IMG/VR virus record: IMGVR_UViG_3300034022_000539
DNA: 64,000 nucleotides
Source of the DNA: a virus
Lineage: Duplodnaviria; Heunggongvirae; Uroviricota; Caudoviricetes
Direction: 5' to 3' (one strand)
Shown here: in pieces, positions 1-64,000 of the stretch
How the letters are laid out: the number at the start of each line of letters is the position of its first letter
How positions within the stretch are numbered: position 1 is the first letter of the stretch
Translations under genes and position numbers: made by a program
The notes under the pieces: generated by a model
What the model was told of the DNA's origin: nothing
Database searches by the model: none
What the model saw: the letters and a program-made list of their open reading frames with translations, nothing else

Positions 1-80
1 ACATATTCCTCTTTAGCTAAATCTCTGTATTGAAGCCTAGATTCAGTTGAGGTCCAATAATTTGTATTTTGTTCTTTCAT
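1..80 (-). CDS. possible 5'-partial gene start (ATG at 80-78, reading towards window edge; MKEQNTNYWTSTESRLQYRDLAKEEY...)
   Basis: Open frame runs from the ATG at 80 to the window edge. A TATAAT-containing AT-rich tract sits upstream at 95-115. Only 27 codons are visible. Confidence 0.25.
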   Translation of the reverse strand, partial: MKEQNTNYWTSTESRLQYRDLAKEEY

Positions 81-179
81 AATTCCTGTATTAATCATTA
101 TATGTTTCCTTTGCATTTAGTTTCATCTCTCATAGTTAGTTCAAGTCTCTGGGAAAATTAGATTTTGGGAAAATTTCAG

Positions 180-1000
180 CTAGGGAAAACCCCACCAAAC
201 GCTTCACACCATTAGGTACCCACATGGTCGTTCCGACCCAAATCTAGGCCCTGCTTAGTTTCTGGCACACTACTAATACACATGGATGTGGTATCCCAAT
301 TTCTATTCTGTACCAGTGATTGCTCTGGCCAACTCGCAGTTACTCTGATCCTCTTTAAATACCATTGGCGTGGACGTGTGACCATAGTAAGTCTTGGATA
401 GTCGCTGGGGTTTTTGGCATTCTGCAGGGTCAGTCTTGGTCTAGGTCACTGATTAGTTATATGGCTCAGATCAAGTGTGTAAGACACATCACTCTGTGTA
501 CTCTCTTTTTTTTCGCTGGTCCTTAAGGTATTCTGGTTCTTTAAGTACTAAGACATTTTAAGTGTCTAAGTGTCTAAGTTAATCCTCTATGGTTTATCTG
601 AGTACTCTGAATGCTCTGATACCTGGAAGTCATTTCTTGTCGCGCGCGCTTCATGTCGATCGGGCCCTTGGAGCTTAGTCCCCCGGGGACCCAATTTTTT
701 GGGAACCGGCGACATTGAACAAGTCGCGATTCTGTCGGGCCTGTCTGGCTCTTGAGTACTCTTTGTTTTGGGGGTATACAATCGAGGGTCTGATCCGAGT
801 CCTCTAAGTGGTTTGAGTTGTTTGGCGCCATGAATAGGCCCTGAAGCGCTGGCCCCGGGGCGAGATAGTTAACGCCCATAGTTGACAGTCGAAAATGCGC
901 TATAGCTAATATAGTAAGTGAAGGTCCATACCTTAAAATCGGCGTTTAATCGCGAGACATGCGCAATGCGCTTTTTAAAACCATGAATGGATCATGAGTG
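180..1000. repeat. GC-rich (~48% GC) noncoding island with multiple short palindromes (GCGCGCGC 642-649; GGGCCC 661-666; GTCCCCcGGGGAC 676-689; GCCCCGGGGC 852-861)
   Basis: No credible ORF is present. The three overlapping ORFs at 570-880 lie in different frames inside the GC tract. Composition contrasts sharply with the ~30% GC of the rest of the window. Palindromes are clustered. Confidence 0.6.
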
Positions 1001-1059
1001 CTTAGTGTCTTATATGCTCCATGTGTTATATTAGGCCTTTATATACTCTGAGGCTTATA

Positions 1060-1620
1060 GAGCTCTCATGTGTATATGCTATATGTGTATATGTTTATAC
1101 CCTATATGGTTAATTAGCTTTATTAGCTTTATTGCTCTATATGGCTTAATTAGCTTATTTGTCTTAATTGCGTACAGGCTAAGGCAGGTAAGCTCTGGCG
1201 TACTGTTGGTGCTCTAGGCTCTATAGAGCTCTGTAGCTCTCTGTCTCTCTACTGTTATTGGCTAATCAGCTGATACTGTTGGTGTGCTGGTGCTCTTGGT
1301 GTGTCTGTGCTCTCTGTAGTACCTATTAGCCTATTAGTCTATTGCTAATATTAGCTCTCTGGTGAATTATTAGTCCTCTGTAGATATTAGCGCTATATTT
1401 GCTTCCGGCGAGCGCTCTGGGAGCTTATTTGGACTTATTTAGCTCCTGGGAAGCTCCTGGTGACTATATTTAGCTCCCGGAGAGCTCCTGGGAAGCTTCC
1501 TGGGGCTTACTCTGGGGAAGCTCCTGGGGACTTACTCCTGGAAGCTTCCTGGGAGCGCTGCTGGCGCTAATCTTACCTCTGGCGTGAAATCCTACTTTAT
1601 ATGCTCCGGCGGGGCTTTTG
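1060..1620. repeat. degenerate tandem direct repeats (TATATGGYTAATTAGCTTWATT units 1095-1165; TACTGTTGGTG units 1200-1300; about 6 copies of GGGAAGCTCCTGG / GGAAGCTTCC 1400-1560)
   Basis: Short direct repeats and the palindromic cores GGAGCTCC / GGAAGCTTCC are visible by eye. The tract is noncoding. Confidence 0.6.
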
Positions 1621-1657
1621 TTTCAAAGTGATCTGGGTAGTCTGGGGTCCTTGCACG

Positions 1658-1673
1658 AAATGTTCGTAACTTT
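1658..1673 (+). promoter_or_regulatory. upstream box AAATGTTCGTAACTTT (TTGTTCGTAAC family), ~60 bp upstream of the -7 element
   Basis: This 11-mer occurs 9 times in the window, always at the head of a terminator/promoter module. Confidence 0.5.
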
Positions 1674-1716
1674 ACTAAAAATAAGTGCTTAAATATTTTT
1701 TTATTTGGATTATTAT

Positions 1717-1750
1717 GTGTATATTTACTCTATAATTAAAACACTAAACA
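1717..1750 (+). promoter_or_regulatory. conserved promoter cassette GTGTATATTTACTCTATAATTAAAACACTAAACA (TAnnTTTA -7-like element plus TATAAT), start codon 2 nt downstream
   Basis: A near-identical cassette is found upstream of 7 plus-strand genes and, reverse-complemented, upstream of several minus-strand genes. Confidence 0.7.
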
Positions 1751-1752
1751 AT

Positions 1753-2250
1753 ATGTCAAACATGATTTTTAACCAAGAGAAGATTAACCAAGTAGATTTT
1801 ATTAATGGCCGTACTGGTCAGTATAGAGCAGTAGTAAAAGTTAAAGCCGGTTTTATGACCGTAGTAGATGACTTAGGTATACAATGTAACTGGGCTTCAG
1901 GTGCCAGATGGAAGTCTGCCTTATCTGTATTCCAATCATTTAAACGTGGTGCTTTACAGACCATTGAATTTAAGGCTGATGGGTCTGACTCTTGGCTTAC
2001 TGTCTTTGCCCGTAAAGGTAATAAGATCATGTTAATGGACACTGATATGTTCTTAACTATGACTGTCGGTGATATTAACCAAGACTGGTCTACCACTAAC
2101 CTTTATAGTCAAGCTAACTATAAGATGGCTGGAGCTAAGACATGGGCTGATAAAGCCTTTGTTAGTAATACTGTTACTATAGAGGAGTTAAATCCTATTA
2201 TAGCTGGTGTTGACTTCTCTGAGTCTTTGGCTGCCTTAGCTGCTCTTTAA
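1753..2250 (+). CDS. hypothetical early protein (166 aa; MSNMIFNQEK...)
   Basis: The ORF lies immediately after the promoter cassette. The ORF-track start at 1705 runs into the promoter, so the MSN start at 1753 is preferred. The ATGTCAAA (MSK/MSN) start context is shared by sister genes. Confidence 0.65.
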   Translation: MSNMIFNQEKINQVDFINGRTGQYRAVVKVKAGFMTVVDDLGIQCNWASGARWKSALSVFQSFKRGALQTIEFKADGSDSWLTVFARKGNKIMLMDTDMFLTMTVGDINQDWSTTNLYSQANYKMAGAKTWADKAFVSNTVTIEELNPIIAGVDFSESLAALAAL

Positions 2251-2251
2251 G

Positions 2252-2268
2252 ATGTTCGTAACTTTTAT
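2252..2268 (+). promoter_or_regulatory. TTGTTCGTAAC-family upstream box (ATGTTCGTAACTTTTAT) directly after the stop codon
   Basis: Same conserved 11-mer as above. Confidence 0.5.
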
Positions 2269-2298
2269 CAGTTACCTATGTTCCATGTCATTTAAATT

Positions 2299-2333
2299 GT
2301 GTATATTTACTCTATAATTAAAACTTAAACAAT
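2299..2333 (+). promoter_or_regulatory. conserved promoter cassette (GTGTATATTTACTCTATAATTAAAACTTAAACAAT)
   Basis: The motif is identical to the cassette at 1717. Confidence 0.7.
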
Positions 2334-2729
2334 ATGTCAAAAATTAATCAATTCGATCGTCAGTCATTACGCGCACTTCGTGCAGATTTGGACTCAGCAA
2401 TGGCTGCCATTGCAACTAAGTATGGTATTCAGTTAAATGCTGGTAATATCTCATTCACATCAGATACTGCTACTATTAAAGTGGCTGCTGGTATTATCAA
2501 GAACGGTACAGCTGTTACTGCTGAAGCCAAAGCCTTTGATCAGTATAAGCGTATGGTAGGTCTGGGTCACTTAAGTGTTGGTGATAGCATTACTCTTCAA
2601 GGTAAAGCATATACCATCACTGGTTATAAGCCTCGCTCTAGTAAAGCGCCTGTATGTGTTGAACATCGTGGTCGTGGCTTTAAGGTGTCAGTTGACATGG
2701 TTAAGATGTACAACTCAGTGCCTGCCTAA
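2334..2729 (+). CDS. hypothetical early protein (131 aa; MSKINQFDRQ...)
   Basis: The ORF begins 0 nt after the cassette with the ATGTCAAA start. Confidence 0.65.
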   Translation: MSKINQFDRQSLRALRADLDSAMAAIATKYGIQLNAGNISFTSDTATIKVAAGIIKNGTAVTAEAKAFDQYKRMVGLGHLSVGDSITLQGKAYTITGYKPRSSKAPVCVEHRGRGFKVSVDMVKMYNSVPA

Positions 2730-2754
2730 CTGTTAATAACTTTTGTGAAAATAG

Positions 2755-2786
2755 GTTGACAATTGCTTTGGGTTGTCAACCTTTTC
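2755..2786 (+). terminator. hairpin GTTGACAA-ttgctttgg-TTGTCAAC followed by CTTTTC
   Basis: A perfect 8-bp inverted repeat with a 9-nt loop and T-rich tail lies 25 nt after the stop of the 2334-2729 gene. It overlaps the TTTGGGTTGTCA element of the next promoter. Confidence 0.5.
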
Positions 2787-2821
2787 ACGTATATTTACAT
2801 ATGAATTTAAAAATAAGACAC
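2787..2821 (+). promoter_or_regulatory. promoter cassette variant (CACGTATATTTACATATGAATTTAAAAATAAGACAC) driving small-RNA-like unit 1
   Basis: The TATATTTAC -7 element and spacing are conserved. Where the mRNA genes have a real ORF, this unit has the 2-codon mini-ORF ATG-AAG-TAG. Confidence 0.55.
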
Positions 2822-2945
2822 ATGAAGTAGATGCTTAAAAATCAAAAAAGAGGTAGCACCTCAACAAGGGTTCGCTTTTTTCTCGGAGCGCAGAGGGTAG
2901 ACTCCGACCTACGTGACACCCCCTCCCTCGATAGTGGTCCAAATG
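2822..2945 (+). ncRNA. candidate small RNA 1, paralogous to unit 2
   Basis: A 5' hairpin GAGGT-AGC-ACCTC (2852-2864) covaries with GGGAT-AAAA-TCCC in unit 2. The shared box GTAGACTCCGACCT is embedded in a CGGAG/CTCCG stem. The unit ends at the next TTGTTCGTAAC box. The apparent ORFs 2831-3022 and 3043-3237 share only nucleotide-level motifs and run into the next promoter. Confidence 0.4.
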
Positions 2946-2968
2946 TTCGTAACTTTTATGAAAATAAA
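2941..2968 (+). promoter_or_regulatory. TTGTTCGTAAC-family upstream box (AAATGTTCGTAACTTTTATGAAAATAAA)
   Basis: Conserved 11-mer plus the TTTTATGAAAATAA extension seen in other modules. Confidence 0.5.
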
Positions 2969-2998
2969 TGCGCAATTGTTTTGGGTTGTCATTTAAAT

Positions 2999-3030
2999 CA
3001 CGTATATTTACTATGTAATTAAAAATAAGC
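2999..3030 (+). promoter_or_regulatory. promoter cassette variant driving small-RNA-like unit 2
   Basis: Contains CACGTATATTTACTATGTAATTAAAAATAAGC, followed by the mini-ORF ATG-ACG-TAG. Confidence 0.55.
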
Positions 3031-3032
3031 TA

Positions 3033-3140
3033 TATGACGTAGATGACTAAAAATTCAAAAAGGGATAAAATCCCAACAGGGGCGGTCCTTTCAAAAGAAG
3101 GAGGAAGAGTAGACTCCGACCTGCTTTATATTTTTTTTAT
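3033..3140 (+). ncRNA. candidate small RNA 2 (contains AAGGAGG and a T8 run at 3131-3138)
   Basis: Same architecture as unit 1. The 5' hairpin GGGATAAAATCCC is at 3062-3074 and the conserved box TAGACTCCGACCT at 3109-3121. Confidence 0.4.
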
Positions 3141-3213
3141 AAAGGCTGTTCATAACTATGTTAATAACTTTATTGAATTATTTTTAGGGGCCTATGTCCG
3201 GTTAAAGAAATTT

Positions 3214-3250
3214 GTTGTATATTTACTGTATAATTAAAACACTAAAAGAT
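3214..3250 (+). promoter_or_regulatory. conserved promoter cassette (GTTGTATATTTACTGTATAATTAAAACACTAAAAGAT)
   Basis: Motif identity. Confidence 0.7.
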
Positions 3251-3568
3251 ATGTCAAACATCAAAGATCAAATTCAGTCATGGGTAGCTACCGAAGCTCA
3301 AGCTACTATTAATAACTACTATACTAAGGCATTGCCTAGTTTGCGTGTTCCAGAGCTTACCGTTAAATTTGGACAGAAATATGCCCAAGTCTGGAATGGT
3401 ACTACTATATGGGCTTTTATTGCTTTAACTGATGAGGTTGCCAAAGCACAACGTGTAGGTGACTTATTGAAGCCTGCTTCGTGGAGGGCTCCAGCTAAAC
3501 ATAGTCGTGGTAACATTATTGAAGGTACCGCTGCTTATGGTCCTTATGGTCCAGAGTACATAAAATAA
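3251..3568 (+). CDS. hypothetical early protein (105 aa; MSNIKDQIQS...)
   Basis: The start was moved from 3212, which lies inside the promoter, to the conserved ATGTCAAA context. It ends PYGPYGPEYIK. Confidence 0.65.
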   Translation: MSNIKDQIQSWVATEAQATINNYYTKALPSLRVPELTVKFGQKYAQVWNGTTIWAFIALTDEVAKAQRVGDLLKPASWRAPAKHSRGNIIEGTAAYGPYGPEYIK

Positions 3569-3612
3569 TTTGAAAATACTTGTCTAAATATTTTTTTATG
3601 TCGAGTATTATG

Positions 3613-3647
3613 TGTATATTAGCTTTATAATTAAAAACAAACAGATC
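3613..3647 (+). promoter_or_regulatory. conserved promoter cassette variant (GTGTATATTAGCTTTATAATTAAAAACAAACAGATC)
   Basis: Motif identity. Confidence 0.65.
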
Positions 3648-4025
3648 ATGCCTTATATTTCAAAAGAACAAGTTAAAGTAAAACGAGAAGCCCTTAAGAA
3701 AGCCTTACCTCAGTTTAAGATGTCTATTACTACTGATAACTATAGTGGTATTAAAGTGGCTATCATGAAAGGTCCAGTTGATTTCGGTATTGAGTATGCT
3801 CAGTTAAATGAGTATGCTGATTATCGCGAACCACGTTGGGACAGAGACACTGAACAATATGTGTCCAATCCAGCTATAGCTGACCTAATGGAGACTGTGA
3901 TGCCTATCTTAAATGATGGTATGCGTGAAGGTCATGATGATAGTGATTATGGTCATATACCTGATTACTATACTTGGGTTCATATTGGTCAATGGGATAA
4001 AGCCTACGAGGTGGTTAATGCGTAA
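3648..4025 (+). CDS. hypothetical early protein (125 aa; MPYISKEQVKVKREALKK...)
   Basis: The start was moved from 3612, in the promoter, to the first ATG after the cassette. Confidence 0.6.
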   Translation: MPYISKEQVKVKREALKKALPQFKMSITTDNYSGIKVAIMKGPVDFGIEYAQLNEYADYREPRWDRDTEQYVSNPAIADLMETVMPILNDGMREGHDDSDYGHIPDYYTWVHIGQWDKAYEVVNA

Positions 4026-4359
4026 ACTTAAAAAGTCTGATGTTAATGCTGATACACTGATGAGGTGGTCTAATCGTAAGTTAGGTCCCTCTAGGTGCAA
4101 ACGTATATTGATTGTAGATCGTAAAAGCCCTGATTACGGTTGGTATGATTGGCATGGTACAGTCTACATCAATATACGCAATATTAGTTCTATGACTTCA
4201 GTATACAGAACTATGGCGCACGAATGGACTCATGCTCAACAAACATATGGTCGGTATAATGCCTATCATAAGAAGCATGGCTATAAAAACAATCCATATG
4301 AGGTTGCTGCCCGCCGGAGAGAAAGAACTTGCTTTAGTGAATTGTTCGTAACTTTATAG
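4018..4359 (+). CDS. putative small HExxH zinc-metallopeptidase-like protein (113 aa; ...TMAHEWTHAQQ...)
   Basis: The ATG overlaps the stop of the previous gene (ATGCGTAA). It carries an HEWTH motif. The ORF-track version starting at 3913 is an N-terminal hydrophobic frame-extension. Confidence 0.45.
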   Translation: MRKLKKSDVNADTLMRWSNRKLGPSRCKRILIVDRKSPDYGWYDWHGTVYINIRNISSMTSVYRTMAHEWTHAQQTYGRYNAYHKKHGYKNNPYEVAARRRERTCFSELFVTL

Positions 4360-4366
4360 AAAATAA
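4341..4366 (+). promoter_or_regulatory. TTGTTCGTAAC-family upstream box (ATTGTTCGTAACTTTATAGAAAATAA), overlapping the end of the 4018-4359 gene
   Basis: Conserved 11-mer. Here it encodes the C-terminal LFVTL*. Confidence 0.5.
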
Positions 4367-4398
4367 TTCACAAAAAGCTTTGGGTTGTCGTTTATATC

Positions 4399-4434
4399 GT
4401 GTATATTTACTCTATAATTAAAACACTAACAGAT
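4399..4434 (+). promoter_or_regulatory. conserved promoter cassette (GTGTATATTTACTCTATAATTAAAACACTAACAGAT) with TTTGGGTTGTCG -33-like element 19 bp upstream
   Basis: Motif identity. Confidence 0.7.
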
Positions 4435-4737
4435 ATGTCAAAAGAAACAATTTTAGTCCACACTCAATTTTACGAAAACTACAACGTCGGTCCTGATGGA
4501 TTCGGTGAAACTCCATCTTGGAAAGCCAAAGGTGGTCATACCTTCTCAATTGAGATGGATGCTGATCTTTTAATGTACTCTGACTCTAAGGCTATTTTTA
4601 GCAAAATGTTAGAGATGCATAACACTATTGCAGAGCGTTTTGAATATATAGAGTATGAAATTCAATGGTCTAAACCAAGTCTTCTTGGGTATCAGGCTGA
4701 TTATATAGCAGCTAACGAGGCTTTACAAACAGCCTAA
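4435..4737 (+). CDS. hypothetical early protein (100 aa; MSKETILVHTQFYENYNVG...)
   Basis: The ORF follows the cassette. The start was moved from 4399. Confidence 0.65.
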   Translation: MSKETILVHTQFYENYNVGPDGFGETPSWKAKGGHTFSIEMDADLLMYSDSKAIFSKMLEMHNTIAERFEYIEYEIQWSKPSLLGYQADYIAANEALQTA

Positions 4738-4790
4738 TCTTTTTTTGAAACAATTCATAATTTAACCATATAAAAATAAAAACAAATCTT

Positions 4791-5942
4791 ATGTCAGCAA
4801 TCGCAACATTATCATCAGCAGTTCTTGAAAATCGTAGAGCTGAAACACGTAACTCTCAGTCAATTCGTAAAACTGTATCAGTACGTGATATTAACCTTGT
4901 TAACGATACAACTATCGAGTATCAAGGTAAACGTCTAGAGATTACATCAGACGCATTCAAGTCTCTTATGAAATTGATCGGTATGTCAGCAACCTTTGCT
5001 GCTAAGTTCGAATCTCTATTTAACCCTGAGACCAAAGCAAAATTCGTTAACCAAATGAAAAACGCTATGGCAGCTCAGTTGAATGAGATCACCATTATAT
5101 TGTCTCCACAGACTAAGAAGGTAGTTGGTTTCTCTAAGAATGCAACAGACCTTATTTCTCACGAACGTTTCATTTCATTGGCTGATCAAATTATCGATCA
5201 ACATGGCTTTGAAGTTACCAATTGGGGTGTAGATGCTACTAAAGGTTCAGTTATTATCAATGCTTTTAATCCTAAGGCACAATTTGACCTTGCAGGTCTT
5301 GGTTTAGCCAATGAGGTTTTCACCGCTGGTGTTACTCTTAAGAATTCACCTTTCGGAGGTATACAAGTTATGCCTTATGTTAACAGAATGTTCTGTACGA
5401 ATGGCTTAACTACAGGATTGGCTAGCGAATCTTATTCACTATCTAATTTAAATCCTGAATCGATGGAGAACTTTCACCAACATATGAGTCAATTGCGTAA
5501 GAATGGATTTGTACCTACTAATTTTGCTGAAACTGTGAAATTGGCTACTCAAACTCCAGCTTCTCTATGGGAAATGGAACGTGCATATAGTTCAATCAAA
5601 CCAATGGTTGGCGCACAAGCTGACTCTTGGATCCCTTTGAATGATAACTACTCAGCGTATACTAAAGCAGGTATGATGCCAGAAGGTTTCTCAGCTGCTC
5701 AAAAGAAAAACGCACGTACTGATCAATCAATCTGGTCATTGGTAAATGGTATGACTCACGTCGCTACACATGCACCAGAACAATTAGCATTTAACATGAC
5801 TGATAGAGAATCTACAGACTTGATGGTTAAAGCTGGTGGTATCTTCGGTAAGCAATTTGATTTAGGTAACACAATTCGTTCACCTTTCAAAGCAGATGCT
5901 CACTTAGAGGCTGAAATGCAAGTAGGAGCTTTATTAAACTAA
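4791..5942 (+). CDS. hypothetical protein (383 aa; MSAIATLSSAVLENRRAETR...)
   Basis: A long ORF, unusual in AT-rich DNA. Its own AT-rich promoter-like tract is at 4745-4790 and a strong terminator lies downstream. Confidence 0.7.
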   Translation: MSAIATLSSAVLENRRAETRNSQSIRKTVSVRDINLVNDTTIEYQGKRLEITSDAFKSLMKLIGMSATFAAKFESLFNPETKAKFVNQMKNAMAAQLNEITIILSPQTKKVVGFSKNATDLISHERFISLADQIIDQHGFEVTNWGVDATKGSVIINAFNPKAQFDLAGLGLANEVFTAGVTLKNSPFGGIQVMPYVNRMFCTNGLTTGLASESYSLSNLNPESMENFHQHMSQLRKNGFVPTNFAETVKLATQTPASLWEMERAYSSIKPMVGAQADSWIPLNDNYSAYTKAGMMPEGFSAAQKKNARTDQSIWSLVNGMTHVATHAPEQLAFNMTDRESTDLMVKAGGIFGKQFDLGNTIRSPFKADAHLEAEMQVGALLN

Positions 5943-5948
5943 AAACTC

Positions 5949-6011
5949 GTAACCTCATCCAGATCACAGACAATCGAAACTGTAAAATGGAGCTGTTGAA
6001 GATGAGGTTAC
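5949..6011 (+). other. long inverted repeat GTAACCTCATC...GATGAGGTTAC (11-bp arms, ~41-nt loop) in the 3' UTR
   Basis: The arms are perfectly complementary. Function is unknown (RNA structure or processing site). Confidence 0.4.
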
Positions 6012-6086
6012 TATGAAAACTGGGAGTATGGTTAGAGCAGCGTAAATTCTAGATAGCATTAAGACTCACGACCTAAGTCCCTTCCA

Positions 6087-6117
6087 AGCCGGTACTACAT
6101 GTACCGGCTTTCTTTTT
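6087..6117 (+). terminator. rho-independent terminator AGCCGGTAC-tacat-GTACCGGCT + TTCTTTTT
   Basis: A perfect 9-bp stem with a 5-nt loop is followed by a T-run. Confidence 0.8.
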
Positions 6118-6199
6118 GCTCCAAAGGCTGCCATTGGTGAATTATTTTCGCTTTTTTATGAAAATAAACGCAAATAAGCTTTGGGTTGTCATTTATTAT

Positions 6200-6235
6200 G
6201 TGTATATTTACCTTATAATTAAAACACTAACAGAT
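6200..6235 (+). promoter_or_regulatory. conserved promoter cassette (GTGTATATTTACCTTATAATTAAAACACTAACAGAT), TTTG 19 bp upstream of TATATTTA
   Basis: Motif identity. Confidence 0.7.
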
Positions 6236-6430
6236 ATGAAAGTCACAGTCAACATTTTACCATTTTTAGGAGCCTTAGTTATGGGTTTCATTAGTTACTC
6301 TATTATGCAAGGTACTGCTCAAGAAGTGGTTCATTTTGCGGGTGTATTAAACGAGATCTTCACATTGGTTATGGCCATGATGATGACCTTAGGTCTTTTG
6401 ATAATGTCAATCTCAAAGGCTGCCAAATAA
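6236..6430 (+). CDS. small membrane protein (64 aa, two predicted TM helices; MKVTVNILPFLGALVMGF...)
   Basis: The start was moved from 6116, in the promoter, to the first ATG after the cassette. The protein is hydrophobic. Confidence 0.55.
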   Translation: MKVTVNILPFLGALVMGFISYSIMQGTAQEVVHFAGVLNEIFTLVMAMMMTLGLLIMSISKAAK

Positions 6431-6449
6431 ATTGTTCGTAACTTTTACC
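6431..6449 (+). promoter_or_regulatory. TTGTTCGTAAC-family upstream box
   Basis: Conserved 11-mer directly after the stop codon. Confidence 0.5.
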
Positions 6450-6476
6450 TAATTTATTTTGGGTTGTCAAATAAAA

Positions 6477-6514
6477 GTTGTATATTAGCTCTATAATTAA
6501 AAGTCAAACACTAT
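6477..6514 (+). promoter_or_regulatory. conserved promoter cassette variant (GTTGTATATTAGCTCTATAATTAAAAGTCAAACACTAT)
   Basis: Same variant as the minus-strand modules at 36108, 58014 and 63722. Confidence 0.7.
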
Positions 6515-7657
6515 ATGTCAAAATCATCTTACACAATTCACAAATTAGAGGCTGTTCCTAATAAGAAGCCTAATTTCAATCTTAAAAATATTGCTGATTC
6601 CGAGGACCAAGTCCTGATCACAGCAGAAAATCCTAAGTATGCCTATGTAGCAGAAAATCAGGGTCGTATTATTAACATCAACGGAGTTATGGCTTCAGGT
6701 GTTTTAAAGATGACCTCATCAGCTGACTACTATGATGCTTATGGTCTTAAACAAAAAACCAAGGTTGAGGTAGCCGCACCTAAAGCAGCTCCACTTAAAA
6801 TCTCATTAACCAAGTTAGATGACCTTAATTTCTCTGACGAGTTATTTAACCCTCTAACTACTGGTTTGGCAATAGACCAATTCTTATCTAATGACGGTGG
6901 CTTTATGCCAGGTTCAAACATCATGGCTGCAGGTGCACCGGGTGTAGGTAAGACTACAGTTCTTTTAGAAACCTTATACGCAGTACAAAAGCAAGATCCT
7001 ACCAAGCGTGTGCTGTTCATCTCAGCTGAAATGAACCAATTGGACATGGCTAGATACCTAAAAAGATTCCCACATTGGGGTCAGTTACCAATCTTATTCT
7101 TAAGTGACTATGTTGACCAAGATCCTCAAGCCGTAATAGAGCAAACATTGCAACAAGGTTGGGACATAGTCTTAACAGATAGTTACACCGAGGTGAATGA
7201 CACAGTTAAAGAAGCTTGTAACATGACCAGAGGTAAAACTGAAAAGTGGTTCTTGGACATGATGATTGCCAATAACCAAGGTAAGAACCAAACCAAGAAG
7301 TATACTACCTTCATCACCATTTTACAGTTATCTAAGGGTGGTACATTCGTCGGGTCCAACAAACTAAAACACATGACCACAGCCATGCTAGAATTAAACT
7401 GGAAAGGCAATGAGAATTCAGCTGAGCGTTATATGGAATTCAGTAAGAACCGTTTAGGCCAAGTAGGTCATAAGTTATTCTTTGACTTTACAGACGGAGT
7501 TAGTTTTGACACCAAGAGATACAAGCGAGATCTACTTAACTTGGAATTAATTGAGGATGAGAGAGCTAAGCTGACATCAGAAGAGGATAGCTTTGACCGT
7601 CTTTTCGGTGCTATACCTAATGAAAGTGACTCCACCCCGGCGGTAGAAGTAAACTAA
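6515..7657 (+). CDS. RecA-superfamily P-loop ATPase (DnaB-helicase/RadA/Sak4-like), 380 aa
   Basis: Has a Walker A motif GAPGVGKTT followed by VLFISAEM, resembling the DnaB/RadA-type motif, and a Walker B-like IVLTDSY. Confidence 0.6.
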   Translation: MSKSSYTIHKLEAVPNKKPNFNLKNIADSEDQVLITAENPKYAYVAENQGRIININGVMASGVLKMTSSADYYDAYGLKQKTKVEVAAPKAAPLKISLTKLDDLNFSDELFNPLTTGLAIDQFLSNDGGFMPGSNIMAAGAPGVGKTTVLLETLYAVQKQDPTKRVLFISAEMNQLDMARYLKRFPHWGQLPILFLSDYVDQDPQAVIEQTLQQGWDIVLTDSYTEVNDTVKEACNMTRGKTEKWFLDMMIANNQGKNQTKKYTTFITILQLSKGGTFVGSNKLKHMTTAMLELNWKGNENSAERYMEFSKNRLGQVGHKLFFDFTDGVSFDTKRYKRDLLNLELIEDERAKLTSEEDSFDRLFGAIPNESDSTPAVEVN

Positions 7658-7659
7658 TT

Positions 7660-8375
7660 GCTCATTGGGCTCAGTGGAGCTCTTCAAATAATATCCGACC
7701 CGGCGGAGACATAGCACCGGGGCTTTTAATTATATCATGGGAGGCTTTGACACCTCCGTGCCCACACCAGACCTGACTAGTTTGGTGTTGTGGGATCCAG
7801 GGAGCTGACAGGGCTGTGGGAGCCTCTGGAGTGTGTATGTGTTAGCGTTCGCGTTTGACTCATCTCCTGGCGCACCGCAACACCAATGAACGATACTAAT
7901 AAGCGCTATATATCTGATCCCCTGGGGACCTTACTGGATACGAGTTCGTTTTAAATTGTGGGGTTTGGTATTCTTACCACTTTTTACCACTTTATACCAC
8001 TAAATACCATAACGGGGCTTAAAACCTTAAAAGGGCTTAAAAGAGACGCTAAGGCGCTCCATTGGTGGTGGGACCATTACCATTTTTGTCTATTGGTATA
8101 TCTGGTCTTTATTGCCCATACTATATAAGGGATTGCTAGAAGGATTACTATGTATATCATATTGGTTTATCTGGTATCTGGGTTAGGGTTTGAGTTTATC
8201 CTTATCCCTTTGGAATTATCTTATATCTATCTAGTCTATTAGGATATGGTGTTTATTGTGTTGGTAGCGCGCGTTTTGGTTATGCTGGTTTTGATGGAAA
8301 TAATTGGGTTGGGTTGCGTGCAAAAAAAAGACCTCTTAATTAGAGGCCTTCTGTGTGTGTATTGTGTGTGTTTGA
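7660..8375. repeat. second GC-enriched noncoding island with palindromes and iteron-like repeats. TCCCCtGGGGA at 7921-7931. Four phased ~11-bp repeats TACCACT at 7975-8020. GGGCTTAAAA x2 at 8024-8052. TATCTGG repeats at 8095-8185. GT-rich run at 8350-8372.
   Basis: No ORF. The short direct repeats sit at helical-repeat spacing. The tract lies between convergent plus-strand and minus-strand gene blocks. Confidence 0.6.
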
Positions 8376-9065
8376 TTATACGCTATAACCTTCACCTTTT
8401 AAATAGTCTGTAACATCGTTAAGTGCATCTTCAAATCCTTTAGAAGATTCAACACCAGCATTAGGTCCCCATTCTTGATCCATCCAATCTTCTAATGAAG
8501 ACCACATACTATCTTTCCAGTCTTTGTTTTTTGGAAATTCATCCATAAATTCATCTCCAATATTATAAGAGTCAATATCAGACCATTTTTTCTTTTCGTT
8601 TAATGTTTTAGAAAATTGTTCGAATAGTTTAATGTGTTTCATTCCGTGTTTGGTACTCGATGTGTTTGATTCATTAATATCGTATCCATCCCAGTCCCAT
8701 TTGTAACCTTTACCATCAGCAGCTGTACCTTGATAACCATACATTCCTTTTGTAAATCCATCAAAGAATATAGCAACTCCATTGTCTTCAAGCTCTTGAG
8801 CTTTTTCTCTTGCAGCATCTTCATCGATGGCTTCAACTGTAACATCACCATTGTATACTATGTATAAGATTCCTTTATCAAATGTTAATTCAGCTCCATG
8901 GAACCATTCTTCACCATCATTTTCTTCGTCATTCATTGGTTCTTCACCCATTTCGAAGTTAGGTATTTGTGAGAGTCCAAATTTTAGAGCCTCTTTTTCT
9001 GTTTTATAGAAATTTACTTGAGAATAATCAGGTGCATTTTCTGCTACGTAATATACTTTTGCCAT
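8376..9065 (-). CDS. leader-family protein, apparent fusion: a 141-aa leaderless N-part plus a C-part that begins with an internal MKHIKLFEQF leader (Met142, ATG at 8642)
   Basis: The conserved leader sits in the middle of a continuous ORF. This could be a lost stop codon or an internal start. Confidence 0.5.
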   Translation of the reverse strand: MAKVYYVAENAPDYSQVNFYKTEKEALKFGLSQIPNFEMGEEPMNDEENDGEEWFHGAELTFDKGILYIVYNGDVTVEAIDEDAAREKAQELEDNGVAIFFDGFTKGMYGYQGTAADGKGYKWDWDGYDINESNTSSTKHGMKHIKLFEQFSKTLNEKKKWSDIDSYNIGDEFMDEFPKNKDWKDSMWSSLEDWMDQEWGPNAGVESSKGFEDALNDVTDYLKGEGYSV

Positions 9066-9082
9066 TTTATTTTTATTTTATT

Positions 9083-9769
9083 TTATTTATCTAACATTGC
9101 ATTCTGCAATTCTTTAAGTTTTGCTTCAGCTTCTTTTTGTCCTTTTTCTGTTTTTTTATAGACCTCTTTTTTTTCTTTAACATTATCACAACCAATCTTA
9201 TAATCACTACAAGAATATTGTGCTCCTGTTAAAGAATGTGCTGCTTCACTAAATGCTGCCCCAGCATTTTTGTACTCAGTAATGTAATATGAAAGCCAAG
9301 CTTTAGTTTCTGCAGAAAAATCTTTGCTTATTTTTTGCATTTTATCTTCAAGTTTTTTTGCATTAACTTCATTTTCATCTTCGATAGCTTTGTCTCTTTT
9401 AGCAAGACCGTCCATCATTCTTTCTTCTTCAGCTGGACAATTGTTTTTCATATAAGACCATCTAAAAGATTGTCTACTATTTATGAGCGTGTTATATTTG
9501 TTTATAAATTTAGCAAGTTGACCATATTCCTCTTTGGCATCAGCTCCACCTTGTAGTTCTGCTAATTCACCTTCCATTTCAACTTTCTGTGCATCCAAGT
9601 CTGATAATTGAAGCTCAGCTTCATCTTCATCCATGTCTCCTTTTTCTACAGCAGACTGAATTTCTTCCATTCTATCATCAAGTTCAGTTAGATCATTTTG
9701 AAGATCTTTGATTTTTTTGTCATTACTAGCCTCACCAATAAATTGTTCAAATAGTTTAATATGTTTCAT
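9083..9769 (-). CDS. leader-family protein (228 aa; MKHIKLFEQFIGEAS...), acidic coiled-coil-rich
   Basis: N-terminal leader present. Codon use is synonymous relative to paralogs, so conservation is at the protein level. Confidence 0.65.
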   Translation of the reverse strand: MKHIKLFEQFIGEASNDKKIKDLQNDLTELDDRMEEIQSAVEKGDMDEDEAELQLSDLDAQKVEMEGELAELQGGADAKEEYGQLAKFINKYNTLINSRQSFRWSYMKNNCPAEEERMMDGLAKRDKAIEDENEVNAKKLEDKMQKISKDFSAETKAWLSYYITEYKNAGAAFSEAAHSLTGAQYSCSDYKIGCDNVKEKKEVYKKTEKGQKEAEAKLKELQNAMLDK

Positions 9770-9804
9770 GTTTGTATTTTGTTTTTATTTTTGTTTTTAT
9801 TTAA

Positions 9805-10548
9805 TTAGTCCCAAACTTCAGTGTATGTACCACCTACTAACATTACTCCTTGTTGCCAATCAAAATCTAAACGATCCTTTTTGAACATGTAATGTAATTT
9901 AATAATAGATTCAGTTTCTTCTTCTGATAAACCTAATGCAATATTAAGATCTTTTATTTTGTATGCTTTATCGTAAGATTTTGTGATGTGTACTGATGCT
10001 TGACTTCCGTAACCTTGATCTCTTGATCCAATTTGTTTATACTCTGCTTTATCTGCTTTCCAAAATGCAAGTATACGTTGGATCATATCGCTGGTTAGAG
10101 CTTCTTTTTGTGTAGATTTAATCCAATTTTTAATATCTTTAGCGAAATTAACTTTCTTTGGATTTGATACATCAATTGCTGTGTAATAATTTATGTAATC
10201 TTGTCCAGATACACCTATACTAGCTCTACCTGGTTTTGGTTGTGCTTTACTAATAACTTCAAAATACGTATAAGAAGCTTTAATATACATTGGACTTATA
10301 TTACAGTCTTGTAATATCTTTGCTCGTTTTTTGTCAATCCATGACCAATCAGGAGCCTCATATGAATTAGTTATTTGCACATATCCATTACTGTAGTCAT
10401 ATGTTTTAGAATCTTTACCACCTCTTTGGTAACCTACATCTGAAAGGTTTGATAATAAAGCTTTTTCGAAATCTTGTACTAATGCAACTTCTTCAGGATT
10501 TACTTCACCTTCATTAATGAATTGTTCAAATAATTTAATCTTCTTCAT
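9805..10548 (-). CDS. leader-family protein (247 aa; MKKIKLFEQFINEGE...)
   Basis: N-terminal leader. Confidence 0.65.
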   Translation of the reverse strand: MKKIKLFEQFINEGEVNPEEVALVQDFEKALLSNLSDVGYQRGGKDSKTYDYSNGYVQITNSYEAPDWSWIDKKRAKILQDCNISPMYIKASYTYFEVISKAQPKPGRASIGVSGQDYINYYTAIDVSNPKKVNFAKDIKNWIKSTQKEALTSDMIQRILAFWKADKAEYKQIGSRDQGYGSQASVHITKSYDKAYKIKDLNIALGLSEEETESIIKLHYMFKKDRLDFDWQQGVMLVGGTYTEVWD

Positions 10549-10558
10549 ATCTGTTTTA

Positions 10559-11107
10559 TTATTTTGCGTCTATTGATAAGAATAGGCTTTGTCTAATCTC
10601 TATGTTGTTTTGACCAACACTCGACATATATTCTCCTGCTATGATAGTTTCAATTCCAGATACTAATGCGTCGTTTTGCATTCCACTTAGTTTTCTTACA
10701 TATTTACCAGCATCTACATCATCTGCAAATCCAACGTTAATTACAAAATCACTAGGAATTCTAACGAATAACTCTGTACCATCTGGTCTATTAAGACCAT
10801 TAATTTGATCATCTACCCATTCTTGTTTGCTTAATGCAGCCATAATATAAACAATAGCTTCTTTATCTTTGACTTGTTTCATAACTTCGTCAGCAATAAT
10901 CTCAGCTCCTTCTTTATCAGCCCATTTTGACCAAACTTGATTAATTTCTTTAAGAGTATCTTGAACGTCTCCTTCAAATTTTATTTTTTCAACCTCTTTT
11001 TTAAATGCAAATAACACTTTTCCAGCGATACCTTTAGCACCATACATACCTGTCATTTGATATGCTTTTTCATTTACGAATTGTTCGAATAATTTAATGT
11101 GTTTCAT
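10559..11107 (-). CDS. leader-family protein (182 aa; MKHIKLFEQFVNEKA...)
   Basis: N-terminal leader. Confidence 0.65.
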   Translation of the reverse strand: MKHIKLFEQFVNEKAYQMTGMYGAKGIAGKVLFAFKKEVEKIKFEGDVQDTLKEINQVWSKWADKEGAEIIADEVMKQVKDKEAIVYIMAALSKQEWVDDQINGLNRPDGTELFVRIPSDFVINVGFADDVDAGKYVRKLSGMQNDALVSGIETIIAGEYMSSVGQNNIEIRQSLFLSIDAK

Positions 11108-11110
11108 GTT

Positions 11111-11428
11111 CTATTTAGATATTTTATTCTTGCTTTCAAATTCAGTTACTTTAGCATATGCCGAAGACTTCATATCGCCTTTTGCTTTTTTAACAAGTTC
11201 TGCGAACTCTTTAGCTGTTTTCATGTCTGGAAATGGAAGTGAAGTTGTATAATCTGGTCCACTATATACATCAAATGGTGCATATTGATCATATTCTTGT
11301 TCTGTATAAACTCCAAATTGATCACTTTCTATATCAATGATGTTTTCTTTTTTAATAGGAAGGAATACTATCCATTCTTGAGATTTTCCTTCTTTTACGA
11401 ATTCTTCATATAATTTTGCGTACTTCAT
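11111..11428 (-). CDS. leader-family protein (105 aa; MKYAKLYEEFVKEGK...)
   Basis: N-terminal leader. Overlaps the next gene by 1 nt. Confidence 0.65.
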   Translation of the reverse strand: MKYAKLYEEFVKEGKSQEWIVFLPIKKENIIDIESDQFGVYTEQEYDQYAPFDVYSGPDYTTSLPFPDMKTAKEFAELVKKAKGDMKSSAYAKVTEFESKNKISK

Positions 11429-12021
11429 TATGTCATTTTTGGGTATTTTTTCTTAATTTCTTTATAGAATTTCTTGTAGTTTGTACCAGACATGTGATCT
11501 TCAGCTGCTCTAAGCAAATCTTCTAAAGAAGTCCACATTGTATTTGCTAATTGGTCTTGTGTTGTTGAAACTTGAGCCATTCTGTCTAGAATAGAATCAA
11601 TTATTTCAGGATTTAAAACAGTTTCAGTGCTAGGTTTTTCTGGACCCGCTGCTCTTTTAAGTGTCCACCAATCAACTTTCTTAGGAATAGTGTATGAAAC
11701 AATTCCTTTTTGTTGGTCATTTGGACTAATTTGTCCAGGTTTTCCAATATTACTAGTGATTTTATCTAAATCTAAATTATCATCAAAACCTTTTAATGCT
11801 TTCTGAATATCTTTAGTTAGATCCACATCTGCCATATTTGGCTCGGTTCTAAGATATATCATTGAAGTCGATGACATGTTAAATTCAACGCCTTTTACTT
11901 TAGAAAGCTCTTTCTTAAATTGTTTTTGATACTCATCAACATCTAACCCATTATTATATCCTGGGAAAATATCCATCTTAGCTTCATTAATAAATTCTTC
12001 GTATAGTTTTATGTACTTCAT
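11428..12021 (-). CDS. leader-family protein (197 aa; MKYIKLYEEFINEAK...)
   Basis: N-terminal leader. Confidence 0.65.
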   Translation of the reverse strand: MKYIKLYEEFINEAKMDIFPGYNNGLDVDEYQKQFKKELSKVKGVEFNMSSTSMIYLRTEPNMADVDLTKDIQKALKGFDDNLDLDKITSNIGKPGQISPNDQQKGIVSYTIPKKVDWWTLKRAAGPEKPSTETVLNPEIIDSILDRMAQVSTTQDQLANTMWTSLEDLLRAAEDHMSGTNYKKFYKEIKKKYPKMT

Positions 12022-12305
12022 TATTTCTTTTTTATGTTTTTACCATTTGGTGTTAATTCTCCGTTATCATCCATCACCGTAAAATGTTCTCTCGAATTTC
12101 CTTGTGTTAATTCTATAGATAAACCTTTGTTCATACCACCTGATTCAGTTGAAGACCACAATCTAACTACAGTCCAAATACCTTTTTCACCTTCAACTTT
12201 AACCTTATCCCATGTCTTAACTTCAGTTTGATCAGTAAATGATTTTATTAATTTATCTTCATTAGACTCGTTAATAAAATCTTCGTATAGTTTTGCATAT
12301 TTCAT
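12021..12305 (-). CDS. leader-family protein (94 aa; MKYAKLYEDFINESN...)
   Basis: N-terminal leader. Confidence 0.65.
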   Translation of the reverse strand: MKYAKLYEDFINESNEDKLIKSFTDQTEVKTWDKVKVEGEKGIWTVVRLWSSTESGGMNKGLSIELTQGNSREHFTVMDDNGELTPNGKNIKKK

Positions 12306-12326
12306 TTGATTGTCTGTATTATTTTA

Positions 12327-13208
12327 TTATATATCATAATCTTCTATTGTTTCAGGACGAGTCCATCTTCTAAGATCACCTATCCAATCTTCTAATCTAT
12401 AAGGGTGTTCCCAATATGGTGGTTTAGGTATGGTTAGTTTAGGTACTTTTAATCTATCACCATCTCTGGCTTCTAACCATTTGGTTTTCTTTTTAAGCTT
12501 TTTTACTATTTGTAGTAGAGTTACTTTGTCTTCAGAGTGCAGCGCCCATTCACCATTAATAGGTAAAAGATCATGACGAGTACATGCTAATGCAATTGAT
12601 TCTACTCTTGTAAAGATTCTTATTTGAGTTCCAGGTTCAACGATAGTTATTGCTTGTTGATTCTTGATTTGATTTTCCCATATACCTAAGACAGTTGCGT
12701 ATGCACCTTCTGTAATTTGTCCAGGTCCATATGCATTAAAGAAATAAAATATGTGTGATTTAAGATTGCTCCATTTTTGGTGCTTTTTAATAAGATCTAC
12801 ATTTTGTTTTTTGTACCAACTATATGGTGAAAGATCTTGATCTTTTTGTCCAAAATGTGATGAAGATGCTGAATAAATTAGGATTGCATTTTGATTTATA
12901 GCTAATCTTATAATTTGACTAGTTCCTTCAACACATGAAGATTGCACCTTTTCTATTTCTTGATATGATTGATGTATACGAGAATATTCTCCAAAGTGGT
13001 AGATTTTATCAATCTCAAATCTTTCTAGTAATCGAAGAGCATCTTGAGTTCTACCTTCTATATACTGTACACCTTGAATATGATTAGATTTTAGGCCAGT
13101 AGAATAATCATCTAGTGAAACTATTTTTGTATGCGGTTTCTCAGTAAGCAATGACTTAATAAGATGTGTTCCGATGAATCCTGCTCCTCCTGTTACTAAT
13201 GTATACAT
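12327..13208 (-). CDS. NAD(P)-dependent sugar epimerase/dehydratase (SDR, Rossmann TGGAGFIGTHL), 293 aa
   Basis: Has the N-terminal GxxGxxG Rossmann motif typical of UDP/GDP-sugar epimerases/dehydratases. It is first in an operon of glycan genes. Confidence 0.75.
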   Translation of the reverse strand: MYTLVTGGAGFIGTHLIKSLLTEKPHTKIVSLDDYSTGLKSNHIQGVQYIEGRTQDALRLLERFEIDKIYHFGEYSRIHQSYQEIEKVQSSCVEGTSQIIRLAINQNAILIYSASSSHFGQKDQDLSPYSWYKKQNVDLIKKHQKWSNLKSHIFYFFNAYGPGQITEGAYATVLGIWENQIKNQQAITIVEPGTQIRIFTRVESIALACTRHDLLPINGEWALHSEDKVTLLQIVKKLKKKTKWLEARDGDRLKVPKLTIPKPPYWEHPYRLEDWIGDLRRWTRPETIEDYDI

Positions 13209-13215
13209 ATTTTAA

Positions 13216-13992
13216 TTATTTAGTTCCTAGCCAACTGTAATATTCTCTCCATCCATGCTTGACTAATGTAAATTGTTTAGGATCTCTTAAATATGTTAGA
13301 TCAAAAATCTTTTCATCGCTTCCAATAAAATTCCTATCTAAGCAAAAACCTATTGTCTTATTTATCTCATTCATGTACCAATCTATTTTCCATGCTGGAC
13401 AAACGAATGCTCCACCTTGTATATGTCTTTGTTGTGAAAGAGTGTGCCATTCTGGATCTGGTATTGCAAAATCTAAATTGTGTGTAAAATGCATTATAGT
13501 ATCCATTGATAGTTTTTCTATATTAGGCCAAGTTTCTGGATAATCCATATCTTCTCTAATACCACCTGCATCTACCCATATTAAATGAGTTGCGTCTTTA
13601 TGTAATTTAAGTGCTTCATTTAAAAAGAAGATCTTATTGAACATTACTATATTATATAAAGGATAATTCATTTCAGGTACATGATCCCAATGTCTTTTCT
13701 TTAAAAATTCATCATCATGCATAACTTGATCTATTTTAGTGAACCAAGTCTTGTATGCTTCTAAATCTTCTATTGAGTTTATTACGTATGTGGTCATTTC
13801 TCCAGTTGGATCTACTTCAGATCTCATCTGTCTAATTCTTTCTTCGAACTTAGATTCTGTAAAAACCACCATATTAGCCCTAAGACTAAGTGCTCTTTGC
13901 ATCCAATGTAAATATGTGTGATATGATTGTGCGAAATCTTTCCATTCAGATCTACCAATATCATAAAGTGCCGTAATAACTAATGGTTTCAT
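13216..13992 (-). CDS. hypothetical protein in glycan cluster (258 aa)
   Basis: A long ORF tightly packed in the operon. No motif was recognised. Confidence 0.55.
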   Translation of the reverse strand: MKPLVITALYDIGRSEWKDFAQSYHTYLHWMQRALSLRANMVVFTESKFEERIRQMRSEVDPTGEMTTYVINSIEDLEAYKTWFTKIDQVMHDDEFLKKRHWDHVPEMNYPLYNIVMFNKIFFLNEALKLHKDATHLIWVDAGGIREDMDYPETWPNIEKLSMDTIMHFTHNLDFAIPDPEWHTLSQQRHIQGGAFVCPAWKIDWYMNEINKTIGFCLDRNFIGSDEKIFDLTYLRDPKQFTLVKHGWREYYSWLGTK

Positions 13993-14005
13993 TGCTAAAT
14001 TTTAT

Positions 14006-14740
14006 TTATATCCAAGACCACTCTACTCTAATGCCCTTATGTTTAATATGTATCTTATCTACATCAAAATGATTTGATCTACTTTGATTATTAAAAATAG
14101 TGTCAAGTGTAAATCCGTCTTTATTTAATATAGTTGGCACAAATCCTTCAGAATATCCATGTACACCATTTAGTAATAAATCTGTTATGTGACGTAGACT
14201 TTTATTTGAGAATCTAACAATTGGAAAGAATGATCCAAATAATTCACCATTTTTATTGATTTGGTCACCATCACCTGGAAATCTATCAAACCATAATGTA
14301 TTACTGTATGTGTTAGCATCAATTTCGGGAATGTTAGGTTGACTAGTCACTCCTTTGTTCTTAAATATGTAATAAGAAATAAAATCAGTATTGTTATTTT
14401 CAAATGCTTTAAAGAATTCTGACCAATTATCACATACTAAGTCATCATCCATAAACCAATACCAATCTTCATTGGGATTAAGCATATAATAATATGCCAT
14501 TCTAAGATGTGCATAGAACCAAATAATATTTCTATTACCTTGTTGATTCCACCAATGTAATTTACTAACATCACTTCTAAAATTAAAAAGATCTCTTACT
14601 TTTTGTTCATCATATTCTATTCCAATAGGTGCTCTATCAGATAAAAATTCAAAGTCAAAATCTACAGTTTTCCAATACGATTCATATGATTTAAATGTAT
14701 TAGCACATGTACATACTATTGTTTTAGACATATTGTTCAA
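14006..14740 (-). CDS. hypothetical protein in glycan cluster (244 aa), possible glycosyltransferase
   Basis: Operon context only. Confidence 0.5.
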   Translation of the reverse strand: MNNMSKTIVCTCANTFKSYESYWKTVDFDFEFLSDRAPIGIEYDEQKVRDLFNFRSDVSKLHWWNQQGNRNIIWFYAHLRMAYYYMLNPNEDWYWFMDDDLVCDNWSEFFKAFENNNTDFISYYIFKNKGVTSQPNIPEIDANTYSNTLWFDRFPGDGDQINKNGELFGSFFPIVRFSNKSLRHITDLLLNGVHGYSEGFVPTILNKDGFTLDTIFNNQSRSNHFDVDKIHIKHKGIRVEWSWI

Positions 14741-15545
14741 TTATTTTTTCATTCCATTCAGGAATTCTATTATATTGATGTGCAATTTTGTACACTATGT
14801 TGTTTGAGTCAATCAAAACATTTTCTTGTAATTTAGGTAAACCATATTTTTTATCAATAGCTTTTCCTAAACCCCATTCTATATGTTGAAACGTAGGACC
14901 TGATAATGAACAGTGAACTACCCAACCTTCATTAGGTTTAAAGATTTTACAATTATCAATTAAGTTCTTATAAATTAAAATATTAAATGCAGCTTGATCC
15001 CTTATATCATGGCCTTTTAATGAACCATCTACTAAGTGTTGTTGCATTCTTAATGTTTTTACTAATGAATCTTTTTTACCACACATTACTCCACTACAAA
15101 CCACCTCATATTGTCTAATAAAATCTACATATTCTGGAAATGCTTTATTCATAACATCCATATTCCAAGGCTCTTCATTATGTAATACACCTTCTGATCC
15201 AGCAAAGAAATCATATTTGTCTAGTTCTAACATTTCAAATGGATCTGCTTGAAAGCAAACGTCAAATACATCGGTTACCATAAATAAATCATAAGGACTA
15301 TTCTCTATCCAATTTGCAGTATGAATTAATCTACTATCATTAATTGTTAATCCTGGATCTGATTCAATAGCATGGAATTTAATTCCATTTAGATTTAAAA
15401 CATTTCTATCTTGAGCATTCATATCAGCTCCAATAAGTACTACTTCACCGTCTTTTACATGTTTTTTAAAACTATTAGCCCAAACCCTAATTTTATCGAT
15501 ATTATTGGTTACATTGTTGCTAACTCCTGTTAATACTTTTTTCAT
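14724..15545 (-). CDS. hypothetical protein in glycan cluster (273 aa), possible GT-A glycosyltransferase (DVFD)
   Basis: Operon context. Has a DxD-like motif MVTDVFD. Confidence 0.5.
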   Translation of the reverse strand: MKKVLTGVSNNVTNNIDKIRVWANSFKKHVKDGEVVLIGADMNAQDRNVLNLNGIKFHAIESDPGLTINDSRLIHTANWIENSPYDLFMVTDVFDVCFQADPFEMLELDKYDFFAGSEGVLHNEEPWNMDVMNKAFPEYVDFIRQYEVVCSGVMCGKKDSLVKTLRMQQHLVDGSLKGHDIRDQAAFNILIYKNLIDNCKIFKPNEGWVVHCSLSGPTFQHIEWGLGKAIDKKYGLPKLQENVLIDSNNIVYKIAHQYNRIPEWNEKIIEQYV

Positions 15546-15546
15546 T

Positions 15547-16179
15547 TTAACAATTATGTAATTTATGTGTCAACATTTCATTTACACCAAATATTGTAGG
15601 CCAACTATACTCTAGTGCCCATATTTGTGGATCGTTTCCATGTGCTCCTCCAGAAAATGAAGAAGTTGATATATTTTTTGCTATACTTTCCATTAGTTTT
15701 ACGTAAAAATCTAATGATCTTTTCTTAATTTGATCTTTCTTTACAATACATTGCATACCACCTATAAACATAAATGGCAATTTATATTCAATTTCCATTT
15801 TTTCACAGTAATCAATAGCTTGCTTAATACAACCATCATTATCTCTGATATAAGTTGGTCCAATTGGATAAAATGGTTTTGTAAAATCACAATCATTGAT
15901 AAATTCTACACAAGTTTCACAATCATGTTCGAATGGATTTCCTTGTAAGAATATTGTGTAATCAGCTAAATTGTACCAATTTGTTACAATATGATGTAGG
16001 TGTGTATGCGCATCTTTACCATAATTTAACAGATTTCTTTCAAATAAATGATTATCTGCTGCATTTTTATTGTAAATAGTTACTTTATACTTAAGTTTTT
16101 TTGTCCAAGATACATCTTCATTGTATTTAGCAACAACTGCTTCTATTGTCATAAAACTCTTTCTATTTTTGTACACCAA
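15547..16179 (-). CDS. hypothetical protein in glycan cluster (210 aa)
   Basis: Operon context. Confidence 0.5.
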   Translation of the reverse strand: MVYKNRKSFMTIEAVVAKYNEDVSWTKKLKYKVTIYNKNAADNHLFERNLLNYGKDAHTHLHHIVTNWYNLADYTIFLQGNPFEHDCETCVEFINDCDFTKPFYPIGPTYIRDNDGCIKQAIDYCEKMEIEYKLPFMFIGGMQCIVKKDQIKKRSLDFYVKLMESIAKNISTSSFSGGAHGNDPQIWALEYSWPTIFGVNEMLTHKLHNC

Positions 16180-17396
16180 CCTTTTGATGCGCTATGTGGC
16201 CAAACAATCCACTTATATGGTTTTGGTCCTTGCAAGTCTACATGAATGTGTATCCAATCACCAGGTTGTTGTAATTTCTGAGAAATCTCATGGTCGTTTA
16301 AATCCTTTCTATAAACTGAAGTACCATCTTCTGATTCCATAATCACTGCACAAAAAGTGTAGTCTGTTTCAGTAAGCACAGATCTATGCACATCTATAAT
16401 GTGTTTGAATATATGATGAAAACTATTATCATAATCTTCTACATGAGGATTAGGTGCAAGTTTATTAGATGTGGTCCATTGTTGTACTGCACGATCTCTA
16501 AGTCTAATACCTGCGTATCTTTCCCAATCTGCAATAGTTCTAACTCTACCTAATCCATATTTACCATAAATATCTTCTTCTGAATCAAATGACTCTCCAT
16601 CAATTCCTAATAGTTTACGAGTTTTTTCATGAGTTCTTGTGTTTCTCTTACCCCATTCTGAATCATCATCCCATTGTTTAGTTCTACCTTTACGAGTATA
16701 TTCATGCCACGCAATAATTTTATGTGGATGGAATAAATCATATCCGTGTGTAAATGCTCTAACTGCAATAGTAATCTCTTCACCATGAAAATAGAATTCT
16801 GGATCATGTTGTACCTCTATTGCAAATTGACCTACTGTAAATGCGAAGTGTGCTGAATAAAATCTTGAAGGAATTGGTTCTGTCATATTTTCCCATCCTG
16901 GAATTGTAGCAGGTAAAAAGAATATTACACCTTCTGGAGTAAATCTATCAAAATTCATTAACCATGGTGCTTGAGTTCTGCCCTTTGGATCGATTTCTGG
17001 ATTATATGATGAAATATAGCTTGTAAGTAATGGTTTAGCATGACCTTTAGCTTGTAAACCCCTTAGCATATTAATCAATTCAGTGTCCCAGTTTCTAATA
17101 AACCTATGATGACTATCTAATTGAAATGTATAAGTTTCACCTTGATAAAGTTGTTGAATGCTATTTCGTGCCCAACATGCTCCAGTTGAATCTTTATAAT
17201 TTACATCTAAAATTCTAAATCGCGAATCGTTTTTATATTGATCTAATGTATCCCATGTATCTTCTTCGGAATGTTGCCAACATATACCAAATCTAAGACG
17301 ATCTGGAAATTCAGCGTTTAGTAAACAATCCTTAAGAGTATTCAATAACTCTGGATCTCTGTAACTTGCAATTTGAATAAATATGGTTTCTTCCAT
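16149..17396 (-). CDS. putative glycosyltransferase (415 aa; QIASYRDPELLNTL...FGICWQHSEED...)
   Basis: The N-terminal region is a GT-like fold. It is the first gene after the promoter at 17408-17432. Confidence 0.5.
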   Translation of the reverse strand: MEETIFIQIASYRDPELLNTLKDCLLNAEFPDRLRFGICWQHSEEDTWDTLDQYKNDSRFRILDVNYKDSTGACWARNSIQQLYQGETYTFQLDSHHRFIRNWDTELINMLRGLQAKGHAKPLLTSYISSYNPEIDPKGRTQAPWLMNFDRFTPEGVIFFLPATIPGWENMTEPIPSRFYSAHFAFTVGQFAIEVQHDPEFYFHGEEITIAVRAFTHGYDLFHPHKIIAWHEYTRKGRTKQWDDDSEWGKRNTRTHEKTRKLLGIDGESFDSEEDIYGKYGLGRVRTIADWERYAGIRLRDRAVQQWTTSNKLAPNPHVEDYDNSFHHIFKHIIDVHRSVLTETDYTFCAVIMESEDGTSVYRKDLNDHEISQKLQQPGDWIHIHVDLQGPKPYKWIVWPHSASKGWCTKIERVL

Positions 17397-17407
17397 ATGA
17401 TATAATA

Positions 17408-17432
17408 GTTTTAATTGTTATATTATATATCG
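17408..17432 (-). promoter_or_regulatory. promoter cassette variant (minus strand: CGATATATAATATAACAATTAAAACTATTATATCATG)
   Basis: Shares the ...AATTAAAAC element and spacing to the ATG with the plus-strand cassettes. Confidence 0.5.
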
Positions 17433-17448
17433 GGTTTTTGTTTATAGC

Positions 17449-17482
17449 AAAAAAAAAGGGTCGCTTTGCGTCCCTTTAATAT
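17449..17482. terminator. bidirectional terminator A9-GGGTCGC-ttt-GCGTCCC-TTTAATATTTT
   Basis: A 7-bp stem with one mismatch is flanked by an A-run and a T-run, between two minus-strand transcription units. Confidence 0.6.
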
Positions 17483-17499
17483 TTTATGTTAAACTATAA

Positions 17500-20220
17500 T
17501 TATGGTGCTATAGGATCTTCTTTTCTATTGTGTGTAATTATACCATTTGCTACGTATACATCATTAGACTCTACGTCTAATTTATAAACTTTAAATGATC
17601 CACTATTTTTTACAATAGAAGTAATTAGATGTTCATATCCATCTTGATTAATAAATGAATCGCCAACTAAAATATCATTAGCTTTCATTACAGACCATAC
17701 TGAATTTCTTTTTATAATATGCACGTGATCTTCACTTGAAGTTAATAAACCATCATTAAAACTTAACACGCTATTTACAATGTGTTCAGTATTTTGAGTA
17801 ACTGTAGCCGATGTATTAGATAAAGTTGGATTTGTTTGAGACCATTGTATTAAATTCTGATAATTATCTCCATCTGGCATATTACCTATTATCATTGAAG
17901 ATAATTCCATACCAATTGTTAACGATTCTATTGTAGCGTGAGTACCGTTTGATAATTTAACTAAAGTTCCTTCTAGTAAACATCCTCCTGGAGTTCCGGC
18001 ACATAATTCAAATATAGTATACTCAGGTGGTGTTGTATCAGGCTGAACTAATCTCCAACACGTTCCAGATGCATCGTCTACATATACTAATTGATCAAGA
18101 TTATATAAATCACTATATGGTCCCACATACGAATATACACCTCCATCATTTCTTTCTGCTAACCATGATCTATATACAGTTGGAGTAGGTTTATCTGGTG
18201 TTGCTGTAGGATTTGGAATATATTCGCTGTAACTACATCCAAATTCACTTGTACATCCAATAGTTTGGTCAATTACGAAAATATCATCTGAAATTATAAA
18301 TACCATTTCTGATGAGTCCCATGTACTTGGCACTGAACTACTACATACTGAATATACTGCTCCAGATCTTCCATTATAATAATAAGGTGAAGCTAGCATT
18401 TCATTAAATGTTCTTTGTATATAACTTCCAAAATTATAACCTAATCCATATCTAAATATGTCCACTGTATCAGCTACCCATACATGATAACATGTACCCG
18501 AAGGTGCATCAGTTGGTCTCGGAGTTGATGTCGGAGGAACTAAGGTCGGTTCTGGTATATATGTAGTTGGTGTTGGTGGAATCGGTGTTGCTGTTGGATA
18601 ACCTGCACCTGCACCCGAAGATGAATAACATTGAGATCCAATTTGTGTTATAATAATATTTTGATAATATGCAATTGCTTTTACACATAAAACAACAGGT
18701 TGAGAATATGGTGTTAAATACACTGTATCACTTCTACCATCACACATTGTATATTGTATGTAACCACTATTCCAACTATCTGTTAATTGAAAATTATAAG
18801 TATAACAAGGTACAGCTGTTGCTGTTGGTGGAATTGGCGTTGCCGTTGGTAGGTTTAACGAACTGTCAAGTATTCTTACATTAACTGTATCTAATACAAT
18901 ACTACTAGCATTAGTAAGTTTTACAATCAACCATTCATCACCTTCTGTTAAATTATCAGATTTTGTGGTTAATTCAAATACACCTTGACCATTTACACCC
19001 GAAGTAGTAGTAATTACTACATAACCATTGTTGATAGCTTCAACCAAATCACTTGCATTTGCATTATATGGTCCTAATTCCCACCAAAGTGTTGTTGGTG
19101 ATGCATTTAAATATTGTGTGTCAACTACAAATGTAATTTTTACATTTTCTTCATTGACTTGTGTTTTATTAGCAGAAATACTATAAGTAGGTGGAAACCA
19201 ATACTCATCAGTTACATAACCAAGTACACTATCGTAGTATACAGCATATGCTGATCCTGCTTCATAATACCATCCACTGGGCGCTGTTTCACACGTAGCT
19301 ATATAACTATTGTCACATAAAGTTTGTATGCCAGAGATTAAGCCTGTGTTGATCCAGTTACCGTTACTATCAAATGTAACTTGATCGTATCTTCCAACTG
19401 GAGTAGTTGCAGTAGATAAGCCATAATAATAATTACCAGGATATGTTGATGCTAATGAACTTTGTACCATTAATTGTGCATCGTATGAATTACAAATACC
19501 TAATAAATTATATTCAAAATAAGTTTGATCTGTTGAATTATTAACATCGTCATTTCCACCTGGAACATCATCAGTTATTAAAATAATAAGTTTAATTGCA
19601 TCAGATCTAAATGATCCTGCAATATTATTAGACAATATTTCATTGATCCCTAAACCACCGGGTTCTGGCGCACCTTGACCATATCCTAAAGGAAAACTAG
19701 GTGTAGCTAATAAATTAAGTTTTGTTTGAAAATCAGTAATTGAACCAACATTACCTAATGGTTGCATACATGTAATAAATTGAGTTCTATTATTAAATGT
19801 GTTTATCACAGCTTTTTGTGATGCTGGTAAATTTAAGTATATAGATGTCTGTCCATAGTTGTTTGACGGTGGAGATGTTAGATTACCGGCATATTCATCA
19901 AATATGCAAAGTCCTACTCTATAATTACCTAATGATTCACTATCGATAGTACTTAAAATATTAGCAATACCAGCTTTAACACCATTGATTGCACCGTCCA
20001 TAGATCCAGTATAGTCAACTAAAAATACTATATCTAACCCTGTAGTACATTGAGTTGGAATAGTTAATTTATTTTGGTTTATAGCTAGACCATTTGTAGA
20101 ATAAGTCTTAAAAACATTTGAATTGTTAATATTATTAGGACTTAATGGATCATAAGCTAAACTTACAAAACTAGTCGGTGGTACACAAGATTGCCCATAT
20201 GAGCTTACAGATAATGCCAT
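17500..20220 (-). CDS. large structural/surface protein: N-terminal vWA domain (DIVFLVDYTGSM, MIDAS-like), PT-rich linkers (PTATPIPPTATAVP), C-terminal Hint/BIL-type autoprocessing domain; 906 aa
   Basis: vWA motif at aa ~60-230. The Hint domain has blocks CLLEGTLVKL (Cys747), TSSEDHVH and VYKLDVESNDVYVANGIITHN, followed by an RKEDPIAP tail. Confidence 0.8.
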   Translation of the reverse strand: MALSVSSYGQSCVPPTSFVSLAYDPLSPNNINNSNVFKTYSTNGLAINQNKLTIPTQCTTGLDIVFLVDYTGSMDGAINGVKAGIANILSTIDSESLGNYRVGLCIFDEYAGNLTSPPSNNYGQTSIYLNLPASQKAVINTFNNRTQFITCMQPLGNVGSITDFQTKLNLLATPSFPLGYGQGAPEPGGLGINEILSNNIAGSFRSDAIKLIILITDDVPGGNDDVNNSTDQTYFEYNLLGICNSYDAQLMVQSSLASTYPGNYYYGLSTATTPVGRYDQVTFDSNGNWINTGLISGIQTLCDNSYIATCETAPSGWYYEAGSAYAVYYDSVLGYVTDEYWFPPTYSISANKTQVNEENVKITFVVDTQYLNASPTTLWWELGPYNANASDLVEAINNGYVVITTTSGVNGQGVFELTTKSDNLTEGDEWLIVKLTNASSIVLDTVNVRILDSSLNLPTATPIPPTATAVPCYTYNFQLTDSWNSGYIQYTMCDGRSDTVYLTPYSQPVVLCVKAIAYYQNIIITQIGSQCYSSSGAGAGYPTATPIPPTPTTYIPEPTLVPPTSTPRPTDAPSGTCYHVWVADTVDIFRYGLGYNFGSYIQRTFNEMLASPYYYNGRSGAVYSVCSSSVPSTWDSSEMVFIISDDIFVIDQTIGCTSEFGCSYSEYIPNPTATPDKPTPTVYRSWLAERNDGGVYSYVGPYSDLYNLDQLVYVDDASGTCWRLVQPDTTPPEYTIFELCAGTPGGCLLEGTLVKLSNGTHATIESLTIGMELSSMIIGNMPDGDNYQNLIQWSQTNPTLSNTSATVTQNTEHIVNSVLSFNDGLLTSSEDHVHIIKRNSVWSVMKANDILVGDSFINQDGYEHLITSIVKNSGSFKVYKLDVESNDVYVANGIITHNRKEDPIAP
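17527..17982 (-). other. Hint (Hedgehog/intein-like, BIL-type) domain at the C-terminus of the 906-aa protein
   Basis: Intein blocks A (C-L-L-E-G-T-x-V), B (T-x-x-H) and F/G (VANGIITHN) are all present. HN is followed by Arg, not Cys/Ser/Thr, and there is no C-extein. This points to autoprocessing rather than splicing. Confidence 0.7.
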
Positions 20221-20233
20221 TATTTATTTTATT

Positions 20234-23200
20234 TTATTTCGGTGTACAATTTGAGTTAGTAAATATTGCAGTTACTGTAAATCCAACTCCATCGTAGTCT
20301 GATTGATTACCAGTAACATATACATATTTATTATCCCATAATTGAGCAGCGACATTATTGTATATGCTTTCTGCAAATTTAGTATTACTTGCATGATCCC
20401 AAACTAATAATACTGATGCGGTTCCAGTTGCATCTACACCCCATAGAGTGTATCTAACTTCTTGTGTATTATCACTTACACCGTATGAAGACTCAATTCC
20501 AGTTAAAATCATACCTTCTAAAGCAAATGTATATGGTATTAATACAAATGATTTTTGAAGTGATTGATTTGTAATTTTTTCATCTCTTGGAGTTGCACAA
20601 ATTGATACATGTTCATAACATGATCCTATGCCCGCTTCTCCAGGTTGTCCAGGTTGTCCATTGATACCTGATGTACCATTTGTTCCTGAAGAACCATTTG
20701 TACCATTTGTTCCTGAAGAACCATTAGTTCCAGATGTACCATTTGTACCATGTGTTCCTGAAGTTCCATTAGTACCACTTGTACCATCTCTACCAGAAGA
20801 ACCGCTTGTACCATCTTTACCTGAAGTTCCATTAGTACCACTCGTACCATTTAAACCAGAAGTACCATTAGTTCCTGATGTTCCATTAGTTCCATTAATT
20901 CCTGAAGAACCATTAGTTCCAGATGTACCATTAGTACCACTTGTACCATTAGTTCCAGATGTACCATTAATACCGCTTGAACCGCTTGTACCATCTCTAC
21001 CTGAAGAACCATTTGTACCAGAAGTACCATTAGTTCCTGAAGAACCATTAGTTCCTGATGTTCCATTAGTTCCAGATGTACCATTAGTACCATGTGTTCC
21101 TGAAGTTCCATTAGTTCCAGAAGTTCCATTAGTACCGCTTGTACCATTAGAACCATTTATTCCTGAAGATCCATTAGTTCCTGAAGTTCCACGCTCACCG
21201 TTTGTACCACTAGTTCCATTTGTACCTGAAGAACCATTAGTTCCTGAAGTACCATTTGCGCCAGATGTACCATTAGTTCCTGAAGAACCATTAGTACCAC
21301 TTGTACCGTTAGTTCCATGTGTTCCTGAAGAACCATTAGTTCCTGATGTTCCATTAGTTCCTGATGTTCCATTAGTACCACTTGTTCCATTAGTTCCATT
21401 AGTTCCTGAAGTTCCACGCTCTCCGTTTGTACCACTAGTACCATTTAAACCAGATGTTCCATTAGTTCCTGAAGAACCATTAGTACCACTAGTACCATTA
21501 ATTCCAGAAGAACCACTAGTACCATTAATTCCAGAAGAACCATTTGCACCTGAAGTTCCATTTATACCATCTCTACCTGAAGAACCATCTGTACCTGAAG
21601 TTCCACGCTCTCCGTTTATACCATCAGTTCCACTTGTTCCATTTATACCACTAGTACCATTAGTTCCAGAAGTTCCGTTAGTTCCTGAAGTTCCGTTAGT
21701 TCCATGTGTACCTGAAGTACCATTAGTTCCAGAAGTTCCGTTAGTTCCACTTGTTCCATTTGCACCTGAAGTTCCGTTAGTACCATCTCTACCTGAAGAA
21801 CCATTTGTACCACTAGTACCATTAGTTCCTGAAGTTCCGTTAGTTCCACTTGTTCCATTTGCACCTGAAGTTCCGTTAGTTCCATGTGTACCTGAAGTTC
21901 CGTTAGTTCCAGAAGAACCATTAGTTCCTGAAGATCCATTTGTTCCAGAAGAACCATTAGTACCTGATGTACCACGTTCTCCATTTATACCACTTGAACC
22001 ATCAGTTCCAGAAGTTCCATCTAATCCATTACGACCATCAATACCACTAGTTCCATTAGTTCCAGAAGTTCCATTTATACCGCTTGTGCCATTTGAACCA
22101 TTAGTACCACTAGTTCCATTTGTTCCAGAAGAACCATTAGTTCCATTTGTTCCAGAAGAACCATTAGTACCAGATGTACCATTAGTTCCACTAGTTCCAT
22201 TTGTTCCAGAAGAACCATTAGTTCCTGAAGTTCCATTTGAACCATTAGTACCACTCGTACCGTTTGTTCCAGAAGAACCATTAGTTCCTGATGTACCATT
22301 AGCACCGCTTGTGCCATTTGAACCATTTAAACCCGATGTACCATTAGTTCCAGAAGAACCATTAGTTCCAGAAGTTCCAGTATCACCTTTAGCGCCTGAA
22401 GTTCCATTAGTACCAGATGTACCATTAGTTCCAGAAGAACCATTAGTTCCTGAAGAACCATCAGCACCATCAAATCCAGATGTACCATTATTACCATTAG
22501 TTCCTGAAGTTCCGTTAGTTCCTGAAGTTCCGTGTGATCCATCCATTCCACTAGTACCATTAATACCAGAAGATCCATCATTACCTCTTGAACCTGAAGT
22601 TCCATCAGTTCCATTTGAACCTGAAGTTCCATTAGTTCCTGAAGTTCCATTAGTTCCTGAAGAACCATTAGTTCCTGAAGTTCCATCAGATCCATTTGTA
22701 CCATTTGTTCCATTTGTTCCAGAAGATCCATCAGAACCATTAGTTCCATTAGTTCCATTTGTTCCAGAAGAACCATTAGTTCCATTTGTTCCAGAAGAAC
22801 CGCTTGTTCCAGGATTTCCAGTTACACCGCTTGTTCCATTTGTTCCATTTGTTCCAGAAGAACCATTTGTTCCAGAAGAACCATTAGTTCCTGAAGAACC
22901 ATTTGTTCCTGAAGAACCATTAGATCCATTTGTTCCAGATGTACCATTAGAACCCGCAGGTCCTTCAGTTGCACCTAAAGATGAAACTATATGTGAATAA
23001 TTTGAAACGCCTTCTGTATAAAATTTAATAGTTCTATTTTGATTATCATCGTTAATAGCATAAATTTGAACTAATACTTTATCAGTAGGACTTATATAAT
23101 GTTGTTCTAAAAATAAGTCTTGATATACATCCACTGGAATTGCAGTAGAAGTGTCCCATCCTATTAATGTAGGTGTAGTTGTTCCCCACACAGCAATTGG

Positions 23201-24118
23201 TATTCCACCTGCATCTGTACGAGTAACCTTAACATATACTTGAATAGCATGTGAATCTACTTCTTTAGTGAAGTGCATTAAAAATGATTGAATACCAGCA
23301 GATACTACTGCAACACCTAATCCAACTGGAGTTATAAATTGAGTAACTAATACATCTGATTGCAACGGAGTTAAATCAGTAGTTACTATTTGTTGTACAC
23401 TAGATACTGGGATTGGTGAAATTTCATTAAGATCATTTGCACCGCCACCATTATTAACTACAGTAACTGATTCATTCATATAGAATATTTGACCAGTGCT
23501 ATAACCTGCTTCTCCTTGTAAACCATTAACTCCACTTGAACCTGAAGTTCCATCAATTCCTGATGTACCATTAGTACCACTTGTTCCATCAATTCCAGAA
23601 GTACCATTAGTACCATCTAAACCGTTTAAACTAACTTCTACCCATGGATCATTACCATTAGTTGAAGATGGTGTATATAATTGTGGTAAAAATGTTGGAG
23701 GTCCACCTATAACATTTGTGTATATTTGTGTACTATTAGGTTTTAAAAGACCTGCGCGAACCCATTGTGGTAACGCTTGCCATTCAGTATCACCTAAAAC
23801 ACCATTATTGCCCCAATATCCTTTAGGTATTAAGACATAAAATTTATTTTCTTCAATGACATAAACTAGCATACCAACTGATCGAATACCCGTTGTATAT
23901 CCACCATCGTTTGAAACTGTAAAACCAATATGTGTAACTGGTGCAGGTGCTTCACCCCAAATAGGTAAGGCATTTCTTTCTTCAATTGTAAATACCTTTT
24001 GATACCCACCCTTTACATGTTGTGCATGTACAATTCCTTCATAAGGACTTAATGATGAACTTGGCGAAATAAAATTACCAAAGGCGTATTGTGTTGAAAC
24101 TGGTCTAGTAAATCCCAT
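20234..24118 (-). CDS. collagen-like repeat protein, 1294 aa (Gly-X-Y with X,Y = T/S/N/D; about 250 triplets) with N- and C-terminal globular domains
   Basis: A GTSGTNGSSGTNG tract (uninterrupted Gly every third residue) spans aa ~385-1140, with a shorter one at aa ~166-212. It ends GQPGQPGEAG before the C-terminal domain. The plus-strand 790-aa PLVPxVP ORF is its antisense artefact. Confidence 0.8.
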   Translation of the reverse strand: MGFTRPVSTQYAFGNFISPSSSLSPYEGIVHAQHVKGGYQKVFTIEERNALPIWGEAPAPVTHIGFTVSNDGGYTTGIRSVGMLVYVIEENKFYVLIPKGYWGNNGVLGDTEWQALPQWVRAGLLKPNSTQIYTNVIGGPPTFLPQLYTPSSTNGNDPWVEVSLNGLDGTNGTSGIDGTSGTNGTSGIDGTSGSSGVNGLQGEAGYSTGQIFYMNESVTVVNNGGGANDLNEISPIPVSSVQQIVTTDLTPLQSDVLVTQFITPVGLGVAVVSAGIQSFLMHFTKEVDSHAIQVYVKVTRTDAGGIPIAVWGTTTPTLIGWDTSTAIPVDVYQDLFLEQHYISPTDKVLVQIYAINDDNQNRTIKFYTEGVSNYSHIVSSLGATEGPAGSNGTSGTNGSNGSSGTNGSSGTNGSSGTNGSSGTNGTNGTSGVTGNPGTSGSSGTNGTNGSSGTNGTNGTNGSDGSSGTNGTNGTNGSDGTSGTNGSSGTNGTSGTNGTSGSNGTDGTSGSRGNDGSSGINGTSGMDGSHGTSGTNGTSGTNGNNGTSGFDGADGSSGTNGSSGTNGTSGTNGTSGAKGDTGTSGTNGSSGTNGTSGLNGSNGTSGANGTSGTNGSSGTNGTSGTNGSNGTSGTNGSSGTNGTSGTNGTSGTNGSSGTNGTNGSSGTNGTSGTNGSNGTSGINGTSGTNGTSGIDGRNGLDGTSGTDGSSGINGERGTSGTNGSSGTNGSSGTNGSSGTNGTSGTHGTNGTSGANGTSGTNGTSGTNGTSGTNGSSGRDGTNGTSGANGTSGTNGTSGTNGTSGTHGTNGTSGTNGTSGTNGTSGINGTSGTDGINGERGTSGTDGSSGRDGINGTSGANGSSGINGTSGSSGINGTSGTNGSSGTNGTSGLNGTSGTNGERGTSGTNGTNGTSGTNGTSGTNGTSGTNGSSGTHGTNGTSGTNGSSGTNGTSGANGTSGTNGSSGTNGTSGTNGERGTSGTNGSSGINGSNGTSGTNGTSGTNGTSGTHGTNGTSGTNGTSGTNGSSGTNGTSGTNGSSGRDGTSGSSGINGTSGTNGTSGTNGTSGTNGSSGINGTNGTSGTNGTSGLNGTSGTNGTSGKDGTSGSSGRDGTSGTNGTSGTHGTNGTSGTNGSSGTNGTNGSSGTNGTSGINGQPGQPGEAGIGSCYEHVSICATPRDEKITNQSLQKSFVLIPYTFALEGMILTGIESSYGVSDNTQEVRYTLWGVDATGTASVLLVWDHASNTKFAESIYNNVAAQLWDNKYVYVTGNQSDYDGVGFTVTAIFTNSNCTPK
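20700..22970 (-). repeat. collagen-like (Gly-X-Y) coding repeat tract, also low-complexity at nucleotide level
   Basis: Nonamer-scale repetition of GGWACWRSTGGWACHART units is visible in the sequence. Confidence 0.75.
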
Positions 24119-24138
24119 TTTATTTTATATTATTTTTA

Positions 24139-25491
24139 TTATACTACGTTTAGTGTTAATGCACCAGATAGAGGTTGGTCAAATACTTCATATAAAGTGT
24201 ATGCATTTCCTAAATGTGTGAAATCTAATTTAGATACAAATGTAAATGGAATTCCATTCGCAGCATCTGCGAATTTAGCTGTCGTTACATAGTCAGTTGT
24301 ACTAACTGATTTTGGAATTGCAATGTAATATCTTTGTGAAGAAGCCACATTAGCCGCAAAATACAATGTACCGTTAGGTATTTCAGTATTATTTATAGCA
24401 CTAAATGTATCAAAATAAATTTGTTCTACATTATTAGCAGTTCCTTCATTCGCTAACATATCGACAAATACTAAATCAAAATTAGTTGTAGTTGTATTAT
24501 CGTTTAAGTAATAATCAGAAGAAGGTGTAGTTAATGAATTAACTCCTGGATAACCTCCATTTCCGTTCCAGTGGAACCAGAATGTAGATGATCCTTCAGG
24601 AACTGGCGTTGCAGTCGGTTCTGGAATTGAAGTTGCAGTCGGTGCAGGAACTGGCGTTGCAGTCGGTTCTGGAATTGAAGTTGCAGTCGGTGCAGGAACT
24701 GGCGTTGCAGTCGGTTCTGGAATTGAAGTTGCAGTCGGTGCAGGAACTGGCGTTGCAGTCGGTGCAGGAATAGCTGTCGCTGTAGGTGCAGGAACTGGCG
24801 TTGCAGTCGGATCTGGAATTGCTGTCGCTGTAGGCGCAGGAACTTCAGTCGCTGTAGGATCTGGAACTGGCGTTGCAGTTGGGATCACTTCAGTCGCTGT
24901 AGGATCTGGAACTGGCGTTGCAGTCGGGATCACTTCAGTTGCTGTAGGTACAGGAACTTCAGTCGCTGTAGGATCTGGAACTGGCGTTGCAGTCGGGATC
25001 ACTTCAGTTGCTGTAGGATCTGGAACTGGCGTTGCAGTTGGATCTGGTATAGCTGTTGCTGTAGGTGCAGGAACTGGCGTTGCAGTCGGGATCACTTCAG
25101 TTGCTGTAGGATCTGGAACTGGTGTTGCAGTCGGAATAATCGCAGTCGCAGTTGGCAAAATTGTTGCCGTAGGAACAGGAACTGGTGTTGCAGTAGGTGG
25201 TATAGGTGTAATATCAGTAACAAATAAAGTATTTGAAACGGTTTCACATAAATTAGAGTCAATTATTTTAACTTTATATTGACCCGGTGCTAAACCACTA
25301 TTACCCGTATTATCGGTTGCATTACCAAATGTAAACGTATTGGATACAATGTTATTGACAGGATTTTGAAATGTCGGATATGCATTGTTAGGTATCGGTT
25401 GATTTGTACCTGCGTTCAGTAAAGTATATTGGTAAGGTCCGACTCCTCCAACTACTTGTACTGTAACTGTTCCATTATTAATGTTTGCCAT
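24139..25491 (-). CDS. Pro/Thr-repeat protein (450 aa): N-terminal ~95-aa domain, ~20 copies of PTATPVP(D/A)PTATE(V/A)I, C-terminal ~140-aa domain
   Basis: Tandem repeats of 21-42 nt are visible at 24564-25209. Flanking globular parts are conserved. Confidence 0.75.
   Translation of the reverse strand: MANINNGTVTVQVVGGVGPYQYTLLNAGTNQPIPNNAYPTFQNPVNNIVSNTFTFGNATDNTGNSGLAPGQYKVKIIDSNLCETVSNTLFVTDITPIPPTATPVPVPTATILPTATAIIPTATPVPDPTATEVIPTATPVPAPTATAIPDPTATPVPDPTATEVIPTATPVPDPTATEVPVPTATEVIPTATPVPDPTATEVIPTATPVPDPTATEVPAPTATAIPDPTATPVPAPTATAIPAPTATPVPAPTATSIPEPTATPVPAPTATSIPEPTATPVPAPTATSIPEPTATPVPEGSSTFWFHWNGNGGYPGVNSLTTPSSDYYLNDNTTTTNFDLVFVDMLANEGTANNVEQIYFDTFSAINNTEIPNGTLYFAANVASSQRYYIAIPKSVSTTDYVTTAKFADAANGIPFTFVSKLDFTHLGNAYTLYEVFDQPLSGALTLNVV
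24564..25209 (-). repeat. tandem coding repeats (PTATPVPDPTATEVI units)
   Basis: Near-identical 42-nt units (GGAACTGGCGTTGCAGTCGG...) are repeated. Confidence 0.75.
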
Positions 25492-25516
25492 TTGTTTATA
25501 TTTTTATTTTAATTTT

Positions 25517-27196
25517 TTATCTAAAAGGTTCGCCTTCATATCGACATTCAAAGTTTGATGCACATTCTCCGCCCATCGGTAATGCATATACGCCTTCTGG
25601 ATATGCCATTATAAAGTTATTTATGCTATCCCAATAATTAGGTTGCAATGTGCTACATATATTATATACAATACCTCGTGTTCCATTTATTTCAGCTGGT
25701 GCAGACATAAGTTCACTGAATAGTGTATTTTGTATTCCATTAAGATTATAATTTAAACCGAAACCTTCTGTTTGTTCAGTTTCTGGTACGAATATGAAAT
25801 GACAAAAACCTGTTTTACCTAAATCTTCAGGTGTTGGAGTAGGTCTTATAGCTTCTCCTCCACTACCACTATCTGGTGTAGATGTTGGTTCTATTGGTAT
25901 CTCAGTTGCAATTGGTGCAGGAATTAGCGTTGCAGTTGGTGCAGGAACTGGTGTTGCAGTTGGAATAACTGGTGTTGCAGTCGGTGCAGGAATAGCTGTT
26001 GCAGTCGGTGCAGGAACTGGCGTTGCAGTCGGTGCAGGAACTGGTGTTGCAGTTGGTCTTCCCTCAATTGGATCTGGATCTGGTGTTCTAACACCTTCGC
26101 ATCCAAATATATTATGTGTTAATATTCTCTCAAGACTTAAATCAGTACTCGGTGTTACACTTCTAAAAATGTAAACAGCACCTGTATTTAATTCACCTTC
26201 TATTGTAATTGTATCGTCAAGAGTTGGTGGTATAATAGTAAATCCAGCTTCAGTTAATGTTTCAGCTGTACATATATAATTAGGTTGTGCTTTTCCTTCA
26301 GGATTAAAGCAAACTATAAATTCATAATTTAATCGACCATCTATAATTGGTGTTGCGGTAGGTCTTATTGCTTCTGTTGCAGTAGGATCTGGAACTGGCG
26401 TTGCAGTTGGGATCACTTCAGTTGCAGTTGGATCTGGTAAAACTTCAACATCTGTTGGTGTTGGTGTAGGTCTAATAGATTCATCTAATGTTGCAGTCGG
26501 TGTAGGTCTAATAGATTCATCTAATGTTGCAGTAGGATCTGGTAAACCACTTCCTCCACTTCCTCCTCCACTACCACTATCTGGTGTAGATGTTGGTGTT
26601 ATACCAGCACCTCCATCACCTGAACCTCCACCTGAACTAATTGCAGTTGCAGTTGGTGGAATTGGTGTTGCAGTTGGTGGAATTGGTGTTGCAGTCGGTG
26701 TTATACCTGAACCTCCACCACTTCCACTTCCACTGCTATATACAGTAGTTGGTATTGGTGTTGGATCTGGAATTTGCGTTGCATTTGTAGTTGATGCTAA
26801 CGTAATAATAAATCCTCCACAATTATCGATTGCATCTGTTTTAGATGCAAAATTAACATAAAAATCATTACAATCATATTGAGGCGTAATCCAAATATAT
26901 TGACCTGAAGTATAACCAGCGGCTACATATCTGTCGTAATCAGTATCTAATGCACTAATTTTCCAAAATATTAATGATTTTTCTAATTCATTATCAGAAA
27001 GAGTTAAATTAGTATTCTGACCAAATATTCTCCAACCTGCCATAGTTTGTTGAGAATACAACAAATTATAGTCCATTTCAGAATGGGTTAGTGGTCTTCC
27101 TAAAGTATGCGGATGTAATGGAAACCATTTTCCATTAACCATGTTTCTATGAAGTCCGTGTATAAAACTATAATTTTCGATGTTACCGATATCCAT
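25517..27196 (-). CDS. Pro/Thr- and Gly/Ser-repeat protein (559 aa) with PTATP(I/V)P repeats and GSGSGGGSG tracts
   Basis: Repeat composition is like the neighbouring gene. An N-terminal globular domain is present. Confidence 0.75.
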   Translation of the reverse strand: MDIGNIENYSFIHGLHRNMVNGKWFPLHPHTLGRPLTHSEMDYNLLYSQQTMAGWRIFGQNTNLTLSDNELEKSLIFWKISALDTDYDRYVAAGYTSGQYIWITPQYDCNDFYVNFASKTDAIDNCGGFIITLASTTNATQIPDPTPIPTTVYSSGSGSGGGSGITPTATPIPPTATPIPPTATAISSGGGSGDGGAGITPTSTPDSGSGGGSGGSGLPDPTATLDESIRPTPTATLDESIRPTPTPTDVEVLPDPTATEVIPTATPVPDPTATEAIRPTATPIIDGRLNYEFIVCFNPEGKAQPNYICTAETLTEAGFTIIPPTLDDTITIEGELNTGAVYIFRSVTPSTDLSLERILTHNIFGCEGVRTPDPDPIEGRPTATPVPAPTATPVPAPTATAIPAPTATPVIPTATPVPAPTATLIPAPIATEIPIEPTSTPDSGSGGEAIRPTPTPEDLGKTGFCHFIFVPETEQTEGFGLNYNLNGIQNTLFSELMSAPAEINGTRGIVYNICSTLQPNYWDSINNFIMAYPEGVYALPMGGECASNFECRYEGEPFR

Positions 27197-27242
27197 TTGA
27201 TACTTTTCTTTTTTTTATATATTCAATTTTTATTACTTAGTA

Positions 27243-27797
27243 TCAAATATCATAGTTTTGTGTTAGATAATAATGATTAGCTATTAGTTCTTTATAAAAA
27301 TCATTGGAAACTATCTCTATATAGTCACATGGATTTACATAGTTACCTTGTCGTTGAATATAACTTTCACAGATATAATTCTCTTTAAGAAAATCTAATC
27401 TTAAGTTACCTTCAAAAACCTCTTGTACCTTTTTAACACTTAAATTATTTAATTGTAATTCTTTAATTGATTCAAAATCTCTTCTTAGATTATTAACAAA
27501 AATTGCATGTTTGGATTCTTTTTGAGTTTTTAAATCTTTTAAATACACATTAAATGATAGTAAACGTTGTATACTTTCTACTCCAGTACCGCAATCACAA
27601 TCAGGATCGAAATATTGATAAGGAAATTCATTTGTGATATATGCTTTTAACTCAGCTATGTCTTTAAATCTTAAACTGGTTTTTGTACCATAGAAAGCTT
27701 GTCTATTAAATAAAATTTCAGTGACTCTACCGTCATTGTCATTTACATATTTAAGAGCTTTGTAAGCAGATACTAAAGAGATTCTATCAAATATCAT
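27243..27797 (-). CDS. hypothetical protein (184 aa)
   Basis: Long ORF with 4-nt overlap coupling to the upstream gene. Confidence 0.6.
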   Translation of the reverse strand: MIFDRISLVSAYKALKYVNDNDGRVTEILFNRQAFYGTKTSLRFKDIAELKAYITNEFPYQYFDPDCDCGTGVESIQRLLSFNVYLKDLKTQKESKHAIFVNNLRRDFESIKELQLNNLSVKKVQEVFEGNLRLDFLKENYICESYIQRQGNYVNPCDYIEIVSNDFYKELIANHYYLTQNYDI

Positions 27798-28180
27798 TTT
27801 TTAAATGTATTAGTTATCATATAAGCTATTACACCTACAGTTGTTGTAAATATTGTCCAAAAGATTTTAACAAAGCCAGTTTTCCACTTCAAAAGATCTC
27901 TATGCTCTTCTTGAAGTTTTTCTAGTTCTTTTTGTTTTCTTTCCCATTCATGTCTAAACTCAGTATTCTTTCTGATCTCAACAATAACACCATCATAAGG
28001 ATTTAGTAATCTTTGTTTAAGATCACCAATATCATCTTTCATGCTATTTTGATTATCGATAAGTTGTTTAATGGATCCTTCTAATTGAACATAATTTGGA
28101 TCTTCCATTTTATGTTTAAGTGCAGAGAATGCTTCGAGTAATTCTCTAACTAATTCGCTATTTGATCTGTTGTCTGACAT
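27794..28180 (-). CDS. hypothetical protein with C-terminal TM anchor (128 aa)
   Basis: ORF with a hydrophobic C-terminus WTIFTTTVGVIAYMI. Confidence 0.6.
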   Translation of the reverse strand: MSDNRSNSELVRELLEAFSALKHKMEDPNYVQLEGSIKQLIDNQNSMKDDIGDLKQRLLNPYDGVIVEIRKNTEFRHEWERKQKELEKLQEEHRDLLKWKTGFVKIFWTIFTTTVGVIAYMITNTFKK

Positions 28181-28187
28181 TGCTATA

Positions 28188-28916
28188 TTATTGTTTTTTT
28201 GCTGCTAGTTGTTCTTGAATCCAACGTTTACCTAATGGATTTTGAACTGGTGTACCCAAGTTTCTGTTAATTTGCTTTTCGGCTTGATCTAATAGATCTT
28301 CACCATATGCTGAATTATCAACAATTAACATTTTATCAGATCCAAATAGTTTTTGAAAGTGACCTAAGTTATTTTGAACTTCTTTCCACATTTTTTCAAC
28401 CATTTTATCTTCTAACTTTCTTTCTCTCATTTGATTTCGCTCTAATGCAACTTCTAATGATGTATTAACGAAAACCATATATGTATCATAACCTAAGTTT
28501 TGATAAATATCTCTAGTTTTACTAATCTTATCAAAATCTTTACCAGTTCCATCAATTACTTGACCTAATCTAGAATTTAAATAGTTATTTTGAAGTCCTC
28601 TGGTCAAGTTTTTAGCTTTATCTCTAATAACCATAACTTCAGCCCATTTTTCAGGATCTTTTGCTAAATCTGCAAGATCTCCTGCATTATATCCAGCATC
28701 TTTTAAGCCTTTTTCGAATGCATTATCGTTATTAACTAATTTAAGTCCAGTTGCATAAGACACTGAACCTACTTTTCCTTTTGGAAAATCAAAAAGTTCT
28801 GTTGCAACATAAGATTTACCACTTCCTGGTCCACCTGCCATAAAGAATGCCTTAAGGATTCCTGGATCATATACGCCCTCGCTTACAAATTCTTCAAATA
28901 ATTTGATATATTTCAT
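28188..28916 (-). CDS. leader-family P-loop nucleotide kinase-like protein (242 aa; MKYIKLFEEFVSEG...MAGGPGSGKSYVA)
   Basis: N-terminal leader plus a Walker A motif GGPGSGKS 25 aa in. This is the adenylate/dNMP-kinase-like arrangement. Confidence 0.7.
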   Translation of the reverse strand: MKYIKLFEEFVSEGVYDPGILKAFFMAGGPGSGKSYVATELFDFPKGKVGSVSYATGLKLVNNDNAFEKGLKDAGYNAGDLADLAKDPEKWAEVMVIRDKAKNLTRGLQNNYLNSRLGQVIDGTGKDFDKISKTRDIYQNLGYDTYMVFVNTSLEVALERNQMRERKLEDKMVEKMWKEVQNNLGHFQKLFGSDKMLIVDNSAYGEDLLDQAEKQINRNLGTPVQNPLGKRWIQEQLAAKKQ

Positions 28917-28956
28917 GATTATAAATTTATTTATATACTATATATCAAAATAAAAA

Positions 28957-28982
28957 AGGAGGTAACTTTAAAAGTACCTCCT
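28957..28982. terminator. bidirectional terminator AGGAGGTA-actttaaaag-TACCTCCT flanked by A6 and T-runs
   Basis: A perfect 8-bp stem. The minus-strand sense is followed by TTTTTTATTTT. Confidence 0.7.
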
Positions 28983-29007
28983 TTGAAATATTATTTAATA
29001 TATCTAA

Positions 29008-29385
29008 CTATTTTGCTATAAAAGCCGAAGTTGTTTTTTCACCATTTCTTAAAAGATTAGCAACTCTAGAATATCCATCTAATAAAACACCATCAACGAC
29101 AACTATTTCTAATGAAAGATCTCTTGGACTTACATCGTCATCAGTGTAACGTTCTTCTCCTGAATCATAATATTCTTTAAAATCAGGATCGGTTTTTAAT
29201 AAAGACTTCATATCAAAATCATCTACGTTTGCAAATGTTCTACCAACAATATCTTTTTTAAATCCATTTGGAATATTTTCTTTTTCAGGTGTAATATCTT
29301 TAATATGTCTCCATACTTCTGATCCCTTTAAATCATTATATTCATTTAAATTGTTGTAGTCTTCATATGTTTTAACGTGTCTCAT
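29008..29385 (-). CDS. leader-related protein (125 aa; MRHVKTYEDYNNLNEY...), divergent leader
   Basis: The N-terminus keeps M-[KR]-H-[VI]-K-x-[FY]-E-[DE]-[FY]. Confidence 0.55.
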   Translation of the reverse strand: MRHVKTYEDYNNLNEYNDLKGSEVWRHIKDITPEKENIPNGFKKDIVGRTFANVDDFDMKSLLKTDPDFKEYYDSGEERYTDDDVSPRDLSLEIVVVDGVLLDGYSRVANLLRNGEKTTSAFIAK

Positions 29386-29405
29386 AATCTAATGTACTTT
29401 TGTTA

Positions 29406-31841
29406 TTATCTTGGCCAAAGCATTACTGTTCCTGGATCTGCAAATTGACCATACCATCCACACTTATCTAAAAATTTAGCAAGATCTTTGTGAATACCTT
29501 GTGGAAATTTAGATCCTCCATGGTAATAGTTAAACATTTCATCTTTCGCATTTGGCATTAATAAACCGTCGTTACCACCTAACCAAATACCACCTTCTTC
29601 ACCGTCAAACTCTTCCGAATTTTTTACGAAACTAAGACCATATTTAGTAACCATTACGTTTTTCATTTCTACTCTTGATAAAATCTTAGCTTCATTCAAG
29701 TACTTAGATTCCTGTAAAGAATGCTCGTTAACAATAGACTCATCAACCTTAATTCCTCTTTTCTTAAGAAGTTTTTCAATTTCTTGATATGCTTTCTTAT
29801 AATCTGCTTTTGGATATTCAAATCCTTTTAACCAATTAGCATATCCACTTAATGCGTCATCATACATTTTCTTTAGATCTTCATCAGATGTTGAATTACT
29901 AAAGAAAAATGGTCCTACAAATGCCTCGTCAATAGAACCTGACATTAATTTATATTTCCATGATTTTAGTTTCTTTTCTAATTCAGCTTTATCTTCTGCT
30001 TCAAAATCAAACTCATCATTGTAACCATAGTATCCTTTACCACGTTTTTCAATGTAAGTTAATCCATCTTCACCGTCGTAGATTGCAATTTCTCTATCGT
30101 TATTATAAGTACCTTCTAAGATCTTTACACGTACGATGTCTTTTTTGGCAATACTATCTCCGTTAAAAACTAAATCATTATACATTTTACCAACAGAACC
30201 TTTAATTCCTTTTTTGGACTTTGTATCGATTGATAATACTTTATTAGTTCTGCTAAAATAATCTAACATATCGTAATCAAGATCTTTAGCATCTACTGTT
30301 TCGCCAGGACCTGGAAAGTTTTCATCTAAAGATTCAGTTTGAAAATGATTTCTATTAATCTTATTCAAATAATTTAATTCTTCGTCATTTAATTTAGTTG
30401 CAACTAATGATCTAAATTTACCACGTTGTTGAGAAGGCGTAAGCTTCATAAATTCAACAATATCTTTGTCATCTTTAATTTTATCAATGATTGATTTTAC
30501 AGCTTTATCAGATTTTCTTTTTTGCCACCAATTTTTTAAATCTTCAATTGGAGTAGTACCACCACCTGCACTTATTTTATTACCTAATAATGCTAATTGT
30601 CCCATAACCATGGCAGATTGCATTAGTATTAAAAATGTGGTTGCAGCATCTTCATTAATTGTAGATTCTAACATTTCTTCTTGCTCTGGAAAGTTTAAAC
30701 TTTTACCAGCTGCAACTTGAATACCCGTAGCACCTCTTAATGAAACTCTTAAATTGAATTTATCTCCATTTTCATTTTCAGCTTCAAAATCTCTAGTTGC
30801 TCCAGTTTTTGAACCAAATCCAGTTATTGTGTAAGTTCCTTTTTGAGTTTTAATTTTGTTTCCAATTTTAAAACCATTTGCCATTTTAGGACTAATCATT
30901 CCTTCAACTAATTTCACCAATTTCGAATCGATCCATTCTTCACTAGAACCATCCCATCTAATTAGAGATTTATTAGCTCTAGTTTTTACTAACTCACCAG
31001 TTCCTTGTAATTCACCTTTAGTATCATAAACATGTACTAACTCAACTGCTTCATCGATTGATTCATCACCGAATCTATAACCACTAAACATGTTTTTAGC
31101 TTTTACAAGATCATCTTGTGTACCCGTTCCTTGATATAATATTTTACAACTATCAGAATAGTTTTTTGCGTCACTTAGAACTTCTCTTACATCTGCTGCT
31201 CCAATTGCAATATAACCCGCACTGGTTGAATTTCCAGGATTTGTATATAAAACAAATTTTTGTTTTTTAGCTTCATTAAGGGTTGATTCTAACAATATTA
31301 ATCCAGCTGCCTTTGCTTCATCTCGTAATTCATCAAATTCTTCTATATCACTTCCTTTGATATAATCTGTTAAACCTCTAAAATTTTTAAAGTTTAACTT
31401 CTGTATTATATTAGTATTGCTATTATAAATAGCTCTTAAAAAATCTTTAACACCAGCAGAACTTAAATGTAATTCATTTAAAGTTTCTTCAAGGCTAATT
31501 GATTCCAATACTTTAGAATTATCTTCAATAGCTTCTAATGTATCTGGCATTGTTCTAATTCCCACTCCGAATTTTTCATCCCATCTTTCAGATTTATATC
31601 CTGTACAATATTTGTCTTTAAGATCTTTATGATTTGCAAAAACACCACCTGGTAAATTAGTGATAATAGTACCCTTTGGTAAAACTACATTAATATAATT
31701 ACCAATCTTAGCATCTTTGACATCCTTCTTTAATTCGTATTTACGATTATCTAAAGTGGTGATAGTTCTACCGCTTGTTCCAGAAATCATTTGCTTTGAA
31801 ACTTCGCTTATGAATTCTTCAAATAATTTAACTTTCTTCAT
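29406..31841 (-). CDS. leader-family large protein (811 aa; MKKVKLFEEFISEVS...)
   Basis: N-terminal leader. The body was not recognised. Confidence 0.7.
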   Translation of the reverse strand: MKKVKLFEEFISEVSKQMISGTSGRTITTLDNRKYELKKDVKDAKIGNYINVVLPKGTIITNLPGGVFANHKDLKDKYCTGYKSERWDEKFGVGIRTMPDTLEAIEDNSKVLESISLEETLNELHLSSAGVKDFLRAIYNSNTNIIQKLNFKNFRGLTDYIKGSDIEEFDELRDEAKAAGLILLESTLNEAKKQKFVLYTNPGNSTSAGYIAIGAADVREVLSDAKNYSDSCKILYQGTGTQDDLVKAKNMFSGYRFGDESIDEAVELVHVYDTKGELQGTGELVKTRANKSLIRWDGSSEEWIDSKLVKLVEGMISPKMANGFKIGNKIKTQKGTYTITGFGSKTGATRDFEAENENGDKFNLRVSLRGATGIQVAAGKSLNFPEQEEMLESTINEDAATTFLILMQSAMVMGQLALLGNKISAGGGTTPIEDLKNWWQKRKSDKAVKSIIDKIKDDKDIVEFMKLTPSQQRGKFRSLVATKLNDEELNYLNKINRNHFQTESLDENFPGPGETVDAKDLDYDMLDYFSRTNKVLSIDTKSKKGIKGSVGKMYNDLVFNGDSIAKKDIVRVKILEGTYNNDREIAIYDGEDGLTYIEKRGKGYYGYNDEFDFEAEDKAELEKKLKSWKYKLMSGSIDEAFVGPFFFSNSTSDEDLKKMYDDALSGYANWLKGFEYPKADYKKAYQEIEKLLKKRGIKVDESIVNEHSLQESKYLNEAKILSRVEMKNVMVTKYGLSFVKNSEEFDGEEGGIWLGGNDGLLMPNAKDEMFNYYHGGSKFPQGIHKDLAKFLDKCGWYGQFADPGTVMLWPR

Positions 31842-32631
31842 TTGTTTTAAATGTTTTTATATGATTCTTTATTTCTTCTTCTTTTAATTCTTGATCCCAT
31901 TTTATAAAGAATATGGTTTCATATACATTATCTCCCATCATGTCATACATTGATTTGAGTTGTATTAATTCAAATTCTTCTTGATCTTTATCAGAATCTT
32001 TTAAATGGGATATTAATCCTCTGAAGTTATATATCTCGTTGTATTTAAGATCAGTCTCTTTGTAATTCATTATCTTGGAACCATAGTACTCCAAATGAAA
32101 TCCCAGCTCTTCTAAAGGCTTAATTAAATTTAACTTATGATTCTTAATGATACGCTTACTAGGCAGACCAGCGTTTCCATAAAAACAAATGGCTATCTGT
32201 TTAGACCATTTAGAAACCCAATCAGAACACACACCCACAACCTTATCGATGTTCGTGTCATTACATGAAATAGTATTAGAAGTGTATTGATTTGTGATAT
32301 TAGACCAAGGAATACCCTTAGAAGTTATTGTAATATTATCACTTTTGTTATAGAAGAAATTAAGAGATGGAGCATTCTCTAATAAAAAAGAAAACGTTTG
32401 AGTATCCATGCAATTAATCCATAGATATTCTAAACGTTTTATATTTGTAAGCCAATCCCAATCTATTTGGGTTTTTGGTCCATTTGCACCTAAAAAGAAT
32501 TTATTGTCTTGATACCAAAAATCTATTTTGACATTGTATCCTTGTTGAATTGCGAAATCTATATAATCTGGTGTATTTTCTAATAATACGTTAGGTCCTG
32601 TAATATTACCTTTGTTCGATATTAATAACAT
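31828..32631 (-). CDS. hypothetical protein (267 aa)
   Basis: Long ORF. Its start overlaps the end of the 811-aa gene. Confidence 0.6.
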   Translation of the reverse strand: MLLISNKGNITGPNVLLENTPDYIDFAIQQGYNVKIDFWYQDNKFFLGANGPKTQIDWDWLTNIKRLEYLWINCMDTQTFSFLLENAPSLNFFYNKSDNITITSKGIPWSNITNQYTSNTISCNDTNIDKVVGVCSDWVSKWSKQIAICFYGNAGLPSKRIIKNHKLNLIKPLEELGFHLEYYGSKIMNYKETDLKYNEIYNFRGLISHLKDSDKDQEEFELIQLKSMYDMMGDNVYETIFFIKWDQELKEEEIKNHIKTFKTNEES

Positions 32632-32644
32632 AAACGTTTATTAG

Positions 32645-32884
32645 TTATACATCTAAACTATCATGTGTTTCATTCTCTTTACGCTTTAATTGCCAGCGAA
32701 ATAATATGGATAGCCCAAAGAACGACGCCGCAATAAAATACATAACGAAATTGGCGCGCCAAAGACTTCCAGTCGTCTGGATCAACCAGTACTGAATTAC
32801 GTCGAACCCAAGCGGATTGAAAAATAGGGCTACCATCATGCTCCATGTTGATAGACGGCTTTTTAGTTTTTTCGTTATACTCAC
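32645..32884 (-). CDS. small membrane protein (79 aa), in a locally GC-richer segment
   Basis: Two overlapping candidate frames exist (32645-32884 and 32679-32900). The frame with TM-like hydrophobic helices was chosen. The segment 32690-32830 has atypical GC content. Confidence 0.35.
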   Translation of the reverse strand: MSITKKLKSRLSTWSMMVALFFNPLGFDVIQYWLIQTTGSLWRANFVMYFIAASFFGLSILFRWQLKRKENETHDSLDV

Positions 32885-32901
32885 GACTGTCTGCTTCCAT
32901 A

Positions 32902-33867
32902 TTAGTTAATATACATATTCAATTCAAATTTATCGTTTCCTCTATTATAAATTTGAACATGTAAAGATTTCTTTTGTTCCTTATCGTTTTTAAAAAGTGT
33001 TAAGGTATCTTTTTTGGTTTTACCATCATTTGGTTTAAAGAATGCATCTATATAAGCATCACCGTATTCTTTAGGATCTAATGTATATCCTTGAGAATTA
33101 GCATATATTTCAACTGCATTAATAGCTGAGGAATAGAGATTGTGATAAACTGGATAGTCATCTTTCTTCTCATTAACTACGCTTTCTTTTAAACCTAATT
33201 CTTTGTGTAATACTGACATGAATGGTCCAAAATTATGTGTACCGTATTCATCGATCAATACCTTAGCAACTGCTAATGCAAAATCAGTGTATGACAAAGA
33301 GTCATCAATTTTAATAATTGCTGAATCAATTCCTTTTGCTAATGCATCAGAATTTTTAGATTCACTAATATAAACGAATTTATCGCCTTTGAATGCTTTA
33401 TTTAAATCTTTAAGTAAATCTTCTGGTCCAGTGTGTTCTGCTGTTGAAAACCATTTACCTCTGTATTGAAAATCTCCATCATAATCAACTTTAACCATAC
33501 CATCATCTGAGAATATAAATGCATTTTCATCATCTTCCCAATCAACTGTGATTTTCTTTTCTTTAATACCATCAACACCATCCATTGCATCATGAACTGC
33601 GTTTAGATTGTCCACCGCTCCAGTGATTTGAGAAAACATCCAAGATTCTAATTTTTGACCGCCTTTCATGCGATCTCCGATCATTTCAGCATAATCTTCA
33701 ATTCTTTCTAATTGACCTAAAGTCATATTATTTAATTCAGTAAGAGTATCACCTTCTTCAGTAATTGATTTTTCTGACATATAAAATGCAGCATACTGTT
33801 CTCTTGACATATTCTGCTGAGAAGCAGCAATATTTAGATAATCGTCGAATAATTTAACTATTTTCAT
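32902..33867 (-). CDS. leader-family protein (321 aa; MKIVKLFDDYLNIAAS...)
   Basis: Divergent but recognisable leader. Confidence 0.65.
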   Translation of the reverse strand: MKIVKLFDDYLNIAASQQNMSREQYAAFYMSEKSITEEGDTLTELNNMTLGQLERIEDYAEMIGDRMKGGQKLESWMFSQITGAVDNLNAVHDAMDGVDGIKEKKITVDWEDDENAFIFSDDGMVKVDYDGDFQYRGKWFSTAEHTGPEDLLKDLNKAFKGDKFVYISESKNSDALAKGIDSAIIKIDDSLSYTDFALAVAKVLIDEYGTHNFGPFMSVLHKELGLKESVVNEKKDDYPVYHNLYSSAINAVEIYANSQGYTLDPKEYGDAYIDAFFKPNDGKTKKDTLTLFKNDKEQKKSLHVQIYNRGNDKFELNMYIN

Positions 33868-33881
33868 GATTTGTATTTTAT

Positions 33882-34220
33882 TTAATATTCAAATGGTGGT
33901 GTACCATAATCAGCACGTTTAACAGCATACCAAACTCGACCTACTCTGAAATACCAGAATGTTGGTGTGTCAATGATATAGTGTTGTCCTTTAATAGTTA
34001 CGTCTTTGTAACCACCTCTTGTAAAGTTCTTTGTTACAGGAACTCCGTCGTCCCATGTTTTATCAGTAGATTGTGCTTTGAAAGTTTTACCACTAAAGGT
34101 TGCTAAATAAATTTCTGCAGGTTTACCTTCTGATTTTTCGTCTTTAGTAAAAGCTTCTAAACCGATTGGCATTTCATTACCTTCGTTTACGAATTCTTCA
34201 AATAATTTAGTGTGTTTCAT
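33882..34220 (-). CDS. leader-family protein (112 aa; MKHTKLFEEFVNEGN...)
   Basis: N-terminal leader. Confidence 0.65.
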   Translation of the reverse strand: MKHTKLFEEFVNEGNEMPIGLEAFTKDEKSEGKPAEIYLATFSGKTFKAQSTDKTWDDGVPVTKNFTRGGYKDVTIKGQHYIIDTPTFWYFRVGRVWYAVKRADYGTPPFEY

Positions 34221-34408
34221 TTGTAATCTTGTTTTTCACGAGGTTGTCTCTTTCTTAAATTAATTTCGTCTCTTAATTCTTTGATCCTATCTTTGATAAT
34301 CATAATTCTATAATTATGCCATTTTCTAACTATAAAACATTTAGATTTATTTGCTTCTAAGTTTTCTAGTTCGGATTCAAAAAATTTAACCAATTTAAAG
34401 AGTGCCAC
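34217..34408 (-). CDS. small basic protein (63 aa)
   Basis: ORF with a 4-nt overlap to the downstream gene. Confidence 0.4.
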   Translation of the reverse strand: MALFKLVKFFESELENLEANKSKCFIVRKWHNYRIMIIKDRIKELRDEINLRKRQPREKQDYK

Positions 34409-34421
34409 CGTGTGTATTGTT

Positions 34422-34760
34422 TTATTGTTTTTCGTTAGCTCTGCACCAAACTACTGCATCTTTTGGAGTTTTTAACTCTTCATCATATCCACTTAAGTCA
34501 TAAATACCTAAGATAGTTTGACCATCGTCATTTAAATAGAATGAAAATTCTTCCATGTCACCTTCGTGTCTTGGAGCTTCAGATTCTAATCCATTTGCAA
34601 AGTGTACAATATGTGGAAATTCTTCTTGATCGTCATGTCCCCAAATAAGTTTTTCTACATTTTTGGCTTTAGCAAGTTCTTTAAATAATTTTACTAAAAT
34701 CTCTGGTTTAGGTGATTTAGCTTCATTTAAGAATTCTTCGAATAATTTAGTGTGTTTCAT
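34422..34760 (-). CDS. leader-family protein (112 aa; MKHTKLFEEFLNEAK...)
   Basis: N-terminal leader. Confidence 0.65.
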   Translation of the reverse strand: MKHTKLFEEFLNEAKSPKPEILVKLFKELAKAKNVEKLIWGHDDQEEFPHIVHFANGLESEAPRHEGDMEEFSFYLNDDGQTILGIYDLSGYDEELKTPKDAVVWCRANEKQ

Positions 34761-34766
34761 AATATC

Positions 34767-35096
34767 TTATTTATATTCTTTTTCGTATTTAGCTTTTAAT
34801 TCTTCCCAAGCTGCTTTGTATTTAGCAGGAATTTTAGAAGGTTCATAAATTCTTGAATTTGATCTTTTGCTTGATCCTACTTTATAGTTTGAACCAGTGT
34901 ATTGTTCCATGAATTCATCTCCAACTTTTTTATCACCATCAGCTTTAACATAAATACCATATGTGATAAATGTATCACCGTCTAAGTGACCTTCTAAAAT
35001 ATCACAACAAGGATTATGATCCTTGTTAGAATTAAATTTAAAGTCAATGAATTTACCTTCGTTGATAAATTGTTCAAATAGTTTAATGTGTTTCAT
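34767..35096 (-). CDS. leader-family protein (109 aa; MKHIKLFEQFINEGK...)
   Basis: N-terminal leader. Only 5 nt separate it from the upstream stop. Confidence 0.65.
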   Translation of the reverse strand: MKHIKLFEQFINEGKFIDFKFNSNKDHNPCCDILEGHLDGDTFITYGIYVKADGDKKVGDEFMEQYTGSNYKVGSSKRSNSRIYEPSKIPAKYKAAWEELKAKYEKEYK

Positions 35097-35101
35097 AATT
35101 A

Positions 35102-35371
35102 TTAAATTAATTTTGCTTTTGCTAATTTTGCTTTTAAAAGTTTACCAACTCTAGATTCAATTCCAGGAGATCTAAAAGAACCACCTATTTCGTTAGCTTC
35201 TTTTTTAATTAAAGTGATTAAGTCATCGATAGCAACTTCAACGTTAGCCATTAAATCTTCTTCTCTTGCTTCTTCGTCATCTGAAATAGTACCATCAGAT
35301 TTCTTTTCAGTAATCGTCTTAGGTAATTCAATTTTATTTGCGAAAGCTTCGAAAGGTTTTGCGTATTTCAT
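35102..35371 (-). CDS. leader-related protein (89 aa; MKYAKPFEAFANKIE...)
   Basis: Divergent leader. Confidence 0.55.
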   Translation of the reverse strand: MKYAKPFEAFANKIELPKTITEKKSDGTISDDEEAREEDLMANVEVAIDDLITLIKKEANEIGGSFRSPGIESRVGKLLKAKLAKAKLI

Positions 35372-35404
35372 ACTATAAATATTTTTTTAATTATATTATA
35401 TATC

Positions 35405-35992
35405 TTAATTAAAAAGCTCTTTTAGTTTTTCGTTTTTTATCATATTTGTTACAGCTAATTCATAATTACTAGCCTCTGCATAATTTGCACCCAAATAACT
35501 TAAATATTGTTCTTCTGTATTAAGGTCTCTAAGATAAGCTGATTGAAATATTGCATAATCTAAGATTGATTCTTTCCAATTATCGTAATAAGCATGACCT
35601 AAATTAGTTCCACGTGCAGTAGTAGTTCTTTGTTTAGCTTCTTTCATACCAAACAAATTATTATTAGATCTAAAGATATTACTTTGAAAATGGCCGCTTT
35701 CTATAAGAGCTTGAGCTAATACAATATGTGGGTATTTTACATTAAGTCGCTTAAGTTCTTCTACCACAGCTTCTTTTGAAAACTCATTCTTGGATATTTC
35801 ATTAACTATTAAGACTTTTTGTTCATATGACATGTTAGTCATGGATTTAGCGGAAGCTTTCTGTGTGGCCACATTGTATGTGGTATAATAAGTAATGCCT
35901 AAGAAGAGCAAAGATGCTCCTATGGCTTTAAGCATTTTTCGGGGATTAATTCGTTTAAAAGTTAACGAGTCTTTACAATAAGTGTATAACAT
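35405..35992 (-). CDS. membrane-anchored peptidoglycan hydrolase, mannosyl-glycoprotein endo-beta-N-acetylglucosaminidase (FlgJ-like glucosaminidase) domain; 195 aa
   Basis: An N-terminal TM/signal-anchor (LLFLGITYYTTY) is followed by LAQALIESGHFQSNIFRSNNNLFGMKE, the glucosaminidase signature. Confidence 0.7.
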   Translation of the reverse strand: MLYTYCKDSLTFKRINPRKMLKAIGASLLFLGITYYTTYNVATQKASAKSMTNMSYEQKVLIVNEISKNEFSKEAVVEELKRLNVKYPHIVLAQALIESGHFQSNIFRSNNNLFGMKEAKQRTTTARGTNLGHAYYDNWKESILDYAIFQSAYLRDLNTEEQYLSYLGANYAEASNYELAVTNMIKNEKLKELFN

Positions 35993-36107
35993 AGTTTTAA
36001 ATTTAATTGGTTAATATTGTTAATGTACACGAAAAAAACGACATAAAAAACTATTTATCGTTTATTTTCAATTTATTCATACTATTTATATGAAAGCTTC
36101 TAATTTT

Positions 36108-36131
36108 GTTTTAATTATAGAGCTAATATAC
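36108..36131 (-). promoter_or_regulatory. promoter cassette on minus strand (GTATATTAGCTCTATAATTAAAAC)
   Basis: Reverse complement matches the plus-strand cassette at 6477. Confidence 0.65.
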
Positions 36132-36139
36132 AAAAAAAA

Positions 36140-36161
36140 GCCCAAACTAAAAAATTTGGGC
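36140..36161 (-). terminator. rho-independent terminator GCCCAAA-ttttttag-TTTGGGC + T8
   Basis: A 7-bp stem followed by an 8-T run (minus-sense), downstream of the 1192-aa gene. Confidence 0.8.
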
Positions 36162-36170
36162 TTAATTATT

Positions 36171-36192
36171 TTCATAAAAGTTGCGAACAATT
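36171..36192 (-). promoter_or_regulatory. TTGTTCGCAAC upstream box (variant of TTGTTCGTAAC) + TTTTATGAA
   Basis: Same module order as on the plus strand. Confidence 0.45.
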
Positions 36193-39100
36193 TAGAATAC
36201 GAACTGGAATGTCTTTAATAAGTCTTTTCCTTTTGTTGAATTTGCTTCAACATTGAACTCATTGTATAGTTTTGTATACATTAAGTCCCATTCGTCTTTA
36301 TCAGCTAAAGTGTTTAATTCATTTGCATTGTCTTTGATAAATTTCTTAACATCAGATCTTAAATCTTCGTTAACCTTTACCTCAAACATTTCTACTAAAG
36401 CATCTAACGTTAATTTAGATTCTTCTACGAATTCCTTAGCATTTTTTTTATCGTCTGGTCCAGCGTCTTCTACTTTATAAGTTTCGCCTTCAAATTCAAA
36501 TTCTTTTGCACCATCTGCAATAGCTTTTGCTCTTGCTGCACCGAATGCATTTCCTTCTTCAATAACTGGAAAGGTTTTACCATTAAATTCAAATTCTTCA
36601 GCATCTTCTTCGATTGCTTTAGCTCTTGCAGCCAAGAATGCATTTCCTTCTTCTACGAATTCTTTTGCATTTTCTTTATCGTCTGCTCCAACATCTTCAA
36701 CTTTATAAGTTTCACCTTCAAATTCAAATTCTTTAGCACCATCTGCAATTGCTTTAGCTCTTGCGGCACCGAATGCATTTCCTTCAGATACTACTAATTC
36801 AAGATCTTTATCTTTACCAGCAACAGCTGCGTCTAATTCTGCTTCTAATTCTCTTTTCTTAGCTGTCAATGCTTTCATTTCATCCAACAATTCAGATTTT
36901 CTATCGCCTTCAGCTACTTTCCACTCACCTGCTTTTTGTTGCATTTTAGTAGTAGTTTCACTCCATTCTTTTTGGATTTTATTGATTGATCTACCTTCAT
37001 TAACAACAGATTCATCAATAGCATTTGGATATTTAGTATCTTTAGCTAAATCTAAAAGAGCTTTAATATCTTCTGCCTTATTTCTATTGTATTTGTCAGC
37101 ATTCTTTTTATCTTTGAATATCGCAGATACTTGTTTACCATTATCATCAATCATAATGATAATACCTTTTTTACCATAAACTCTCTCGTCTGTAACAGAT
37201 ATACCTTCAATAACTACTGATTCTTTAGTCAATTCATTAGGTGCGTGCTTGTGCATTTCTCCGTTTGGTAATTCTACATTATAGTATTTTTCATCCTCTG
37301 CGCCATCTTCTTTATCTAAAGAAACAATTACACCAGTTCCACCATGTGACATTTTTACTTTGTCGCCAACTTTAAAATGTGATTCAGTAACTTTAGATTC
37401 ATATTTATCAGCTTGATTATTTTTAATATCATCTGCTGACATTTGATCAACTAATCTTTTAAATAAAGTTATTGTAGCTGGACCATAAAAACCATCTTCT
37501 TCATATCCTCTAGTAGGTCTGCCCATTTCATAGTCTCCAATGTGTGAAGCAAGTTCCATTGCATTATCTAATAGATTTTGACCATTACCACCACCTTTGA
37601 AAGTTTTTTCAGATGCGGTTTCAACATATTTTATTAGATCAGCCGCAGATTCATTAACTTTAGATTCTGACATATTTGCATCTAATACTTTTTGGAATGA
37701 TTTAGCATCAGTAACTTCTTCGCCAAATAATTCAATTGTTTCGTCATTTAGATTAATATAAATTTCAGAACCTTGATGTTTCATGTCTAAAATTATAGTC
37801 ATATAATCTTTACCAATTGCAGTACCACCGCTAATATACTTACCAGCTTTTTCAGCCCATGTAGCAGCTTTCTTAACCAATGAAGTTGCATAACTTCCTT
37901 TTCTTTTAGCAAAATCTAAAACATTAGAAGGTACTCTTGCTGCTTCAGTAACTTTAGATTCATCATACTCTTCATAATCATCATCGTACTCTTCTTCTTG
38001 GTACCATGATTGATTTGGATCATGTTCTGCTTCTTGTGTAAAATCGTGCTTTTTGAAGTTGAAACGTTTTGGATCTTCAACTAAAGCTGGGAAAAGAACT
38101 TTTCCACTAACTTTCTTTTTATCAAATGCAATATCAATACCATCTTGTCTATTAGGATTTTCAATTCCATTCATTTGAGCTAATAATTCGTAGTAATCTT
38201 TACCACCGAATTCACCGTAACCGTCATATTTCTTTTCTTCCCATTTATTACCTTTGTCATCAAACATTGTAATAGTAATGGTATTTTGTTTTTCAGAACC
38301 AATTTGATTTCCAGTATCTTGAGCCATCCATGAGAATTGACCTTCGTTAACTACTGACTCGTCCATGTTTTCTTTAGCAGTATCGTAAATTGTTTGTAAC
38401 CATGCTTCAAATTGACCTGGTTCACCAGCACTAGATAAGTCATGATGTTCTTTTTTAAACTCTTTTACAAATGATTTAAAATCTTTTGCTTCTTGAGCCA
38501 TAATATCAATATCTGACATTGCACTCTCGTGTAATTTTGGATTTTTTATGTTTTTTACAATAGTATCAAGCTTATCATCAAAATAACCATATACCGGTGA
38601 TCCTGGAACTGCATGATTAACTACTTCTCCGTTATGATAAATATTGTAAGATCCACCTGCATATTCTTCGCCATCTACATCTAAATCAAATGAATCTTCT
38701 TCTAGTGATTTTTTATTAACAGTAGCTTTAACACCATCTGCTTTAGAAAGAGCGCTAGCATATAATTCTGCAACCTTTTTTGTATCGTCTAATGTAAGAC
38801 CTGCTGGTTTTTTAGAAGATTCTAAAAGTTCAGGATAGTATTCTTCAATAGTTTCTTGATCCATTTCATAGAAATCACTTTTAAGATATGCAAGAATGTC
38901 TTTTTTCTTACCAGTTACTTCGAAAGTTCCTTCTTGACGAATGTCCTGACTACCGCGACCCAGACTCATTGGTTCAACTTTGATCTTATATTTCTTGAAA
39001 GCTGCTTTAGCTGCTTTGTCTTCTTCTTTGTCTAAATCATCCCATGCCATATCAACCTCAACAGTGATGACTTCACTTTCACCTACAAAAGATTCAAATT

Positions 39101-39770
39101 TAAAATCTTGATTCTTTTGTGATTCAGCACTTACTACAGCTAATAAACCAACTTTAGATTTAGGTACCTTTAATTCGATGATTGCTTTTTGTTTAGCATC
39201 CCAAAGATCTTTACCTTCTACTTCGATTTTCTTGTTATTAAAGAATGCAAAGAATAAAGTTTCGTTAACCTTATTTGCTTCTAAAGACTCTTTAATACTT
39301 AAGTCTTTTAAACTTCTAACAGGTACACCTTTTGTTTCACCATCTTCTGGATTTGAAAATGCTAATAAACCTGCAGCAATTAATCTCTTATAAAGCTCGG
39401 TTTTAACTAATTCAAAATCAATAGAGTCTGATGAATTTTCCCAAGTATCTGCTACATATTCTGGATCAATCCAACCAATACCTCTCTTGATACTGGTTTC
39501 CATATCCTTGTAATCCGTTTCGAATTGCTTGATCTTTCCTTCATTGATCTCTGCATTTGCAAGAGATAATGATTTCATGGCTGATAATTTATCAGTAAAA
39601 AATACTAAAGCCTCATTTAAAGACAAAGGTTCTTTGATATTTTTTGTAAGCGTTTCAGCTTTTATAGAGCTTTTAGTCTCTGACTTTAATAAAGCTATTT
39701 TAACCGCTTCAGCAGTATAGCTTGCTCCAGTCGTAACTTCTTTATTATTGAAATTAATAAATGATGACAT
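36192..39770 (-). CDS. large acidic protein (1192 aa) with three near-identical internal repeats EGNAFGAARAKAIADGAKEFEFEGETYKVED (nt ~36470-36895)
   Basis: Long ORF. Nucleotide-level near-identity between repeat copies suggests recent duplication. Confidence 0.75.
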   Translation of the reverse strand: MSSFINFNNKEVTTGASYTAEAVKIALLKSETKSSIKAETLTKNIKEPLSLNEALVFFTDKLSAMKSLSLANAEINEGKIKQFETDYKDMETSIKRGIGWIDPEYVADTWENSSDSIDFELVKTELYKRLIAAGLLAFSNPEDGETKGVPVRSLKDLSIKESLEANKVNETLFFAFFNNKKIEVEGKDLWDAKQKAIIELKVPKSKVGLLAVVSAESQKNQDFKFESFVGESEVITVEVDMAWDDLDKEEDKAAKAAFKKYKIKVEPMSLGRGSQDIRQEGTFEVTGKKKDILAYLKSDFYEMDQETIEEYYPELLESSKKPAGLTLDDTKKVAELYASALSKADGVKATVNKKSLEEDSFDLDVDGEEYAGGSYNIYHNGEVVNHAVPGSPVYGYFDDKLDTIVKNIKNPKLHESAMSDIDIMAQEAKDFKSFVKEFKKEHHDLSSAGEPGQFEAWLQTIYDTAKENMDESVVNEGQFSWMAQDTGNQIGSEKQNTITITMFDDKGNKWEEKKYDGYGEFGGKDYYELLAQMNGIENPNRQDGIDIAFDKKKVSGKVLFPALVEDPKRFNFKKHDFTQEAEHDPNQSWYQEEEYDDDYEEYDESKVTEAARVPSNVLDFAKRKGSYATSLVKKAATWAEKAGKYISGGTAIGKDYMTIILDMKHQGSEIYINLNDETIELFGEEVTDAKSFQKVLDANMSESKVNESAADLIKYVETASEKTFKGGGNGQNLLDNAMELASHIGDYEMGRPTRGYEEDGFYGPATITLFKRLVDQMSADDIKNNQADKYESKVTESHFKVGDKVKMSHGGTGVIVSLDKEDGAEDEKYYNVELPNGEMHKHAPNELTKESVVIEGISVTDERVYGKKGIIIMIDDNGKQVSAIFKDKKNADKYNRNKAEDIKALLDLAKDTKYPNAIDESVVNEGRSINKIQKEWSETTTKMQQKAGEWKVAEGDRKSELLDEMKALTAKKRELEAELDAAVAGKDKDLELVVSEGNAFGAARAKAIADGAKEFEFEGETYKVEDVGADDKENAKEFVEEGNAFLAARAKAIEEDAEEFEFNGKTFPVIEEGNAFGAARAKAIADGAKEFEFEGETYKVEDAGPDDKKNAKEFVEESKLTLDALVEMFEVKVNEDLRSDVKKFIKDNANELNTLADKDEWDLMYTKLYNEFNVEANSTKGKDLLKTFQFVF

Positions 39771-39802
39771 ATGTTTGTTTGTATATTTTACTTTATATAT
39801 TC

Positions 39803-40234
39803 TTATTTTTTACCAGCACCGGAACCTTTACCGCTTCCGCTTCCAGAACCTGAACCACTTCCACTTCCAGAACCTGAACCTTTACCACTTGAACGGCCAG
39901 AACCTGTACCATAAGCATATCCTGTTCCACCTACATTTGATCCACTTCCAGAGCCTGATCCTGATCCAGAGCCTGAACCACTGGTAGCATTTTTACCTGT
40001 TTTTGGTTTTTTAGGTGTAAGTTTTTTAGCTTTTGCTTCTTTAGCAATTGGTGCTACTTCTTTTGCTGGTTTAGCAGCTTTAATTTTAGTAGGTTTTTTT
40101 ACTGTAGGTTCTACAATAGGATCAAGTACTGAACCTCTTTTAGAATCTTCTTTCTCTTTTTTTGCAATTGCTTTAAAAATAGTTATAATAACTACTAAAG
40201 AGACTAATGCTACTGCGATGATTGTTGTACTCAT
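39803..40234 (-). CDS. membrane-anchored basic protein (143 aa) with (GS)n low-complexity tracts
   Basis: An N-terminal TM helix is followed by a Lys-rich segment and GSGSGSGS repeats. Confidence 0.5.
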   Translation of the reverse strand: MSTTIIAVALVSLVVIITIFKAIAKKEKEDSKRGSVLDPIVEPTVKKPTKIKAAKPAKEVAPIAKEAKAKKLTPKKPKTGKNATSGSGSGSGSGSGSGSNVGGTGYAYGTGSGRSSGKGSGSGSGSGSGSGSGSGKGSGAGKK

Positions 40235-40305
40235 AATTTTGTTTTTTATTATTTTAGATTATATATTTATATTATTTATCTTCATTTTGTTTCATAAAAG
40301 AAAAA

Positions 40306-40324
40306 AGCAGCTAAAAAAGCTGCT
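40306..40324. terminator. bidirectional terminator AGCAGC-taaaaa-GCTGCT flanked by A6/T-runs
   Basis: A perfect 6-bp stem flanked by A/T runs. Confidence 0.55.
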
Positions 40325-40335
40325 CTTTGTTCTGT

Positions 40336-40539
40336 TTAAGCTGGACCACCGACTCCGAAATAGACCCAATTAGCGTAATCATCTGCTATGTCATAAAGAT
40401 CGTCCAATGTGATTTGGAACATGTAATCGTTTTTAACACTTGTAACTTCTACGGTCTTTGAATCATGCTCAGAAGCAGGAACAACTTCTGGGATAAATTC
40501 TGCCATTGTAAAACTAGATATTTTTAAAGGGTAAGGCAT
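40336..40539 (-). CDS. small hypothetical protein (67 aa)
   Basis: ORF between a terminator and kdsA. Confidence 0.4.
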   Translation of the reverse strand: MPYPLKISSFTMAEFIPEVVPASEHDSKTVEVTSVKNDYMFQITLDDLYDIADDYANWVYFGVGGPA

Positions 40540-40609
40540 ATTGCGCTCTGATTATATATCTGGGCAATTCATTTAGTTTTTTAAAAAAACACCTTTTTTA
40601 AAAAATAGT

Positions 40610-41356
40610 TTAAATGTTTTTTAGATTTTCTACCATCCAATCCAATTCTACTTGACTAGCTGCATCTGAGATGGCATTATCAGGATCTGGATGTGTTTCA
40701 ATAAATACTCCATCATACTCAAAAATACGTGCAGCTAAAGAATATTGCTTTGCAAGTTTTCTACTTCCACCTGTAATACCATCACCTGACATTTGAGTTG
40801 AGTGCGTACAATCAAAGATAACTTTATCTGCAAATTGTTTCATTACATCAACTCCTCTGAAATCTACAATTAACCTATCAAAACCAAATTGAGTACCACG
40901 TTCAGTAATCCATACTTGACATGTTGGATTTACTTCTTTAATCTTGGTAACAGCATGTTTCATTGCATCAGCAGATAACCACTGACCCTTCTTAACGTTG
41001 ATAATATTAAAGTGTTTTGCACATTCTATAAGAAGATCTGTTTGTCTACATAAGAATGCTGGAATTTGAATCACATCTACTACATCTGATAATGGTAATG
41101 CTTGATCTGCTGTGTGAATATCTGTAACGATTTTAAGACCTGGAAATTTAGCTTTGACATTTCGCATAATCTCGATACCTTCGTCTAAACCCGGACCTCG
41201 ATTAGAATGAATTGAAGTTCGATTGGCTTTATCAAAGCTACCTTTAAGATACCAATCTTTTCCTTGCATTATAGGATATAGTGCATTTGCTACTTCTGTG
41301 AAGTTGTCCTCGCTTTCAATGCTACAAGGACCTAAAATATATGTGTAATTTTCCAT
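40610..41356 (-). CDS. kdsA: 3-deoxy-D-manno-octulosonate 8-phosphate (KDO8P) synthase, 248 aa
   Basis: The whole length aligns by eye with bacterial KdsA: GPCSIES, KGSFDKANRTSIHSNRGPGLDEG, VVDVIQIPAFLCRQTDL, INVKKGQ, FDCTHSTQ, FIETHPDP. These are the DAHP/KDO8P-synthase family active-site blocks. Confidence 0.9.
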   Translation of the reverse strand: MENYTYILGPCSIESEDNFTEVANALYPIMQGKDWYLKGSFDKANRTSIHSNRGPGLDEGIEIMRNVKAKFPGLKIVTDIHTADQALPLSDVVDVIQIPAFLCRQTDLLIECAKHFNIINVKKGQWLSADAMKHAVTKIKEVNPTCQVWITERGTQFGFDRLIVDFRGVDVMKQFADKVIFDCTHSTQMSGDGITGGSRKLAKQYSLAARIFEYDGVFIETHPDPDNAISDAASQVELDWMVENLKNI

Positions 41357-41387
41357 TTATAATTTATATGAAAATGGTAGAAATAGT

Positions 41388-41555
41388 TTATTTTTTGCGT
41401 AACATCATTTCAATGATTGGTCCATGAGATTGGTAAACCGCTAAATGTTGACCATTTAGCCTTTCACCTTTCTTAAGAGATTCTACCATTGATTTGAAAA
41501 AATGCATTGGAACCTCACCTTTGTCTACATAATGTTGCCACTCTTGAGGATTCAT
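41388..41555 (-). CDS. small protein (55 aa; MNPQEWQHYVDKGEVPMHFF...) not in ORF track
   Basis: The open frame starts 3 nt after the upstream stop and fills the otherwise empty 200-bp gap before kdsA. Confidence 0.35.
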   Translation of the reverse strand: MNPQEWQHYVDKGEVPMHFFKSMVESLKKGERLNGQHLAVYQSHGPIIEMMLRKK

Positions 41556-41558
41556 CAA

Positions 41559-43100
41559 TTACTTAATTACTTTTATTCCCATATTAGCATTAAATGGGTT
41601 AGGCATACTTCCTTTTTGTTCAAATTGAAAGTTAGCTGATTTAAATGGTATTGTTTTAAATATAAGAGTTCCTTTGTTTACAGAAACATCTAAATATAAT
41701 TGTTTTACATCTGTTACCATTCTTCCAAATTTAGATAATTCATTAGAATACGTATTAGTTAATAATGTAGCTATTTCAACCATTAAAGCATAAAATACTA
41801 TTCCAATTTTGTTTTTACCCATTGTAGGATATGACTTTATCATCTCATTTAATTTAGCTTTATTCCATTGCATTTTACTCAAATCCCATAATTTAGATAT
41901 GAAATTGCTAAATTCATCTACATTAGAATCGTATAATATATCTAGAAAACTAACAACAGCATCTTGAGTTAGCATCGAGGGATCTAATTTAGATTCTGAA
42001 CAAAGAAGCCAATATCCTGAATTTGAATGATCTTTTATATTAACATTACACAAATTCATTATATTGTCATAAGTACCACTTCTAGCTAATTTAGGAGGAT
42101 TAACCCACTGCTCTACAACATTAGTAAGGAAATCTGATTCTAGTGCAGTTTCTGCTTGTATTAAAGAATCTTGTTTGGCTTGGTATATTTTTTGAATTAT
42201 AGTATCTCCACTCGGTGTTCCTCCTTTTCCGCCTTTTGAAGAAATAGAATATCCGCTAAAATAAAAATCTACTAATTTTTCATTAGATGATTTTGGATAA
42301 GATAATCCCACACCATATGATTGAAGTATATTAAAAAACATAAAGCCTCCTAATATTTCTCCGTAATCATTTTGGAAATGTTGGATTGAAATAGGATCAA
42401 TACCCTCAAATATATTATTGTCAACACTATAAGATATGTCATGTACTCCAGCTGCTAAATAAGCATCAAAATCTTTAAATTTATTTTTATTTGATGAATT
42501 ATTCATAATAGATTCAGTTACTGTAATAAAACATTTTTTATAGTTTTCTGGTAAACTGCTATTAGATATAGCCGGAGAGACAACTGCAAATAAACTTTCA
42601 GCTGATTGATATATGTTTTTTGTTATACCTAGATTATCAGGTGTAAGATCTTTTCTACCAACAACACCCTGCTCTCCTTTTTTATTAACTTTAAATCTAT
42701 TGGTAATTGTTATAAAGTCTCCTTTTTTATAATCTTTACCTAAAGCATCTGATACTTTAGTATTGAAAATTATTGTATATCCTGCGAAATCACTAGAAAC
42801 AATTCCTTGTTGTTTAAATTCTATACTATAAGACGATGGATCAATACCACCTACTTCTTTAAGAAATTCTATAATTTTAGTTTCTGCCGTTCCGTCATTT
42901 GCGCCGAAATTTGCTCTTAACACTTCACCTGTTCCACTTATTCTACTGGAAACACCAGCAAAATCTTTAGAATTCATAAACTTTTTAAAACCTTCTAGCC
43001 AAAACTCTTCAATTGCTTTTTTAGTTGGTTGTTTTGATTCATGAATAGCTTTATCCATTGCTATTTGAAAATTATTTCTAATGTCTTTAAATGTACTCAT
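41559..43100 (-). CDS. hypothetical protein (513 aa)
   Basis: Long ORF. No motif was recognised. Confidence 0.65.
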   Translation of the reverse strand: MSTFKDIRNNFQIAMDKAIHESKQPTKKAIEEFWLEGFKKFMNSKDFAGVSSRISGTGEVLRANFGANDGTAETKIIEFLKEVGGIDPSSYSIEFKQQGIVSSDFAGYTIIFNTKVSDALGKDYKKGDFITITNRFKVNKKGEQGVVGRKDLTPDNLGITKNIYQSAESLFAVVSPAISNSSLPENYKKCFITVTESIMNNSSNKNKFKDFDAYLAAGVHDISYSVDNNIFEGIDPISIQHFQNDYGEILGGFMFFNILQSYGVGLSYPKSSNEKLVDFYFSGYSISSKGGKGGTPSGDTIIQKIYQAKQDSLIQAETALESDFLTNVVEQWVNPPKLARSGTYDNIMNLCNVNIKDHSNSGYWLLCSESKLDPSMLTQDAVVSFLDILYDSNVDEFSNFISKLWDLSKMQWNKAKLNEMIKSYPTMGKNKIGIVFYALMVEIATLLTNTYSNELSKFGRMVTDVKQLYLDVSVNKGTLIFKTIPFKSANFQFEQKGSMPNPFNANMGIKVIK

Positions 43101-43102
43101 AT

Positions 43103-43702
43103 TTATTTGTATGCTCTAATTGTTGATATTTGTATTCCTTCATGTTCTTGTTCTAATGATTTTACTAATACTAAATTAGCCTCATCATCATCGTAAAATT
43201 GTAGGTCACTGTAACCCATATCGATCAATTCTCTAAACGCTTGTTTTTTACGATCCGATATACTACCTTTGAATTTATGTACTGAATCATTCACTGCAAA
43301 AATAAGATCTTTGTCGATTCTAAATCCAACATGTTCTCTTAACCATCTATAAATCATTTCTCTATCATCTCTTGCTGTAACAATTCCAACTGCGATGCGT
43401 GATTTATAAGCTTCTTTAAATATGTCTAAGTAATGTTCAATCATTTGACCAGCTTTCATAATCTCTAATGATTTAAATTCATCAAAGTTTAATTCATGAT
43501 CTGCATGTTTTTCATAACTATTAAATTCTTCTGGAGTCAGTGAATAACATTCTCCTGTTTTCTTATTGCAAACCTTTATTTTTGCTGATGAAATTACTAA
43601 AGTATCGTCAAGATCAAACACAAGAATCTTGGAACCATGATATGGTTTTCCAGCTCTGTTTACCTCATTTAGGTATTCTGTGTAATTTTTAACGTGTTTC
43701 AT
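43103..43702 (-). CDS. leader-family HAD-superfamily phosphatase (199 aa; MKHVKNYTEYLNEV...LVFDLDDTLV)
   Basis: A divergent leader is followed by HAD motif I DxDxT (FDLDDTL) and a later T-A-R-D motif. Confidence 0.7.
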   Translation of the reverse strand: MKHVKNYTEYLNEVNRAGKPYHGSKILVFDLDDTLVISSAKIKVCNKKTGECYSLTPEEFNSYEKHADHELNFDEFKSLEIMKAGQMIEHYLDIFKEAYKSRIAVGIVTARDDREMIYRWLREHVGFRIDKDLIFAVNDSVHKFKGSISDRKKQAFRELIDMGYSDLQFYDDDEANLVLVKSLEQEHEGIQISTIRAYK

Positions 43703-43732
43703 CTTAGCTTATACTTAAAAATCTAATAATGT

Positions 43733-43996
43733 TTATTTATTAGATTCTATTTTTATTTTCAATGCAGTAAGTTTTATATCAATTTTTGATATTTCTGCTT
43801 GCATGGAAAGTTTCTGTGCAGTTAATGCTAACATTTCAGATTTTAATGGATCCTCTTCGTTTCTCATTGCTTTTGCAGTTTCAGCAGCTTTAGTTTTAAT
43901 CTCGTTTCTTTTAGAATCTAATTCTCTAACTTTAAGATTTAGGTCAGCTACTTTTTGAGCATCCTCAAATAATTGGAAAGTTTTCAGGTGTTTCAT
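43733..43996 (-). CDS. leader-related coiled-coil protein (87 aa; MKHLKTFQLFEDAQ...)
   Basis: Divergent leader. Confidence 0.55.
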   Translation of the reverse strand: MKHLKTFQLFEDAQKVADLNLKVRELDSKRNEIKTKAAETAKAMRNEEDPLKSEMLALTAQKLSMQAEISKIDIKLTALKIKIESNK

Positions 43997-44288
43997 CTTT
44001 TGGTATTTCTTTTTCTATTTCTAGAGTCCATAGTCTATTATTAGGTACTACGAATTTTCTTTCATGTCCAAAAACATAAAAAGTTGTTTTGTATATATTT
44101 TGTCTAACTATTCTAGCTTTCTTTGCGCCTTTAATATAAACTATATCATCTACATTAAAATCATTGCCCCATAAAAACTGCATACCAATAACAAGATTAG
44201 CAATCATGTCTTTGAATGTAAATGAAATTATAGCTACTGCTGTCACCCAACCCCATTCTGATATGTATTGTCCTATTAACTCTTTCAT
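43965..44288 (-). CDS. small membrane protein (107 aa)
   Basis: ORF with an N-terminal hydrophobic helix. Its end overlaps the start of the next gene. Confidence 0.5.
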   Translation of the reverse strand: MKELIGQYISEWGWVTAVAIISFTFKDMIANLVIGMQFLWGNDFNVDDIVYIKGAKKARIVRQNIYKTTFYVFGHERKFVVPNNRLWTLEIEKEIPKDETPENFPII

Positions 44289-44773
44289 ATTAGTCCCATT
44301 GCACTTAAATTTTGTAGAACCACTTGTTGACTTAACATTATAACTTGTGAAGCTTCTATTTTGTCCATAAATTTGGCATTATCAATTTCTTCACGCTGTA
44401 ATTGCCCTTTAGGTACCACTAGATCTTTAAGTCCTATTTTAGACAGGTCATCTATTTCAACTATAAAATAATAAATAACTTTATTATACTTATACTTTCT
44501 AGAAGTTAAAACAAATGTACGTTCAATTTTACTTATTAAAGATTTAGGAACTTTAATACCGAACTCTTCATAAGTTTCTCTGATAGCAGCATCTAAATGT
44601 GATTCACCTTCTTCGATGCCACCTTTAGATATACCATAACCAGTTCCTTCTTTTCTACCTCTAGATTGACCTAACAAAATTTTACCATCAAACACAATCG
44701 CAAGACCAGCTGAATATCTAGTGTCTAGATATTTCTCGTTGATAAATTGATCATATTTTTTTAGGTGTTTCAT
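44285..44773 (-). CDS. leader-family NUDIX hydrolase (162 aa; MKHLKKYDQFINEKY...)
   Basis: Has an intact Nudix box GGIEEGESHLDAAIRETYEEFGI (Gx5Ex7REUxEExGU). Confidence 0.8.
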   Translation of the reverse strand: MKHLKKYDQFINEKYLDTRYSAGLAIVFDGKILLGQSRGRKEGTGYGISKGGIEEGESHLDAAIRETYEEFGIKVPKSLISKIERTFVLTSRKYKYNKVIYYFIVEIDDLSKIGLKDLVVPKGQLQREEIDNAKFMDKIEASQVIMLSQQVVLQNLSAMGLI

Positions 44774-45063
44774 TATGCCGCAGTTTCGTCATCTAATCTT
44801 TTAATCTCTTCTTGTATTTCAAATAATCTCCATTCGAAATCAAATAATTCTTGACGACTTAATTTATTTTGTTTAAATGACTTTTTAGCTCTGCTGTATT
44901 CTTCAGTCAATCGCTTAAGTACTTTCTTTAGTTCACTCTTTGTTTGATTAGCGCCAATCGAATGTTGAGTATTACTCTTGTCTATTTTTACCTCATTCGT
45001 TTTTTCAACAACGATCATCTCGAAGTCTGAAAATAGCATTAGAAATTTTTCTGTAGTGCTCAT
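44773..45063 (-). CDS. hypothetical coiled-coil protein (96 aa)
   Basis: ORF with a 1-nt overlap. Confidence 0.5.
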   Translation of the reverse strand: MSTTEKFLMLFSDFEMIVVEKTNEVKIDKSNTQHSIGANQTKSELKKVLKRLTEEYSRAKKSFKQNKLSRQELFDFEWRLFEIQEEIKRLDDETAA

Positions 45064-45136
45064 GATGTTTTTTATGTTTTTAATTTAAACACTTATAACT
45101 TATATATCGAGTTTATATTTTTCTTTAACTCTATCA

Positions 45137-45742
45137 CTAATTGATTTTATATTCAATCCAGTCATGTCCAGTTGAGTTAATGTTTGGAAAATAAAATTCA
45201 AATTTATTATTATTAACTCTAATTATTTTTGTAAATCCTATTGGTACTAATGCTCCAGTACTTAACCAATTTTGAGGTTTATCTAGAAAATGTACTCTAA
45301 TTTCTATAGTTACATTTGAAAATACTTTTGATAAATCCTTTTCAAAATGTTCTAGTTCTTTCCATGGTCCTCTATTTAATGATTCATGTTGTAATGCACA
45401 ATTTAAATAAGAGAATGTATTTCGTAAATTAGTTATATTACATGTAAATGCACCAGCAGGTGCCATATGACCTTTGTCCCATATATTATCAACATAGTCA
45501 TCATCGTCACTTGTTACAACACCTGTCCATTTCTTAAATGACATACCATCTCTTTCTTCATCACCAGTTGGGCATTGAACTTTATATTTAATAACCAAAG
45601 GTTGTTGAAATCTTTGAGAATATTCAATTTCAAATATACTCGTTTTGATTTTAACATTTGCAAGACCTGTTTGTGCATTTGCACTTGTAATTAACAATAA
45701 TGTTAGGAACGTTATTGCAATTATGTTTTTTATTTGTTTCAT
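45137..45742 (-). CDS. secreted DNA/RNA non-specific endonuclease (Serratia nuclease/EndoG family), 201 aa with Sec signal peptide
   Basis: Has an N-terminal signal MKQIKNIIAITFLTLLLITSANAQ and the active-site motif DKGHMAPAG (D-R/K-G-H-x-A-P). Confidence 0.7.
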   Translation of the reverse strand: MKQIKNIIAITFLTLLLITSANAQTGLANVKIKTSIFEIEYSQRFQQPLVIKYKVQCPTGDEERDGMSFKKWTGVVTSDDDDYVDNIWDKGHMAPAGAFTCNITNLRNTFSYLNCALQHESLNRGPWKELEHFEKDLSKVFSNVTIEIRVHFLDKPQNWLSTGALVPIGFTKIIRVNNNKFEFYFPNINSTGHDWIEYKIN

Positions 45743-46626
45743 TTAATTGATTTTATCCAGGATAATAGGTTTGTTTCTGGTTTCCAACCTAATTGCCTAG
45801 TGATTTTTGTAATATCTGCAGCGGAACGCATAGGTTCCTCTCTTTTTTCTACATGTTTGATTTCACCACCAAATGCCTCAGCCACTTCAATAACTTGAGT
45901 TTCTGTACCAGATCCAACATTATAAATTGGCATAGTGGTCTTAAATTCGGCCTGACTACTCATTATAATAGCATTTACCACATCTTTAACATAAATCCAA
46001 TCTCTAGTTTGTGTGCCATCACCAGTTACGGTAATAGGTTGATAAGATTCATATTGTTGTAAGAATATGGGCACTGCACTTCGGTATCCACCAGTAGCCC
46101 TTTGACCTTCACCAAAGACATTAAAAAATCTTAGAGCTGTACACTTAAACTGAGGTTTATTATAACTCATCATCATGTGTTCCATTTCCAATTTAAATTC
46201 GGCATAAGGACTCATCGGATTAGGTGTATCACTCTCTTTTAATGGCACTTGTTCTGAATCACCATAGACCGCAGCAGTGGATGCAGCTACCATTGAAGTA
46301 GCTCCCATTTCATAAGCCCAACTCATAACTCTTCTACTTGCAACACATATGCCATTCCAATATTTCATTGGTTGTTCTATGCTTTCAGGTACACTAATCG
46401 GTGCAGCTAAATGAAATAGAGTATCAAATTTATAAGTTGGCAATTTACTACTAATAATATCAGTAGCTTCAATAATTAAATTTGGATGTGGTTCTAAATT
46501 GTCCATGTCACCAGTACTAAAATTATCAAGTACAATTACTGACCATCCATTGTTTAGTAATTCTTTAACCAGATATGAACCAATAAAACCAGCTCCACCT
46601 GTAACTACAGCTTTTCTATTCTCCAT
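45739..46626 (-). CDS. NAD-dependent sugar epimerase/dehydratase (GalE/WcaG-like), 295 aa
   Basis: Has VVTGGAGFIGSYLV Rossmann motif and an SDR-type fold. Confidence 0.75.
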   Translation of the reverse strand: MENRKAVVTGGAGFIGSYLVKELLNNGWSVIVLDNFSTGDMDNLEPHPNLIIEATDIISSKLPTYKFDTLFHLAAPISVPESIEQPMKYWNGICVASRRVMSWAYEMGATSMVAASTAAVYGDSEQVPLKESDTPNPMSPYAEFKLEMEHMMMSYNKPQFKCTALRFFNVFGEGQRATGGYRSAVPIFLQQYESYQPITVTGDGTQTRDWIYVKDVVNAIIMSSQAEFKTTMPIYNVGSGTETQVIEVAEAFGGEIKHVEKREEPMRSAADITKITRQLGWKPETNLLSWIKSIK

Positions 46627-49600
46627 ATAATTCTTTATTTATGACAGCAATAACTCTGTCTGATCCAATGGTTTTAGTACACTCAAATTGACGATGTGTT
46701 CCTTTCCATAAAGGGCACCAATTCCAGTCACCTTTGTCAAATGTATCCCAACCCCAACAACCATGACATACTTTATGATTGTTAATATAGATAGCTGATT
46801 CAAATTCCACATAAGGATCTGTAAAGCCACTAATAACAATTACTTTGGCTCCAAGTGCCCATGCGAACCAAGATAAGCCAGAGGAAATTCCAATAAACAG
46901 TTCGGCTTCATTAATAGCTCCTGCTACTAATGCCAACTCTTCTGGCAATTGTTTAACTCCTTTTAATTGACTACCTTCTTTACTAGCATGGTACACACTA
47001 ATCTCTTTACTATTACACCAGTCAATTGTTTCTTGCCATCCAGTAGGATTATTCCAGTACTTAGCTTGCGCTGTACTTTGGGTAGCGATTACAATAGAGC
47101 GTTTTTTTGCAGTAGACTTGATCAAGAATTCGCGCGCTAGTTGAGGTCTTTGTTCTACGTACTCAGTACCTAAGCGATCTGAGGCGATTTTCCCCAGAGG
47201 TATAGTCCTCCAGTCGTATTTATGTTCTGAACGTTTCCATGGTTCTTCCATGGTGTAAAAGACTCCGATAGTGATTAGCGCACCCTTGTTAGGCACTGAC
47301 CAGTCAATGATGTCTATGCCCTTTGAGCTATACCATGCTTTGTCAAACAGCCAGGGTTTGTGTGTCTTCACATATAATCGTGATAGCTTATGTGTGTCTA
47401 TCACTGTGTGCAGCTGTCCCATGAAGCTCAATGTGTCTCCAAGTGATGAACTTGCCATTTCCACTGTAAGTTCCTGGCCTTCAAGGCTCAGACGTTCTGA
47501 ATGAACTAGTTGGTCATTACTGTAAACCTTAACAGTCCACTGAGTCCACCAATTTCTTGCGGGCTTGTACCAGTTTCCTGCCTGTAAGTCTGTTGCGTTC
47601 CATACTAGATCTTCATGATCGTAGAACTCGGCCCGTAATTGAGTGCCTCCAGTTTCCTTGATCGTTAATTTCGGACCATCTTGATATTCTAATGTCCATT
47701 CAGGTTGTTTGTATATCGGAGCTTTTTGAGGGCCTCGTGGGGTAGTTAAACATTGTTGGTACCATTGGATATGCTGATCAGTGAAACGTTTTAGATCATC
47801 AGCTGGGATATTTTTTCCTTGTGCCTCGGATGATTTGAGTGTTTTGATTAATTGGTCAACATTTTCATGGAGATCGTTTGTGAATGGGACAATGTAAGGT
47901 GTAAACATGTCTTTATATTGCTCTAAGTCCCTAGAGAATGTGATTAGACCATGACCGATTGCTTCACGTAGTGCGAGTGGACTACACTCCCATGTTGAGT
48001 TAAACATAAATGCGTCACATGCACTCATAAAGACGTCAACATCGTTTCTCTCACCCCATACAGTAACATTACTTGGCAACTTCTTCATAATTGGTCCCCA
48101 ATATTGTTCGAAGTTTTCTGCTTGATTACCTACGAAATGAAATTGATACTTTCCAGGAAATCTAGCTTCAACTATTCTGGCAATATCAACACCTTCTGCT
48201 TGATTCTTACCTTGTGTCCAAAGACCTACATTTAATATATGTGTCTTATCAATGGCTAAACCTAATTTAGCTCTTGATTTTGCTTTATCAAACGCTGAAG
48301 GTTTTTGATTTAATATAGGATATTCTACAACTGGTTTTAAACCATCTCTATTTCCGAAAGTTTCTAAATGATATGGAGTACACATCATGTACATATCTGG
48401 ATCATTAATCTTATCGTTTGGATCAAACCAAATATTGTGAGATGTTTCTACAATTTTCCATTGCTTATTGTAAAGCCATTCCATTGCACTTTGATCAATT
48501 TTATTAAATCCATCAAATGATTCTGGACATTCATCAATATGAATAATATCTGGGTTTATTTCTAAAATCTTTGCCTTTAATCTTTCACCTCGTTCGGTAA
48601 TGTCTATTGAATTTAAGAATCCTAATGAATGAAATCTAGCACCTAATTTTTCTATAAGTTGATCTCGTTGCACATTGTAAATATCACTATATTGTGTATA
48701 CTCTACTAAGTGAATTTCATATTCTTTTACATCTAACATAGCTTCGACTCTCTTTAAGACAAATTGAGGCATGCCTCCTGTACTTAAATGTGGTGCTAAG
48801 AATAGTAATTTAGTTTTGTTTGTCATTTCTTTGGTATTAGGTTTCATATAGACATTGTCTACTAATAAGTCATTATACAAATCTATAACTGCATCGAATG
48901 TTTTATCTACTGTAGGATGACACTCGAATGTTGGTTTATATTCTAAACAATATAATTGTGGCGGAACAGCTTGAATAGTTCCATGTTCAATAATATTGTA
49001 TTTCATATTACTGGAACAGAAAATATCGCAACTTCCACCAATATATTTGTATTTATAATCTTGTGAACCCTTTCTATAAGGTGCTCTTAATTTTGGATCT
49101 ATTGAACTACCTAATTGAATAATATTTACGTCAGTAGTTCCTGCAATGTGCAATAAACCAGAATCCATAGTTACTATAGCTCTAGCTTTATGATTCATCA
49201 TCCATCTTAATTCAGCTGGATCATTTGTTGCATCATTAAGTAAGTTAACTCCAAGCTTTATATTCAAATCCATTACGGGTTTGTCTATTGAGAATGTACC
49301 GAATTCATGAGAATCTCGGCCAACCGCAACCACTGGAATACCTCTATCATTTAATTTATCAACAAGTTCTTGCCATTTATCTTGATCCCATGTTCTAGTT
49401 GCCCAGGTATAAGTTGGGTGTATTATAACATAGTTTTCAAATCCAAGATTTCTTTCACGTTCAATATACAAATCCATTTCCATTTCATCTTGAGTTAAAC
49501 TAAACCCTAATGAAACTGCATGAAATTGTCTAATATCCATATTAGAAGATCTGAATTCTACTTGTTCACCTCTTAGATCATATGCTTTGCCAACGATTGG

Positions 49601-49822
49601 CATAAATGTACGATAAACCTTTATGTCGGAGTCATATCTAAGAGGGTCATCCAACTTTAATGCTTTTGACACAAGTGGATGACCCTCAAATAAGAAAGGT
49701 TTACTAGAAAATACTATAAGTTGTGACTCACACGCTTTAGCTAACTTCCTAAGTGTAGGAATTGCTGCTATCGTGTCACCTAATGCAGGTGTATCTATAC
49801 ATATCGCAACTTGTTTTGACAT
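46616..49822 (-). CDS. three-module glycosyltransferase, 1068 aa: GT9 (heptosyltransferase-like) / GT4-like (E-x7-E) / GT9
   Basis: The N-module has LGDTIAAIPTLRKL (GT9 N-motif). The middle has WECSPLALREAIGHGL (the GT4 retaining-GT E-x7-E motif). The C-module has SLGDTLSFMGQL and GISSGLSWFAWALGAKVIVISGFTDP (GT9 C-motif). Confidence 0.75.
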   Translation of the reverse strand: MSKQVAICIDTPALGDTIAAIPTLRKLAKACESQLIVFSSKPFLFEGHPLVSKALKLDDPLRYDSDIKVYRTFMPIVGKAYDLRGEQVEFRSSNMDIRQFHAVSLGFSLTQDEMEMDLYIERERNLGFENYVIIHPTYTWATRTWDQDKWQELVDKLNDRGIPVVAVGRDSHEFGTFSIDKPVMDLNIKLGVNLLNDATNDPAELRWMMNHKARAIVTMDSGLLHIAGTTDVNIIQLGSSIDPKLRAPYRKGSQDYKYKYIGGSCDIFCSSNMKYNIIEHGTIQAVPPQLYCLEYKPTFECHPTVDKTFDAVIDLYNDLLVDNVYMKPNTKEMTNKTKLLFLAPHLSTGGMPQFVLKRVEAMLDVKEYEIHLVEYTQYSDIYNVQRDQLIEKLGARFHSLGFLNSIDITERGERLKAKILEINPDIIHIDECPESFDGFNKIDQSAMEWLYNKQWKIVETSHNIWFDPNDKINDPDMYMMCTPYHLETFGNRDGLKPVVEYPILNQKPSAFDKAKSRAKLGLAIDKTHILNVGLWTQGKNQAEGVDIARIVEARFPGKYQFHFVGNQAENFEQYWGPIMKKLPSNVTVWGERNDVDVFMSACDAFMFNSTWECSPLALREAIGHGLITFSRDLEQYKDMFTPYIVPFTNDLHENVDQLIKTLKSSEAQGKNIPADDLKRFTDQHIQWYQQCLTTPRGPQKAPIYKQPEWTLEYQDGPKLTIKETGGTQLRAEFYDHEDLVWNATDLQAGNWYKPARNWWTQWTVKVYSNDQLVHSERLSLEGQELTVEMASSSLGDTLSFMGQLHTVIDTHKLSRLYVKTHKPWLFDKAWYSSKGIDIIDWSVPNKGALITIGVFYTMEEPWKRSEHKYDWRTIPLGKIASDRLGTEYVEQRPQLAREFLIKSTAKKRSIVIATQSTAQAKYWNNPTGWQETIDWCNSKEISVYHASKEGSQLKGVKQLPEELALVAGAINEAELFIGISSGLSWFAWALGAKVIVISGFTDPYVEFESAIYINNHKVCHGCWGWDTFDKGDWNWCPLWKGTHRQFECTKTIGSDRVIAVINKELYGE

Positions 49823-49825
49823 GTA

Positions 49826-50215
49826 TTAGTATGATTCATAGGATTTCTCTTCTACAAATAAAGATCCCGTTAACAAATTGATTTTTTTCTTGACATCAGA
49901 TCTGTCATCATTTGTGTAATACACTGATCTTGCCAATTCAACGAAGTCTTCACCAAATGATTCTCGACGTTCGCATTCACGAATCATATCTTCAATATTC
50001 CAAAGGGTTTTATTTACATTAAATAAATCTTTATGTAATACATCTAATTCGCGATAGTCATCAGCTTCATTGTAGATGTGATCTACGACAGATTTAAGTG
50101 AATCATACTCTTTTTGAATGTTTGCTAATTTTTCAGGATCAGAAATCTCTTTAAGTTTGATTTCTAAAATAGTAAATTTATCAATAATCTCTCCGTTTGA
50201 TACCTCGATTTTCAT
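49826..50215 (-). CDS. hypothetical protein (129 aa)
   Basis: ORF. Confidence 0.5.
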   Translation of the reverse strand: MKIEVSNGEIIDKFTILEIKLKEISDPEKLANIQKEYDSLKSVVDHIYNEADDYRELDVLHKDLFNVNKTLWNIEDMIRECERRESFGEDFVELARSVYYTNDDRSDVKKKINLLTGSLFVEEKSYESY

Positions 50216-50421
50216 TATTTAGCTTTTTTATCTGTGAAAGGTTTTGTTAACAATTCTGCTGCAGCTGCAACAAATACTGAATCTCGTACACTTAATACTC
50301 CTGCTCCTTGAGCTGCATTAGCTGCTTGAATTAAAATATTAAGAGCTTGTACATCGGTCATAGTTTTCACTTCTTCGAAAGGTGAAACCTGTGGTTTTTC
50401 TTGTGTTGTTTGTTCTGACAT
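50215..50421 (-). CDS. small hypothetical protein (68 aa)
   Basis: ORF with a 1-nt overlap. Confidence 0.4.
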   Translation of the reverse strand: MSEQTTQEKPQVSPFEEVKTMTDVQALNILIQAANAAQGAGVLSVRDSVFVAAAAELLTKPFTDKKAK

Positions 50422-50479
50422 TTTTAAATAGTTTAATACTTATACCAAATTTATACTAATAGTTTATATTGGGGATTAA

Positions 50480-51445
50480 TTATAAACCCAATAGCATTGT
50501 AATTAATTCTTGTTGTGGAAATACATCTGATTTATCTTTTCTAACTTGACCATGTGTTAATACACCTTTGATCTTTCCTAGATTTGCATCTTCGCTATAG
50601 TCAAAAGCATTAGCATTACCAGGAATTGGATAATATTGAGAAATACCTGGTTTTGTTGAACTAGTTAATTTTTCAACTATACCTGATTTTAAATTAATAC
50701 CATGTTTATCTGCTATTAATAACAATAATGCTTTAGTAGCTTTAATTTGTTCTGGTGAATATTTATGATAATATTTAAAACCTCTATATTCAGAATCTAA
50801 TCTTGCGACTTGTGATTCATGAACTTGAGCACCATACCATGTGTAATATTTACCATCTTTTTCTGTTAAACATCCTGCAGAACAGATTTCTATACTAATA
50901 GAACCCTTATGCATTTTTGAAGATTTGACAGCACCTAAATGATAACCCCAATATTCATCTTTAATGGCTTGTAAAATTTTACCATCCCATTCAGATTCTT
51001 TTTCTGTTAGTTTATTCATATCTACAGTTGATGGAATTCCACCAATAACATAATGTGTTCCTATTCTACCACGTTGATCCTTAGCCCATTGGTCAATTGT
51101 ATCTTTTGGATTATGTCTACCTGCGGTATGATGTAAAAATATCCATTCTTTGTGAGTTGTCTCTTTAAGGTATTCACCTTCTGGTAAAAGATGTTGTTGA
51201 ATCCATGTTGCACCAGTGGCAACATCAGTATCAGCATCTAATTCAAGTGGATTATATTTAAGAGTTTTCCAAGTTAATGGTCCTACTGTACCATCTGCTT
51301 TTAAACCATTAGCTTTTTGAAATTTAATTACAGCAGCATGCGTATCGTTACCAAATTCTCCATCTACTTTAAGATCTAATAGTTCTTGAAGAACTCTTAC
51401 TAGATCACCAGTTTGGCCTAATTTTAAAATGTATTTGCTTTGCAT
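50480..51445 (-). CDS. endolysin: N-terminal peptidoglycan-binding domain + N-acetylmuramoyl-L-alanine amidase (amidase_2/PGRP-like), 321 aa
   Basis: Has a PG_binding_1 signature (LQELLDLKVDGEFGNDTHAAVIKFQKANGLKADGTVGPLTW) and IFLHHTAG (amidase_2). Confidence 0.75.
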   Translation of the reverse strand: MQSKYILKLGQTGDLVRVLQELLDLKVDGEFGNDTHAAVIKFQKANGLKADGTVGPLTWKTLKYNPLELDADTDVATGATWIQQHLLPEGEYLKETTHKEWIFLHHTAGRHNPKDTIDQWAKDQRGRIGTHYVIGGIPSTVDMNKLTEKESEWDGKILQAIKDEYWGYHLGAVKSSKMHKGSISIEICSAGCLTEKDGKYYTWYGAQVHESQVARLDSEYRGFKYYHKYSPEQIKATKALLLLIADKHGINLKSGIVEKLTSSTKPGISQYYPIPGNANAFDYSEDANLGKIKGVLTHGQVRKDKSDVFPQQELITMLLGL

Positions 51446-51858
51446 AATTGTTCTGTTTTTTTGTGAAATTTATCTATTAACATATATATTTCCTTTTTAC
51501 TTGAACACACATGTCTAAAAGAAAAGACTTCCCTGACATTCTCTTTTAATATTATCTTATAAGAAATTGAAAATAGTGGTCTTTGTTTGTACTTATCGAT
51601 CATTGATTTAACAACACCTATTTGTTGTTTTGCTTTACCGCAATATCCATGTTGGACACTAATATATGCACTTACGTCATATAGCGGATGATCTTCTAAT
51701 GAAATGAAATAGTGCATAGCCTTCAATTCATTCGTTATTAAATATAACGAATGAATTGTGTTAGGATGCTCATTAATAACTTTGAGGAAAGTTTCTTTTT
51801 CTAATGGCTTTGAAATATAAAGATCTTCAATATTGATCTTAAGTCTATTTGTTAGCAT
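51424..51858 (-). CDS. hypothetical protein (144 aa)
   Basis: ORF. Confidence 0.5.
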   Translation of the reverse strand: MLTNRLKINIEDLYISKPLEKETFLKVINEHPNTIHSLYLITNELKAMHYFISLEDHPLYDVSAYISVQHGYCGKAKQQIGVVKSMIDKYKQRPLFSISYKIILKENVREVFSFRHVCSSKKEIYMLIDKFHKKTEQLCKANTF

Positions 51859-52894
51859 TTTTATTGTTTATAAAAGCTTCCATTTCTTCTTTGGCTTTTT
51901 TAGCCATGGCTTCATTCCAAAGTTGGTCTTCGCTTTTAGGTTGATCTTCATTTGTTGGTAAATGCGGTGTAGATATTTTTTGTACTATTGAACCCACTGA
52001 TGTTGGATTTACATTTGTATTCTCATCATCAATTTCCAATTCAAGTATGTCTAACATATCGTTTTCACGTACTTCAACTTCTTCTAATGTTGAATCATCT
52101 GGGCCTTCTGTACCTTTAATACCTATTGGTCCTTCCCACCATGGTTTTTCTTGTAATTCTTCTGGAGTTGCAAATGGTTCTGGTACAGTTTCATTAATAA
52201 GATCTTCAATTAATTTTTCATCGTAATCTTCATCTTCTAATCCATCCATTAAAGTCTGATCCCATATTTCATCATATAATCCAAGCTCTTGATCATTTTT
52301 CATCATCTCAGCAAGAATTTCTGCTCTTTCTTCTTTAGTAGGTTCTTTTACAAATTGCTCAATATCTTCAAAATATTCTTCTGATGGTGCTTTATCAAAT
52401 CCATGGGGCATTTCCATATTTTCACCTAATATACCATCTGTTAATGCTTCTTGTTCATCTTCTTCTGGTTTAATATAATCGACTAGTGATTTAATAAATC
52501 CTAATGCAATTAATGGTAAAATAGCTCCAGAAACAAATGCTAAAATTCTTTTTTGGTAAAGTGGATCTTCTTCTATTAAATTAAATAATTGTGACCAATT
52601 TGTGTAATCTTTTAAATTAACAAACGCATAATACATGTTACCTTGCATCTGCATTAAAGTAATTGTAATGAATAATGCCCACACTAGAGTTTTATTCATT
52701 TTCTTTAATATAACTAATGATGCTAATGATGCTGCTGCACCCACCTCAAATCCGACTGCTAAAGTCACTGCTAACCAATATGGATTTGACAATTCAAAGA
52801 AGTCAATAACGTGAATTGTTGAAATCACAGAAACCAATAAGTATAAAGATACAAAGGTTCCTACTACAAAATTTCTTACTAATTTATCTTTCAT
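51845..52894 (-). CDS. membrane protein with acidic C-terminal region (349 aa)
   Basis: Has 4-5 N-terminal TM helices followed by a long acidic tail. Confidence 0.6.
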   Translation of the reverse strand: MKDKLVRNFVVGTFVSLYLLVSVISTIHVIDFFELSNPYWLAVTLAVGFEVGAAASLASLVILKKMNKTLVWALFITITLMQMQGNMYYAFVNLKDYTNWSQLFNLIEEDPLYQKRILAFVSGAILPLIALGFIKSLVDYIKPEEDEQEALTDGILGENMEMPHGFDKAPSEEYFEDIEQFVKEPTKEERAEILAEMMKNDQELGLYDEIWDQTLMDGLEDEDYDEKLIEDLINETVPEPFATPEELQEKPWWEGPIGIKGTEGPDDSTLEEVEVRENDMLDILELEIDDENTNVNPTSVGSIVQKISTPHLPTNEDQPKSEDQLWNEAMAKKAKEEMEAFINNKNANK

Positions 52895-52905
52895 AATTTT
52901 TGTTT

Positions 52906-53268
52906 TTATTTATCCCATTTACCTAATGGACATATAGAATGTGGTGACATAGATTTTGCAGATATATTACATCCGCATCCTTTTACTATTTCGCCAGTTA
53001 CATTATTTTTCATTTGCTTCCTTGGATCACATGAATTACCAGTTCTCATATAACATGAATTACAGTGTATTAAACGCAAGCGACTAATCTCTTTAGTCTC
53101 TGCATCTAGTAAACCAAACACATCTTTAAACCTATTGCCCCATCCAGAAAGGATTTGACTAATTTGAGATGTTTCCTCTTGTGGTGTCTCAATACTAGAT
53201 GGTGGTGGAGTATTGTTTATCTTATTAAGATCTTCGTTAAAATTCTGTGTTTTATCTTCGGATGCCAT
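52906..53268 (-). CDS. Cys-rich small protein (120 aa; CxxC pairs)
   Basis: ORF containing CNSCYMRTGNSC and CGCNISAKSMSPHSIC. Confidence 0.5.
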   Translation of the reverse strand: MASEDKTQNFNEDLNKINNTPPPSSIETPQEETSQISQILSGWGNRFKDVFGLLDAETKEISRLRLIHCNSCYMRTGNSCDPRKQMKNNVTGEIVKGCGCNISAKSMSPHSICPLGKWDK

Positions 53269-53273
53269 GATTA

Positions 53274-53558
53274 TTATTTGCTAAGTTTTTCTATTTCTTT
53301 TTCGATTACATTTTGACGTTGAACATCTAACATTTTACGATCAGTTGCTTGAATCATTCTTTTTTCAACCTTTAAACCTTCGATTTGTAATTGCTTCGAG
53401 GTTGGTAAAGTATTGATAATTTCTTGATTTGCCTTAGCTTCTTTTTTTAATTTGCTGACTTCAGAATCAATGCTACATGATTTCATGTAAGTTAACAATA
53501 GTAATACTAATACAATCTTTGTACCGTGATTTTCCAGGAATTGATTAAATTTGTTCAT
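53274..53558 (-). CDS. small exported/lipoprotein-like coiled-coil protein (94 aa)
   Basis: Has an N-terminal signal-like segment LVLLLLTYMKSCS. Confidence 0.5.
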   Translation of the reverse strand: MNKFNQFLENHGTKIVLVLLLLTYMKSCSIDSEVSKLKKEAKANQEIINTLPTSKQLQIEGLKVEKRMIQATDRKMLDVQRQNVIEKEIEKLSK

Positions 53559-53573
53559 GACTTTGTGTTTTAT

Positions 53574-54335
53574 TTATATATTAAATTTTTCTTTAAACAT
53601 TTTTCTTCTTCTCATGAATTCTTTTGAATAGAATTCTAAATCTTGTTGTGTTAATGAGAAACATTGTGGTAAATTATCTTCTTCGTTTGCGATCCAAATT
53701 TCTGCTCCATCTGCCTTAATACCAGTTCTATCCCAATATGCTATAAAATAAGCACCTGTTTGAATGAAATAATCTTGAATCCAATGTTCTTGTTTTGGTT
53801 TACGTGAATTTTTGTAGTCAATGATCTTAATCAAATTATCTGTCATTTCAGATATGTTATCTACTGTACCTGCCCAACCTCCAGCTTTTGTAGTCCATAA
53901 GAATGTTTCAGCTTCTAATACTTTTTTAATTCTGTCAAAATAATCTGAACTATTAAAGTAGAATTTGTAAAAGAATTTCCAAGCTTCTGCTAAGTACAAA
54001 GCTCCGTTCTCATCATCACTGAATTGGTTGCACTCATCATCTTCTTTTGCCAAATCTTTAAGAATAATAAGCCTTTCGTTAGCTTCGCCAGAAGTGCCCT
54101 TATATAGTTCTATAAGTCTGTGCATAATAGTACCTCTATTCATAGATAGCGTTGAAATTCGATCAGCTTCTGCTTCACCGACTTTTTGACGCCATTTGTC
54201 CAATCCAGATTGATCTTTAGTTTGACCTAAAACTGTGGTAACAGATGGTAATTTAGCTATTACTGTATCGCCTTCGGTAACTTGATAAAATCTAAGACCA
54301 TCTTCATGAACTCGTACTATTTTATACTGATCCAA
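53574..54335 (-). CDS. YqaJ/lambda-exonuclease-like PD-(D/E)xK recombination exonuclease (253 aa)
   Basis: Has LPSVTTVLG...GLDKWRQ...GTIMHRLIE and IIDYK (E/D-x-K), typical of the YqaJ viral recombinase family. Confidence 0.6.
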   Translation of the reverse strand: MDQYKIVRVHEDGLRFYQVTEGDTVIAKLPSVTTVLGQTKDQSGLDKWRQKVGEAEADRISTLSMNRGTIMHRLIELYKGTSGEANERLIILKDLAKEDDECNQFSDDENGALYLAEAWKFFYKFYFNSSDYFDRIKKVLEAETFLWTTKAGGWAGTVDNISEMTDNLIKIIDYKNSRKPKQEHWIQDYFIQTGAYFIAYWDRTGIKADGAEIWIANEEDNLPQCFSLTQQDLEFYSKEFMRRRKMFKEKFNI

Positions 54336-54824
54336 TTAGTTTAAGATTACGTGTGTAAATTTATCCCATAATGCAACCCAAAGATCTAGATTAACAAAGA
54401 TAAATTTATAAATGAAGAATAATAAAGTTCCAACAATTGCTGATTTTAAAATATTACCAAGAATAGGCAATATTGCAAGTTCGTCAAAAACTGGCCATAA
54501 TATAACCAAGTATGATGCTGATTGTGGTAGCTTTTGAATTTGTGGATATACCATATCTGCTAAACCAATTTGTAACATATAGTTACCATAAGTTGAGATC
54601 TTATTAAGAACATACGCTTGTTGAATTTCACCTGAAGCTGTTTGTACTTCTTCTGGTAAATTAACTACACCATAAATTCTTCCTAACCAGTCAACTCTCA
54701 ATTGAAAATCTTTATTCAATTGATCTTTATATTGATTTGCAGTTCTACGAAAGATCCACCATATTCTGACATCTTTGGAGAGTTCTCGCCAAAAACTAAA
54801 TGTACTTAAAAATGATTTCCACAT
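54336..54824 (-). CDS. hypothetical membrane protein (162 aa)
   Basis: ORF with a C-terminal hydrophobic segment. Confidence 0.5.
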   Translation of the reverse strand: MWKSFLSTFSFWRELSKDVRIWWIFRRTANQYKDQLNKDFQLRVDWLGRIYGVVNLPEEVQTASGEIQQAYVLNKISTYGNYMLQIGLADMVYPQIQKLPQSASYLVILWPVFDELAILPILGNILKSAIVGTLLFFIYKFIFVNLDLWVALWDKFTHVILN

Positions 54825-54825
54825 A

Positions 54826-55110
54826 TTAATTAATTTTAGTAAATTCTTTTAATTGGTCCATGCTTTTTGTACCTGTAGTTCTGTCAATTAATTGACCATC
54901 TTCCATGTACAATAATGCTGGTATTGATCTAACACCATATTCTGCTGATAAATCTTGGTGTTCATCAACGTTTACTTTAACTACTTTTACATCAGTAATT
55001 TCAGTTTCATATTTCTCTAGAGTTTTACCTAAGACTCTGCATGGTCCACACCAATCTGCGTAAAAATCTACAAGTACTCTTCCTGTTTTAATTTGTTCTT
55101 TAATTTCCAT
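54826..55110 (-). CDS. thioredoxin (94 aa; WCGPC)
   Basis: Has the canonical VDFYADWCGPCR active site. Confidence 0.85.
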   Translation of the reverse strand: MEIKEQIKTGRVLVDFYADWCGPCRVLGKTLEKYETEITDVKVVKVNVDEHQDLSAEYGVRSIPALLYMEDGQLIDRTTGTKSMDQLKEFTKIN

Positions 55111-55113
55111 GTT

Positions 55114-55332
55114 CTAATATTGTAATGTCCATTCTGTTAATAATTCATTGTCTGTTAATCTAATAAACGTGTCCAATGACATATTAATAGCAACCTGACC
55201 TTCCATTGTTAATACCTTAGTATATTCTACTGAATCTTCAAAAGCTTGCTCAGCATCACCTTGATATTTTTCAGAGCTAATTTTAATAAGGTTCTCAATA
55301 GCTTCTTCTTGTATCCAAATTTGTATATTCAT
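55114..55332 (-). CDS. small hypothetical protein (72 aa)
   Basis: ORF. Confidence 0.45.
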   Translation of the reverse strand: MNIQIWIQEEAIENLIKISSEKYQGDAEQAFEDSVEYTKVLTMEGQVAINMSLDTFIRLTDNELLTEWTLQY

Positions 55333-55372
55333 AACTAATGTTTAGTTTTATATGAGGTAATATTGAAATGTT

Positions 55373-56074
55373 TCAAAATATTCGTTTATTCTGTATTTTG
55401 TAAAAAGTGTCATCATCCATAGATAAAAATTCTTTATAGTGTAAATGATGAATAAATTTACTTGATTCATCAAACTTCAATATCTTTTGTGCTATTTTAT
55501 TATTATGAGGAGTGTCTTTGACATTAATTCTATAAAGATAATTTTCTGTAAGAGGTTGTTTTCTTTCATTATATGTTAAATCAGTTTCTTGTGATATTTC
55601 ACCGACTTGTTTTTTAATGTAACCTATTTTTACAAATACTGAACTTTCTATTGGACCTCTTTGACATTCATATTCTGATTCATCTTTTCCTTTATTATAT
55701 TCTCTTAGTTCACTTTTAGATGGAAATTGAAATGAATGATCAATTTTATCAAACATAGTAAGATCTACTAATATGTGGTGTTTGTTTAAAGCAGCATCAT
55801 GTAAAGTATTCAAATCTTGTTCAATTGTATTCCAATTTGTAAATTCATTCCAGTTATGAATTAAGATTAAATCAATATCCCATGTATTAAAATCCCATAA
55901 ACATCCTCCAGTAAGGTGTACATTATATTTTTCAAGTAAATGAGAAATTGATTCATCTTGAAAAAATCTTGCTATCTTTTCAAAAGATGGTCTACTCCAT
56001 GGAATTGTTGTAGTAACAGAACCTACTTGATAAAAAAACTTTTGACCAGATTGTGAAGTTAGATCGAATGCCAT
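55373..56074 (-). CDS. hypothetical protein (233 aa)
   Basis: ORF. Confidence 0.55.
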   Translation of the reverse strand: MAFDLTSQSGQKFFYQVGSVTTTIPWSRPSFEKIARFFQDESISHLLEKYNVHLTGGCLWDFNTWDIDLILIHNWNEFTNWNTIEQDLNTLHDAALNKHHILVDLTMFDKIDHSFQFPSKSELREYNKGKDESEYECQRGPIESSVFVKIGYIKKQVGEISQETDLTYNERKQPLTENYLYRINVKDTPHNNKIAQKILKFDESSKFIHHLHYKEFLSMDDDTFYKIQNKRIF

Positions 56075-56111
56075 GTTTAAGATTATTTTAAATATTTATC
56101 TAACTAAAAAA

Positions 56112-56130
56112 GGGCACTAAATTAGTGCCC
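56112..56130 (-). terminator. rho-independent terminator GGGCACTA-aat-TAGTGCCC + T6 (minus sense)
   Basis: A perfect 8-bp stem. A6 precedes it on the plus strand and T6 follows on the minus strand. Confidence 0.75.
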
Positions 56131-56152
56131 TTAAGTTTATTGTTTGTTTGGT

Positions 56153-57076
56153 TTATTTAATACCGATCATAGCATTGGTTTTGTCACCTAGCATAGTTTC
56201 TGGTAATTTACCATTCCATTTGTTAATCCATTCTAATTGAAGTAACATTGGTGTAATAGTTTGTTGTTTTAATCTATTTGCTTCAGCTTCAGCTTTTGCA
56301 GATGCTAACATTGCAGAGGCATTACCATTTGCAGTTGCAACTTTAATTTTAGCTTGTGCTTCTGCTGTTTTAACTTCATTTTCTGCTCTTAACGCTGATT
56401 GTACTGCATTATTCTTAGCTTCAATTGATCTCTTAAATGTTTCAGGATAGATTAAGTTAGATGTGAATTGATTAATAATAAATCCTTCTTGTAATAATTG
56501 TCCTTCTAATAGTCTTCGTACTTCTACTTCAAAAACTGCACGATTTGAAATTAACTCGTCTGCTGTATATTTATTAGTTGCCAATCGGAATGCATCATAA
56601 ACCGCGGTCTTTAAGAAACCTTCTTCGATTTCTGGTAATGATCTACGATACTTTGCAAAGATAGCTGGTACTTTTTCACGTTGAACTGAATAGTTCATGA
56701 TTGGTGAAACTTGAAACTCTGAACCATCTTTAGAGTTTACAATAAACGAATTATCAATATCTTCGGTTTTCTTGTACTCTTTGTGTTGGATATAAGTAGG
56801 GAATTCATAAATCTTTGTAGTAATAGGATTATAGAATACCATACCTGTACATTCTGTTACATCATCTACACCTTTACCACTTCCATATAAATTAACTTTT
56901 ACTCCTACGTGTCCTGCGTCAATACGCTCACATGATTGAAATACTACTACTAAAGCGATAAACGCTACTACTCCGATTAAAATTTTCTTTACCATTTTTT
57001 TAATTTTTAATTGTTTGTTTAATTTTTCTTGTTCTCTTTGTTCTTGCTGGATTTCCCAGTAGCTTTTTTCTGACAT
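56153..57076 (-). CDS. SPFH/band-7 (prohibitin/HflK-like) membrane protein, 307 aa
   Basis: An N-terminal TM helix is followed by an SPFH-like core and a C-terminal Ala/Glu coiled coil. Confidence 0.6.
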   Translation of the reverse strand: MSEKSYWEIQQEQREQEKLNKQLKIKKMVKKILIGVVAFIALVVVFQSCERIDAGHVGVKVNLYGSGKGVDDVTECTGMVFYNPITTKIYEFPTYIQHKEYKKTEDIDNSFIVNSKDGSEFQVSPIMNYSVQREKVPAIFAKYRRSLPEIEEGFLKTAVYDAFRLATNKYTADELISNRAVFEVEVRRLLEGQLLQEGFIINQFTSNLIYPETFKRSIEAKNNAVQSALRAENEVKTAEAQAKIKVATANGNASAMLASAKAEAEANRLKQQTITPMLLQLEWINKWNGKLPETMLGDKTNAMIGIK

Positions 57077-57291
57077 TCTTCAGATTGTTTATAATTGTGA
57101 ATAATTGATTTGCATCTCTCATAGATTAATAATCCAGCAGCAAATCCTACGCTGAATAATAAGATTGGACCTAAATATGCAAAATCTGATTTTGCACTCA
57201 TAAGATTAAAAATCTGATCTCCCACTGGCAATAACGCAATAGTGATTGTCAAGATAATTAAAATGTCCCTAAATAGATTTTTGTAGTTCAT
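57019..57291 (-). CDS. small membrane protein (90 aa), possibly an SPFH partner (NfeD-like role)
   Basis: Has two TM helices and overlaps the start of the SPFH gene. Confidence 0.4.
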   Translation of the reverse strand: MNYKNLFRDILIILTITIALLPVGDQIFNLMSAKSDFAYLGPILLFSVGFAAGLLIYERCKSIIHNYKQSEECQKKATGKSSKNKENKKN

Positions 57292-57320
57292 GTGTATTGT
57301 ACTTGTTAATTGTAAAAAGT

Positions 57321-57527
57321 TTATTTAACGTATTTTCTAATGATTTTGGTTTCCTTCTTGTTTATAACTAAAATGTACTTTTTGTCATATTTAGTTTTAT
57401 ACAATTGATACCTTTGACCATCTTTAAAATACCATTCTTTGGTATAACTATACGCTTTGATTCTTTCCTCTGCGGGTTTACATGAAAACGAGAGGATCGT
57501 CATTAAAAGTATAAGTAAGTATCTCAT
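57321..57527 (-). CDS. small lipoprotein-like protein (68 aa; LSFSC lipobox)
   Basis: Signal peptide plus Cys. Confidence 0.45.
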   Translation of the reverse strand: MRYLLILLMTILSFSCKPAEERIKAYSYTKEWYFKDGQRYQLYKTKYDKKYILVINKKETKIIRKYVK

Positions 57528-57787
57528 TATTTTTCGTTAATGATTACTTGTCCTTCCATTACTCCAAAACCAGATTTCTCAGTAAAGTAATAAGTAGATG
57601 CTTCAGTGGTATCTTTTTTAGTCAAGATCCAAAGACTTGCATCTTTACCTTTCCAGGTAACATTTACTACTCGTGTTCCAGCTTCTAGGTTAATAACCTC
57701 AGTTCCACCAAATGATCTAGCTCTTTGATTTTCTGTACAAGATGCTAGTGAAATAGCTGCGATAGCTATAATGAATAATTTTTTCAT
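57527..57787 (-). CDS. lipoprotein (86 aa; MKKLFIIAIAAISLASC)
   Basis: Classic lipoprotein signal with an LASC lipobox. Its own promoter cassette lies upstream. Confidence 0.6.
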   Translation of the reverse strand: MKKLFIIAIAAISLASCTENQRARSFGGTEVINLEAGTRVVNVTWKGKDASLWILTKKDTTEASTYYFTEKSGFGVMEGQVIINEK

Positions 57788-57800
57788 TTTTAATTGTTTT

Positions 57801-57830
57801 TAATTGTTATAGGGTAAATATACATATAAT
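57801..57830 (-). promoter_or_regulatory. promoter cassette on minus strand (ATTATATGTATATTTACCCTATAACAATTA...AAAAC)
   Basis: Reverse complement nearly identical to the plus-strand cassette GTATATTTACCTTATAATTAAAAC. Confidence 0.65.
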
Positions 57831-57853
57831 TTTCGACATAAAAAAATATATTT

Positions 57854-57873
57854 TAATAAAGTTACGAACAATC
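57854..57873 (-). promoter_or_regulatory. TTGTTCGTAAC upstream box; its TAA is the stop codon of the 47-aa ORF
   Basis: Conserved 11-mer. Confidence 0.5.
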
Positions 57874-58005
57874 TTTCTTTTTATGTTTGTCTTTACGAAA
57901 ATACTTCTTTTTATTACGATAAGGCGCAGGCACTTTAAGAGCATCAAACCATTCCTGTAATGTTATGTTAATTTTTTCTAATTTGATTTTTTTAGTCTCT
58001 TTCAT
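57862..58005 (-). CDS. small very basic protein (47 aa; MKETKKIKLEKINITLQEWFDALKVPAPYRNKKKYFRKDKHKKKDCS), not in ORF track
   Basis: Placed behind the promoter cassette at 58014-58037 with exactly the spacing of the plus-strand genes (TAATTAAAACAGTAGATC-ATG). It ends in the conserved TTGTTCGTAA box. Confidence 0.45.
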   Translation of the reverse strand: MKETKKIKLEKINITLQEWFDALKVPAPYRNKKKYFRKDKHKKKDCS

Positions 58006-58013
58006 GATCTACT

Positions 58014-58037
58014 GTTTTAATTATAAGGCTAATATAC
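58014..58037 (-). promoter_or_regulatory. promoter cassette on minus strand (GTATATTAGCCTTATAATTAAAAC)
   Basis: Motif identity. Confidence 0.65.
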
Positions 58038-58045
58038 TAAAAAAA

Positions 58046-58067
58046 GCCCAAACTAAAAAATCTGGGC
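58046..58067 (-). terminator. rho-independent terminator GCCCAGA-ttttttag-TTTGGGC + T7
   Basis: Hairpin plus T-run. It is paralogous to the terminator at 36140. Confidence 0.8.
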
Positions 58068-58077
58068 TTAACTATTT

Positions 58078-58098
58078 TTAAAAAAGTTACGAACAATT
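58078..58098 (-). promoter_or_regulatory. TTGTTCGTAAC upstream box
   Basis: Conserved 11-mer. Confidence 0.5.
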
Positions 58099-58114
58099 GC
58101 ATATTAAACCAAAA

Positions 58115-58136
58115 AGACCCATCGAATGATGAGTCT
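58115..58136 (-). terminator. hairpin AGACtCATC-attc-GATGgGTCT + TTTTTGG directly 3' of the tRNA
   Basis: A ~9-bp stem followed by a T-run (minus sense). Confidence 0.55.
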
Positions 58137-58143
58137 TCTTTAG

Positions 58144-58217
58144 TGGAGGTGACAGGAATCGAACCTGCGACCCTCTGCGTGCAAGGCAGATGCTCTAGCC
58201 AACTGAGCTACACCCCC
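58144..58217 (-). tRNA. tRNA-Ala (anticodon UGC)
   Basis: The sequence folds into a cloverleaf by hand. The acceptor arm is GGGGGTG/CACCTCC with the G3:U70 Ala identity pair. The D-arm is GCTC/GAGC. The anticodon arm is TCTGC-CTTGCAC-GCAGA. The T-arm is GCAGG-TTCGATT-CCTGT. The discriminator is A and no CCA is encoded. Confidence 0.85.
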
Positions 58218-58440
58218 GCGATACTTATATATCGTATTAATTTTAGCGATGTGAGAAACTAGCCTATTCCATTTAAAACTCATATCACTTCGGGATCTAA
58301 CCGCTCTAATCTCAAGTTCAGTATCAGAACCATTCTGGTATGTGTTGATTAGTAACCTTTATCGTATATATGGTGTCCACCACTTTAGCATCAGAGTGAA
58401 TAAGTCTTAATGCCTACTCGAACAGTTTTTTAAGGTTTAA

Positions 58441-58614
58441 TTAGGCGTTGTTTTTCTCAGATACTTCTGTTCTAACAACTTGCGCTAAGTTTTTGATCTC
58501 TTGCATAGCTTTACGAACTCTTGTTCCAGCTGCTTTGTTTCCGTTTTCAAAGAATTTTGTTGCGTCAGCTTGAACTGCGTTTAATACTTCTTGAATTTGT
58601 GCTAATGTTTCCAT
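58441..58614 (-). CDS. small histone-H1-like / Bacteroidetes-type DNA-binding protein (57 aa; METLAQIQEVLNAVQADATKFFENGNKAAGTRVRKAMQEIKNLAQVVRTEVSEKNNA), not in ORF track
   Basis: The ORF has an AT-rich TATATAAT-type tract upstream. The NKAAGTR(V/A)RKA...IK.LAQ block recalls small proteins annotated as histone H1-like in Bacteroidetes genomes (from memory, not verified). Confidence 0.45.
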   Translation of the reverse strand: METLAQIQEVLNAVQADATKFFENGNKAAGTRVRKAMQEIKNLAQVVRTEVSEKNNA

Positions 58615-58684
58615 GTTTTATATTTGTTTTATTTATTATATATGTTATACTGGGCTGTTCTGGTTTGTTTCAATAGTGTATGAA

Positions 58685-58846
58685 TTAATCTTCTTCTAAT
58701 AGTCCTATCCACAATGCAACATATATCCAGAAGGTATATGGTATAAGTAGGAATATTAATCGCCATGCTATAGCTGATGTTCCGGTCGCTTTAGCAATAC
58801 CACCGCAGACACCTCCAAGGTAACTGTTTGTTTTACTTCTTCTCAA
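58685..58846 (-). CDS. PspC-domain small membrane protein (about 53 aa from a TTG start; ...YLGGVCGGIAKATGTSAIAWRLIFLLIPYTFWIYVALWIGLLEED)
   Basis: A GGVCGG-IA-x5-x-W-R-L-I-F core followed by a TM helix matches the PspC N-terminal domain. There is no ATG. The start is either TTG or a +1 continuation from the overlapping 49-aa ORF. Confidence 0.35.
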   Translation of the reverse strand: MRRSKTNSYLGGVCGGIAKATGTSAIAWRLIFLLIPYTFWIYVALWIGLLEED

Positions 58847-58982
58847 TTTTATCTTTTTTTATTATGTTACCGTTTTCGTCCACTTCTGGTGCCTTATACA
58901 TATGATATGCAATAAAGCATCCTGTTATCAATAAGTAACCAATGATTACTTCTACTGTATTGTTTTGTATTAATCCCACCAT
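58833..58982 (-). CDS. small TM protein (49 aa; MVGLIQNNTVEVIIGYLLITGCFIAYHMYK...), start overlaps the stop of the upstream gene
   Basis: ATGGTGGGATTAA start/stop overlap with the 58970-59605 gene. Confidence 0.35.
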   Translation of the reverse strand: MVGLIQNNTVEVIIGYLLITGCFIAYHMYKAPEVDENGNIIKKDKIEKK

Positions 58983-59605
58983 CTTTGAATATTTTCTTCC
59001 ATTAACTTAAATAACAATTTGCTTGCTCTATTATGGTTGATGTGCCCAATATTCATTGCAATAACTTGTTTGTCATCTTCACGACCATCACGACCAAATG
59101 GACCTTCACCTGCTAAAACTCTTTTATAGATCAATGGATATTTCTTAAAGAAATCATCAAAATTCTCTTCTAATAAACGAGATTCCCATGAGCTATAACC
59201 TTCTTTTCCTGGCACGTCTTCAAACCAATGTTTTGTTTTATGATAATCAGAGTATTCTGAGCTGTAAAAATCATCATCAATTAGTTTCATTAATCGAACG
59301 CATGTCATCATAATTTCAGCATCTCTTTGAGCTCTTGTGTGAATATCGCGGGCTCCAATATATTTTGATTGAGCTTTGATTTTGTGCATCATGATTTCAA
59401 AGATATAGTGAGAATCCCAATTACGATCTTTCCAAATGATAGGAAACCAATAAATTATATTCTTAACTCCGGTTTTGAACATCTTAGGGTAATACTTACC
59501 TTCATGATCCCACCAAAGTGGTATAAACCTAAGCTTTCTCACTATCCATGGTTTTTTGGATCTCTCTTCTTCCCATTGGTCGAATACGTCTAATTCTGGT
59601 TCCAT
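58970..59605 (-). CDS. hypothetical protein (211 aa)
   Basis: ORF. Confidence 0.6.
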   Translation of the reverse strand: MEPELDVFDQWEEERSKKPWIVRKLRFIPLWWDHEGKYYPKMFKTGVKNIIYWFPIIWKDRNWDSHYIFEIMMHKIKAQSKYIGARDIHTRAQRDAEIMMTCVRLMKLIDDDFYSSEYSDYHKTKHWFEDVPGKEGYSSWESRLLEENFDDFFKKYPLIYKRVLAGEGPFGRDGREDDKQVIAMNIGHINHNRASKLLFKLMEENIQRWWD

Positions 59606-59623
59606 CTTATTTATATTTAAATT

Positions 59624-60355
59624 TTAATTAATGTTTATGATAAAATCAAAGTCTTTTGAATATTTCTTTTTAAGTTCATTCAAGATTATCTGAGTATATA
59701 TTTTAGCACCTTCTGGTGTAGTATGTGACTTATCAGTTGGTGAATAAAAGTCTTTTGCTTTATCTTGTCCAATCTCTTCTAAAAACACTGACAGTATTTC
59801 ATTTGTATCTAGAAAACCAACTTTAGTTTCATTTGCAATGTCTTCCATAATTCTAGCATATTCTATTGAATAAGTTCTTTTATGGTGACCATCTTCCCAT
59901 GTATTTCTTGGTATTTGACTTAAAAAATATAGTTTTGCGCCTTTGTCTTTTACCATTTGAGCTAGTCTTCTTAGATATTCGCCAAATGTATATACCGTAT
60001 ACTCAACTTTATAATGTTCATCATAGACTATTTCAAATCTATCATCTTTTCCGGGTAATGATCCTCTTGCACCAAATCCACCAAAATCTGTTCTTGATAA
60101 TGGTGATCTTTCTAATGTACCAAAAGATGCTAACAATATATCGTTTTCTTTAAGATTAGATACTATCAAATCTAAGATCTTAGCCTTGCGATTAAAGAAA
60201 TCACGAATACCCCAACCAATCATACATTTATTTTCACTAATACATTTAGTGGTATCTAGATATTCATTGACATATTCTGCCCAACCTATCGTATCATCAC
60301 TGCAATCTTTTAGTCTGGCACCAGATGTTGAATCTCCTATAACTACCAGTTTCAT
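59624..60355 (-). CDS. SGNH/GDSL-family hydrolase (esterase/acylhydrolase), 243 aa
   Basis: Has the N-terminal block-I motif VVIGDSTS. Confidence 0.65.
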   Translation of the reverse strand: MKLVVIGDSTSGARLKDCSDDTIGWAEYVNEYLDTTKCISENKCMIGWGIRDFFNRKAKILDLIVSNLKENDILLASFGTLERSPLSRTDFGGFGARGSLPGKDDRFEIVYDEHYKVEYTVYTFGEYLRRLAQMVKDKGAKLYFLSQIPRNTWEDGHHKRTYSIEYARIMEDIANETKVGFLDTNEILSVFLEEIGQDKAKDFYSPTDKSHTTPEGAKIYTQIILNELKKKYSKDFDFIININ

Positions 60356-60360
60356 ATTGA

Positions 60361-60735
60361 TTATTTTGTTTTATGATTTTCTTCTAAATATTCATATAAT
60401 GATTCAAATGAATAACATATTGGATTACCTTCTTTGTCGTGTGCTCCGAATCTAACTTCACCGCTTTTGTGTTCAAGTTCCATGTTACCCTCTTCGTTTA
60501 TTTTATATGAATCAGATGTTGACCAATCTTTTTGACCATATTCACTGTCATGACAAAACCAACTAAACCAATCGTAACCCTCTTCGCCATATATTTCTTT
60601 GATCAATTCTGAAATAATCTCATGATATGGATCAACAAAATTAATTAGATCTACACCATTCGTATATAATGCGTTAATGGTTCTGTCTTCTTTTTGAAGG
60701 CTTAGAATTACTTTTAAAAATCTTTCGTATGTCAT
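60361..60735 (-). CDS. hypothetical protein (124 aa)
   Basis: ORF. Confidence 0.55.
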   Translation of the reverse strand: MTYERFLKVILSLQKEDRTINALYTNGVDLINFVDPYHEIISELIKEIYGEEGYDWFSWFCHDSEYGQKDWSTSDSYKINEEGNMELEHKSGEVRFGAHDKEGNPICYSFESLYEYLEENHKTK

Positions 60736-60947
60736 TTGTTGTCAAATTTTTCATGGTCAATTTTACCAGTTAATTGATATGCTTGCCATAAACTAGATAC
60801 TGCATCATCTATATGTTTGCCAATCTCAGATTCTATTTTTGCGACTGGATGTTGCTGTAAATGATCGTCAGCCATACACATTATAACATGTAATCTGTCT
60901 AACATTTCGTGATAATGAAACTTATCTAATTTAGGTTTGGTACTCAT
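60732..60947 (-). CDS. hypothetical protein (71 aa)
   Basis: ORF with a 4-nt overlap. Confidence 0.5.
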   Translation of the reverse strand: MSTKPKLDKFHYHEMLDRLHVIMCMADDHLQQHPVAKIESEIGKHIDDAVSSLWQAYQLTGKIDHEKFDNK

Positions 60948-60950
60948 TAA

Positions 60951-61151
60951 TTATATATTTCTAGACAAAATACTAACCTCTTCCTCTTTTACTAGTTCCT
61001 CAATATCACTCCAACATAATTGAATTTCATGTGATTCTGGACTGCCTTCTTCGATTTCATCAATACATAACTGAACTAATGATTTTACCTCTTCTTTAAG
61101 TTGAGGATATTTGGTCATAACCAAATTTGCGAATTCTATTAAATTTGTCAT
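60951..61151 (-). CDS. hypothetical acidic protein (66 aa)
   Basis: ORF. Confidence 0.45.
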   Translation of the reverse strand: MTNLIEFANLVMTKYPQLKEEVKSLVQLCIDEIEEGSPESHEIQLCWSDIEELVKEEEVSILSRNI

Positions 61152-61576
61152 TTTTTTGTTTTTAAATTAATGTTTGCAATAATATTATCTAGTGAATGTG
61201 TAACGTTTTCCATGATCTCATCTTCCATTTCTAACCTTATTCCATTTAATTTTAAATCGAAAAAGTTTTTTAATTTAATATTGTGTGAGCCATAAAATGA
61301 TATATCGTAACTATAAACATGATTTACAATTTTAAGACTTGATTCGTCTATAATTATAAAGTAATCACCGTTTTTAACATATCTTCTGTCTAAATATGGA
61401 CCTGAATATAATAATTCTGAATCCGGATCATTTAAGAGTCTCATACAAATTGTTCTTGCCTTTTGTTGAGTAGGATCTAATTTTCTACTAGAATATGCAA
61501 CAGGATCAAAAGTTTTCTTAACTTTGATTTTTGCTTTTACAAAAGCTCTTTTGAAATAATGGAGTATACGTTTCAT
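61148..61576 (-). CDS. hypothetical protein (142 aa)
   Basis: ORF with a 4-nt overlap. Confidence 0.55.
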   Translation of the reverse strand: MKRILHYFKRAFVKAKIKVKKTFDPVAYSSRKLDPTQQKARTICMRLLNDPDSELLYSGPYLDRRYVKNGDYFIIIDESSLKIVNHVYSYDISFYGSHNIKLKNFFDLKLNGIRLEMEDEIMENVTHSLDNIIANINLKTKK

Positions 61577-61582
61577 TTTTTC

Positions 61583-61843
61583 TTAGTTTAGTTCCTCAAT
61601 AATAAGTTCACTTTCGTGAGCACTTTGTATACTTAAACCATATTCATTAAAGATGGCTTCAAACTGACTAGGATTCATTGCTATTTGAATAGCAGCATCT
61701 GAATGATCAGTACCAAGTTCAATTGCATCTTGTGGATCTATATTAATAAATCCTAAATAATTTTCATGGTTCTTATCGAATTGATAATCCTTTGAAATCA
61801 TCTCGATGTATGCCCTTGTTGTAATTTTTGCTTGTTTAGCCAT
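61583..61843 (-). CDS. hypothetical protein (86 aa)
   Basis: ORF. Confidence 0.5.
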   Translation of the reverse strand: MAKQAKITTRAYIEMISKDYQFDKNHENYLGFINIDPQDAIELGTDHSDAAIQIAMNPSQFEAIFNEYGLSIQSAHESELIIEELN

Positions 61844-61872
61844 CTTATTTTTTAGTTATACTGTTAAATTAA

Positions 61873-62505
61873 TTATTGTTTATCTTGTAATTTCTCTAAT
61901 TCTTTCTCTAATCTTGAAATGCTACCCCAAATTGGATTTGCAGTTGGATCTATTGCTATGATTTGATCTCTCAATTCAGTTTGTCTACCTCGACTATAAA
62001 ATCTTTCTTCGATTGCAGATGCCAATTCTTGTAAATGATCTGGTGCCCAAATACTAATTCTTAAATCATAATTAGACCATTTGGTTTTCCAATCAACAAA
62101 CATAATACCACCTGTAAGTTTCTTTGATAGATTGTGTAGTCTGCGATTTCTAACTCTAACAATTGAATTATCACTACCAAATAAGTGCAAGAATCTTAAG
62201 AACCATCTTGGACACCATTTTGGTTTGGCTTCATAATCTAATGCAAGTACTAATGGAAATAATGCTTTATAATATACACTATCTTCTCGCCAAACACTAG
62301 TTCCTAAGTATCGATATTTCTCACCGAAATTCTTTGGAAAGAAAACAGCCCAAACATCTTTGAATCTAATGTTCATTGTGCCAATCATTCCTTTAGAACG
62401 ACCTTTCCAAAATATCACGCAATACAATAACATTGTAGCAAAGTCTTTTGCTTTTTTGCTAAATGGTCTATTGTCTTTAAATTCAAATTTGCTTTTCTGT
62501 TTCAT
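61873..62505 (-). CDS. hypothetical protein (210 aa)
   Basis: ORF. Confidence 0.55.
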   Translation of the reverse strand: MKQKSKFEFKDNRPFSKKAKDFATMLLYCVIFWKGRSKGMIGTMNIRFKDVWAVFFPKNFGEKYRYLGTSVWREDSVYYKALFPLVLALDYEAKPKWCPRWFLRFLHLFGSDNSIVRVRNRRLHNLSKKLTGGIMFVDWKTKWSNYDLRISIWAPDHLQELASAIEERFYSRGRQTELRDQIIAIDPTANPIWGSISRLEKELEKLQDKQ

Positions 62506-62510
62506 GTTAA

Positions 62511-63218
62511 TTATATAAAAGTTATTTCATTAGTTTCAGGATCCCAATCAAACGTTACTGGCTTGTTTACATATTCATATCTTTCGTTTAAGATTGATGC
62601 GTTAAAGAAGTGAGTACCATTATGGAATTTGTAACCATATCCACCATGAATGTGTCCAAATACATGAATCTTAGGTGGTTGCTCGTCTACTTTTTCTCTA
62701 AGCAATTCACATCCTAAATGAGGCTCATTATATGGAGGTCCACTCATATCTAAATGATCTTGTGGTGGTCCATGTGTGATAAGAATATCTGTGTCTTTTG
62801 GAATTGCTTCCCATTTTGACATCAAACCTGGACCGCATCTTGGTAAATTAAATGCCCAACTATAAAATTCAGGTTGCCAAGGCGTACCATAAATAACAAT
62901 TTGTTGGTCATTTTCATCCCATAGATCTAATCGATTATCTTGAAGATAATCAATGTTCTTATAAGAAGTATAAATCTCACTTGCCATTTCTGGGTCAGTT
63001 TCAAAGATTCTATCGTGGTTTCCTGCAATAAAAACTTTATTGCTATATTGCTCTAATCCTTCAAACCATTTACAAAATTGGTTAATATCCACTGGATTTC
63101 TACCAGAATTCATAATGTCTCCTGCGTGGATTAATAAGTCTCCACCTGGGAGATCTTTAGGATCGTAAGATAACTCATCATGCTTTGTGTGAGTATCTGA
63201 AATTAATGTTATTCTCAT
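62511..63218 (-). CDS. calcineurin-like metallophosphoesterase (235 aa)
   Basis: The motif series is present: ISDTH (DxH), GDIMNSG (GDxx), AGNHD (GNH[DE]), ITHGPP, FGHIHGG. Confidence 0.75.
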   Translation of the reverse strand: MRITLISDTHTKHDELSYDPKDLPGGDLLIHAGDIMNSGRNPVDINQFCKWFEGLEQYSNKVFIAGNHDRIFETDPEMASEIYTSYKNIDYLQDNRLDLWDENDQQIVIYGTPWQPEFYSWAFNLPRCGPGLMSKWEAIPKDTDILITHGPPQDHLDMSGPPYNEPHLGCELLREKVDEQPPKIHVFGHIHGGYGYKFHNGTHFFNASILNERYEYVNKPVTFDWDPETNEITFI

Positions 63219-63387
63219 ATGTTATTGTTCTAATCTTTCTTTGATTTGTTCTATACAATCCTCTATACTACTACCACATCCCATTGTTTCATCGCAATCT
63301 TCAGTATTATTAAACACATACTTAGATTCAGGGTGTGATGGCCAATAGTTTTCGTTTTCTTCGATAAGATAGTTCTTGTAGTTCATA

Positions 63388-63711
63388 TTATGATACTTTA
63401 GATTTTAATGTAGATTCAACATGTGATATGAATTCTGTAGCACGAGACTTACTACCAACGTTCCATCTAGTTAATTGATTCATGGTATATTCTTGGTCAT
63501 ATGTTTTCCAATCATAAACCGTATAGATTTCTCCATTAAATTCAAAGATCCATTCAAAATTAACTTTACCGTCACCAGAATCTTCAGGTGTACATGTAGG
63601 CTCTCCGAAGGCTTCACATAAATTACCGTAAGTTACATTGTCTAAATAACCACTTAATGATGTTCCTGAAGCATCAGCTTCTGATCTTGAAAGTTTTTTA
63701 AAATTTGTCAT
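63388..63711 (-). CDS. hypothetical protein (107 aa; MTNFKKLSRSEADASG...)
   Basis: The ORF sits behind the promoter cassette at 63722-63745 with the conserved spacing (TAATTAAAACACTAATCAAT-ATG). Confidence 0.6.
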   Translation of the reverse strand: MTNFKKLSRSEADASGTSLSGYLDNVTYGNLCEAFGEPTCTPEDSGDGKVNFEWIFEFNGEIYTVYDWKTYDQEYTMNQLTRWNVGSKSRATEFISHVESTLKSKVS

Positions 63712-63721
63712 ATTGATTAGT

Positions 63722-63745
63722 GTTTTAATTATAAGGCTAATATAC
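63722..63745 (-). promoter_or_regulatory. promoter cassette on minus strand (GTATATTAGCCTTATAATTAAAAC)
   Basis: Motif identity. Confidence 0.65.
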
Positions 63746-63754
63746 TAAAAAAAA

Positions 63755-63776
63755 GCCAAACAAAAAAATGTTTGGC
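63755..63776 (-). terminator. rho-independent terminator GCCAAACA-ttttttt-GTTTGGC + T8
   Basis: A 7-8-bp stem plus a T-run (minus sense). Confidence 0.8.
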
Positions 63777-63788
63777 TGATTATTTTTT

Positions 63789-63807
63789 AAAAAGTTACGA
63801 ACATTTG
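63789..63807 (-). promoter_or_regulatory. TTGTTCGTAAC upstream box (CAAATGTTCGTAACTTTTT), containing the stop codon of the partial gene
   Basis: Conserved 11-mer. Confidence 0.5.
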
Positions 63808-64000
63808 CAGATTTTGATGTTAATATCTTTAAGGAATTCATGTATTTTAAAAAGTGATGGTTTTGCGTTCTCGTGTTCTAATGTAAACCACCAACCTTTA
63901 CCTTCACTATCAGTGATACTTATAGTACCCGATATGAATTCATATACCCTTTCTACTGTAATATTCTGCATTACAGTTTGACCATATTGATCTTTAACAT
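63795..64000 (-). CDS. 3' end of a gene continuing beyond the window (ends ...DINIKICKCS*)
   Basis: 68 codons are open in this frame up to the window edge, followed by a stop inside the TTGTTCGTAA box. AT-rich DNA rarely stays open this long by chance. Confidence 0.45.
   Translation of the reverse strand, partial: VKDQYGQTVMQNITVERVYEFISGTISITDSEGKGWWFTLEHENAKPSLFKIHEFLKDINIKICKCS

What the first reader, a model, noticed from the sequence alone, without database searches (positions are those of the whole stretch)
28188..35371. Second cluster of leader-tagged proteins including a P-loop kinase and an 811-aa protein
Nine genes in this cluster carry the same leader. The P-loop kinase starts MKYIKLFEEFVSE followed by GGPGSGKS. 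The others start MRHVKTYEDY, MKKVKLFEEFISE (811 aa), MKIVKLFDDYLN, MKHTKLFEEFVNE, MKHTKLFEEFLNE, MKHIKLFEQFINE and MKYAKPFEAFANK. The leader is attached to proteins ranging from 89 to 811 aa, including an enzyme. That argues for a portable tag rather than a domain.
Basis: seen in the sequence. Interest (0 to 1): 0.75.

Follow-up and report, generated by a model that had tools for sequence, protein, structure and literature searches.

The report
Capsid-targeting leader on phage cargo proteins
A 13-residue tag at the start of many unrelated proteins of an uncultured, T4-related jumbo phage most likely sends them into the phage head and is then cut off by the head protease, as the known T4 'capsid targeting sequence' does, so it marks a large set of proteins the phage probably carries into its host.

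Summary
Nine minus-strand ORFs in 28188-35371 start with M-K-x-[IV]-K-L-F-E-[EQ]-F-[IVL]-[NS]-E; three of the nine are degenerate. Eight more tagged ORFs lie elsewhere in the window. The proteins behind the tag are unrelated by BLASTP and hhalign, and they include a P-loop kinase, a NUDIX hydrolase and a weak HAD-like match. So 'portable tag' holds.

Best explanation: a T4-type capsid targeting sequence, that is, a propeptide removed by a gp21-family (Peptidase_S77) prohead protease after [ILV]-x-E.
- The leader ends in EF-[IVL]-N-E, against EFIAE in T4.
- Conservation stops at residue 13.
- The same [ILV]-N-E motif follows the protease domain and opens the major capsid protein in related contigs.
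- A tagged protein sits between portal and protease in all 79 head loci examined.
- Inside the 811-aa, 321-aa and 1192-aa proteins, shortened leaders (ES[VI]VNE) fall where standalone tagged homologues begin, so these are probably polyproteins.

The window comes from a 261-kb metagenomic contig. Syntenic 236-kb and 256-kb relatives carry T4-type portal, protease-scaffold and capsid genes.

Cleavage and packaging are inferred, not shown, and the protease gene of this genome was out of reach. Verdict: new variant of a known kind, of moderate interest.

The parts
28188..28916 (-). Tagged P-loop kinase, 242 aa. Leader MKYIKLFEEFVSE is at 28878-28916; the body starts GVYDPGILKAFFMAGGPGSGKS.
   Evidence: The 120 listed orthologues (72-98% identity) are invariant at Glu13 and Gly14 in the 20 aligned, while the leader varies. 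In the AF2 model residues 1-20 have pLDDT below 50 and lie outside the kinase core. Foldseek top hits are polynucleotide kinase, adenylate kinases and zeta toxin.
29008..29385 (-). Tagged 125-aa protein with a degenerate leader, MRHVKTYEDYNNLNE. L-N-E falls at residues 13-15.
   Evidence: No Pfam or PHROG family.
29406..31841 (-). Tagged 811-aa multi-module protein, a probable polyprotein. Leader at 31803-31841. Internal shortened leaders: EETLNE (31473-31490), ESTLNE (31272-31289), DESIDE (31050-31067), KLVE|G (about aa 309-312), ESTINE (30651-30668), ESIVNE (29724-29741), SKYLNE (29691-29708).
   Evidence: In other contigs the modules occur as separate tagged proteins whose leader end aligns with the internal motif: aa 1-114 (L007, L008), 262-317 (L162), 313-398 (L009), 713-811 (L005, L020, L025, L107).
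31828..32631 (-). Untagged 267-aa ORF inside the cluster.
   Evidence: Matches phrog_34507, function unknown.
32645..32884 (-). Untagged 79-aa hydrophobic protein, conserved at this position in relatives.
   Evidence: 65-67% identity in L014 and L020.
32902..33867 (-). Tagged 321-aa protein with a degenerate leader (MKIVKLFDDYLNI, no Glu13) and an internal ESVVNE at 33169-33186 that separates two modules.
   Evidence: Residues 222-321 match standalone tagged 100-aa proteins (L003 9426-9728, L113, L129) whose leader aligns with LKESVVNE.
33882..34220 (-). Tagged 112-aa protein, MKHTKLFEEFVNE|G.
   Evidence: No known family.
34217..34408 (-). Untagged 63-aa ORF inside the cluster.
   Evidence: Homologue in L003.
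34422..34760 (-). Tagged 112-aa protein, MKHTKLFEEFLNE|A.
   Evidence: No known family.
34767..35096 (-). Tagged 109-aa protein, MKHIKLFEQFINE|G.
   Evidence: No known family.
35102..35371 (-). Tagged 89-aa protein with a degenerate leader, MKYAKPFEAFANK. It is the first gene of the cluster.
35405..35992 (-). Untagged glucosaminidase-domain protein with an N-terminal hydrophobic segment. It is a conserved anchor gene next to the variable cargo cluster.
   Evidence: Pfam Glucosaminidase 1.9e-15. Conserved in L003, L005, L014, L015 and L019.
36192..39770 (-). Untagged 1192-aa protein with five internal shortened leaders: ESVVNE (38343-38360), ESKVTE (37944-37961), ESKVNE (37650-37667), ESKVTE (37383-37400), ESVVNE (36996-37013). 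It also has three ~45-aa repeats at 36396-36818, each preceded by [VI]-x-E. Probable head-core or cargo polyprotein.
   Evidence: The repeats are homologous to part of the scaffold half of protease-scaffold proteins in L226, L228 and L230. Tagged standalone homologues start at aa 411-413 and aa 790.
9083..12305 (-). First cluster: six adjacent tagged ORFs of 94-247 aa carrying the same leader.
   Evidence: No Pfam family. Bodies unrelated to each other and to cluster 2.
43103..44773 (-). Three more tagged ORFs: 43103-43702 (weak HAD-like match, MKHVKNYTEYLNE), 43733-43996 (MKHLKTFQLFED) and 44285-44773 (NUDIX, MKHLKKYDQFINE).
   Evidence: NUDIX 1e-12. The HAD hits are below the Pfam cut-off.

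Best explanation
The leader is a capsid targeting sequence of the T4 type. It is a short amphipathic N-terminal propeptide (M-K-x-[IV]-K-L-F-E-[EQ]-F-[IVL]-[NS]-E) that docks newly made proteins onto the scaffold core of the assembling prohead. The gp21-family (Peptidase_S77) prohead protease then removes it by cutting after the final Glu ([ILV]-x-E). The mature proteins stay in the DNA-filled head and are probably ejected into the host with the genome.

The cluster 28188-35371, with its neighbour 36192-39770, is a variable island of such head cargo genes in a roughly 261-kb T4-related jumbo phage that probably infects Bacteroidota. The 811-aa, 321-aa and 1192-aa proteins are chains of cargo modules joined by shortened leaders (ES[VI][VL]NE) that keep only the cleavage half of the tag. 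One N-terminal tag could therefore load a chain that the protease cuts into pieces.

Shown: the tag, its boundary, the unrelated bodies, the motif in other head proteins of relatives, the module boundaries, and T4-type head genes in syntenic relatives.

Inferred: docking to the core, cleavage, packaging and ejection.
For: (1) Portability.
- 17 tagged ORFs in the window have mutually unrelated bodies.
- There are 332 distinct tagged ORFs in the window and the fetched loci, in at least 125 body clusters.

(2) Sharp boundary. Residues 1-13 are conserved (Glu13 in 278 of 332). Position 14 is A/S/K/E/G and everything after it is variable.

(3) Match to the known T4 system.
- The T4 tag is MKTYQEFIAE, cut once by gp21 (PMC8442874).
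- gp21 cuts after L/I-x-E. Tag residues 4 and 7 serve targeting and residues 8 and 10 serve processing (PMC9026906).
- Here the leader begins MK, has hydrophobic or aromatic residues at 4, 7 and 10, and ends EF-[IVL]-N-E.

(4) The lineage has the enzyme.
- Syntenic relatives of the window carry Portal_T4 (4.6e-70), Peptidase_S77 (1.4e-11, 44.7 bits against a cut-off of 27) fused to a scaffold-like region, and Gp23 (5.5e-41).
- These relatives include the 236-kb contig of L014/L172 and the 256-kb contig of L019/L277.

(5) The same motif marks other expected substrates.
- The protease domain is followed by AEL.RVNE[SA] in all 75 proteases where the motif search applied.
- 23 of 27 distinct capsid-protein N-termini read M-x-x-L-[IL]-N-E-[AS]-E or a close variant.

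(6) A tagged small protein lies between portal and protease, the position of T4 gp67/gp68. It shows the strict pattern in 56 of 79 head loci and a variant leader in the other 23.

(7) Internal motifs.
- E[SEQF]x[ILV][NSTD]E occurs in the window proteome only at leader positions 8-13 and inside the 811-aa, 321-aa and 1192-aa proteins.
- At least six of these internal sites align with the leader end of standalone tagged homologues.

(8) The kinase keeps its E|G-V-Y-D-P junction while the leader changes with lineage.
- Within this lineage: MKYIKLFEEFVGE, MKHVLTLEQFISE and MKIIKNYNDFLVEKAELNE.
- In the T4-like phage Melnitz: MKTFAELQE.

(9) The leader is not part of the folded kinase. pLDDT is below 50 for residues 1-20.

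(10) Repeats in the neighbouring 1192-aa protein recur inside the scaffold half of protease-scaffold proteins.
Against: - There is no direct evidence of cleavage, packaging or ejection. The lineage is uncultured: tblastn of the 811-aa protein, the 513-aa protein and the portal-adjacent tagged protein finds nothing among 50,697 phage records.
- The protease, portal and capsid genes were not seen on the window's own contig. Only 8-9 kb beyond each window end could be read, and neither flank holds head genes.
- Three of the nine leaders in this cluster, and 16% overall, lack Glu13.
- The resemblance to the 10-residue T4 tag is too short for a statistical test of homology.
- Enzymes such as the kinase, NUDIX and HAD-like proteins could equally be needed in the cytoplasm during infection.
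- Packaging 17 or more different proteins, some very large, has no precedent among T4-like phages.
Confidence: 0.78

Rival explanations
1. The leader is a shared docking peptide that is not removed, or it targets another destination: a different virion compartment such as the tail or baseplate, a phage-made intracellular compartment, or a common chaperone.
For: No processing data exist. The cluster lies next to tail-fibre-like genes and a glucosaminidase. 16% of leaders lack Glu13. The genome is jumbo-sized, and some jumbo phages sort proteins into compartments.
Against: - The leader ends in the recognition motif of the T4-family prohead protease, and that motif recurs after the protease domain and at the capsid-protein N-terminus.
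- A tagged protein sits inside the head gene module in all 79 loci examined.
- Internal shortened leaders keep only the [ILV]-N-E half, which makes sense for cleavage but not for docking.
Confidence: 0.1
2. The leader is a timing or turnover signal. It would be an N-terminal recognition tag for a protease or unfoldase, for example the phage-encoded ClpB/ClpA-like AAA+ protein in the left flank, and would control the stability of a set of phage proteins.
For: A 671-aa Clp-like AAA+ gene lies just left of the window on the source contig (L036 242-2257). N-terminal tags are a known way to address proteins to such machines (general knowledge).
Against: This does not explain the match to L/I-x-E, the motif in the capsid protein and protease, the tagged gene inside the head module, or the module-boundary motifs. 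No link between the tag and the AAA+ gene was found.
Confidence: 0.05
3. The conservation is at the nucleic-acid level. It would be a shared translation-start region or recombination site for late genes, with the peptide as a by-product.
For: The start regions are A/T-rich and lack Shine-Dalgarno sequences. Conserved 39-nt stretches could promote the module shuffling that is observed.
Against: 32% of identical-residue positions use different codons, and substitutions are conservative at the protein level: F/Y, I/V/L, E/Q/D. Shortened copies occur inside ORFs, far from any start codon. A recombination role may add to the peptide function but cannot replace it.
Confidence: 0.03
4. The nine genes are one expanded paralogous family whose bodies have diverged beyond recognition. 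The shared N-terminus would then be a remnant of common descent, not a portable tag.
For: The genes are adjacent, on the same strand and mostly small, as expected for tandem duplication.
Against: There is no body similarity by BLASTP or hhalign. Two bodies hit different Pfam families above cut-off (kinase, NUDIX) and a third gives a weak HAD-like hit. Kinase homologues in other phages lack this leader. The tag is on at least 125 body clusters.
Confidence: 0.02

Closest known systems
Capsid targeting sequence (CTS) of phage T4 internal proteins IPI, IPII, IPIII and Alt (Mullaney and Black 1996; reviewed in PMC9026906, PMC3012670, PMC8442874)
   Same: A short N-terminal propeptide shared by otherwise unrelated proteins of one phage. 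It begins MK, has hydrophobic or aromatic residues spaced 3-4 apart, and ends EF-I-x-E with the L/I-x-E motif of the gp21-family protease. The phage lineage encodes T4-type portal, S77 protease, scaffold and Gp23 capsid protein. The cargo genes form a variable island.
   Different: The leader is 13 residues rather than 10, with its own consensus (K-L-F-E-E/Q-F inserted). There are at least 17 tagged genes in 64 kb, against a handful in T4. The cargo includes recognisable enzymes (kinase, NUDIX) and 321- to 811-aa multi-module chains. Nothing has been shown experimentally.
T4 prohead core proteins gp22, gp67 and gp68, which gp21 cuts at several sites into small peptides
   Same: The 1192-aa and 811-aa proteins carry many internal [ILV]-x-E sites. 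A tagged small protein occupies the gp67/gp68 position between portal and protease. Repeats of the 1192-aa protein recur in the scaffold half of protease-scaffold proteins.
   Different: No sequence similarity to gp22, gp67 or gp68 was detected. In this lineage the protease and scaffold are one polypeptide. The internal sites here are clearly derived from the leader itself.
Long propeptides of ejection and inner-body proteins in phiKZ-like and SPN3US giant phages (PMC5694885, PMC10052503)
   Same: Jumbo phages with many head-internal proteins processed after Glu by a gp21-related protease. Some paralogues share conserved N-termini, and propeptides hold several cleavage sites.
   Different: Most of those propeptides are over 100 residues and are not one short universal tag. 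This lineage has T4-type Gp23, portal and S77 genes, not the phiKZ-type head.
Polyvalent proteins and MuF- or portal-fused effectors (Iyer, Aravind and colleagues; PMC9503650)
   Same: Virion-delivered multi-module proteins and packaged enzymes such as Nudix, deployed early in infection. That paper predicts packaged Nudix proteins from gene context.
   Different: Delivery there is by covalent fusion to a structural domain. Here it would be by a removable address tag, with protease-cleavable linkers between modules. No MuF or portal domain was found in the tagged proteins.

Membership tests
T4-type capsid targeting sequence (CTS) | Short (10-20 residue) N-terminal peptide shared by otherwise unrelated proteins of the same phage | tested here: met
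   A 13-residue leader on 17 window ORFs. Bodies are unrelated. At least 125 body clusters in relatives.
T4-type capsid targeting sequence (CTS) | The peptide ends in the prohead-protease recognition motif L/I-x-E, and conservation stops there | tested here: met
   [IVL]11-x-E13 in 6 of the 9 leaders here. Glu13 in 278 of 332 overall, with conservation collapsing at residue 14. The motif definition is from PMC9026906.
T4-type capsid targeting sequence (CTS) | The phage encodes a gp21-family (Peptidase_S77) prohead protease and a scaffold core | tested here: inconclusive
   Met in syntenic relatives: L174 has Peptidase_S77 at 1.4e-11, and the protease is on the same contigs as L014 and L019. 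Not seen on the window's own 261-kb contig, because only 8-9 kb beyond each window end was readable.
T4-type capsid targeting sequence (CTS) | The leader is removed by the protease in the prohead | not testable with these tools
   Only comparative support exists: the same motif after the protease domain and at the capsid-protein N-terminus, and internal motifs at module boundaries. Virion mass spectrometry or an in-vitro cleavage assay is needed.
T4-type capsid targeting sequence (CTS) | Tagged proteins are present inside mature heads, and the tag is sufficient to package a foreign protein | not testable with these tools
   No cultured member was found.
T4-type capsid targeting sequence (CTS) | Sequence homology to the T4 tag MKTYQEFIAE | tested here: inconclusive
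   Both share the MK start and the EF-I-x-E end. 10-13 residues are too few for a significance test.
phiKZ/SPN3US-type long propeptides | Propeptides of about 100 residues or more, with S/A/G-x-E sites, in phages with a phiKZ-type head | tested here: not met
   The leader is 13 residues. Head genes of relatives are T4-type: Gp23, Portal_T4 and S77.
Sec/Tat signal peptide or bacteriocin/RiPP leader | A hydrophobic core of at least 7 residues (Sec/Tat), or a double-glycine leader with dedicated maturation genes | tested here: not met
   The leader has three Lys and three Glu and no hydrophobic run. It sits on cytosolic enzyme folds. No maturation or export gene was seen among the window proteins scanned against Pfam or PHROGs.
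MuF- or portal-fused polyvalent effectors | Effector domains covalently fused to a MuF or portal structural domain | tested here: not met
   No MuF or portal domain in any tagged protein or in the 1192-aa protein.

The most novel reading that the evidence does not exclude
The tag is a readable address label. It lets a widespread, uncultured group of T4-related jumbo phages load dozens of different proteins into the head for delivery into Bacteroidota hosts. The load includes enzymes (kinase, NUDIX, HAD-like, nucleotidyltransferase-like) and chains of small modules that the head protease cuts apart. The more than 100 tagged families would then be a ready-made catalogue of injected host-takeover and anti-defence proteins. 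The cleavable module chains would be a new way of building and shuffling such cargo.
Probability: 0.45. Interest if true: 0.7.

Novelty: new variant of a known kind. Interest (0 to 1): 0.55.

Why it matters
If the tag works as in T4, injected proteins of uncultured phages can be predicted from sequence alone: any ORF that starts with the leader is a candidate. In the loci fetched here that already gives 332 distinct proteins in at least 125 families, nearly all of unknown function. It also suggests that enzymes acting on nucleotides or nucleic acids arrive with the DNA.

It would extend a mechanism known from T-even coliphages to abundant freshwater and marine jumbo phages. It would also show how cargo genes evolve, by fusion and fission at the tag. 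A short, portable packaging tag with its own protease could be useful for engineering protein delivery by phages of Bacteroidota.

Tried and rejected
- Pfam and PHROGs on the tagged bodies: nothing except the kinase, the NUDIX hydrolase and a weak HAD-like match.
- PDB sequence search with the kinase: no hit.
- tblastn of the 811-aa protein, the 513-aa protein and the portal-adjacent tagged protein against 50,697 phage records: no match. So there is no cultured model.
- The nearest known capsid-protein relatives were inspected around their head genes: uncultured LR756500.1, Tenacibaculum phage PTm1 and Flavobacterium phage MaF61. None has the leader. Neither do the fetched HTVC008M and Melnitz kinase regions or the T4 head region.
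- Full-text search for the leader strings (KLFEEF, KLFEQF, KLYEEF, KLFEDF): no papers.
- T4-type late promoter TATAAATA: 12 matches against 13.5 expected, so not enriched. Several minus-strand copies do lie just upstream of gene starts, including 28916.
- The sigma-70 promoter scan was uninformative.
- The AF2 model of the kinase is only moderate (pLDDT 63.8). I use it only for 'P-loop kinase fold' and 'leader not in the core'.
- Reaching the head genes of the source contig failed. The look-up gives at most 10 kb beyond a window gene, and those flanks hold nucleotide-metabolism genes.
- One expanded family, a signal peptide and a pure DNA-level element were each considered and rejected, for the reasons given under the rival explanations.
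Full report
**Observation**

Six carry the full consensus M-K-x-[IV]-K-L-F-E-[EQ]-F-[IVL]-[NS]-E. Three are degenerate and lack Glu13: 29008-29385, 32902-33867 and 35102-35371. Three ORFs inside the span are untagged: 31828-32631, 32645-32884 and 34217-34408.

The tag is not limited to this cluster. Six adjacent ORFs at 9083-12305 carry it, as do 43103-43702, 43733-43996 and 44285-44773. That makes 17 of 82 ORFs of at least 60 aa. None of 4052 shuffled N-termini matches the pattern, against 332 real ones in the window and the fetched loci.

The codons differ at synonymous sites. 32% of identical-residue positions use different codons, and the replacements are conservative: F/Y, I/V/L, E/Q/D. 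Selection therefore acts on the peptide.

**Are the bodies one family?**

No.
- With the leader removed, the 17 window proteins show no significant BLASTP similarity. The best E-value is 0.006, in a 17-sequence database.
- The best hhalign probability among 136 profile pairs is 4.1%.
- The kinase hits Zeta_toxin and AAA_33 and has a P-loop kinase fold. Foldseek's top hits are polynucleotide kinase 4gp6, adenylate kinases and zeta toxin, on a moderate model.
- 44285-44773 is a NUDIX protein (1e-12). 43103-43702 gives only weak HAD hits, below the Pfam cut-off.
- In related contigs the tag sits on at least 125 separate body clusters.

**Where the window comes from**

Exact-protein look-ups place the window at about 175,825-239,824 of a 260,917-bp metagenomic contig.

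The host is probably a member of the Bacteroidota. The evidence is G+C near 30%, no Shine-Dalgarno sequences, and an SprB repeat in a fibre-like protein. In addition, the capsid protein of a syntenic relative is closest to those of Lak (Prevotella), Tenacibaculum and Flavobacterium phages.

No cultured phage carries relatives of the 811-aa protein, the 513-aa protein or the portal-adjacent tagged protein.

IMG/VR holds many relatives. 27 loci match the 811-aa protein.

Contigs of 170-256 kb share gene order with the window across the glucosaminidase, the small membrane protein, the 128-aa protein and the tail fibre. The tagged genes between these anchors differ from contig to contig. This is a variable cargo island between conserved anchors.

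**Link to head assembly**

Searching all fetched loci with T4 head proteins found T4-type portal (1e-26 to 1e-29), gp21-like protease (2e-9) and gp23-like capsid protein (3e-10) next to leader matches.

In a 234-kb relative, Pfam gives Portal_T4 4.6e-70, Peptidase_S77 1.4e-11 (above the cut-off), Gp23 5.5e-41, and a Gp44-type clamp loader. The protease is fused to a long scaffold-like repeat region.

This protease-scaffold gene lies on the same contigs as relatives of the window's cargo cluster. These are the 234-236-kb contigs of L013, L014 and L028 and the 256-kb contig of L019.

Three features tie the leader to this protease.
- The protease domain is followed by AEL.RVNE[SA] in all 75 proteases where the motif search applied.
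- 23 of 27 distinct capsid-protein N-termini read M-x-x-L-[IL]-N-E-[AS]-E or a close variant.
- A tagged small protein lies between portal and protease, the position of T4 gp67/gp68. It has the strict pattern in 56 of 79 loci and a variant leader in the other 23.

**Comparison with T4**

In T4 the first 10 residues of the internal proteins, MKTYQEFIAE, are the capsid targeting sequence. They bind the proteins to the scaffold core and are cut off once by gp21 (PMC8442874; PMC3012670). gp21 cuts after L/I-x-E. Residues 4 and 7 of the tag serve targeting and residues 8 and 10 serve processing (PMC9026906).

The leader here begins MK, has hydrophobic or aromatic residues at 4, 7 and 10, and ends EF-[IVL]-N-E. 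Conservation stops at Glu13, and position 14 is A/S/K/E/G.

The kinase illustrates the junction.
- All 120 listed orthologues (72-98% identity) read E then G-V-Y/H-D at the junction, whatever the leader: MKYIKLFEEFVGE, MNRVKLFEEFVGE, MKHVLTLEQFISE or MKIIKNYNDFLVEKAELNE. Glu13 and Gly14 are invariant in the 20 that were aligned.
- The homologue in the T4-like phage Melnitz starts MKTFAELQE|GVYDP. The one in HTVC008M starts MIPFILKE|GLYDP.
- In the AF2 model, residues 1-20 are of low confidence and lie outside the kinase core.

**Polyproteins**

The motif E[SEQF]x[ILV][NSTD]E occurs in the window proteome only at leader positions 8-13 and inside three proteins: the 811-aa protein (four sites), the 321-aa protein (one) and the neighbouring untagged 1192-aa protein (five). 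A looser pattern adds more sites.

At least six of these internal sites align with the leader end of standalone tagged homologues elsewhere.
- 811-aa protein, residues 1-114: L007 and L008.
- 811-aa protein, residues 262-317: L162.
- 811-aa protein, residues 313-398: L009.
- 811-aa protein, residues 713-811: L005, L020, L025 and L107. In L107 the homologue sits directly after the portal gene.
- 321-aa protein, residues 222-321: L003, L113 and L129.
- 1192-aa protein, from residue 790: L067.

The internal sites keep the [ILV]-N-E half of the leader and lose the M-K-x-x-K-L-F half. This is expected if the first half docks the protein and the second half is the cleavage site.

One kinase orthologue is joined to a HAD-like domain through KKMNE|A. 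The 1192-aa protein ends in three ~45-aa repeats, each preceded by [VI]-x-E. These repeats recur inside the scaffold half of protease-scaffold proteins of other contigs.

**Mechanism proposed**

- Shown: a peptide-level tag with a sharp boundary on unrelated proteins; the same motif at other expected protease substrates; internal shortened tags at module boundaries; T4-type head genes, including an S77 protease, in syntenic relatives.
- Inferred: the tag binds the scaffold core, the protease cuts after Glu13 and at the internal sites, the mature proteins remain in the head, and they enter the host with the DNA.
- Not obtained: the protease gene of this genome, and any proteomic or biochemical evidence.

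I put 0.78 on this explanation.

**Rivals**

- A tag that is not removed or that targets another destination: 0.10.
- A turnover signal: 0.05.
- A nucleic-acid-level element: 0.03.
- One diverged family: 0.02.

The reasons are given under each rival. The conserved leader DNA may in addition help recombination shuffle the cargo genes, but that is speculation.

**Novelty and score**

The kind of system is known from T4. The differences are these:
- a distinct 13-residue consensus, for which a full-text search of the leader strings found no paper;
- the scale, with 17 tagged genes in 64 kb and at least 125 body clusters in relatives;
- recognisable enzymes as cargo;
- chains of modules joined by shortened tags;
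- occurrence in a widespread, uncultured jumbo-phage lineage.

I class it as a new variant of a known kind, with interest 0.55. The finding is real and coherent and gives a practical handle on injected proteins of uncultured phages. The principle, however, is established and the key steps remain inferred.

Noticed in passing
window 1657-6528 (+): Five to six copies of a 64-104-nt intergenic element, with core ...GCTTTGGGTTGTCATTTA..GTGTATATTTACTCTATAATTAAAAC..ATATG. Each lies just upstream of a small plus-strand gene. It looks like a repeated promoter and start region for an early-type gene block of higher G+C.
   Followed up: partly
window 36396-36818 (-), inside the 1192-aa ORF: Three ~45-aa repeats (GNAFGAARAKAI..EFEFEGETYKV), each preceded by [VI]-x-E. 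They are homologous to a stretch inside the scaffold half of protease-scaffold proteins in L226, L228 and L230.
   Followed up: partly
window 40610-41356 (-); L036 3111-4405; window 12327-17396 and 45739-49822: Sugar-pathway genes. A DAHP_synth_1 (KdsA-like) gene is in the window. SIS and CTP_transf_3 genes are in the left flank of the source contig, which together suggests a phage-encoded KDO-type pathway. There are also two NAD-dependent epimerases and several ORFs that look like glycosyltransferases from their sequence, which were not tested.
   Followed up: no
L031 4609-9144 (right flank of the source contig): NAMPT/NAPRTase, a phosphoribosyltransferase-like gene and a nucleoside deoxyribosyltransferase-like gene. 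This could be an NAD-salvage set, which may bear on the tagged NUDIX protein.
   Followed up: no
window 28928-28935, 36083-36090, 40264-40271, 14003-14010, 53571-53578, 59608-59615 (-): TATAAATA, the T4-type late-promoter core, lies 3-90 nt upstream of several minus-strand gene starts, including the kinase. The motif is not enriched in the window overall: 12 found against 13.5 expected. A related ATATATARTAT motif precedes 28916, 35371 and 17396.
   Followed up: partly
window 17500-27196 (-): A block of large fibre-like proteins. It includes a collagen-like tail fibre (20234-24118), a 450-aa protein with an SprB repeat (24139-25491), a Pro/Thr-rich repeat protein (25517-27196), and a 906-aa protein with weak VWA and intein-splicing hits.
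   Followed up: no
window 58143-58217 (-): A single tRNA-Ala (tgc) gene.
   Followed up: no
P0101 (kinase orthologue, 409 aa): The kinase is fused to a HAD-like domain through a KKMNE|A linker, and its leader is a different variant (MIKLIDLLKESQIEE). This is a further example of modules joined at cleavage-type motifs.
   Followed up: partly
L001 (Pelagibacter phage HTVC008M) 1381-9332: The untagged kinase homologue sits among genes that, from their N-terminal sequences alone, look like a HAD-like protein, a nucleotidyltransferase and a ligase. No family search was run on them. If correct, this hints that the kinase belongs to a nucleic-acid repair or modification set.
   Followed up: no

What the first reader, a model, noticed from the sequence alone, without database searches (positions are those of the whole stretch)
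40610..41356. Phage-encoded KDO-8-phosphate synthase (kdsA)
The protein is near full-length and motif-for-motif similar to bacterial KdsA. KDO is the signature sugar of the LPS inner core and of some capsules. The gene lies 5 kb from a giant GT9/GT4/GT9 glycosyltransferase and a GalE-like epimerase, and 24 kb from a second epimerase+GT operon. This suggests the phage builds or remodels a KDO-containing glycan. Candidate roles are modification of host LPS (receptor masking or superinfection exclusion), support of LPS-precursor supply during infection, or glycosylation of its own fibre proteins.
Basis: partly seen in the sequence, partly recalled or inferred. Interest (0 to 1): 0.7.

Follow-up and report, generated by a model that had tools for sequence, protein, structure and literature searches.

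The report
Phage-encoded KDO-8-phosphate synthase gene
A large marine phage, probably infecting Flavobacteria-type bacteria, carries an intact gene for the enzyme that commits sugar phosphate to Kdo, and the same genome encodes the steps before and after it, so the phage can make activated Kdo itself; virus-borne Kdo genes have been reported before, so this is a solid but unsurprising find.

Summary
The ORF at 40610-41356 (minus strand, 248 aa) is a real, full-length KDO-8-phosphate synthase of the metal-dependent class. It passes the NCBIfam equivalog cutoff. It keeps the Cys-His-Glu-Asp metal site, the KANR(T/S) motif and the PEP-binding residues. Its predicted fold matches only solved KDO8P synthases. 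The gene belongs to a virus-specific clade (79-99% identity among hundreds of marine metagenome proteins, at most about 54% to anything else, 39-46% to Flavobacteriales). The clade is under strong purifying selection (dN/dS about 0.1) and occurs in at least three unrelated phage genome contexts, so it is not a recent host passenger. The window is part of a roughly 261-kb phage genome with Bacteroidota-type translation signals. The window itself holds no kdsB, kdsC, kdsD or waaA. However, 3.3-4.6 kb left of the window, on a contig 100% identical to it, lies an operon with an arabinose-5-phosphate isomerase and a CMP-Kdo synthetase. The phage therefore encodes three of the four steps to CMP-Kdo. 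No Kdo transferase was found, so the acceptor is unknown. Phage and giant-virus Kdo genes are already described, which makes this a new member of a known kind.

The parts
40610..41356 (-). kdsA: KDO-8-phosphate synthase, metal-dependent class, 248 aa
   Evidence: NF003543 scores 288 bits against a cutoff of 242. Metal ligands Cys11/His185/Glu220/Asp231, the KANRT motif at 43-47, and Lys38/Lys43/Lys122/Arg153 are conserved. Foldseek top hits are all KDO8PS. dN/dS is 0.08-0.12.
41388..41558 (-). Small ORF (56 aa) directly upstream of kdsA; function unknown
   Evidence: It sits next to kdsA in the window-type relatives L001-L004 and L032-L035, and its sequence is 65% identical in the two relatives compared, L001 and L002. 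No family match.
43103..43702 (-). HAD-superfamily phosphatase-like protein (199 aa); possible but unproven Kdo8P phosphatase
44285..44773 (-). NUDIX hydrolase (162 aa) genetically linked to kdsA across phage lineages
   Evidence: Pfam NUDIX at 1e-12. A 53-59% identical homologue overlaps the kdsA stop codon by 4 nt in the second phage lineage. Substrate unknown.
45739..46626 (-). GalE-like SDR sugar-nucleotide epimerase (295 aa)
   Evidence: Pfam Epimerase at 7.7e-51. The best NCBIfam hit is GalE at 174.8 bits, below its cutoff of 262.
46616..49822 (-). Three-domain glycosyltransferase (1068 aa): N-terminal GT9, central GT4, C-terminal Aah/TibC-type O-heptosyltransferase
   Evidence: Pfam Glyco_transf_9 and Glycos_transf_1. 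TIGR04414 scores 208 bits against a cutoff of 200 over residues 730-1063. Synteny with kdsA is conserved in relatives.
12327..17396 (-). Second glycan island: SDR epimerase, HtrL/YibB-like, two weak GT-A-like ORFs, DUF3431, GT60-type 'GlcNAc' transferase
   Evidence: The GT-A hints for 14006-15545 are below threshold.

Best explanation
The ORF encodes an active, metal-dependent KDO-8-phosphate synthase that condenses arabinose-5-phosphate with phosphoenolpyruvate. It works with two other phage genes about 44 kb away in the same roughly 261-kb genome: a single-SIS-domain arabinose-5-phosphate isomerase and a KdsB-type CMP-Kdo synthetase. Together they give the phage its own route: ribulose-5-P to A5P, to Kdo8P, to Kdo, to CMP-Kdo. 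The dephosphorylation step would be done by the host KdsC or an unspecific phosphatase, possibly the phage HAD protein. The route would operate during infection of a marine Bacteroidota (Flavobacteriia-like) host. The extra CMP-Kdo most likely feeds a glycoconjugate made under phage control by the many phage glycosyltransferases, either a modified cell-envelope glycan or a glycosylated phage protein. Shown here: enzyme identity and intact active site, selection, phage origin, and presence of kdsD-like and kdsB genes. Inferred: activity, co-operation of the three genes, and host group. Not resolved: the acceptor of Kdo.
For: Purifying selection: dN/dS is 0.08-0.12 over 13 distinct coding sequences. 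The clade is virus-specific and far from cellular genes. kdsA keeps its position in window-type relatives. The same genome carries TS-like/SIS/KdsB genes packed with a 3-nt gap and a 1-nt overlap, on a contig 100% identical to the window over 12.7 kb. The SIS-KdsB pair is conserved in related phages. In the more distant relative L051 it ends a glycosyltransferase island with GT2, GT25, GT90-like and Maf/MptE-like genes, and L054 has the same layout. Other viruses carry the same module: LR756500.1 has a kdsA-kdsB-SIS operon, S-SCSM2R has kdsA and kdsB, and giant-virus MAGs have the cluster too. Host inference rests on five points: 0 of 71 genes have a Shine-Dalgarno core and upstream regions are A-rich; a window protein has an SprB repeat; the isomerase is closest to a Bacteroides enzyme; a T9SS sorting domain occurs in the second lineage; and one relative was binned with Flavobacteriales.
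Against: No Kdo transferase (GT30 WaaA, GT99 or GT107) was found, neither in the window ORFs scanned against Pfam/NCBIfam (nearly all of those of at least 120 aa) nor in the precomputed Pfam labels of the flank genes, about 82 kb in all; the tblastn with E. coli WaaA covered the window and close relatives but not the left flank. About 180 kb of the genome could not be read. No clear KdsC was found. kdsA sits among small and hypervariable genes rather than in a tight operon with a glycosyltransferase. The nearest glycosyltransferase is of the heptosyl type. A Gram-negative host already makes CMP-Kdo. There are no expression or biochemical data.
Confidence: 0.6

Rival explanations
1. Pure maintenance gene. 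The phage Kdo enzymes only keep the host's own Kdo2-lipid A / LPS or capsule synthesis running through the host WaaA after host gene expression is shut down. No phage-specific glycan is made.
For: No phage Kdo transferase was found in about 82 kb examined. In the second lineage kdsA overlaps the end of the ribonucleotide reductase large-subunit gene, which suggests expression with early or middle metabolic genes. LPS genes in marine phages are usually read this way in the literature (PMC5332604; PMC12801897).
Against: In relatives the SIS-KdsB pair is embedded in islands of variable glycosyltransferases. The window genome carries at least two glycan islands of its own. This points to a phage-built product rather than plain maintenance.
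Confidence: 0.25
2. DNA hypermodification. CMP-Kdo is used by a phage DNA glycosyltransferase to attach Kdo to a hydroxymethylated pyrimidine in phage DNA, protecting it from host nucleases.
For: A phage DNA glycosyltransferase that yields a product assigned as Kdo-5hmC in E. coli has been reported (bioRxiv 10.1101/2023.12.21.572611). Phage arabinose-5-P isomerases serve DNA arabinosylation in RB69-type phages (PMC13326640). Here the isomerase and kdsB follow a 371-aa thymidylate-synthase homologue in one operon, and the genome has a second TS gene. In the second lineage kdsA lies 9 kb from a C5 DNA methylase next to HAD, kinase-like, nucleotidyltransferase and 420-aa unknown genes.
Against: The 371-aa protein keeps all thymidylate-synthase motifs, including the dUMP-specific Asn, and is closest to long-form bacterial TS. 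TS adjacency is lost in the more distant relatives L051 and L054. No TET/5mYOX, dCMP hydroxymethylase or T4-like DNA glucosyltransferase was seen in the window or flanks.
Confidence: 0.09
3. The enzyme has a different specificity, for example DAHP synthase or another ulosonic-acid phosphate synthase, or it is an inert passenger gene.
For: The score for the older TIGR01362 KDO8P model is below its cutoff (272 against 314). The clade sits on a long branch.
Against: The KANR(T/S) motif is present in all 28 sequences compared. From my own knowledge, DAHP synthases carry KPR(S/T) at this position. All A5P, PEP and metal ligands are conserved. DAHP-synthase models score at most 82 bits. dN/dS of about 0.1 excludes decay. 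The genome co-encodes an A5P isomerase and KdsB.
Confidence: 0.04

Closest known systems
Bacterial metal-dependent KDO8P synthase (KdsA of Aquifex aeolicus and Helicobacter pylori; PDB 1fwn, 4z1a)
   Same: The fold is the same, with 49% identity to the Aquifex enzyme. The Cys-His-Glu-Asp metal site, the KANR(S/T) motif and the PEP-binding Lys/Arg residues are shared.
   Different: It is shorter (248 aa) than the bacterial enzymes compared (267-284 aa for Aquifex and E. coli; 270-272 aa for the Flavobacteriales genes). It is encoded by a phage. It forms a separate long-branched clade, at most about 54% identical to any other cluster.
kdsA/kdsB reported in other phages: Synechococcus phage S-SCSM2R, Tara Oceans viral genome TARA_ERS478052_N000008, and the 462-kb uncultured phage LR756500.1
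   Same: These are phage-borne Kdo pathway genes in large marine or environmental phage genomes rich in glycosyltransferases. All have the Cys (metal-dependent) form.
   Different: KdsA identity to them is only 40-42%. In those phages kdsA and kdsB are adjacent, and LR756500.1 also has the isomerase in the same operon. Here kdsA lies about 44 kb from the isomerase-kdsB operon. The host group differs (Bacteroidota-type signals rather than cyanobacteria).
Predicted Kdo pathway of giant viruses (CroV crov265-267, Fadolivirus)
   Same: A virus encodes isomerase, synthase and cytidylyltransferase for Kdo, and neither the activity nor the acceptor glycan is known (PMC9614988). Giant-virus MAGs show the same three genes clustered.
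   Different: Giant-virus KdsA has Asn instead of Cys (the metal-independent type) and is often fused to other domains. Their hosts are eukaryotes lacking Kdo, so the pathway is obligatory there, whereas a Gram-negative host already has it.
Phage DNA glycosyltransferase clusters that place Kdo or heptose on 5-hydroxymethylcytosine (bioRxiv 10.1101/2023.12.21.572611)
   Same: Phage use of LPS-core sugars for its own macromolecule. The accessory HAD, kinase and nucleotidyltransferase genes resemble those near kdsA in the second lineage.
   Different: No methyltransferase, dioxygenase or DNA-glycosyltransferase trio was found in the window genome. This is a resemblance only, not tested.

Membership tests
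KDO-8-phosphate synthase (KdsA, EC 2.5.1.55) | Sequence scores above the curated family threshold and better than sister DAHP synthases | tested here: met
   NF003543 scores 288 bits against a cutoff of 242, and DAHPS models score at most 82 bits. One older model, TIGR01362, is below its cutoff (272 against 314).
KDO-8-phosphate synthase (KdsA, EC 2.5.1.55) | (beta/alpha)8-barrel fold of type I-beta DAHPS/KDO8PS | tested here: met
   AF2 model has pLDDT 77.7 and pTM 0.80. The top 50 PDB matches are all KDO8PS, with TM 0.75-0.80.
KDO-8-phosphate synthase (KdsA, EC 2.5.1.55) | KANR(S/T) arabinose-5-P phosphate-binding motif | tested here: met
   KANRT is at residues 43-47, and K43, A44, N45 and R46 are invariant in the alignment. 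That DAHP synthases carry KPR(S/T) at this position is my own knowledge and was not tested here.
KDO-8-phosphate synthase (KdsA, EC 2.5.1.55) | PEP-binding Lys/Arg residues and the QIPAF loop | tested here: met
   K38, K43, K122, R153, Q97, P99 and A100 are invariant in A1.
Metal-dependent subclass of KDO8PS | Cys-His-Glu-Asp metal ligands (Aquifex C11, H185, E222, D233) instead of Asn at the first position | tested here: met
   C11, H185, E220 and D231 are present. E. coli and giant-virus enzymes have Asn at the first position.
KDO-8-phosphate synthase (KdsA, EC 2.5.1.55) | Catalytic activity A5P + PEP to Kdo8P + Pi; complementation of kdsA | not testable with these tools
   Requires an enzyme assay or genetic complementation.
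Complete CMP-Kdo pathway | Arabinose-5-P isomerase (KdsD/API) | tested here: met
   A 198-aa SIS protein lies at L050 3809-4405 (PDB 3etn at 1.1e-76, 2xhz at 2e-33). It is on a contig 100% identical to the window and lies 3.3-3.9 kb outside the window.
Complete CMP-Kdo pathway | CMP-Kdo synthetase (KdsB) | tested here: met
   A 232-aa protein lies at L050 3111-3809. Its 13 best PDB hits are all KdsB, the top one at E 3.9e-43; weaker hits below them are NeuA-type cytidylyltransferases. Pfam CTP_transf_3.
Complete CMP-Kdo pathway | Kdo8P phosphatase (KdsC) | tested here: inconclusive
Phage-directed Kdo glycan synthesis | A Kdo transferase (GT30 WaaA, GT99/GT107 beta-Kdo transferases, or another CMP-sugar transferase) | tested here: not met
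   None was found in the window or in the two flanks of about 10 kb and 7.7 kb. The flanks were covered only by their precomputed Pfam labels.
Recent host-derived passenger gene | Near-identity to a cellular gene and relaxed selection | tested here: not met
   The best GTDB genome hit is 46%. The best other 50% cluster is about 54%. dN/dS is 0.08-0.12.

The most novel reading that the evidence does not exclude
The phage makes its own CMP-Kdo to decorate its own macromolecules rather than host LPS. One option is O-glycosylation of virion or secreted phage proteins, which would fit the TibC/Aah-type transferase next door and the Maf-like transferases in the Kdo islands of relatives. The other is attachment of Kdo to modified bases in phage DNA. 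Either would be the first natural case of a bacterial virus using the LPS-core sugar Kdo as a building block of the virus itself.
Probability: 0.3. Interest if true: 0.7.

Novelty: new member of a known kind. Interest (0 to 1): 0.4.

Why it matters
Kdo is the conserved sugar linking lipid A to the rest of LPS and is also found in some capsules. A widespread, strongly conserved viral clade of KdsA was found here, carried by at least three unrelated marine phage lineages. In this genome it comes with the phage's own isomerase and CMP-Kdo synthetase. This says that control of the Kdo supply is a recurrent need of large phages of marine, probably Bacteroidota, hosts. Identifying the acceptor (envelope glycan, phage protein or DNA) would show whether these phages remodel the host surface or glycosylate themselves. 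None of the predicted viral Kdo pathways, including that of CroV, has yet been validated. The compact 248-aa enzyme is an easy target for that first biochemical test.

Tried and rejected
1. A near-DNA search of 38-44 kb against 50,697 phage records gave no match, so this is not a known isolate.

2. A search for kdsB, kdsC, kdsD and waaA inside the window found nothing. It used Pfam/NCBIfam on nearly all ORFs of at least 120 aa, and tblastn with the E. coli proteins and the S-SCSM2R KdsB. The genes turned up only after walking 10 kb to the left on the source contig.

4. I considered the giant GT9 protein as an LPS inner-core heptosyltransferase acting on Kdo. Its C-terminal domain instead passes the Aah/TibC protein O-heptosyltransferase model.

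5. I considered the 371-aa thymidylate-synthase homologue as a pyrimidine hydroxymethylase. It looks like a long-form TS with a dUMP-type Asn, so there is no positive evidence.

6. A Maf-like transferase was not found on any IMG/VR contig that carries this kdsA clade, including the 165-kb contig with a 98% identical kdsA.

7. Sigma-70 promoter and terminator scans around kdsA were not above chance.

8. The Rfam scan of the window found only tRNA-Ala.

9. The idea of a eukaryotic giant virus was rejected on the peptidoglycan hydrolases, the phage exonuclease and the Bacteroidota-type start regions.

Full report
OBSERVATION. The ORF at 40610-41356 (minus strand, ATG start, 248 aa) is present exactly as described.

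It matches Pfam DAHP_synth_1 at E 2.8e-51. It scores 288 bits on the NCBIfam equivalog NF003543 for 3-deoxy-8-phosphooctulonate synthase, whose cutoff is 242. DAHP-synthase models reach at most 82 bits. The older TIGR01362 model scores 272 bits, below its cutoff of 314.

Against all PDB sequences, the 40 best hits are KDO8P synthases, led by Aquifex aeolicus (1fwn, E 2e-64). DAHP synthases follow at about 1e-15.

In an alignment with the Aquifex, E. coli, phage and metagenomic enzymes, it is 49% identical to the Aquifex protein and 42% to E. coli KdsA. It keeps every column I checked:
- the metal ligands Cys11, His185, Glu220 and Asp231 (Aquifex C11/H185/E222/D233);
- the KANRT motif at 43-47;
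- Lys38, Lys43, Lys122 and Arg153;
- the QIPAF loop.

The Cys at the first ligand position puts it in the metal-dependent class. E. coli and the giant-virus enzymes have Asn there.

An AlphaFold model (pLDDT 77.7, pTM 0.80) has only KDO8P synthases among its 50 best PDB matches, with TM 0.75-0.80. The protein is complete and simply compact.

WHAT GENOME THIS IS. The window has about 31% G+C and is almost entirely transcribed on the minus strand from 8 kb onwards.

It encodes these phage-type proteins:
- an Amidase_2/PG_binding_1 endolysin-like protein and a glucosaminidase;
- a 1294-aa collagen-like tail-fibre protein;
- a PD-(D/E)XK exonuclease of phrog_298;
- a Band-7 protein and a metallophosphoesterase.

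The exact KdsA sequence occurs on 11 public contigs, the longest 260,917 bp. Loci fetched from that contig are 100% identical to the window. A 279-bp discrepancy in offsets points to a length difference, probably in the collagen-like repeat gene.

Close relatives are on IMG/VR viral contigs. The nearest deposited record is the 462-kb 'uncultured phage' LR756500.1. It shares KdsA, the exonuclease, the HAD-like protein and three further genes.

None of 71 genes has a Shine-Dalgarno core at -18 to -5, against about 6% expected for random 14-mers. The upstream regions are 50-65% A and 4-10% G. From my own knowledge, this is the Bacteroidota style of translation initiation.

Four further clues point to a marine Flavobacteriia-like host:
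- an SprB repeat;
- an isomerase closest to a Bacteroides fragilis enzyme;
- a T9SS Por_Secre_tail protein in the second lineage;
- a relative binned with a Flavobacteriales MAG.

The host assignment is inferred, not shown.

NOT A HOST PASSENGER. The large protein database returns hundreds of marine homologues at 79-99% identity.

An exhaustive scan of 1.84 billion cluster representatives finds nothing else above about 54% identity. The single exception is a 141-aa fragment at 76%. Named neighbours are Arenicellales (46%) and Limisalsivibrio (45%).

A scan of 185,579 species genomes gives at best 46% (Maribacter, Croceitalea). That scan depends on shared short peptides.

In a neighbour-joining tree the viral sequences form one tight, long-branched clade. 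It is not nested in the Flavobacteriaceae.

Pairwise dN/dS among 13 distinct coding sequences is 0.08-0.12, with dS up to 1.36 in comparisons with the window gene.

The clade sits in at least three unrelated genomic contexts:
- The window type, with conserved order: GT / epimerase / endonuclease / NUDIX / HAD / hypervariable ORF / 56-aa ORF / kdsA.
- A second lineage of 140-215-kb phages. There kdsA overlaps the end of the ribonucleotide-reductase large subunit. It is followed by a NUDIX gene, a bacillosamine-like set (dehydratase, acetyltransferase, aminotransferase), GT2, HAD, a kinase-like protein, a nucleotidyltransferase, an epimerase and a C5 DNA methylase.
- A third context, L030.

The gene is therefore a long-established, mobile phage gene.

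THE REST OF THE PATHWAY. Pfam or NCBIfam scans of nearly all window ORFs of at least 120 aa found no KdsB, KdsC, KdsD or WaaA. A tblastn search with the E. coli proteins found none either.

Walking 10 kb left on the source contig found three tightly packed minus-strand genes:
- a 371-aa thymidylate-synthase homologue;
- a 198-aa single-SIS protein, matching B. fragilis arabinose-5-P isomerase 3etn at E 1.1e-76 and E. coli KdsD 2xhz at 2e-33;
- a 232-aa protein whose 13 best PDB hits are all CMP-Kdo synthetases, led by 3oam at E 3.9e-43.

They lie 3.3-4.6 kb before window position 1, about 44 kb from kdsA.

The SIS-KdsB pair is conserved in related phages (L051-L054, 60-83% identity). In the more distant relatives L051 and L054 it closes an island of variable ORFs that begins with a conserved Maf/MptE-like protein. 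The L051 island was scanned and holds GT90-like, GT2, GT25 and acetyltransferase genes. The Maf/MptE-like and GT90-like hits are below Pfam's cutoff.

LR756500.1 has kdsA, kdsB and a 408-aa protein with a C-terminal isomerase domain in one operon. Giant-virus MAGs also carry the three genes together.

The phage thus encodes three of the four steps to CMP-Kdo.

WHAT THE KDO IS FOR. This could not be settled. No Kdo transferase was found in the roughly 82 kb I could read.

The neighbouring 1068-aa glycosyltransferase has a C-terminal domain that passes the model for Aah/TibC autotransporter O-heptosyltransferases (208 bits against a cutoff of 200). It speaks for protein glycosylation rather than LPS inner-core synthesis, and it does not obviously use Kdo.

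My ranking is as follows:
- Supply of CMP-Kdo for a glycoconjugate assembled by phage transferases, either an envelope glycan or a phage protein. Glycosyltransferase islands surround the pathway genes here and in relatives.
- Simple maintenance of host LPS or capsule synthesis.
- DNA hypermodification. This has precedent: a phage DNA glycosyltransferase giving a product assigned as Kdo-5hmC, and phage arabinose-5-P isomerases used for DNA arabinosylation. It is hinted at by the TS-homologue/isomerase/kdsB operon and by the methylase-linked cluster of the second lineage. However, the TS homologue looks like an ordinary long-form dUMP-type enzyme, and its adjacency is not conserved.

COMPARISON AND NOVELTY. 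Phage-borne kdsA was reported in a Tara Oceans viral genome in 2017 (PMC5332604). kdsA and kdsB were reported in Synechococcus phage S-SCSM2R in 2025 (PMC12801897). A full predicted Kdo pathway is known in CroV and Fadolivirus, none of it validated (PMC9614988).

The present gene is a new member of that known kind. This analysis adds four points:
- It belongs to a large, virus-specific, strongly conserved clade shared by unrelated marine phage lineages.
- It is of the metal-dependent type, unlike the giant-virus enzymes.
- The genome supplies the isomerase and the cytidylyltransferase from a separate locus.
- The likely host group is Bacteroidota.

Interest is moderate. It would rise if the Kdo proves to end up on the phage's own proteins or DNA.

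Noticed in passing
L050 3111-5524 (same contig, 2.1-4.6 kb left of window position 1): There is an operon of a 371-aa long-form thymidylate-synthase homologue, an arabinose-5-P isomerase and KdsB. A second, 282-aa thymidylate-synthase gene lies further left. Why the genome has two TS genes, and why one is coupled to Kdo genes, is unexplained.
   Followed up: partly
window 46616-49822: The C-terminal third (residues 730-1063) of the 1068-aa glycosyltransferase passes the NCBIfam model for Aah/TibC autotransporter O-heptosyltransferases. This suggests phage-encoded protein O-glycosylation. No ADP-heptose pathway genes are in the window, although relatives L001 and L002 carry a 134-aa cytidylyltransferase-like gene nearby.
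   Followed up: partly
window 44285-44773 and L041/L042/L044 10744-11229: A NUDIX hydrolase travels with kdsA. It lies 3 kb away here, and in a second, otherwise unrelated phage lineage it overlaps the kdsA stop codon by 4 nt (53-59% identity). Its substrate and its relation to Kdo synthesis are unknown.
   Followed up: partly
window, all 71 ORFs of at least 80 aa: No gene has a Shine-Dalgarno core upstream. The start regions are A-rich and G-poor, which fits a Bacteroidota host.
   Followed up: yes
window 1-1700: This stretch is gene-poor and lies between divergent operons. Local G+C reaches 0.53-0.55 against a 0.31 average. It has GGAAGCTCCTGG-type direct repeats at 1436-1553 and a 34-nt inverted repeat at 1470-1570. 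There is no Rfam match. It could be an origin, a promoter hub or an unknown RNA.
   Followed up: partly
window 36192-39770: This 1192-aa highly charged protein has three near-identical modules of about 33 aa (EGNAF(G/L)AARAKAI..EFEF.G.T..VE) and recurring ESKV(T/N)E / ESVVNEG motifs. It is highly variable in length among relatives (about 670-850 aa) and has no family match.
   Followed up: no
window 41559-43100: The 513-aa ORF just upstream of kdsA is hypervariable. It is 27% identical in L025, split in L001 and replaced by an unrelated 648-aa ORF in L002, while its neighbours stay 65-90% identical.
   Followed up: no
L047 (10 kb right of the window): This flank holds NAD-salvage and nucleotide genes (NAMPT, a phosphoribosyltransferase-like protein, a nucleoside 2-deoxyribosyltransferase-like protein, a GATase) and a GT32-type glycosyltransferase.
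   Followed up: no
L041-L046, L027-L031 (second phage lineage): These are 140-215-kb marine phages. They carry a sigma-70-like factor, a SET-domain protein, Nei glycosylase and an Hc1 histone-like protein. They also carry a bacillosamine-like sugar cluster plus HAD, kinase-like and nucleotidyltransferase genes next to a C5 DNA methylase. The arrangement resembles published DNA-glycosylation clusters.
   Followed up: partly
window 20234-24118 versus contig k141_203066: Coordinate offsets between the window and the otherwise 100% identical contig differ by 279 bp between 12.7 and 30.6 kb. This probably reflects a length difference in the collagen-like repeat gene. A 790-aa ORF on the opposite strand (20628-23000) is most likely a repeat artefact.
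   Followed up: no

Follow-up and report, generated by a model that had tools for sequence, protein, structure and literature searches.

A T4-type capsid-targeting leader predicted on a HAD phosphatase and a NUDIX hydrolase of an uncultured marine phage

In a 64,000-nt stretch of tailed-phage DNA (IMG/VR record IMGVR_UViG_3300034022_000539, hereafter the window), a HAD-superfamily phosphatase, a small helical protein and a NUDIX hydrolase are encoded close together and begin with similar short peptides. Does this leader send the proteins into the phage head, and what might the two enzymes do if they were injected with the DNA? The initial annotation had proposed that they are delivered to the host as hydrolases of nucleotide or signaling molecules with a role against host defense. 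The window is part of a 260,917-bp contig of an uncultured marine T4-like phage (ena:ERZ27272104:k141_203066), which allowed us to examine the leader together with the head genes of the same phage and with its homologs in metagenomes.

Organization of the NUDIX/HAD Operon

The genes and sites of this region are as follows.

41559..43100, minus strand: 513-aa protein directly downstream of the HAD gene, without leader.
43103..43702, minus strand: HAD-superfamily phosphatase, 199 aa; leader MKHVKNYTEYLNE at 43664–43702, motif I FDLDDTL at 43598–43618.
43733..43996, minus strand: ORF for a basic helical (coiled-coil-like) protein, 87 aa; shorter leader MKHLKTFQLFE/DA at 43964–43996 (here and below, a slash marks the cleavage point, predicted for the proteins of this phage and its relatives).
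43965..44288, minus strand: small membrane protein, 107 aa; MscS beta-domain (PF00924, 8e-6), canonical leader absent.
44285..44773, minus strand: NUDIX hydrolase, 162 aa; leader MKHLKKYDQFINE at 44735–44773, Nudix box at 44555–44623, PF00293 at 1e-12.
44773..45063, minus strand: 96-aa protein, first gene of the operon, without leader and without family.
45100..45108, minus strand: promoter-like motif GATATATAA, 37 nt upstream of the operon that holds the NUDIX and HAD genes.

The three leader-tagged ORFs lie on the minus strand and have the coordinates and N-termini given in the initial annotation. A fourth ORF (43965–44288), lying between the 87-aa ORF and the NUDIX gene, had gone unmentioned. 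Its product begins with MKELIGQYISE/W and continues into a transmembrane helix, and the last 32 nt of the ORF are shared with the start of the 87-aa ORF. Orthologs of this 107-aa protein were found in two related loci (L005 and L046), in which the 96-aa protein is conserved as well.

The leader of the 87-aa protein has fewer than 13 residues and ends with L-F-E, and its L005 ortholog retains MKHIKTQKIYE/DA. The protein was originally described as a coiled coil, which is plausible given that Gly is absent and the a/d positions are hydrophobic, but a heptad periodicity test was not significant. It contains one central Pro, its mature form has a pI of 9.5, and neither a Pfam nor a PHROG family was matched. 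Pfam and PHROG searches with the 96-aa and 513-aa proteins also gave no match. The linkage between the HAD and 513-aa genes is kept in relatives, and the stretch of the 513-aa gene shows the strongest divergence between the window and a related IMG/VR contig. A single large protein related to the 513-aa family had a sub-threshold RNA_ligase match (9.5e-4), and other relatives of the family carry a cytidylyltransferase domain at the C-terminus.

The motif upstream of the operon, GATATATAR, occurs on the coding strand at nine of nine sites in the window (3.3 expected on both strands) and at six of six sites upstream of the portal, core and capsid genes of the same contig; it was found in L156 too. 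It is thus common to the NUDIX/HAD operon and the head genes. It also precedes sugar-metabolism operons and a tRNA, and was therefore rejected as proof of late head-specific expression. No enrichment was observed for sigma-70 promoters (42 found vs. 41 expected) or terminator-like sites (4 vs. 2.7), and an Rfam scan found nothing in the first 1.7 kb of the window, which is free of genes.

The Leader Is Conserved as a Peptide

The leader has a 13-residue consensus, MKHIKLFEQFINE. According to a peptide pattern it is present on 17 of the 87 ORFs of the window (17.6% of coding residues), a very large share of genes that in itself counts against packaging, and it was detected on more than 140 IMG/VR proteins. 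Beyond residues 1–13, the 17 tagged ORFs of the window and 128 from IMG/VR loci have nothing in common. When the first 10 leader codons were written as a degenerate DNA pattern, it matched the window 10 times, always on the minus strand, whereas 100 shuffles gave an expectation of 0.00. Leader codons differ synonymously from gene to gene and the DNA upstream of the leaders is unconserved, indicating that the peptide is the object of selection. The leader is thus a modular feature conserved as peptide rather than as DNA, and a DNA repeat or promoter cassette was ruled out on the same grounds. Homologs with 55–85% identity from hundreds of independent metagenomes keep the leader with amino-acid substitutions.

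Conservation is concentrated up to a sharp end. Among 146 leaders that were retrieved without using the cleavage motif, 102 have [ILVM]-x-E at positions 11–13, compared with a background of 2%, and in the unbiased logo conservation is gone from position 14 on. Within the HAD family, position 11 is L, I or V in 80 of 80 leaders, and N12 and E13 are each present in 79. The leader ends with L-N-E in the HAD protein and I-N-E in the NUDIX protein. Predicted mature N-termini are VNRAGKPYHGSK (HAD), KYLDTR... (NUDIX), DAQK... (87-aa protein) and, for the capsid protein, AEIKNTWAPIISEATGINESSK. The leader helix is amphipathic, and AF2 models place it as a low-confidence helix outside the HAD and NUDIX folds. 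We found no literature on the leader string, no paper describing CTS in marine T4-like phages and no proteomic data for this phage.

Comparison with T4 Capsid Targeting

The T4 internal proteins IPII and IPIII begin with MKTYQEFIAE/A. Residues 4 and 7 of the T4 CTS are needed for targeting and residues 8 and 10 for processing, and gp21 cleaves after L/I-X-E (PMC9026906). Y4, F7, I8 and E10 of the CTS align with [FY]7, [FY]10, [ILV]11 and E13 of the leader, an alignment that BLAST gives unprompted. With so short a peptide, it covers no more than about 7 positions, which counts against packaging. By this alignment, the leader appears to have the aromatic residues of both T4 targeting positions, and the positions that govern processing in T4 are occupied by [ILV]-x-E. 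In T4, D at position 10 blocks the cleavage. Like the CTS of IPI, IPII and IPIII, it is a short N-terminal peptide common to otherwise unrelated proteins. It differs from the T4 CTS in having 13 residues instead of 10 (an extra H-I-K after M-K) and in preferring N at the x position of the cleavage motif. At least 17 leader genes are found within 64 kb, compared with three IPs and Alt in T4, and unlike the T4 IPs the tagged set, whose packaging is predicted, includes recognizable hydrolases and kinases.

The head genes of this phage are also of T4 type, with a gp21-family protease, the same capsid-protein junction and a similar gene order. On the window's contig, the order is Portal_T4, a 113-aa acidic protein, Peptidase_S77 (prohead protease P0271, PF03420) and Gp23 capsid protein, to be compared with 20-67-68-21-22-23 in T4. 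The 113-aa protein, which occupies the gp67/68 slot, carries the leader MKIIKTFEDFLTE followed by D. The Peptidase_S77 protein has 660 residues, with the putative protease in roughly the first 200 and a scaffold-like C-terminal part. The N-terminus of the capsid protein is MANLLNE/AEIK, and the cleavage site of T4 gp23 is FLTE/AEIGG. Within the clade, a leader-like ORF follows the portal at nearly all of 62 loci, the N-terminus ..[LI][LI]NE[AS]E is shared by 33 of 41 capsid proteins, and a Pfam-verified T4 hallmark family is present in 54 of 120 leader loci. The capsid-targeting premise of the initial annotation thus finds strong comparative support, in the CTS residues, the cleavage motif, the S77 protease and the capsid junction as well as in the leader protein of the gp67/68 slot and in leaderless orthologs (see below). 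As far as comparison of sequences can tell, the idea that tagged proteins are head cargo is well supported.

The portal is closest to those of PTm1, Lak and PAU phages, not to those of Straboviridae, and the clade is probably a distant, marine, Bacteroidota-infecting one. Tenacibaculum phage PTm1, the nearest cultured phage by portal, has the same portal-protease-capsid layout and lacks the leader, which counts against packaging. The 462-kb genome LR756500.1 retains the capsid start LINE/AEI, and no leader ORFs were detected within 41 kb. Neither a megablast of 14 kb against INPHARED phages nor a tblastn search with the portal-adjacent leader protein gave a match, and tblastn with the NUDIX protein gave a single match, in one distant huge phage, indicating that there is no cultured close relative. 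These phages are common in marine metagenomes, where contigs of Tara, JGI and ENA samples yield hundreds of homolog clusters.

Head-carried enzymes have precedents, and enzymatic cargo is not the new concept that was initially suggested. T4 Alt is a packaged enzyme processed by gp21, and beta-galactosidase, EcoRI and staphylococcal nuclease have been delivered as CTS fusions (PMC9026906). In both cases, enzymes carried in the head lose a propeptide to gp21 and are delivered to the host, making them the nearest parallel. Alt is an ADP-ribosyltransferase, whereas the candidate cargo here consists of a NUDIX and a HAD protein; moreover, the Alt propeptide is not an IP-type CTS and its C-terminus is processed too. 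The large phages phiKZ, 201phi2-1 and SPN3US also load many head-internal proteins via N-terminal propeptides, which a gp21 homolog cuts after Glu. Those propeptides mostly have 80–160 residues and no single shared consensus, and their cut site is S/A-X-E as opposed to [ILV]-X-E in the leader. Overall, we regard the leader as a variation on the CTS/internal-protein system already known from T4.

The NUDIX Hydrolase

Both enzymes had been correctly identified at the outset. The Nudix box GGIEEGESHLDAAIRETYEEFGI (residues 51–73) is intact and fits GX5EX7REUXEEXGU, and G51, E57, R65, E66, E69, E70 and G72 are invariant across 28 homologs. The protein scores 48.6 bits against PF00293 (cut-off 21.1). 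In its AF2 model (pLDDT 88.7), the leader helix (residues 7–15) lies outside the fold. Of the 505 PDB matches that Foldseek retrieved at E<=1e-3, those to Ap4A hydrolases and RppH rank first (probability 1.00); the structural neighbors are mixed and also include ADPR pyrophosphatases. NCBIfam equivalogs (RppH, NTPase, NAD diphosphatase, NudE and NadM-Nudix) were all far below their cut-offs.

In pairwise comparison, the NUDIX body is most similar to T4 NudE.1 (gene e.1), and the two are 39% identical over a 59-aa stretch that takes in the first strand, SAG[LI]; overall similarity is low, too low to establish orthology. According to its record, NudE.1 acts on FAD, diadenosine polyphosphates, ADP-ribose and NADH, and NAD-RNA decapping in vitro has been reported. 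Judging from these similarities, the window protein is NudE.1/Ap4A-hydrolase/RppH-like, which does not single it out as the signal-degrading cargo that had been envisaged. Unlike the window NUDIX, T4 NudE.1 does not begin with a CTS-like leader. Nor is T4 NudE known as a head protein or as virion cargo, and this counts against packaging. Among the matches listed, the leader is present on about half of the marine NUDIX homologs; leaderless homologs begin with M..K..YSAGLAI.

The HAD Phosphatase and a Leader-Tagged Kinase

All four HAD motifs (DxDx[TV]; S/T; K; DD) are present in the 199-aa protein, which has a Rossmannoid HAD fold. Motif I had been read correctly as FDLDDTL (residues 29–35). 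The catalytic residues D30, D32, T34, T109, K152 and D171–D173 are invariant in 20 sequences, a set that includes leaderless orthologs with 53–56% identity. Two such orthologs (L046 and L056) have the same downstream gene, and their starts coincide exactly with the end of leader plus linker. The existence of leaderless orthologs implies that the enzymes work unpackaged, an observation that counts against packaging. Over more than 100 homologs, the HAD and NUDIX proteins show 77–97% identity with invariant catalytic residues, and both are, on this sequence evidence, catalytically intact.

Curated subfamily profiles were not passed (Pfam Acid_phosphat_B, 16.2 bits vs. a cut-off of 27; DUF2608, 16.6 vs. 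22.6; NCBIfam HAD-IIIA, 16.2 vs. 44.6), and the protein is therefore filed at the superfamily level only; a PDB sequence profile search gave no match. It resembles polynucleotide 3'-phosphatases (Pnkp-phosphatase-like) and type-III HADs, rather than a hydrolase of small signaling molecules as was first assumed. Plant VSP/acid phosphatase and MDP-1 score as well as Pnkp, so the substrate class is not fixed to the Pnkp type. No significant sequence match was found between the HAD protein and PseT. T4 Pnkp (PseT) is a fusion of kinase and 3'-phosphatase, whereas the HAD protein corresponds to a phosphatase-like domain only, with an extra beta-rich insert after motif I that sets it apart from T4 Pnkp and from bacterial Pnkp1, an RNA-repair phosphatase of HAD type III. 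A leader-tagged P-loop kinase is encoded separately, 14 kb from the HAD gene:

28188..28916, minus strand: P-loop kinase (zeta-toxin/AAA_33 type), 242 aa, with leader MKYIKLFEEFVSE.

It matches Pfam Zeta_toxin (8e-10) and AAA_33 (8e-9) and PHROG 505, "polynucleotide kinase" (1.9e-7), and could be the counterpart of the Pnkp-like HAD phosphatase. One hypothesis is that the two, together with a putative ligase-like neighbor, might carry out RNA repair.

Other Leader-Tagged Proteins

Further leader genes of the window form two clusters.

9083..12305, minus strand: six consecutive leader ORFs of no known family (9083–9769, 9805–10548, 10559–11107, 11111–11428, 11428–12021 and 12021–12305).
29008..35371, minus strand: second leader cluster (29008–29385, 29406–31841 encoding 811 aa, 32902–33867 encoding 321 aa, 33882–34220, 34422–34760, 34767–35096 and 35102–35371).

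The 811-aa and 321-aa proteins belong to the BLAST family of the portal-adjacent leader protein of related phages. In relatives, the leader is also found on NMNAT-like, GNAT, ATP-grasp and AAA ATPase proteins, which are not obviously useful in a head and in this respect count against packaging. In three loci (L017, L067 and L122), it is fused to proteins that contain both H-x-T/S motifs and match Pfam Acb1 / 2_5_RNA_ligase2. Acb1 (T4 gp57B) is an anti-CBASS 2H phosphodiesterase, and the leader repertoire of the relatives thus includes a family of known counter-defense role. These Acb1-like proteins are encoded in relatives and lie outside the window. The two enzymes studied here bear no relation to Acb1, having neither the H-x-T/S motifs nor an Acb1 profile match, and T4 Acb1 itself has no IP-type CTS.

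Possible Roles of the Leader

The explanation we favor, which we consider probable with real room for doubt, is that the leader is a T4-type capsid-targeting propeptide and that tagged proteins are packed in the head, cleaved and ejected with the DNA. As a short amphipathic helix, the leader would bind the prohead scaffolding core; the gp21-family (Peptidase_S77) prohead protease would then remove it by cutting after the terminal [ILV]-x-E, leaving the mature protein free within the head, to be ejected alongside the DNA. The HAD, 87-aa and NUDIX proteins would be three of at least 17 cargo proteins encoded in the window. Packaging, cleavage and injection as physical events are what we infer from these comparisons, and the two enzymes are probably among the proteins injected. 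Once inside the host, they may act on nucleotide-derived molecules or RNA ends before phage gene expression, the HAD protein possibly as a partner of the tagged kinase. That such early action would serve host takeover or counter-defense is a weaker suggestion. The analysis itself points to no anti-defense function or substrate for either enzyme, and the role that had been proposed may be entertained mainly in view of the Acb1-like and NMNAT-like leader enzymes of related phages, which lend it some indirect support.

Could the leader have nothing to do with the capsid? It might influence translation efficiency, mark proteins for timed degradation or dock them to some shared partner of phage or host origin, in which case the HAD and NUDIX proteins would be ordinary cytoplasmic enzymes engaged in nucleotide, NAD or RNA-end housekeeping, as is usually thought of T4 NudE.1 and PseT. 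The similarity of the NUDIX protein to CTS-free T4 NudE, the leaderless orthologs of both enzymes and the leader on metabolic-looking proteins (NMNAT-like, GNAT, ATP-grasp and AAA) are all in line with this, as are the NAD-salvage genes (NAMPT and a phosphoribosyltransferase) just beyond the window and a ClpB-like AAA+ protein, encoded on the same contig, that could recognize a tag. However, a gp21 cleavage motif at the end of the leader, the same junction on the capsid protein, the constancy of the leader on the protein between portal and protease, and the alignment with functionally mapped T4 CTS residues would all be left unexplained, and variation at the codon level speaks against an mRNA or translation-initiation element. 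We regard such a non-capsid role as unlikely.

A very unlikely alternative, in our opinion, is that the leader does target the prohead core but that its bearers are assembly-phase components which are degraded or expelled as the head matures, or are active within the head, instead of being effectors for the host. The portal-adjacent leader protein, acidic and gp67/68-like in position, would suit this, as would the membership of ORFs 29406–31841 and 32902–33867 in its BLAST family. The HAD and NUDIX proteins are compact, catalytically intact and under strong purifying selection, a poor fit to disposable scaffold, and in T4 the proteins that carry one N-terminal CTS (the IPs and Alt) stay in the head and are ejected from it. 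As for an artefact arising from a repeated DNA cassette, mis-called starts or chance, the genome is AT-rich and MK- starts are common, but the 10 pattern matches against an expectation of 0.00, the synonymous codon variation with unconserved flanks, and the persistence of the leader in diverged homologs and throughout the HAD family effectively refute it, leaving it a negligible probability.

Implications

If the tag works like the T4 CTS, sequence alone would reveal which proteins enter the host with the DNA of an uncultured phage, whereas for T4-type phages this has so far needed virion proteomics. It is conceivable, though fairly unlikely as a whole, that this marine T4-like clade of large or jumbo phages uses the CTS as a general delivery platform for an enzymatic counter-defense or takeover kit. 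The 13-residue tag would then mark dozens of genes per genome as injected cargo. The kit would comprise the NudE.1/Ap4A-hydrolase-like NUDIX and a split Pnkp-like phosphatase and kinase, together with Acb1-like phosphodiesterases and NMNAT-like enzymes in relatives, and, ahead of all phage gene expression, it would act on nucleotide signals, NAD-derived molecules or damaged RNA ends.

Should packaging prove true, the leader and its protease, as a second natural pair of CTS and protease, could be used to engineer phage heads that deliver proteins. The cargo list would be unusually long, about one-fifth of the window genes. It would feature intact hydrolases and a kinase, joined in relatives by members of a known anti-CBASS family. 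The range of packaged cargo, so far inhibitors such as IPI and one enzyme (Alt), would thereby widen to a large enzymatic arsenal, and the many unannotated small proteins that bear the leader would become candidate early-acting effectors.

The Leader-Bearing Operon

Four tightly packed minus-strand ORFs were mapped between 43103 and 44773:
44285–44773, minus: 162-aa ORF (NUDIX protein), N-terminus MKHLKKYDQFINE
43965–44288, minus: 107-aa ORF, absent from the initial annotation
43733–43996, minus: 87-aa ORF, N-terminus MKHLKTFQLFEDA
43103–43702, minus: 199-aa ORF (HAD protein), N-terminus MKHVKNYTEYLNE

The three leader-type N-termini that the initial annotation had quoted were found as given on the 162-, 87-, and 199-aa ORFs, and HAD motif I (FDLDDTL, residues 29–35, 43598–43618) and the intact Nudix box (GGIEEGESHLDAAIRETYEEFGI, residues 51–73, 44555–44623), which fits GX5EX7REUXEEXGU, were confirmed. 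The 107-aa protein is a membrane protein with an MscS beta-domain, whose ORF overlaps by 32 nt the start of the 87-aa ORF (leader at 43964–43996). Its N-terminus, MKELIGQYISE/W, has I-x-E just ahead of a transmembrane helix, and relatives show [FY]-[IV]-[SG]-E; judged by these residues, it might be a degenerate leader.

In a simple gene map, 17 of the 87 window ORFs (17.6% of coding residues) carry the 13-residue leader, all on the minus strand and in four clusters:
9.1–12.3 kb, minus: leader cluster
28.2–31.8 kb, minus: leader cluster
32.9–35.4 kb, minus: leader cluster
43.1–44.8 kb, minus: leader cluster with the NUDIX and HAD genes

A degenerate DNA pattern for leader codons 1–10 gave 10 matches in the window, compared with 0.00 expected from dinucleotide-preserving shuffles, and a leader that is merely an artefact is hardly credible. 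Sequences 5' of the start codons are unrelated from one copy to another, and codons within the leader vary synonymously (TTT/TTC, ATT/ATC/ATA, GAA/GAG, CTA/TTA), indicating that selection acts on the leader peptide and not on a DNA cassette. A complete in-frame leader (MKHIKLFEQFSKTLNE, 8613–8642) was also observed at residue 142 of a 229-aa ORF (8376–9065, minus), which is either a fusion of two genes or has an internal start giving an 88-aa leader protein.

Proteins Encoded in the Operon

The 162-aa protein belongs to the NUDIX hydrolases. It matches Pfam PF00293 over the gathering score (1e-12), its catalytic residues are invariant among 28 homologues, and its AlphaFold model is confident (pLDDT 88.7, pTM 0.83). 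Structure search with this model gave 505 PDB matches at E<=1e-3, led by Ap4A/Ap6A hydrolases, E. coli RppH, DR1025, NadM-type ADP-ribose pyrophosphatases, Dcp2, and NudC. Among T4 proteins, the best match is NudE (39% over 59 residues, including the SAG[LI] first strand), for which the T4 record gives FAD, diadenosine polyphosphates, ADP-ribose, and NADH as substrates, and which is described in a preprint (10.1101/2024.04.04.588121) as decapping NAD-RNA in vitro. No curated NCBIfam equivalog model came close to its cut-off, so no substrate can be assigned to the protein.

The 199-aa protein fell below threshold for every Pfam and NCBIfam model, and no PDB relative was detectable by sequence. 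All four HAD motifs (D30-x-D32-x-T34, T109, K152, D171-D173) are nevertheless invariant in 20 homologues, and the protein matches PHROG 415 "polynucleotide kinase" (1.6e-12); on these grounds, it is a catalytically intact type-III-like HAD phosphatase, for which polynucleotide 3'-phosphatase activity would be one live possibility. A leader-tagged P-loop kinase (28188–28916, minus; Zeta_toxin 8e-10, AAA_33 8e-9, PHROG 505 "polynucleotide kinase" 1.9e-7) could be its kinase counterpart. No family was assigned to the 87-aa protein. It lacks Gly, its one Pro is central, and it probably folds as a helical hairpin; the coiled coil proposed initially is plausible, but the test for heptad periodicity was not significant.

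The Leader as a Separable Module

NUDIX and HAD each belong to large marine metagenomic families. In NUDIX homologues with the leader (55–100% identity), it stands immediately before ..ETRYSAGLAI; leaderless homologues (58–66% identity) start M-x-x-K-x-x-YSAGLAI, and in one homologue an extra domain lies between leader and NUDIX. The leader is present in 120 of 120 HAD homologues among the matches listed, and HAD-family leaders have L/I/V at position 11 (80/80), N12 (79/80), and E13 (79/80). HAD orthologues in two 150–170-kb relatives (L046 and L056; 53–56% identical), which have the same downstream gene as in the window, begin exactly after leader and linker. In both AlphaFold models, the leader forms a low-confidence helix (residues 7–14 or 7–15) plus linker outside the globular fold; this helix is amphipathic, with a hydrophobic moment above 96–100% of shuffles.

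In the related contig stretch L005, HAD and the 87-aa protein retain the leader with substitutions; that of the 87-aa protein is shorter, and ends L-F-E in the window and I-Y-E in L005. A leaderless PAP2/PhoC-type acid phosphatase (L005:8765–9427, NCBIfam 3.8e-10) occupies the NUDIX position there, and HAD of this relative is 80% identical to that of the window. This replacement suggests that the NUDIX position is a swappable "phospho-hydrolase" slot.

Phages Carrying the Leader

At 100% identity, the window corresponds to about 175.8–239.8 kb of ENA contig ERZ27272104:k141_203066 (260,917 bp). A search of 50,697 deposited phage genomes gave no close relative. Scanning IMG/VR with the leader DNA pattern retrieved at least 120 stretches on contigs of 5–480 kb (median GC 34% among the matches listed). 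ORFs of these loci were clustered all-against-all, and Pfam was run on cluster representatives. Portal_T4 (1e-67), Peptidase_S77 (3e-14), UvsW, gp15, family-B polymerase, and DnaB were found, and by these families the leader-bearing contigs are assigned to T4-like phages; 54 of 120 short loci among the matches listed contain at least one verified T4 hallmark family. The nearest phages by portal similarity are uncultured huge phages, Prevotella Lak phages, Sphingomonas phage PAU, and Tenacibaculum phage PTm1, and one homologue is located in a MAG labelled Flavobacteriales, which makes a Bacteroidota host likely.

Similarity to the T4 Capsid-Targeting Sequence

In T4, the prohead protease gp21 cleaves after L/I-X-E, and the first ten residues of the internal protein IPIII are enough for head incorporation; residues 4 and 7 of this capsid-targeting sequence (CTS) serve mainly targeting, and 8 and 10 processing. 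T-even internal proteins are a diverse set with the CTS as the sole common part. CTS fusions have put beta-galactosidase, EcoRI, luciferase, GFP, and staphylococcal nuclease into T4 heads, at 20–200 copies, and then into the infected cell (PMC9026906, PMC3012670, PMC5694885). In the T4 record, IPII and IPIII begin MKTYQEFIAE/A (slash, cleavage point).

When the two peptides are aligned from the cleavage end, leader [FY]7-E-[QE]-[FY]10-[ILV]11-N-E13 stands opposite T4 Y4-Q-E-F7-I8-A-E10, so that the two targeting aromatics and two processing residues fall on the four most conserved leader positions. For the NUDIX protein, BLAST arrived at the same alignment unprompted (LKKYDQFINE vs MKTYQEFIAE). 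A logo was built from DNA-pattern matches only (the pattern fixes codons 1–10), comprising 146 distinct leaders among the matches listed. In this set, 77% have I/V/L/M at position 11 and 78% have E at position 13; the motif [ILVM]-x-E occurs at positions 11–13 in 70%, compared with 2% background, and from position 14 on there is no conservation, small residues being commonest.

The Head Module

A portal-profile scan retrieved 80 loci, including L156, which lies on a 165-kb IMG/VR contig whose HAD and NUDIX are 98–99% identical to those of the window (DNA 88–97% identical over the syntenic overlap). Homology search with the L156 protease found P0271, located at 21.7–43.7 kb of the ENA contig to which the window belongs. 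This region has the following genes (Pfam run on the L156 copies):
gene 1: Phage_T4_gp2
gene 2: Portal_T4
gene 3: 113-aa acidic protein, N-terminus MKIIKTFEDFLTE/DALR...
gene 4: Peptidase_S77 protein (660 aa; long, acidic, coiled tail)
gene 5: Gp23 capsid protein, start MANLLNE/AEIKNTWAP...

The same contig thus encodes a gp21-family protease, a leader protein, and a capsid protein with a matching junction. Leader genomes have a leader-bearing acidic protein of 110–125 aa between portal and protease, and in nearly all of 62 loci the portal is directly followed by a leader-like ORF. In T4 (gene order 20-67-68-21-22-23, record AF158101), this interval is occupied by genes 67 and 68 of the prohead core. 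Of 41 capsid proteins from the portal loci, 33 start M-x(2-5)-[LI][LI]NE/[AS]E[IV], which parallels LTE/AEI in T4 gp23 (..GSFLTE/AEIGGDHGY). The clade's prohead protease (L214:10001–11983, on the window's contig; L156:10020–12002) is a 615–695-aa fusion of an approximately 160-aa N-terminal S77 domain and a long acidic coiled region, and appears from this layout to join the T4 gp21 and gp22 roles in a single gene.

A Putative Promoter Element

Upstream of the operon with NUDIX and HAD lies GATATATAA (45100–45108, minus), a copy of the motif GATATATAR. All nine window sites are on the coding strand (3.3 expected on both strands), as are all six sites of the same contig's head module (L214), where they lie directly 5' of portal, core-protein, and capsid genes:
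window, minus: 7906, 12327, 17423, 28938, 32027, 35396, 40552, 45100, 58225
L214: 7950, 9591, 11998, 13612, 19295, 21301

Usually, the motif precedes an operon start by 20–100 nt; it probably acts as a phage-specific promoter element, and may correspond to the T4 late promoter TATAAATA. Its distribution, which includes leader clusters, suggests co-expression of the NUDIX/HAD operon with head genes; because the motif is also found before sugar-metabolism operons and a tRNA, it is not proof of this. The tRNA is a single tRNA-Ala (TGC) at 58143–58217 (minus), with GATATATAA immediately upstream (58225–58233). Separately, window 1–1750 contains a 1.65-kb gene-free stretch between divergent transcription units (42% GC vs about 30% for the genome), with a GGAAGCTYCCTGG direct-repeat cluster at about 1436–1570 (L130:9684–9818) and a 34-nt inverted repeat. 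It had no Rfam match and could be a replication origin or regulatory region.

Putative Cargo Repertoire and Proposed Function of the Leader

When 145 leader-bearing proteins among the matches listed were compared with Pfam one by one, most had no family, and the identifiable ones were almost all small enzymes. Three are Acb1/2H phosphoesterases with both H-x-T/S motifs (Pfam Acb1/2_5_RNA_ligase2) and three are cytidylyltransferase/NMNAT-like proteins with GRFQPFHNGH:
L017:3747–4295, L067:979–1518, L122:8006–8554: Acb1/2H proteins
L018:7917–8522, L099:6396–6992, L104:7470–8042: NMNAT-like proteins

Other tagged classes are NUDIX, zeta/AAA_33 kinase, GNAT, ATP-grasp, and AAA/MoxR. Mature leader proteins of the window would range from 8 to 90 kDa, with pI 4.6 to 9.5.

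L067 lies on a 256-kb contig having several genes in common with the window. At 0.4–5 kb past the window's right edge, L126:5102–9637 encodes NAMPT (NAPRTase family), a phosphoribosyltransferase, and a nucleoside 2-deoxyribosyltransferase-like gene, which form an NAD/nucleotide-salvage cluster. In related phages, large proteins of approximately 600–940 aa beside leader clusters (L060:6468–8309, L063:6752–8617, L104:9800–11593, L101:6029–8839) have N-termini that by eye resemble RNA-ligase motif I (..SEK[IV]xGSxF..); one has a sub-threshold RNA_ligase match (9.5e-4), two have a C-terminal cytidylyltransferase domain, and the 41559–43100 protein downstream of HAD is similar to one of them. A 1294-aa collagen-repeat tail-fibre-like protein (20234–24118, minus), which matches PHROG tail-fibre families at E-values as low as 5e-108, has three large family-less proteins of 906, 450, and 559 aa on its flanks (17500–27196), the latter two being paralogues.

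By analogy with T4, we consider it fairly probable that the leader is a capsid-targeting propeptide and the tagged enzymes are head cargo. The leader would bind the scaffolding core of the prohead and be cut after E13, and the enzymes would be left in the head and then ejected. The tagged set might fit an early-acting takeover or counter-defence kit. The repertoire is also compatible with cytoplasmic housekeeping, as expected of a non-capsid tag on cytoplasmic enzymes; this explanation seems unlikely beside the CTS-like residues and the junctions in the head module. We regard prohead targeting without delivery as quite improbable; in T4, CTS-fused proteins do reach the infected cell.

The mechanism proposed for the leader is that of the known T4 CTS/internal-protein system, and enzymatic cargo, as put forward initially, is no new concept, having precedents in T4 Alt and engineered CTS fusions. 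Three points are new with respect to the searched literature: a distant and uncultured but abundant marine clade has a 13-residue consensus leader of its own; the scale is such that about a fifth of window genes are tagged; and the leader is present on NUDIX, HAD, kinase, 2H, and NMNAT-type enzymes with close untagged orthologues. If capsid targeting is true, no established view would be overturned, but the proteins that uncultured T4-like phages inject could be read from sequence, providing specific enzymes to test.
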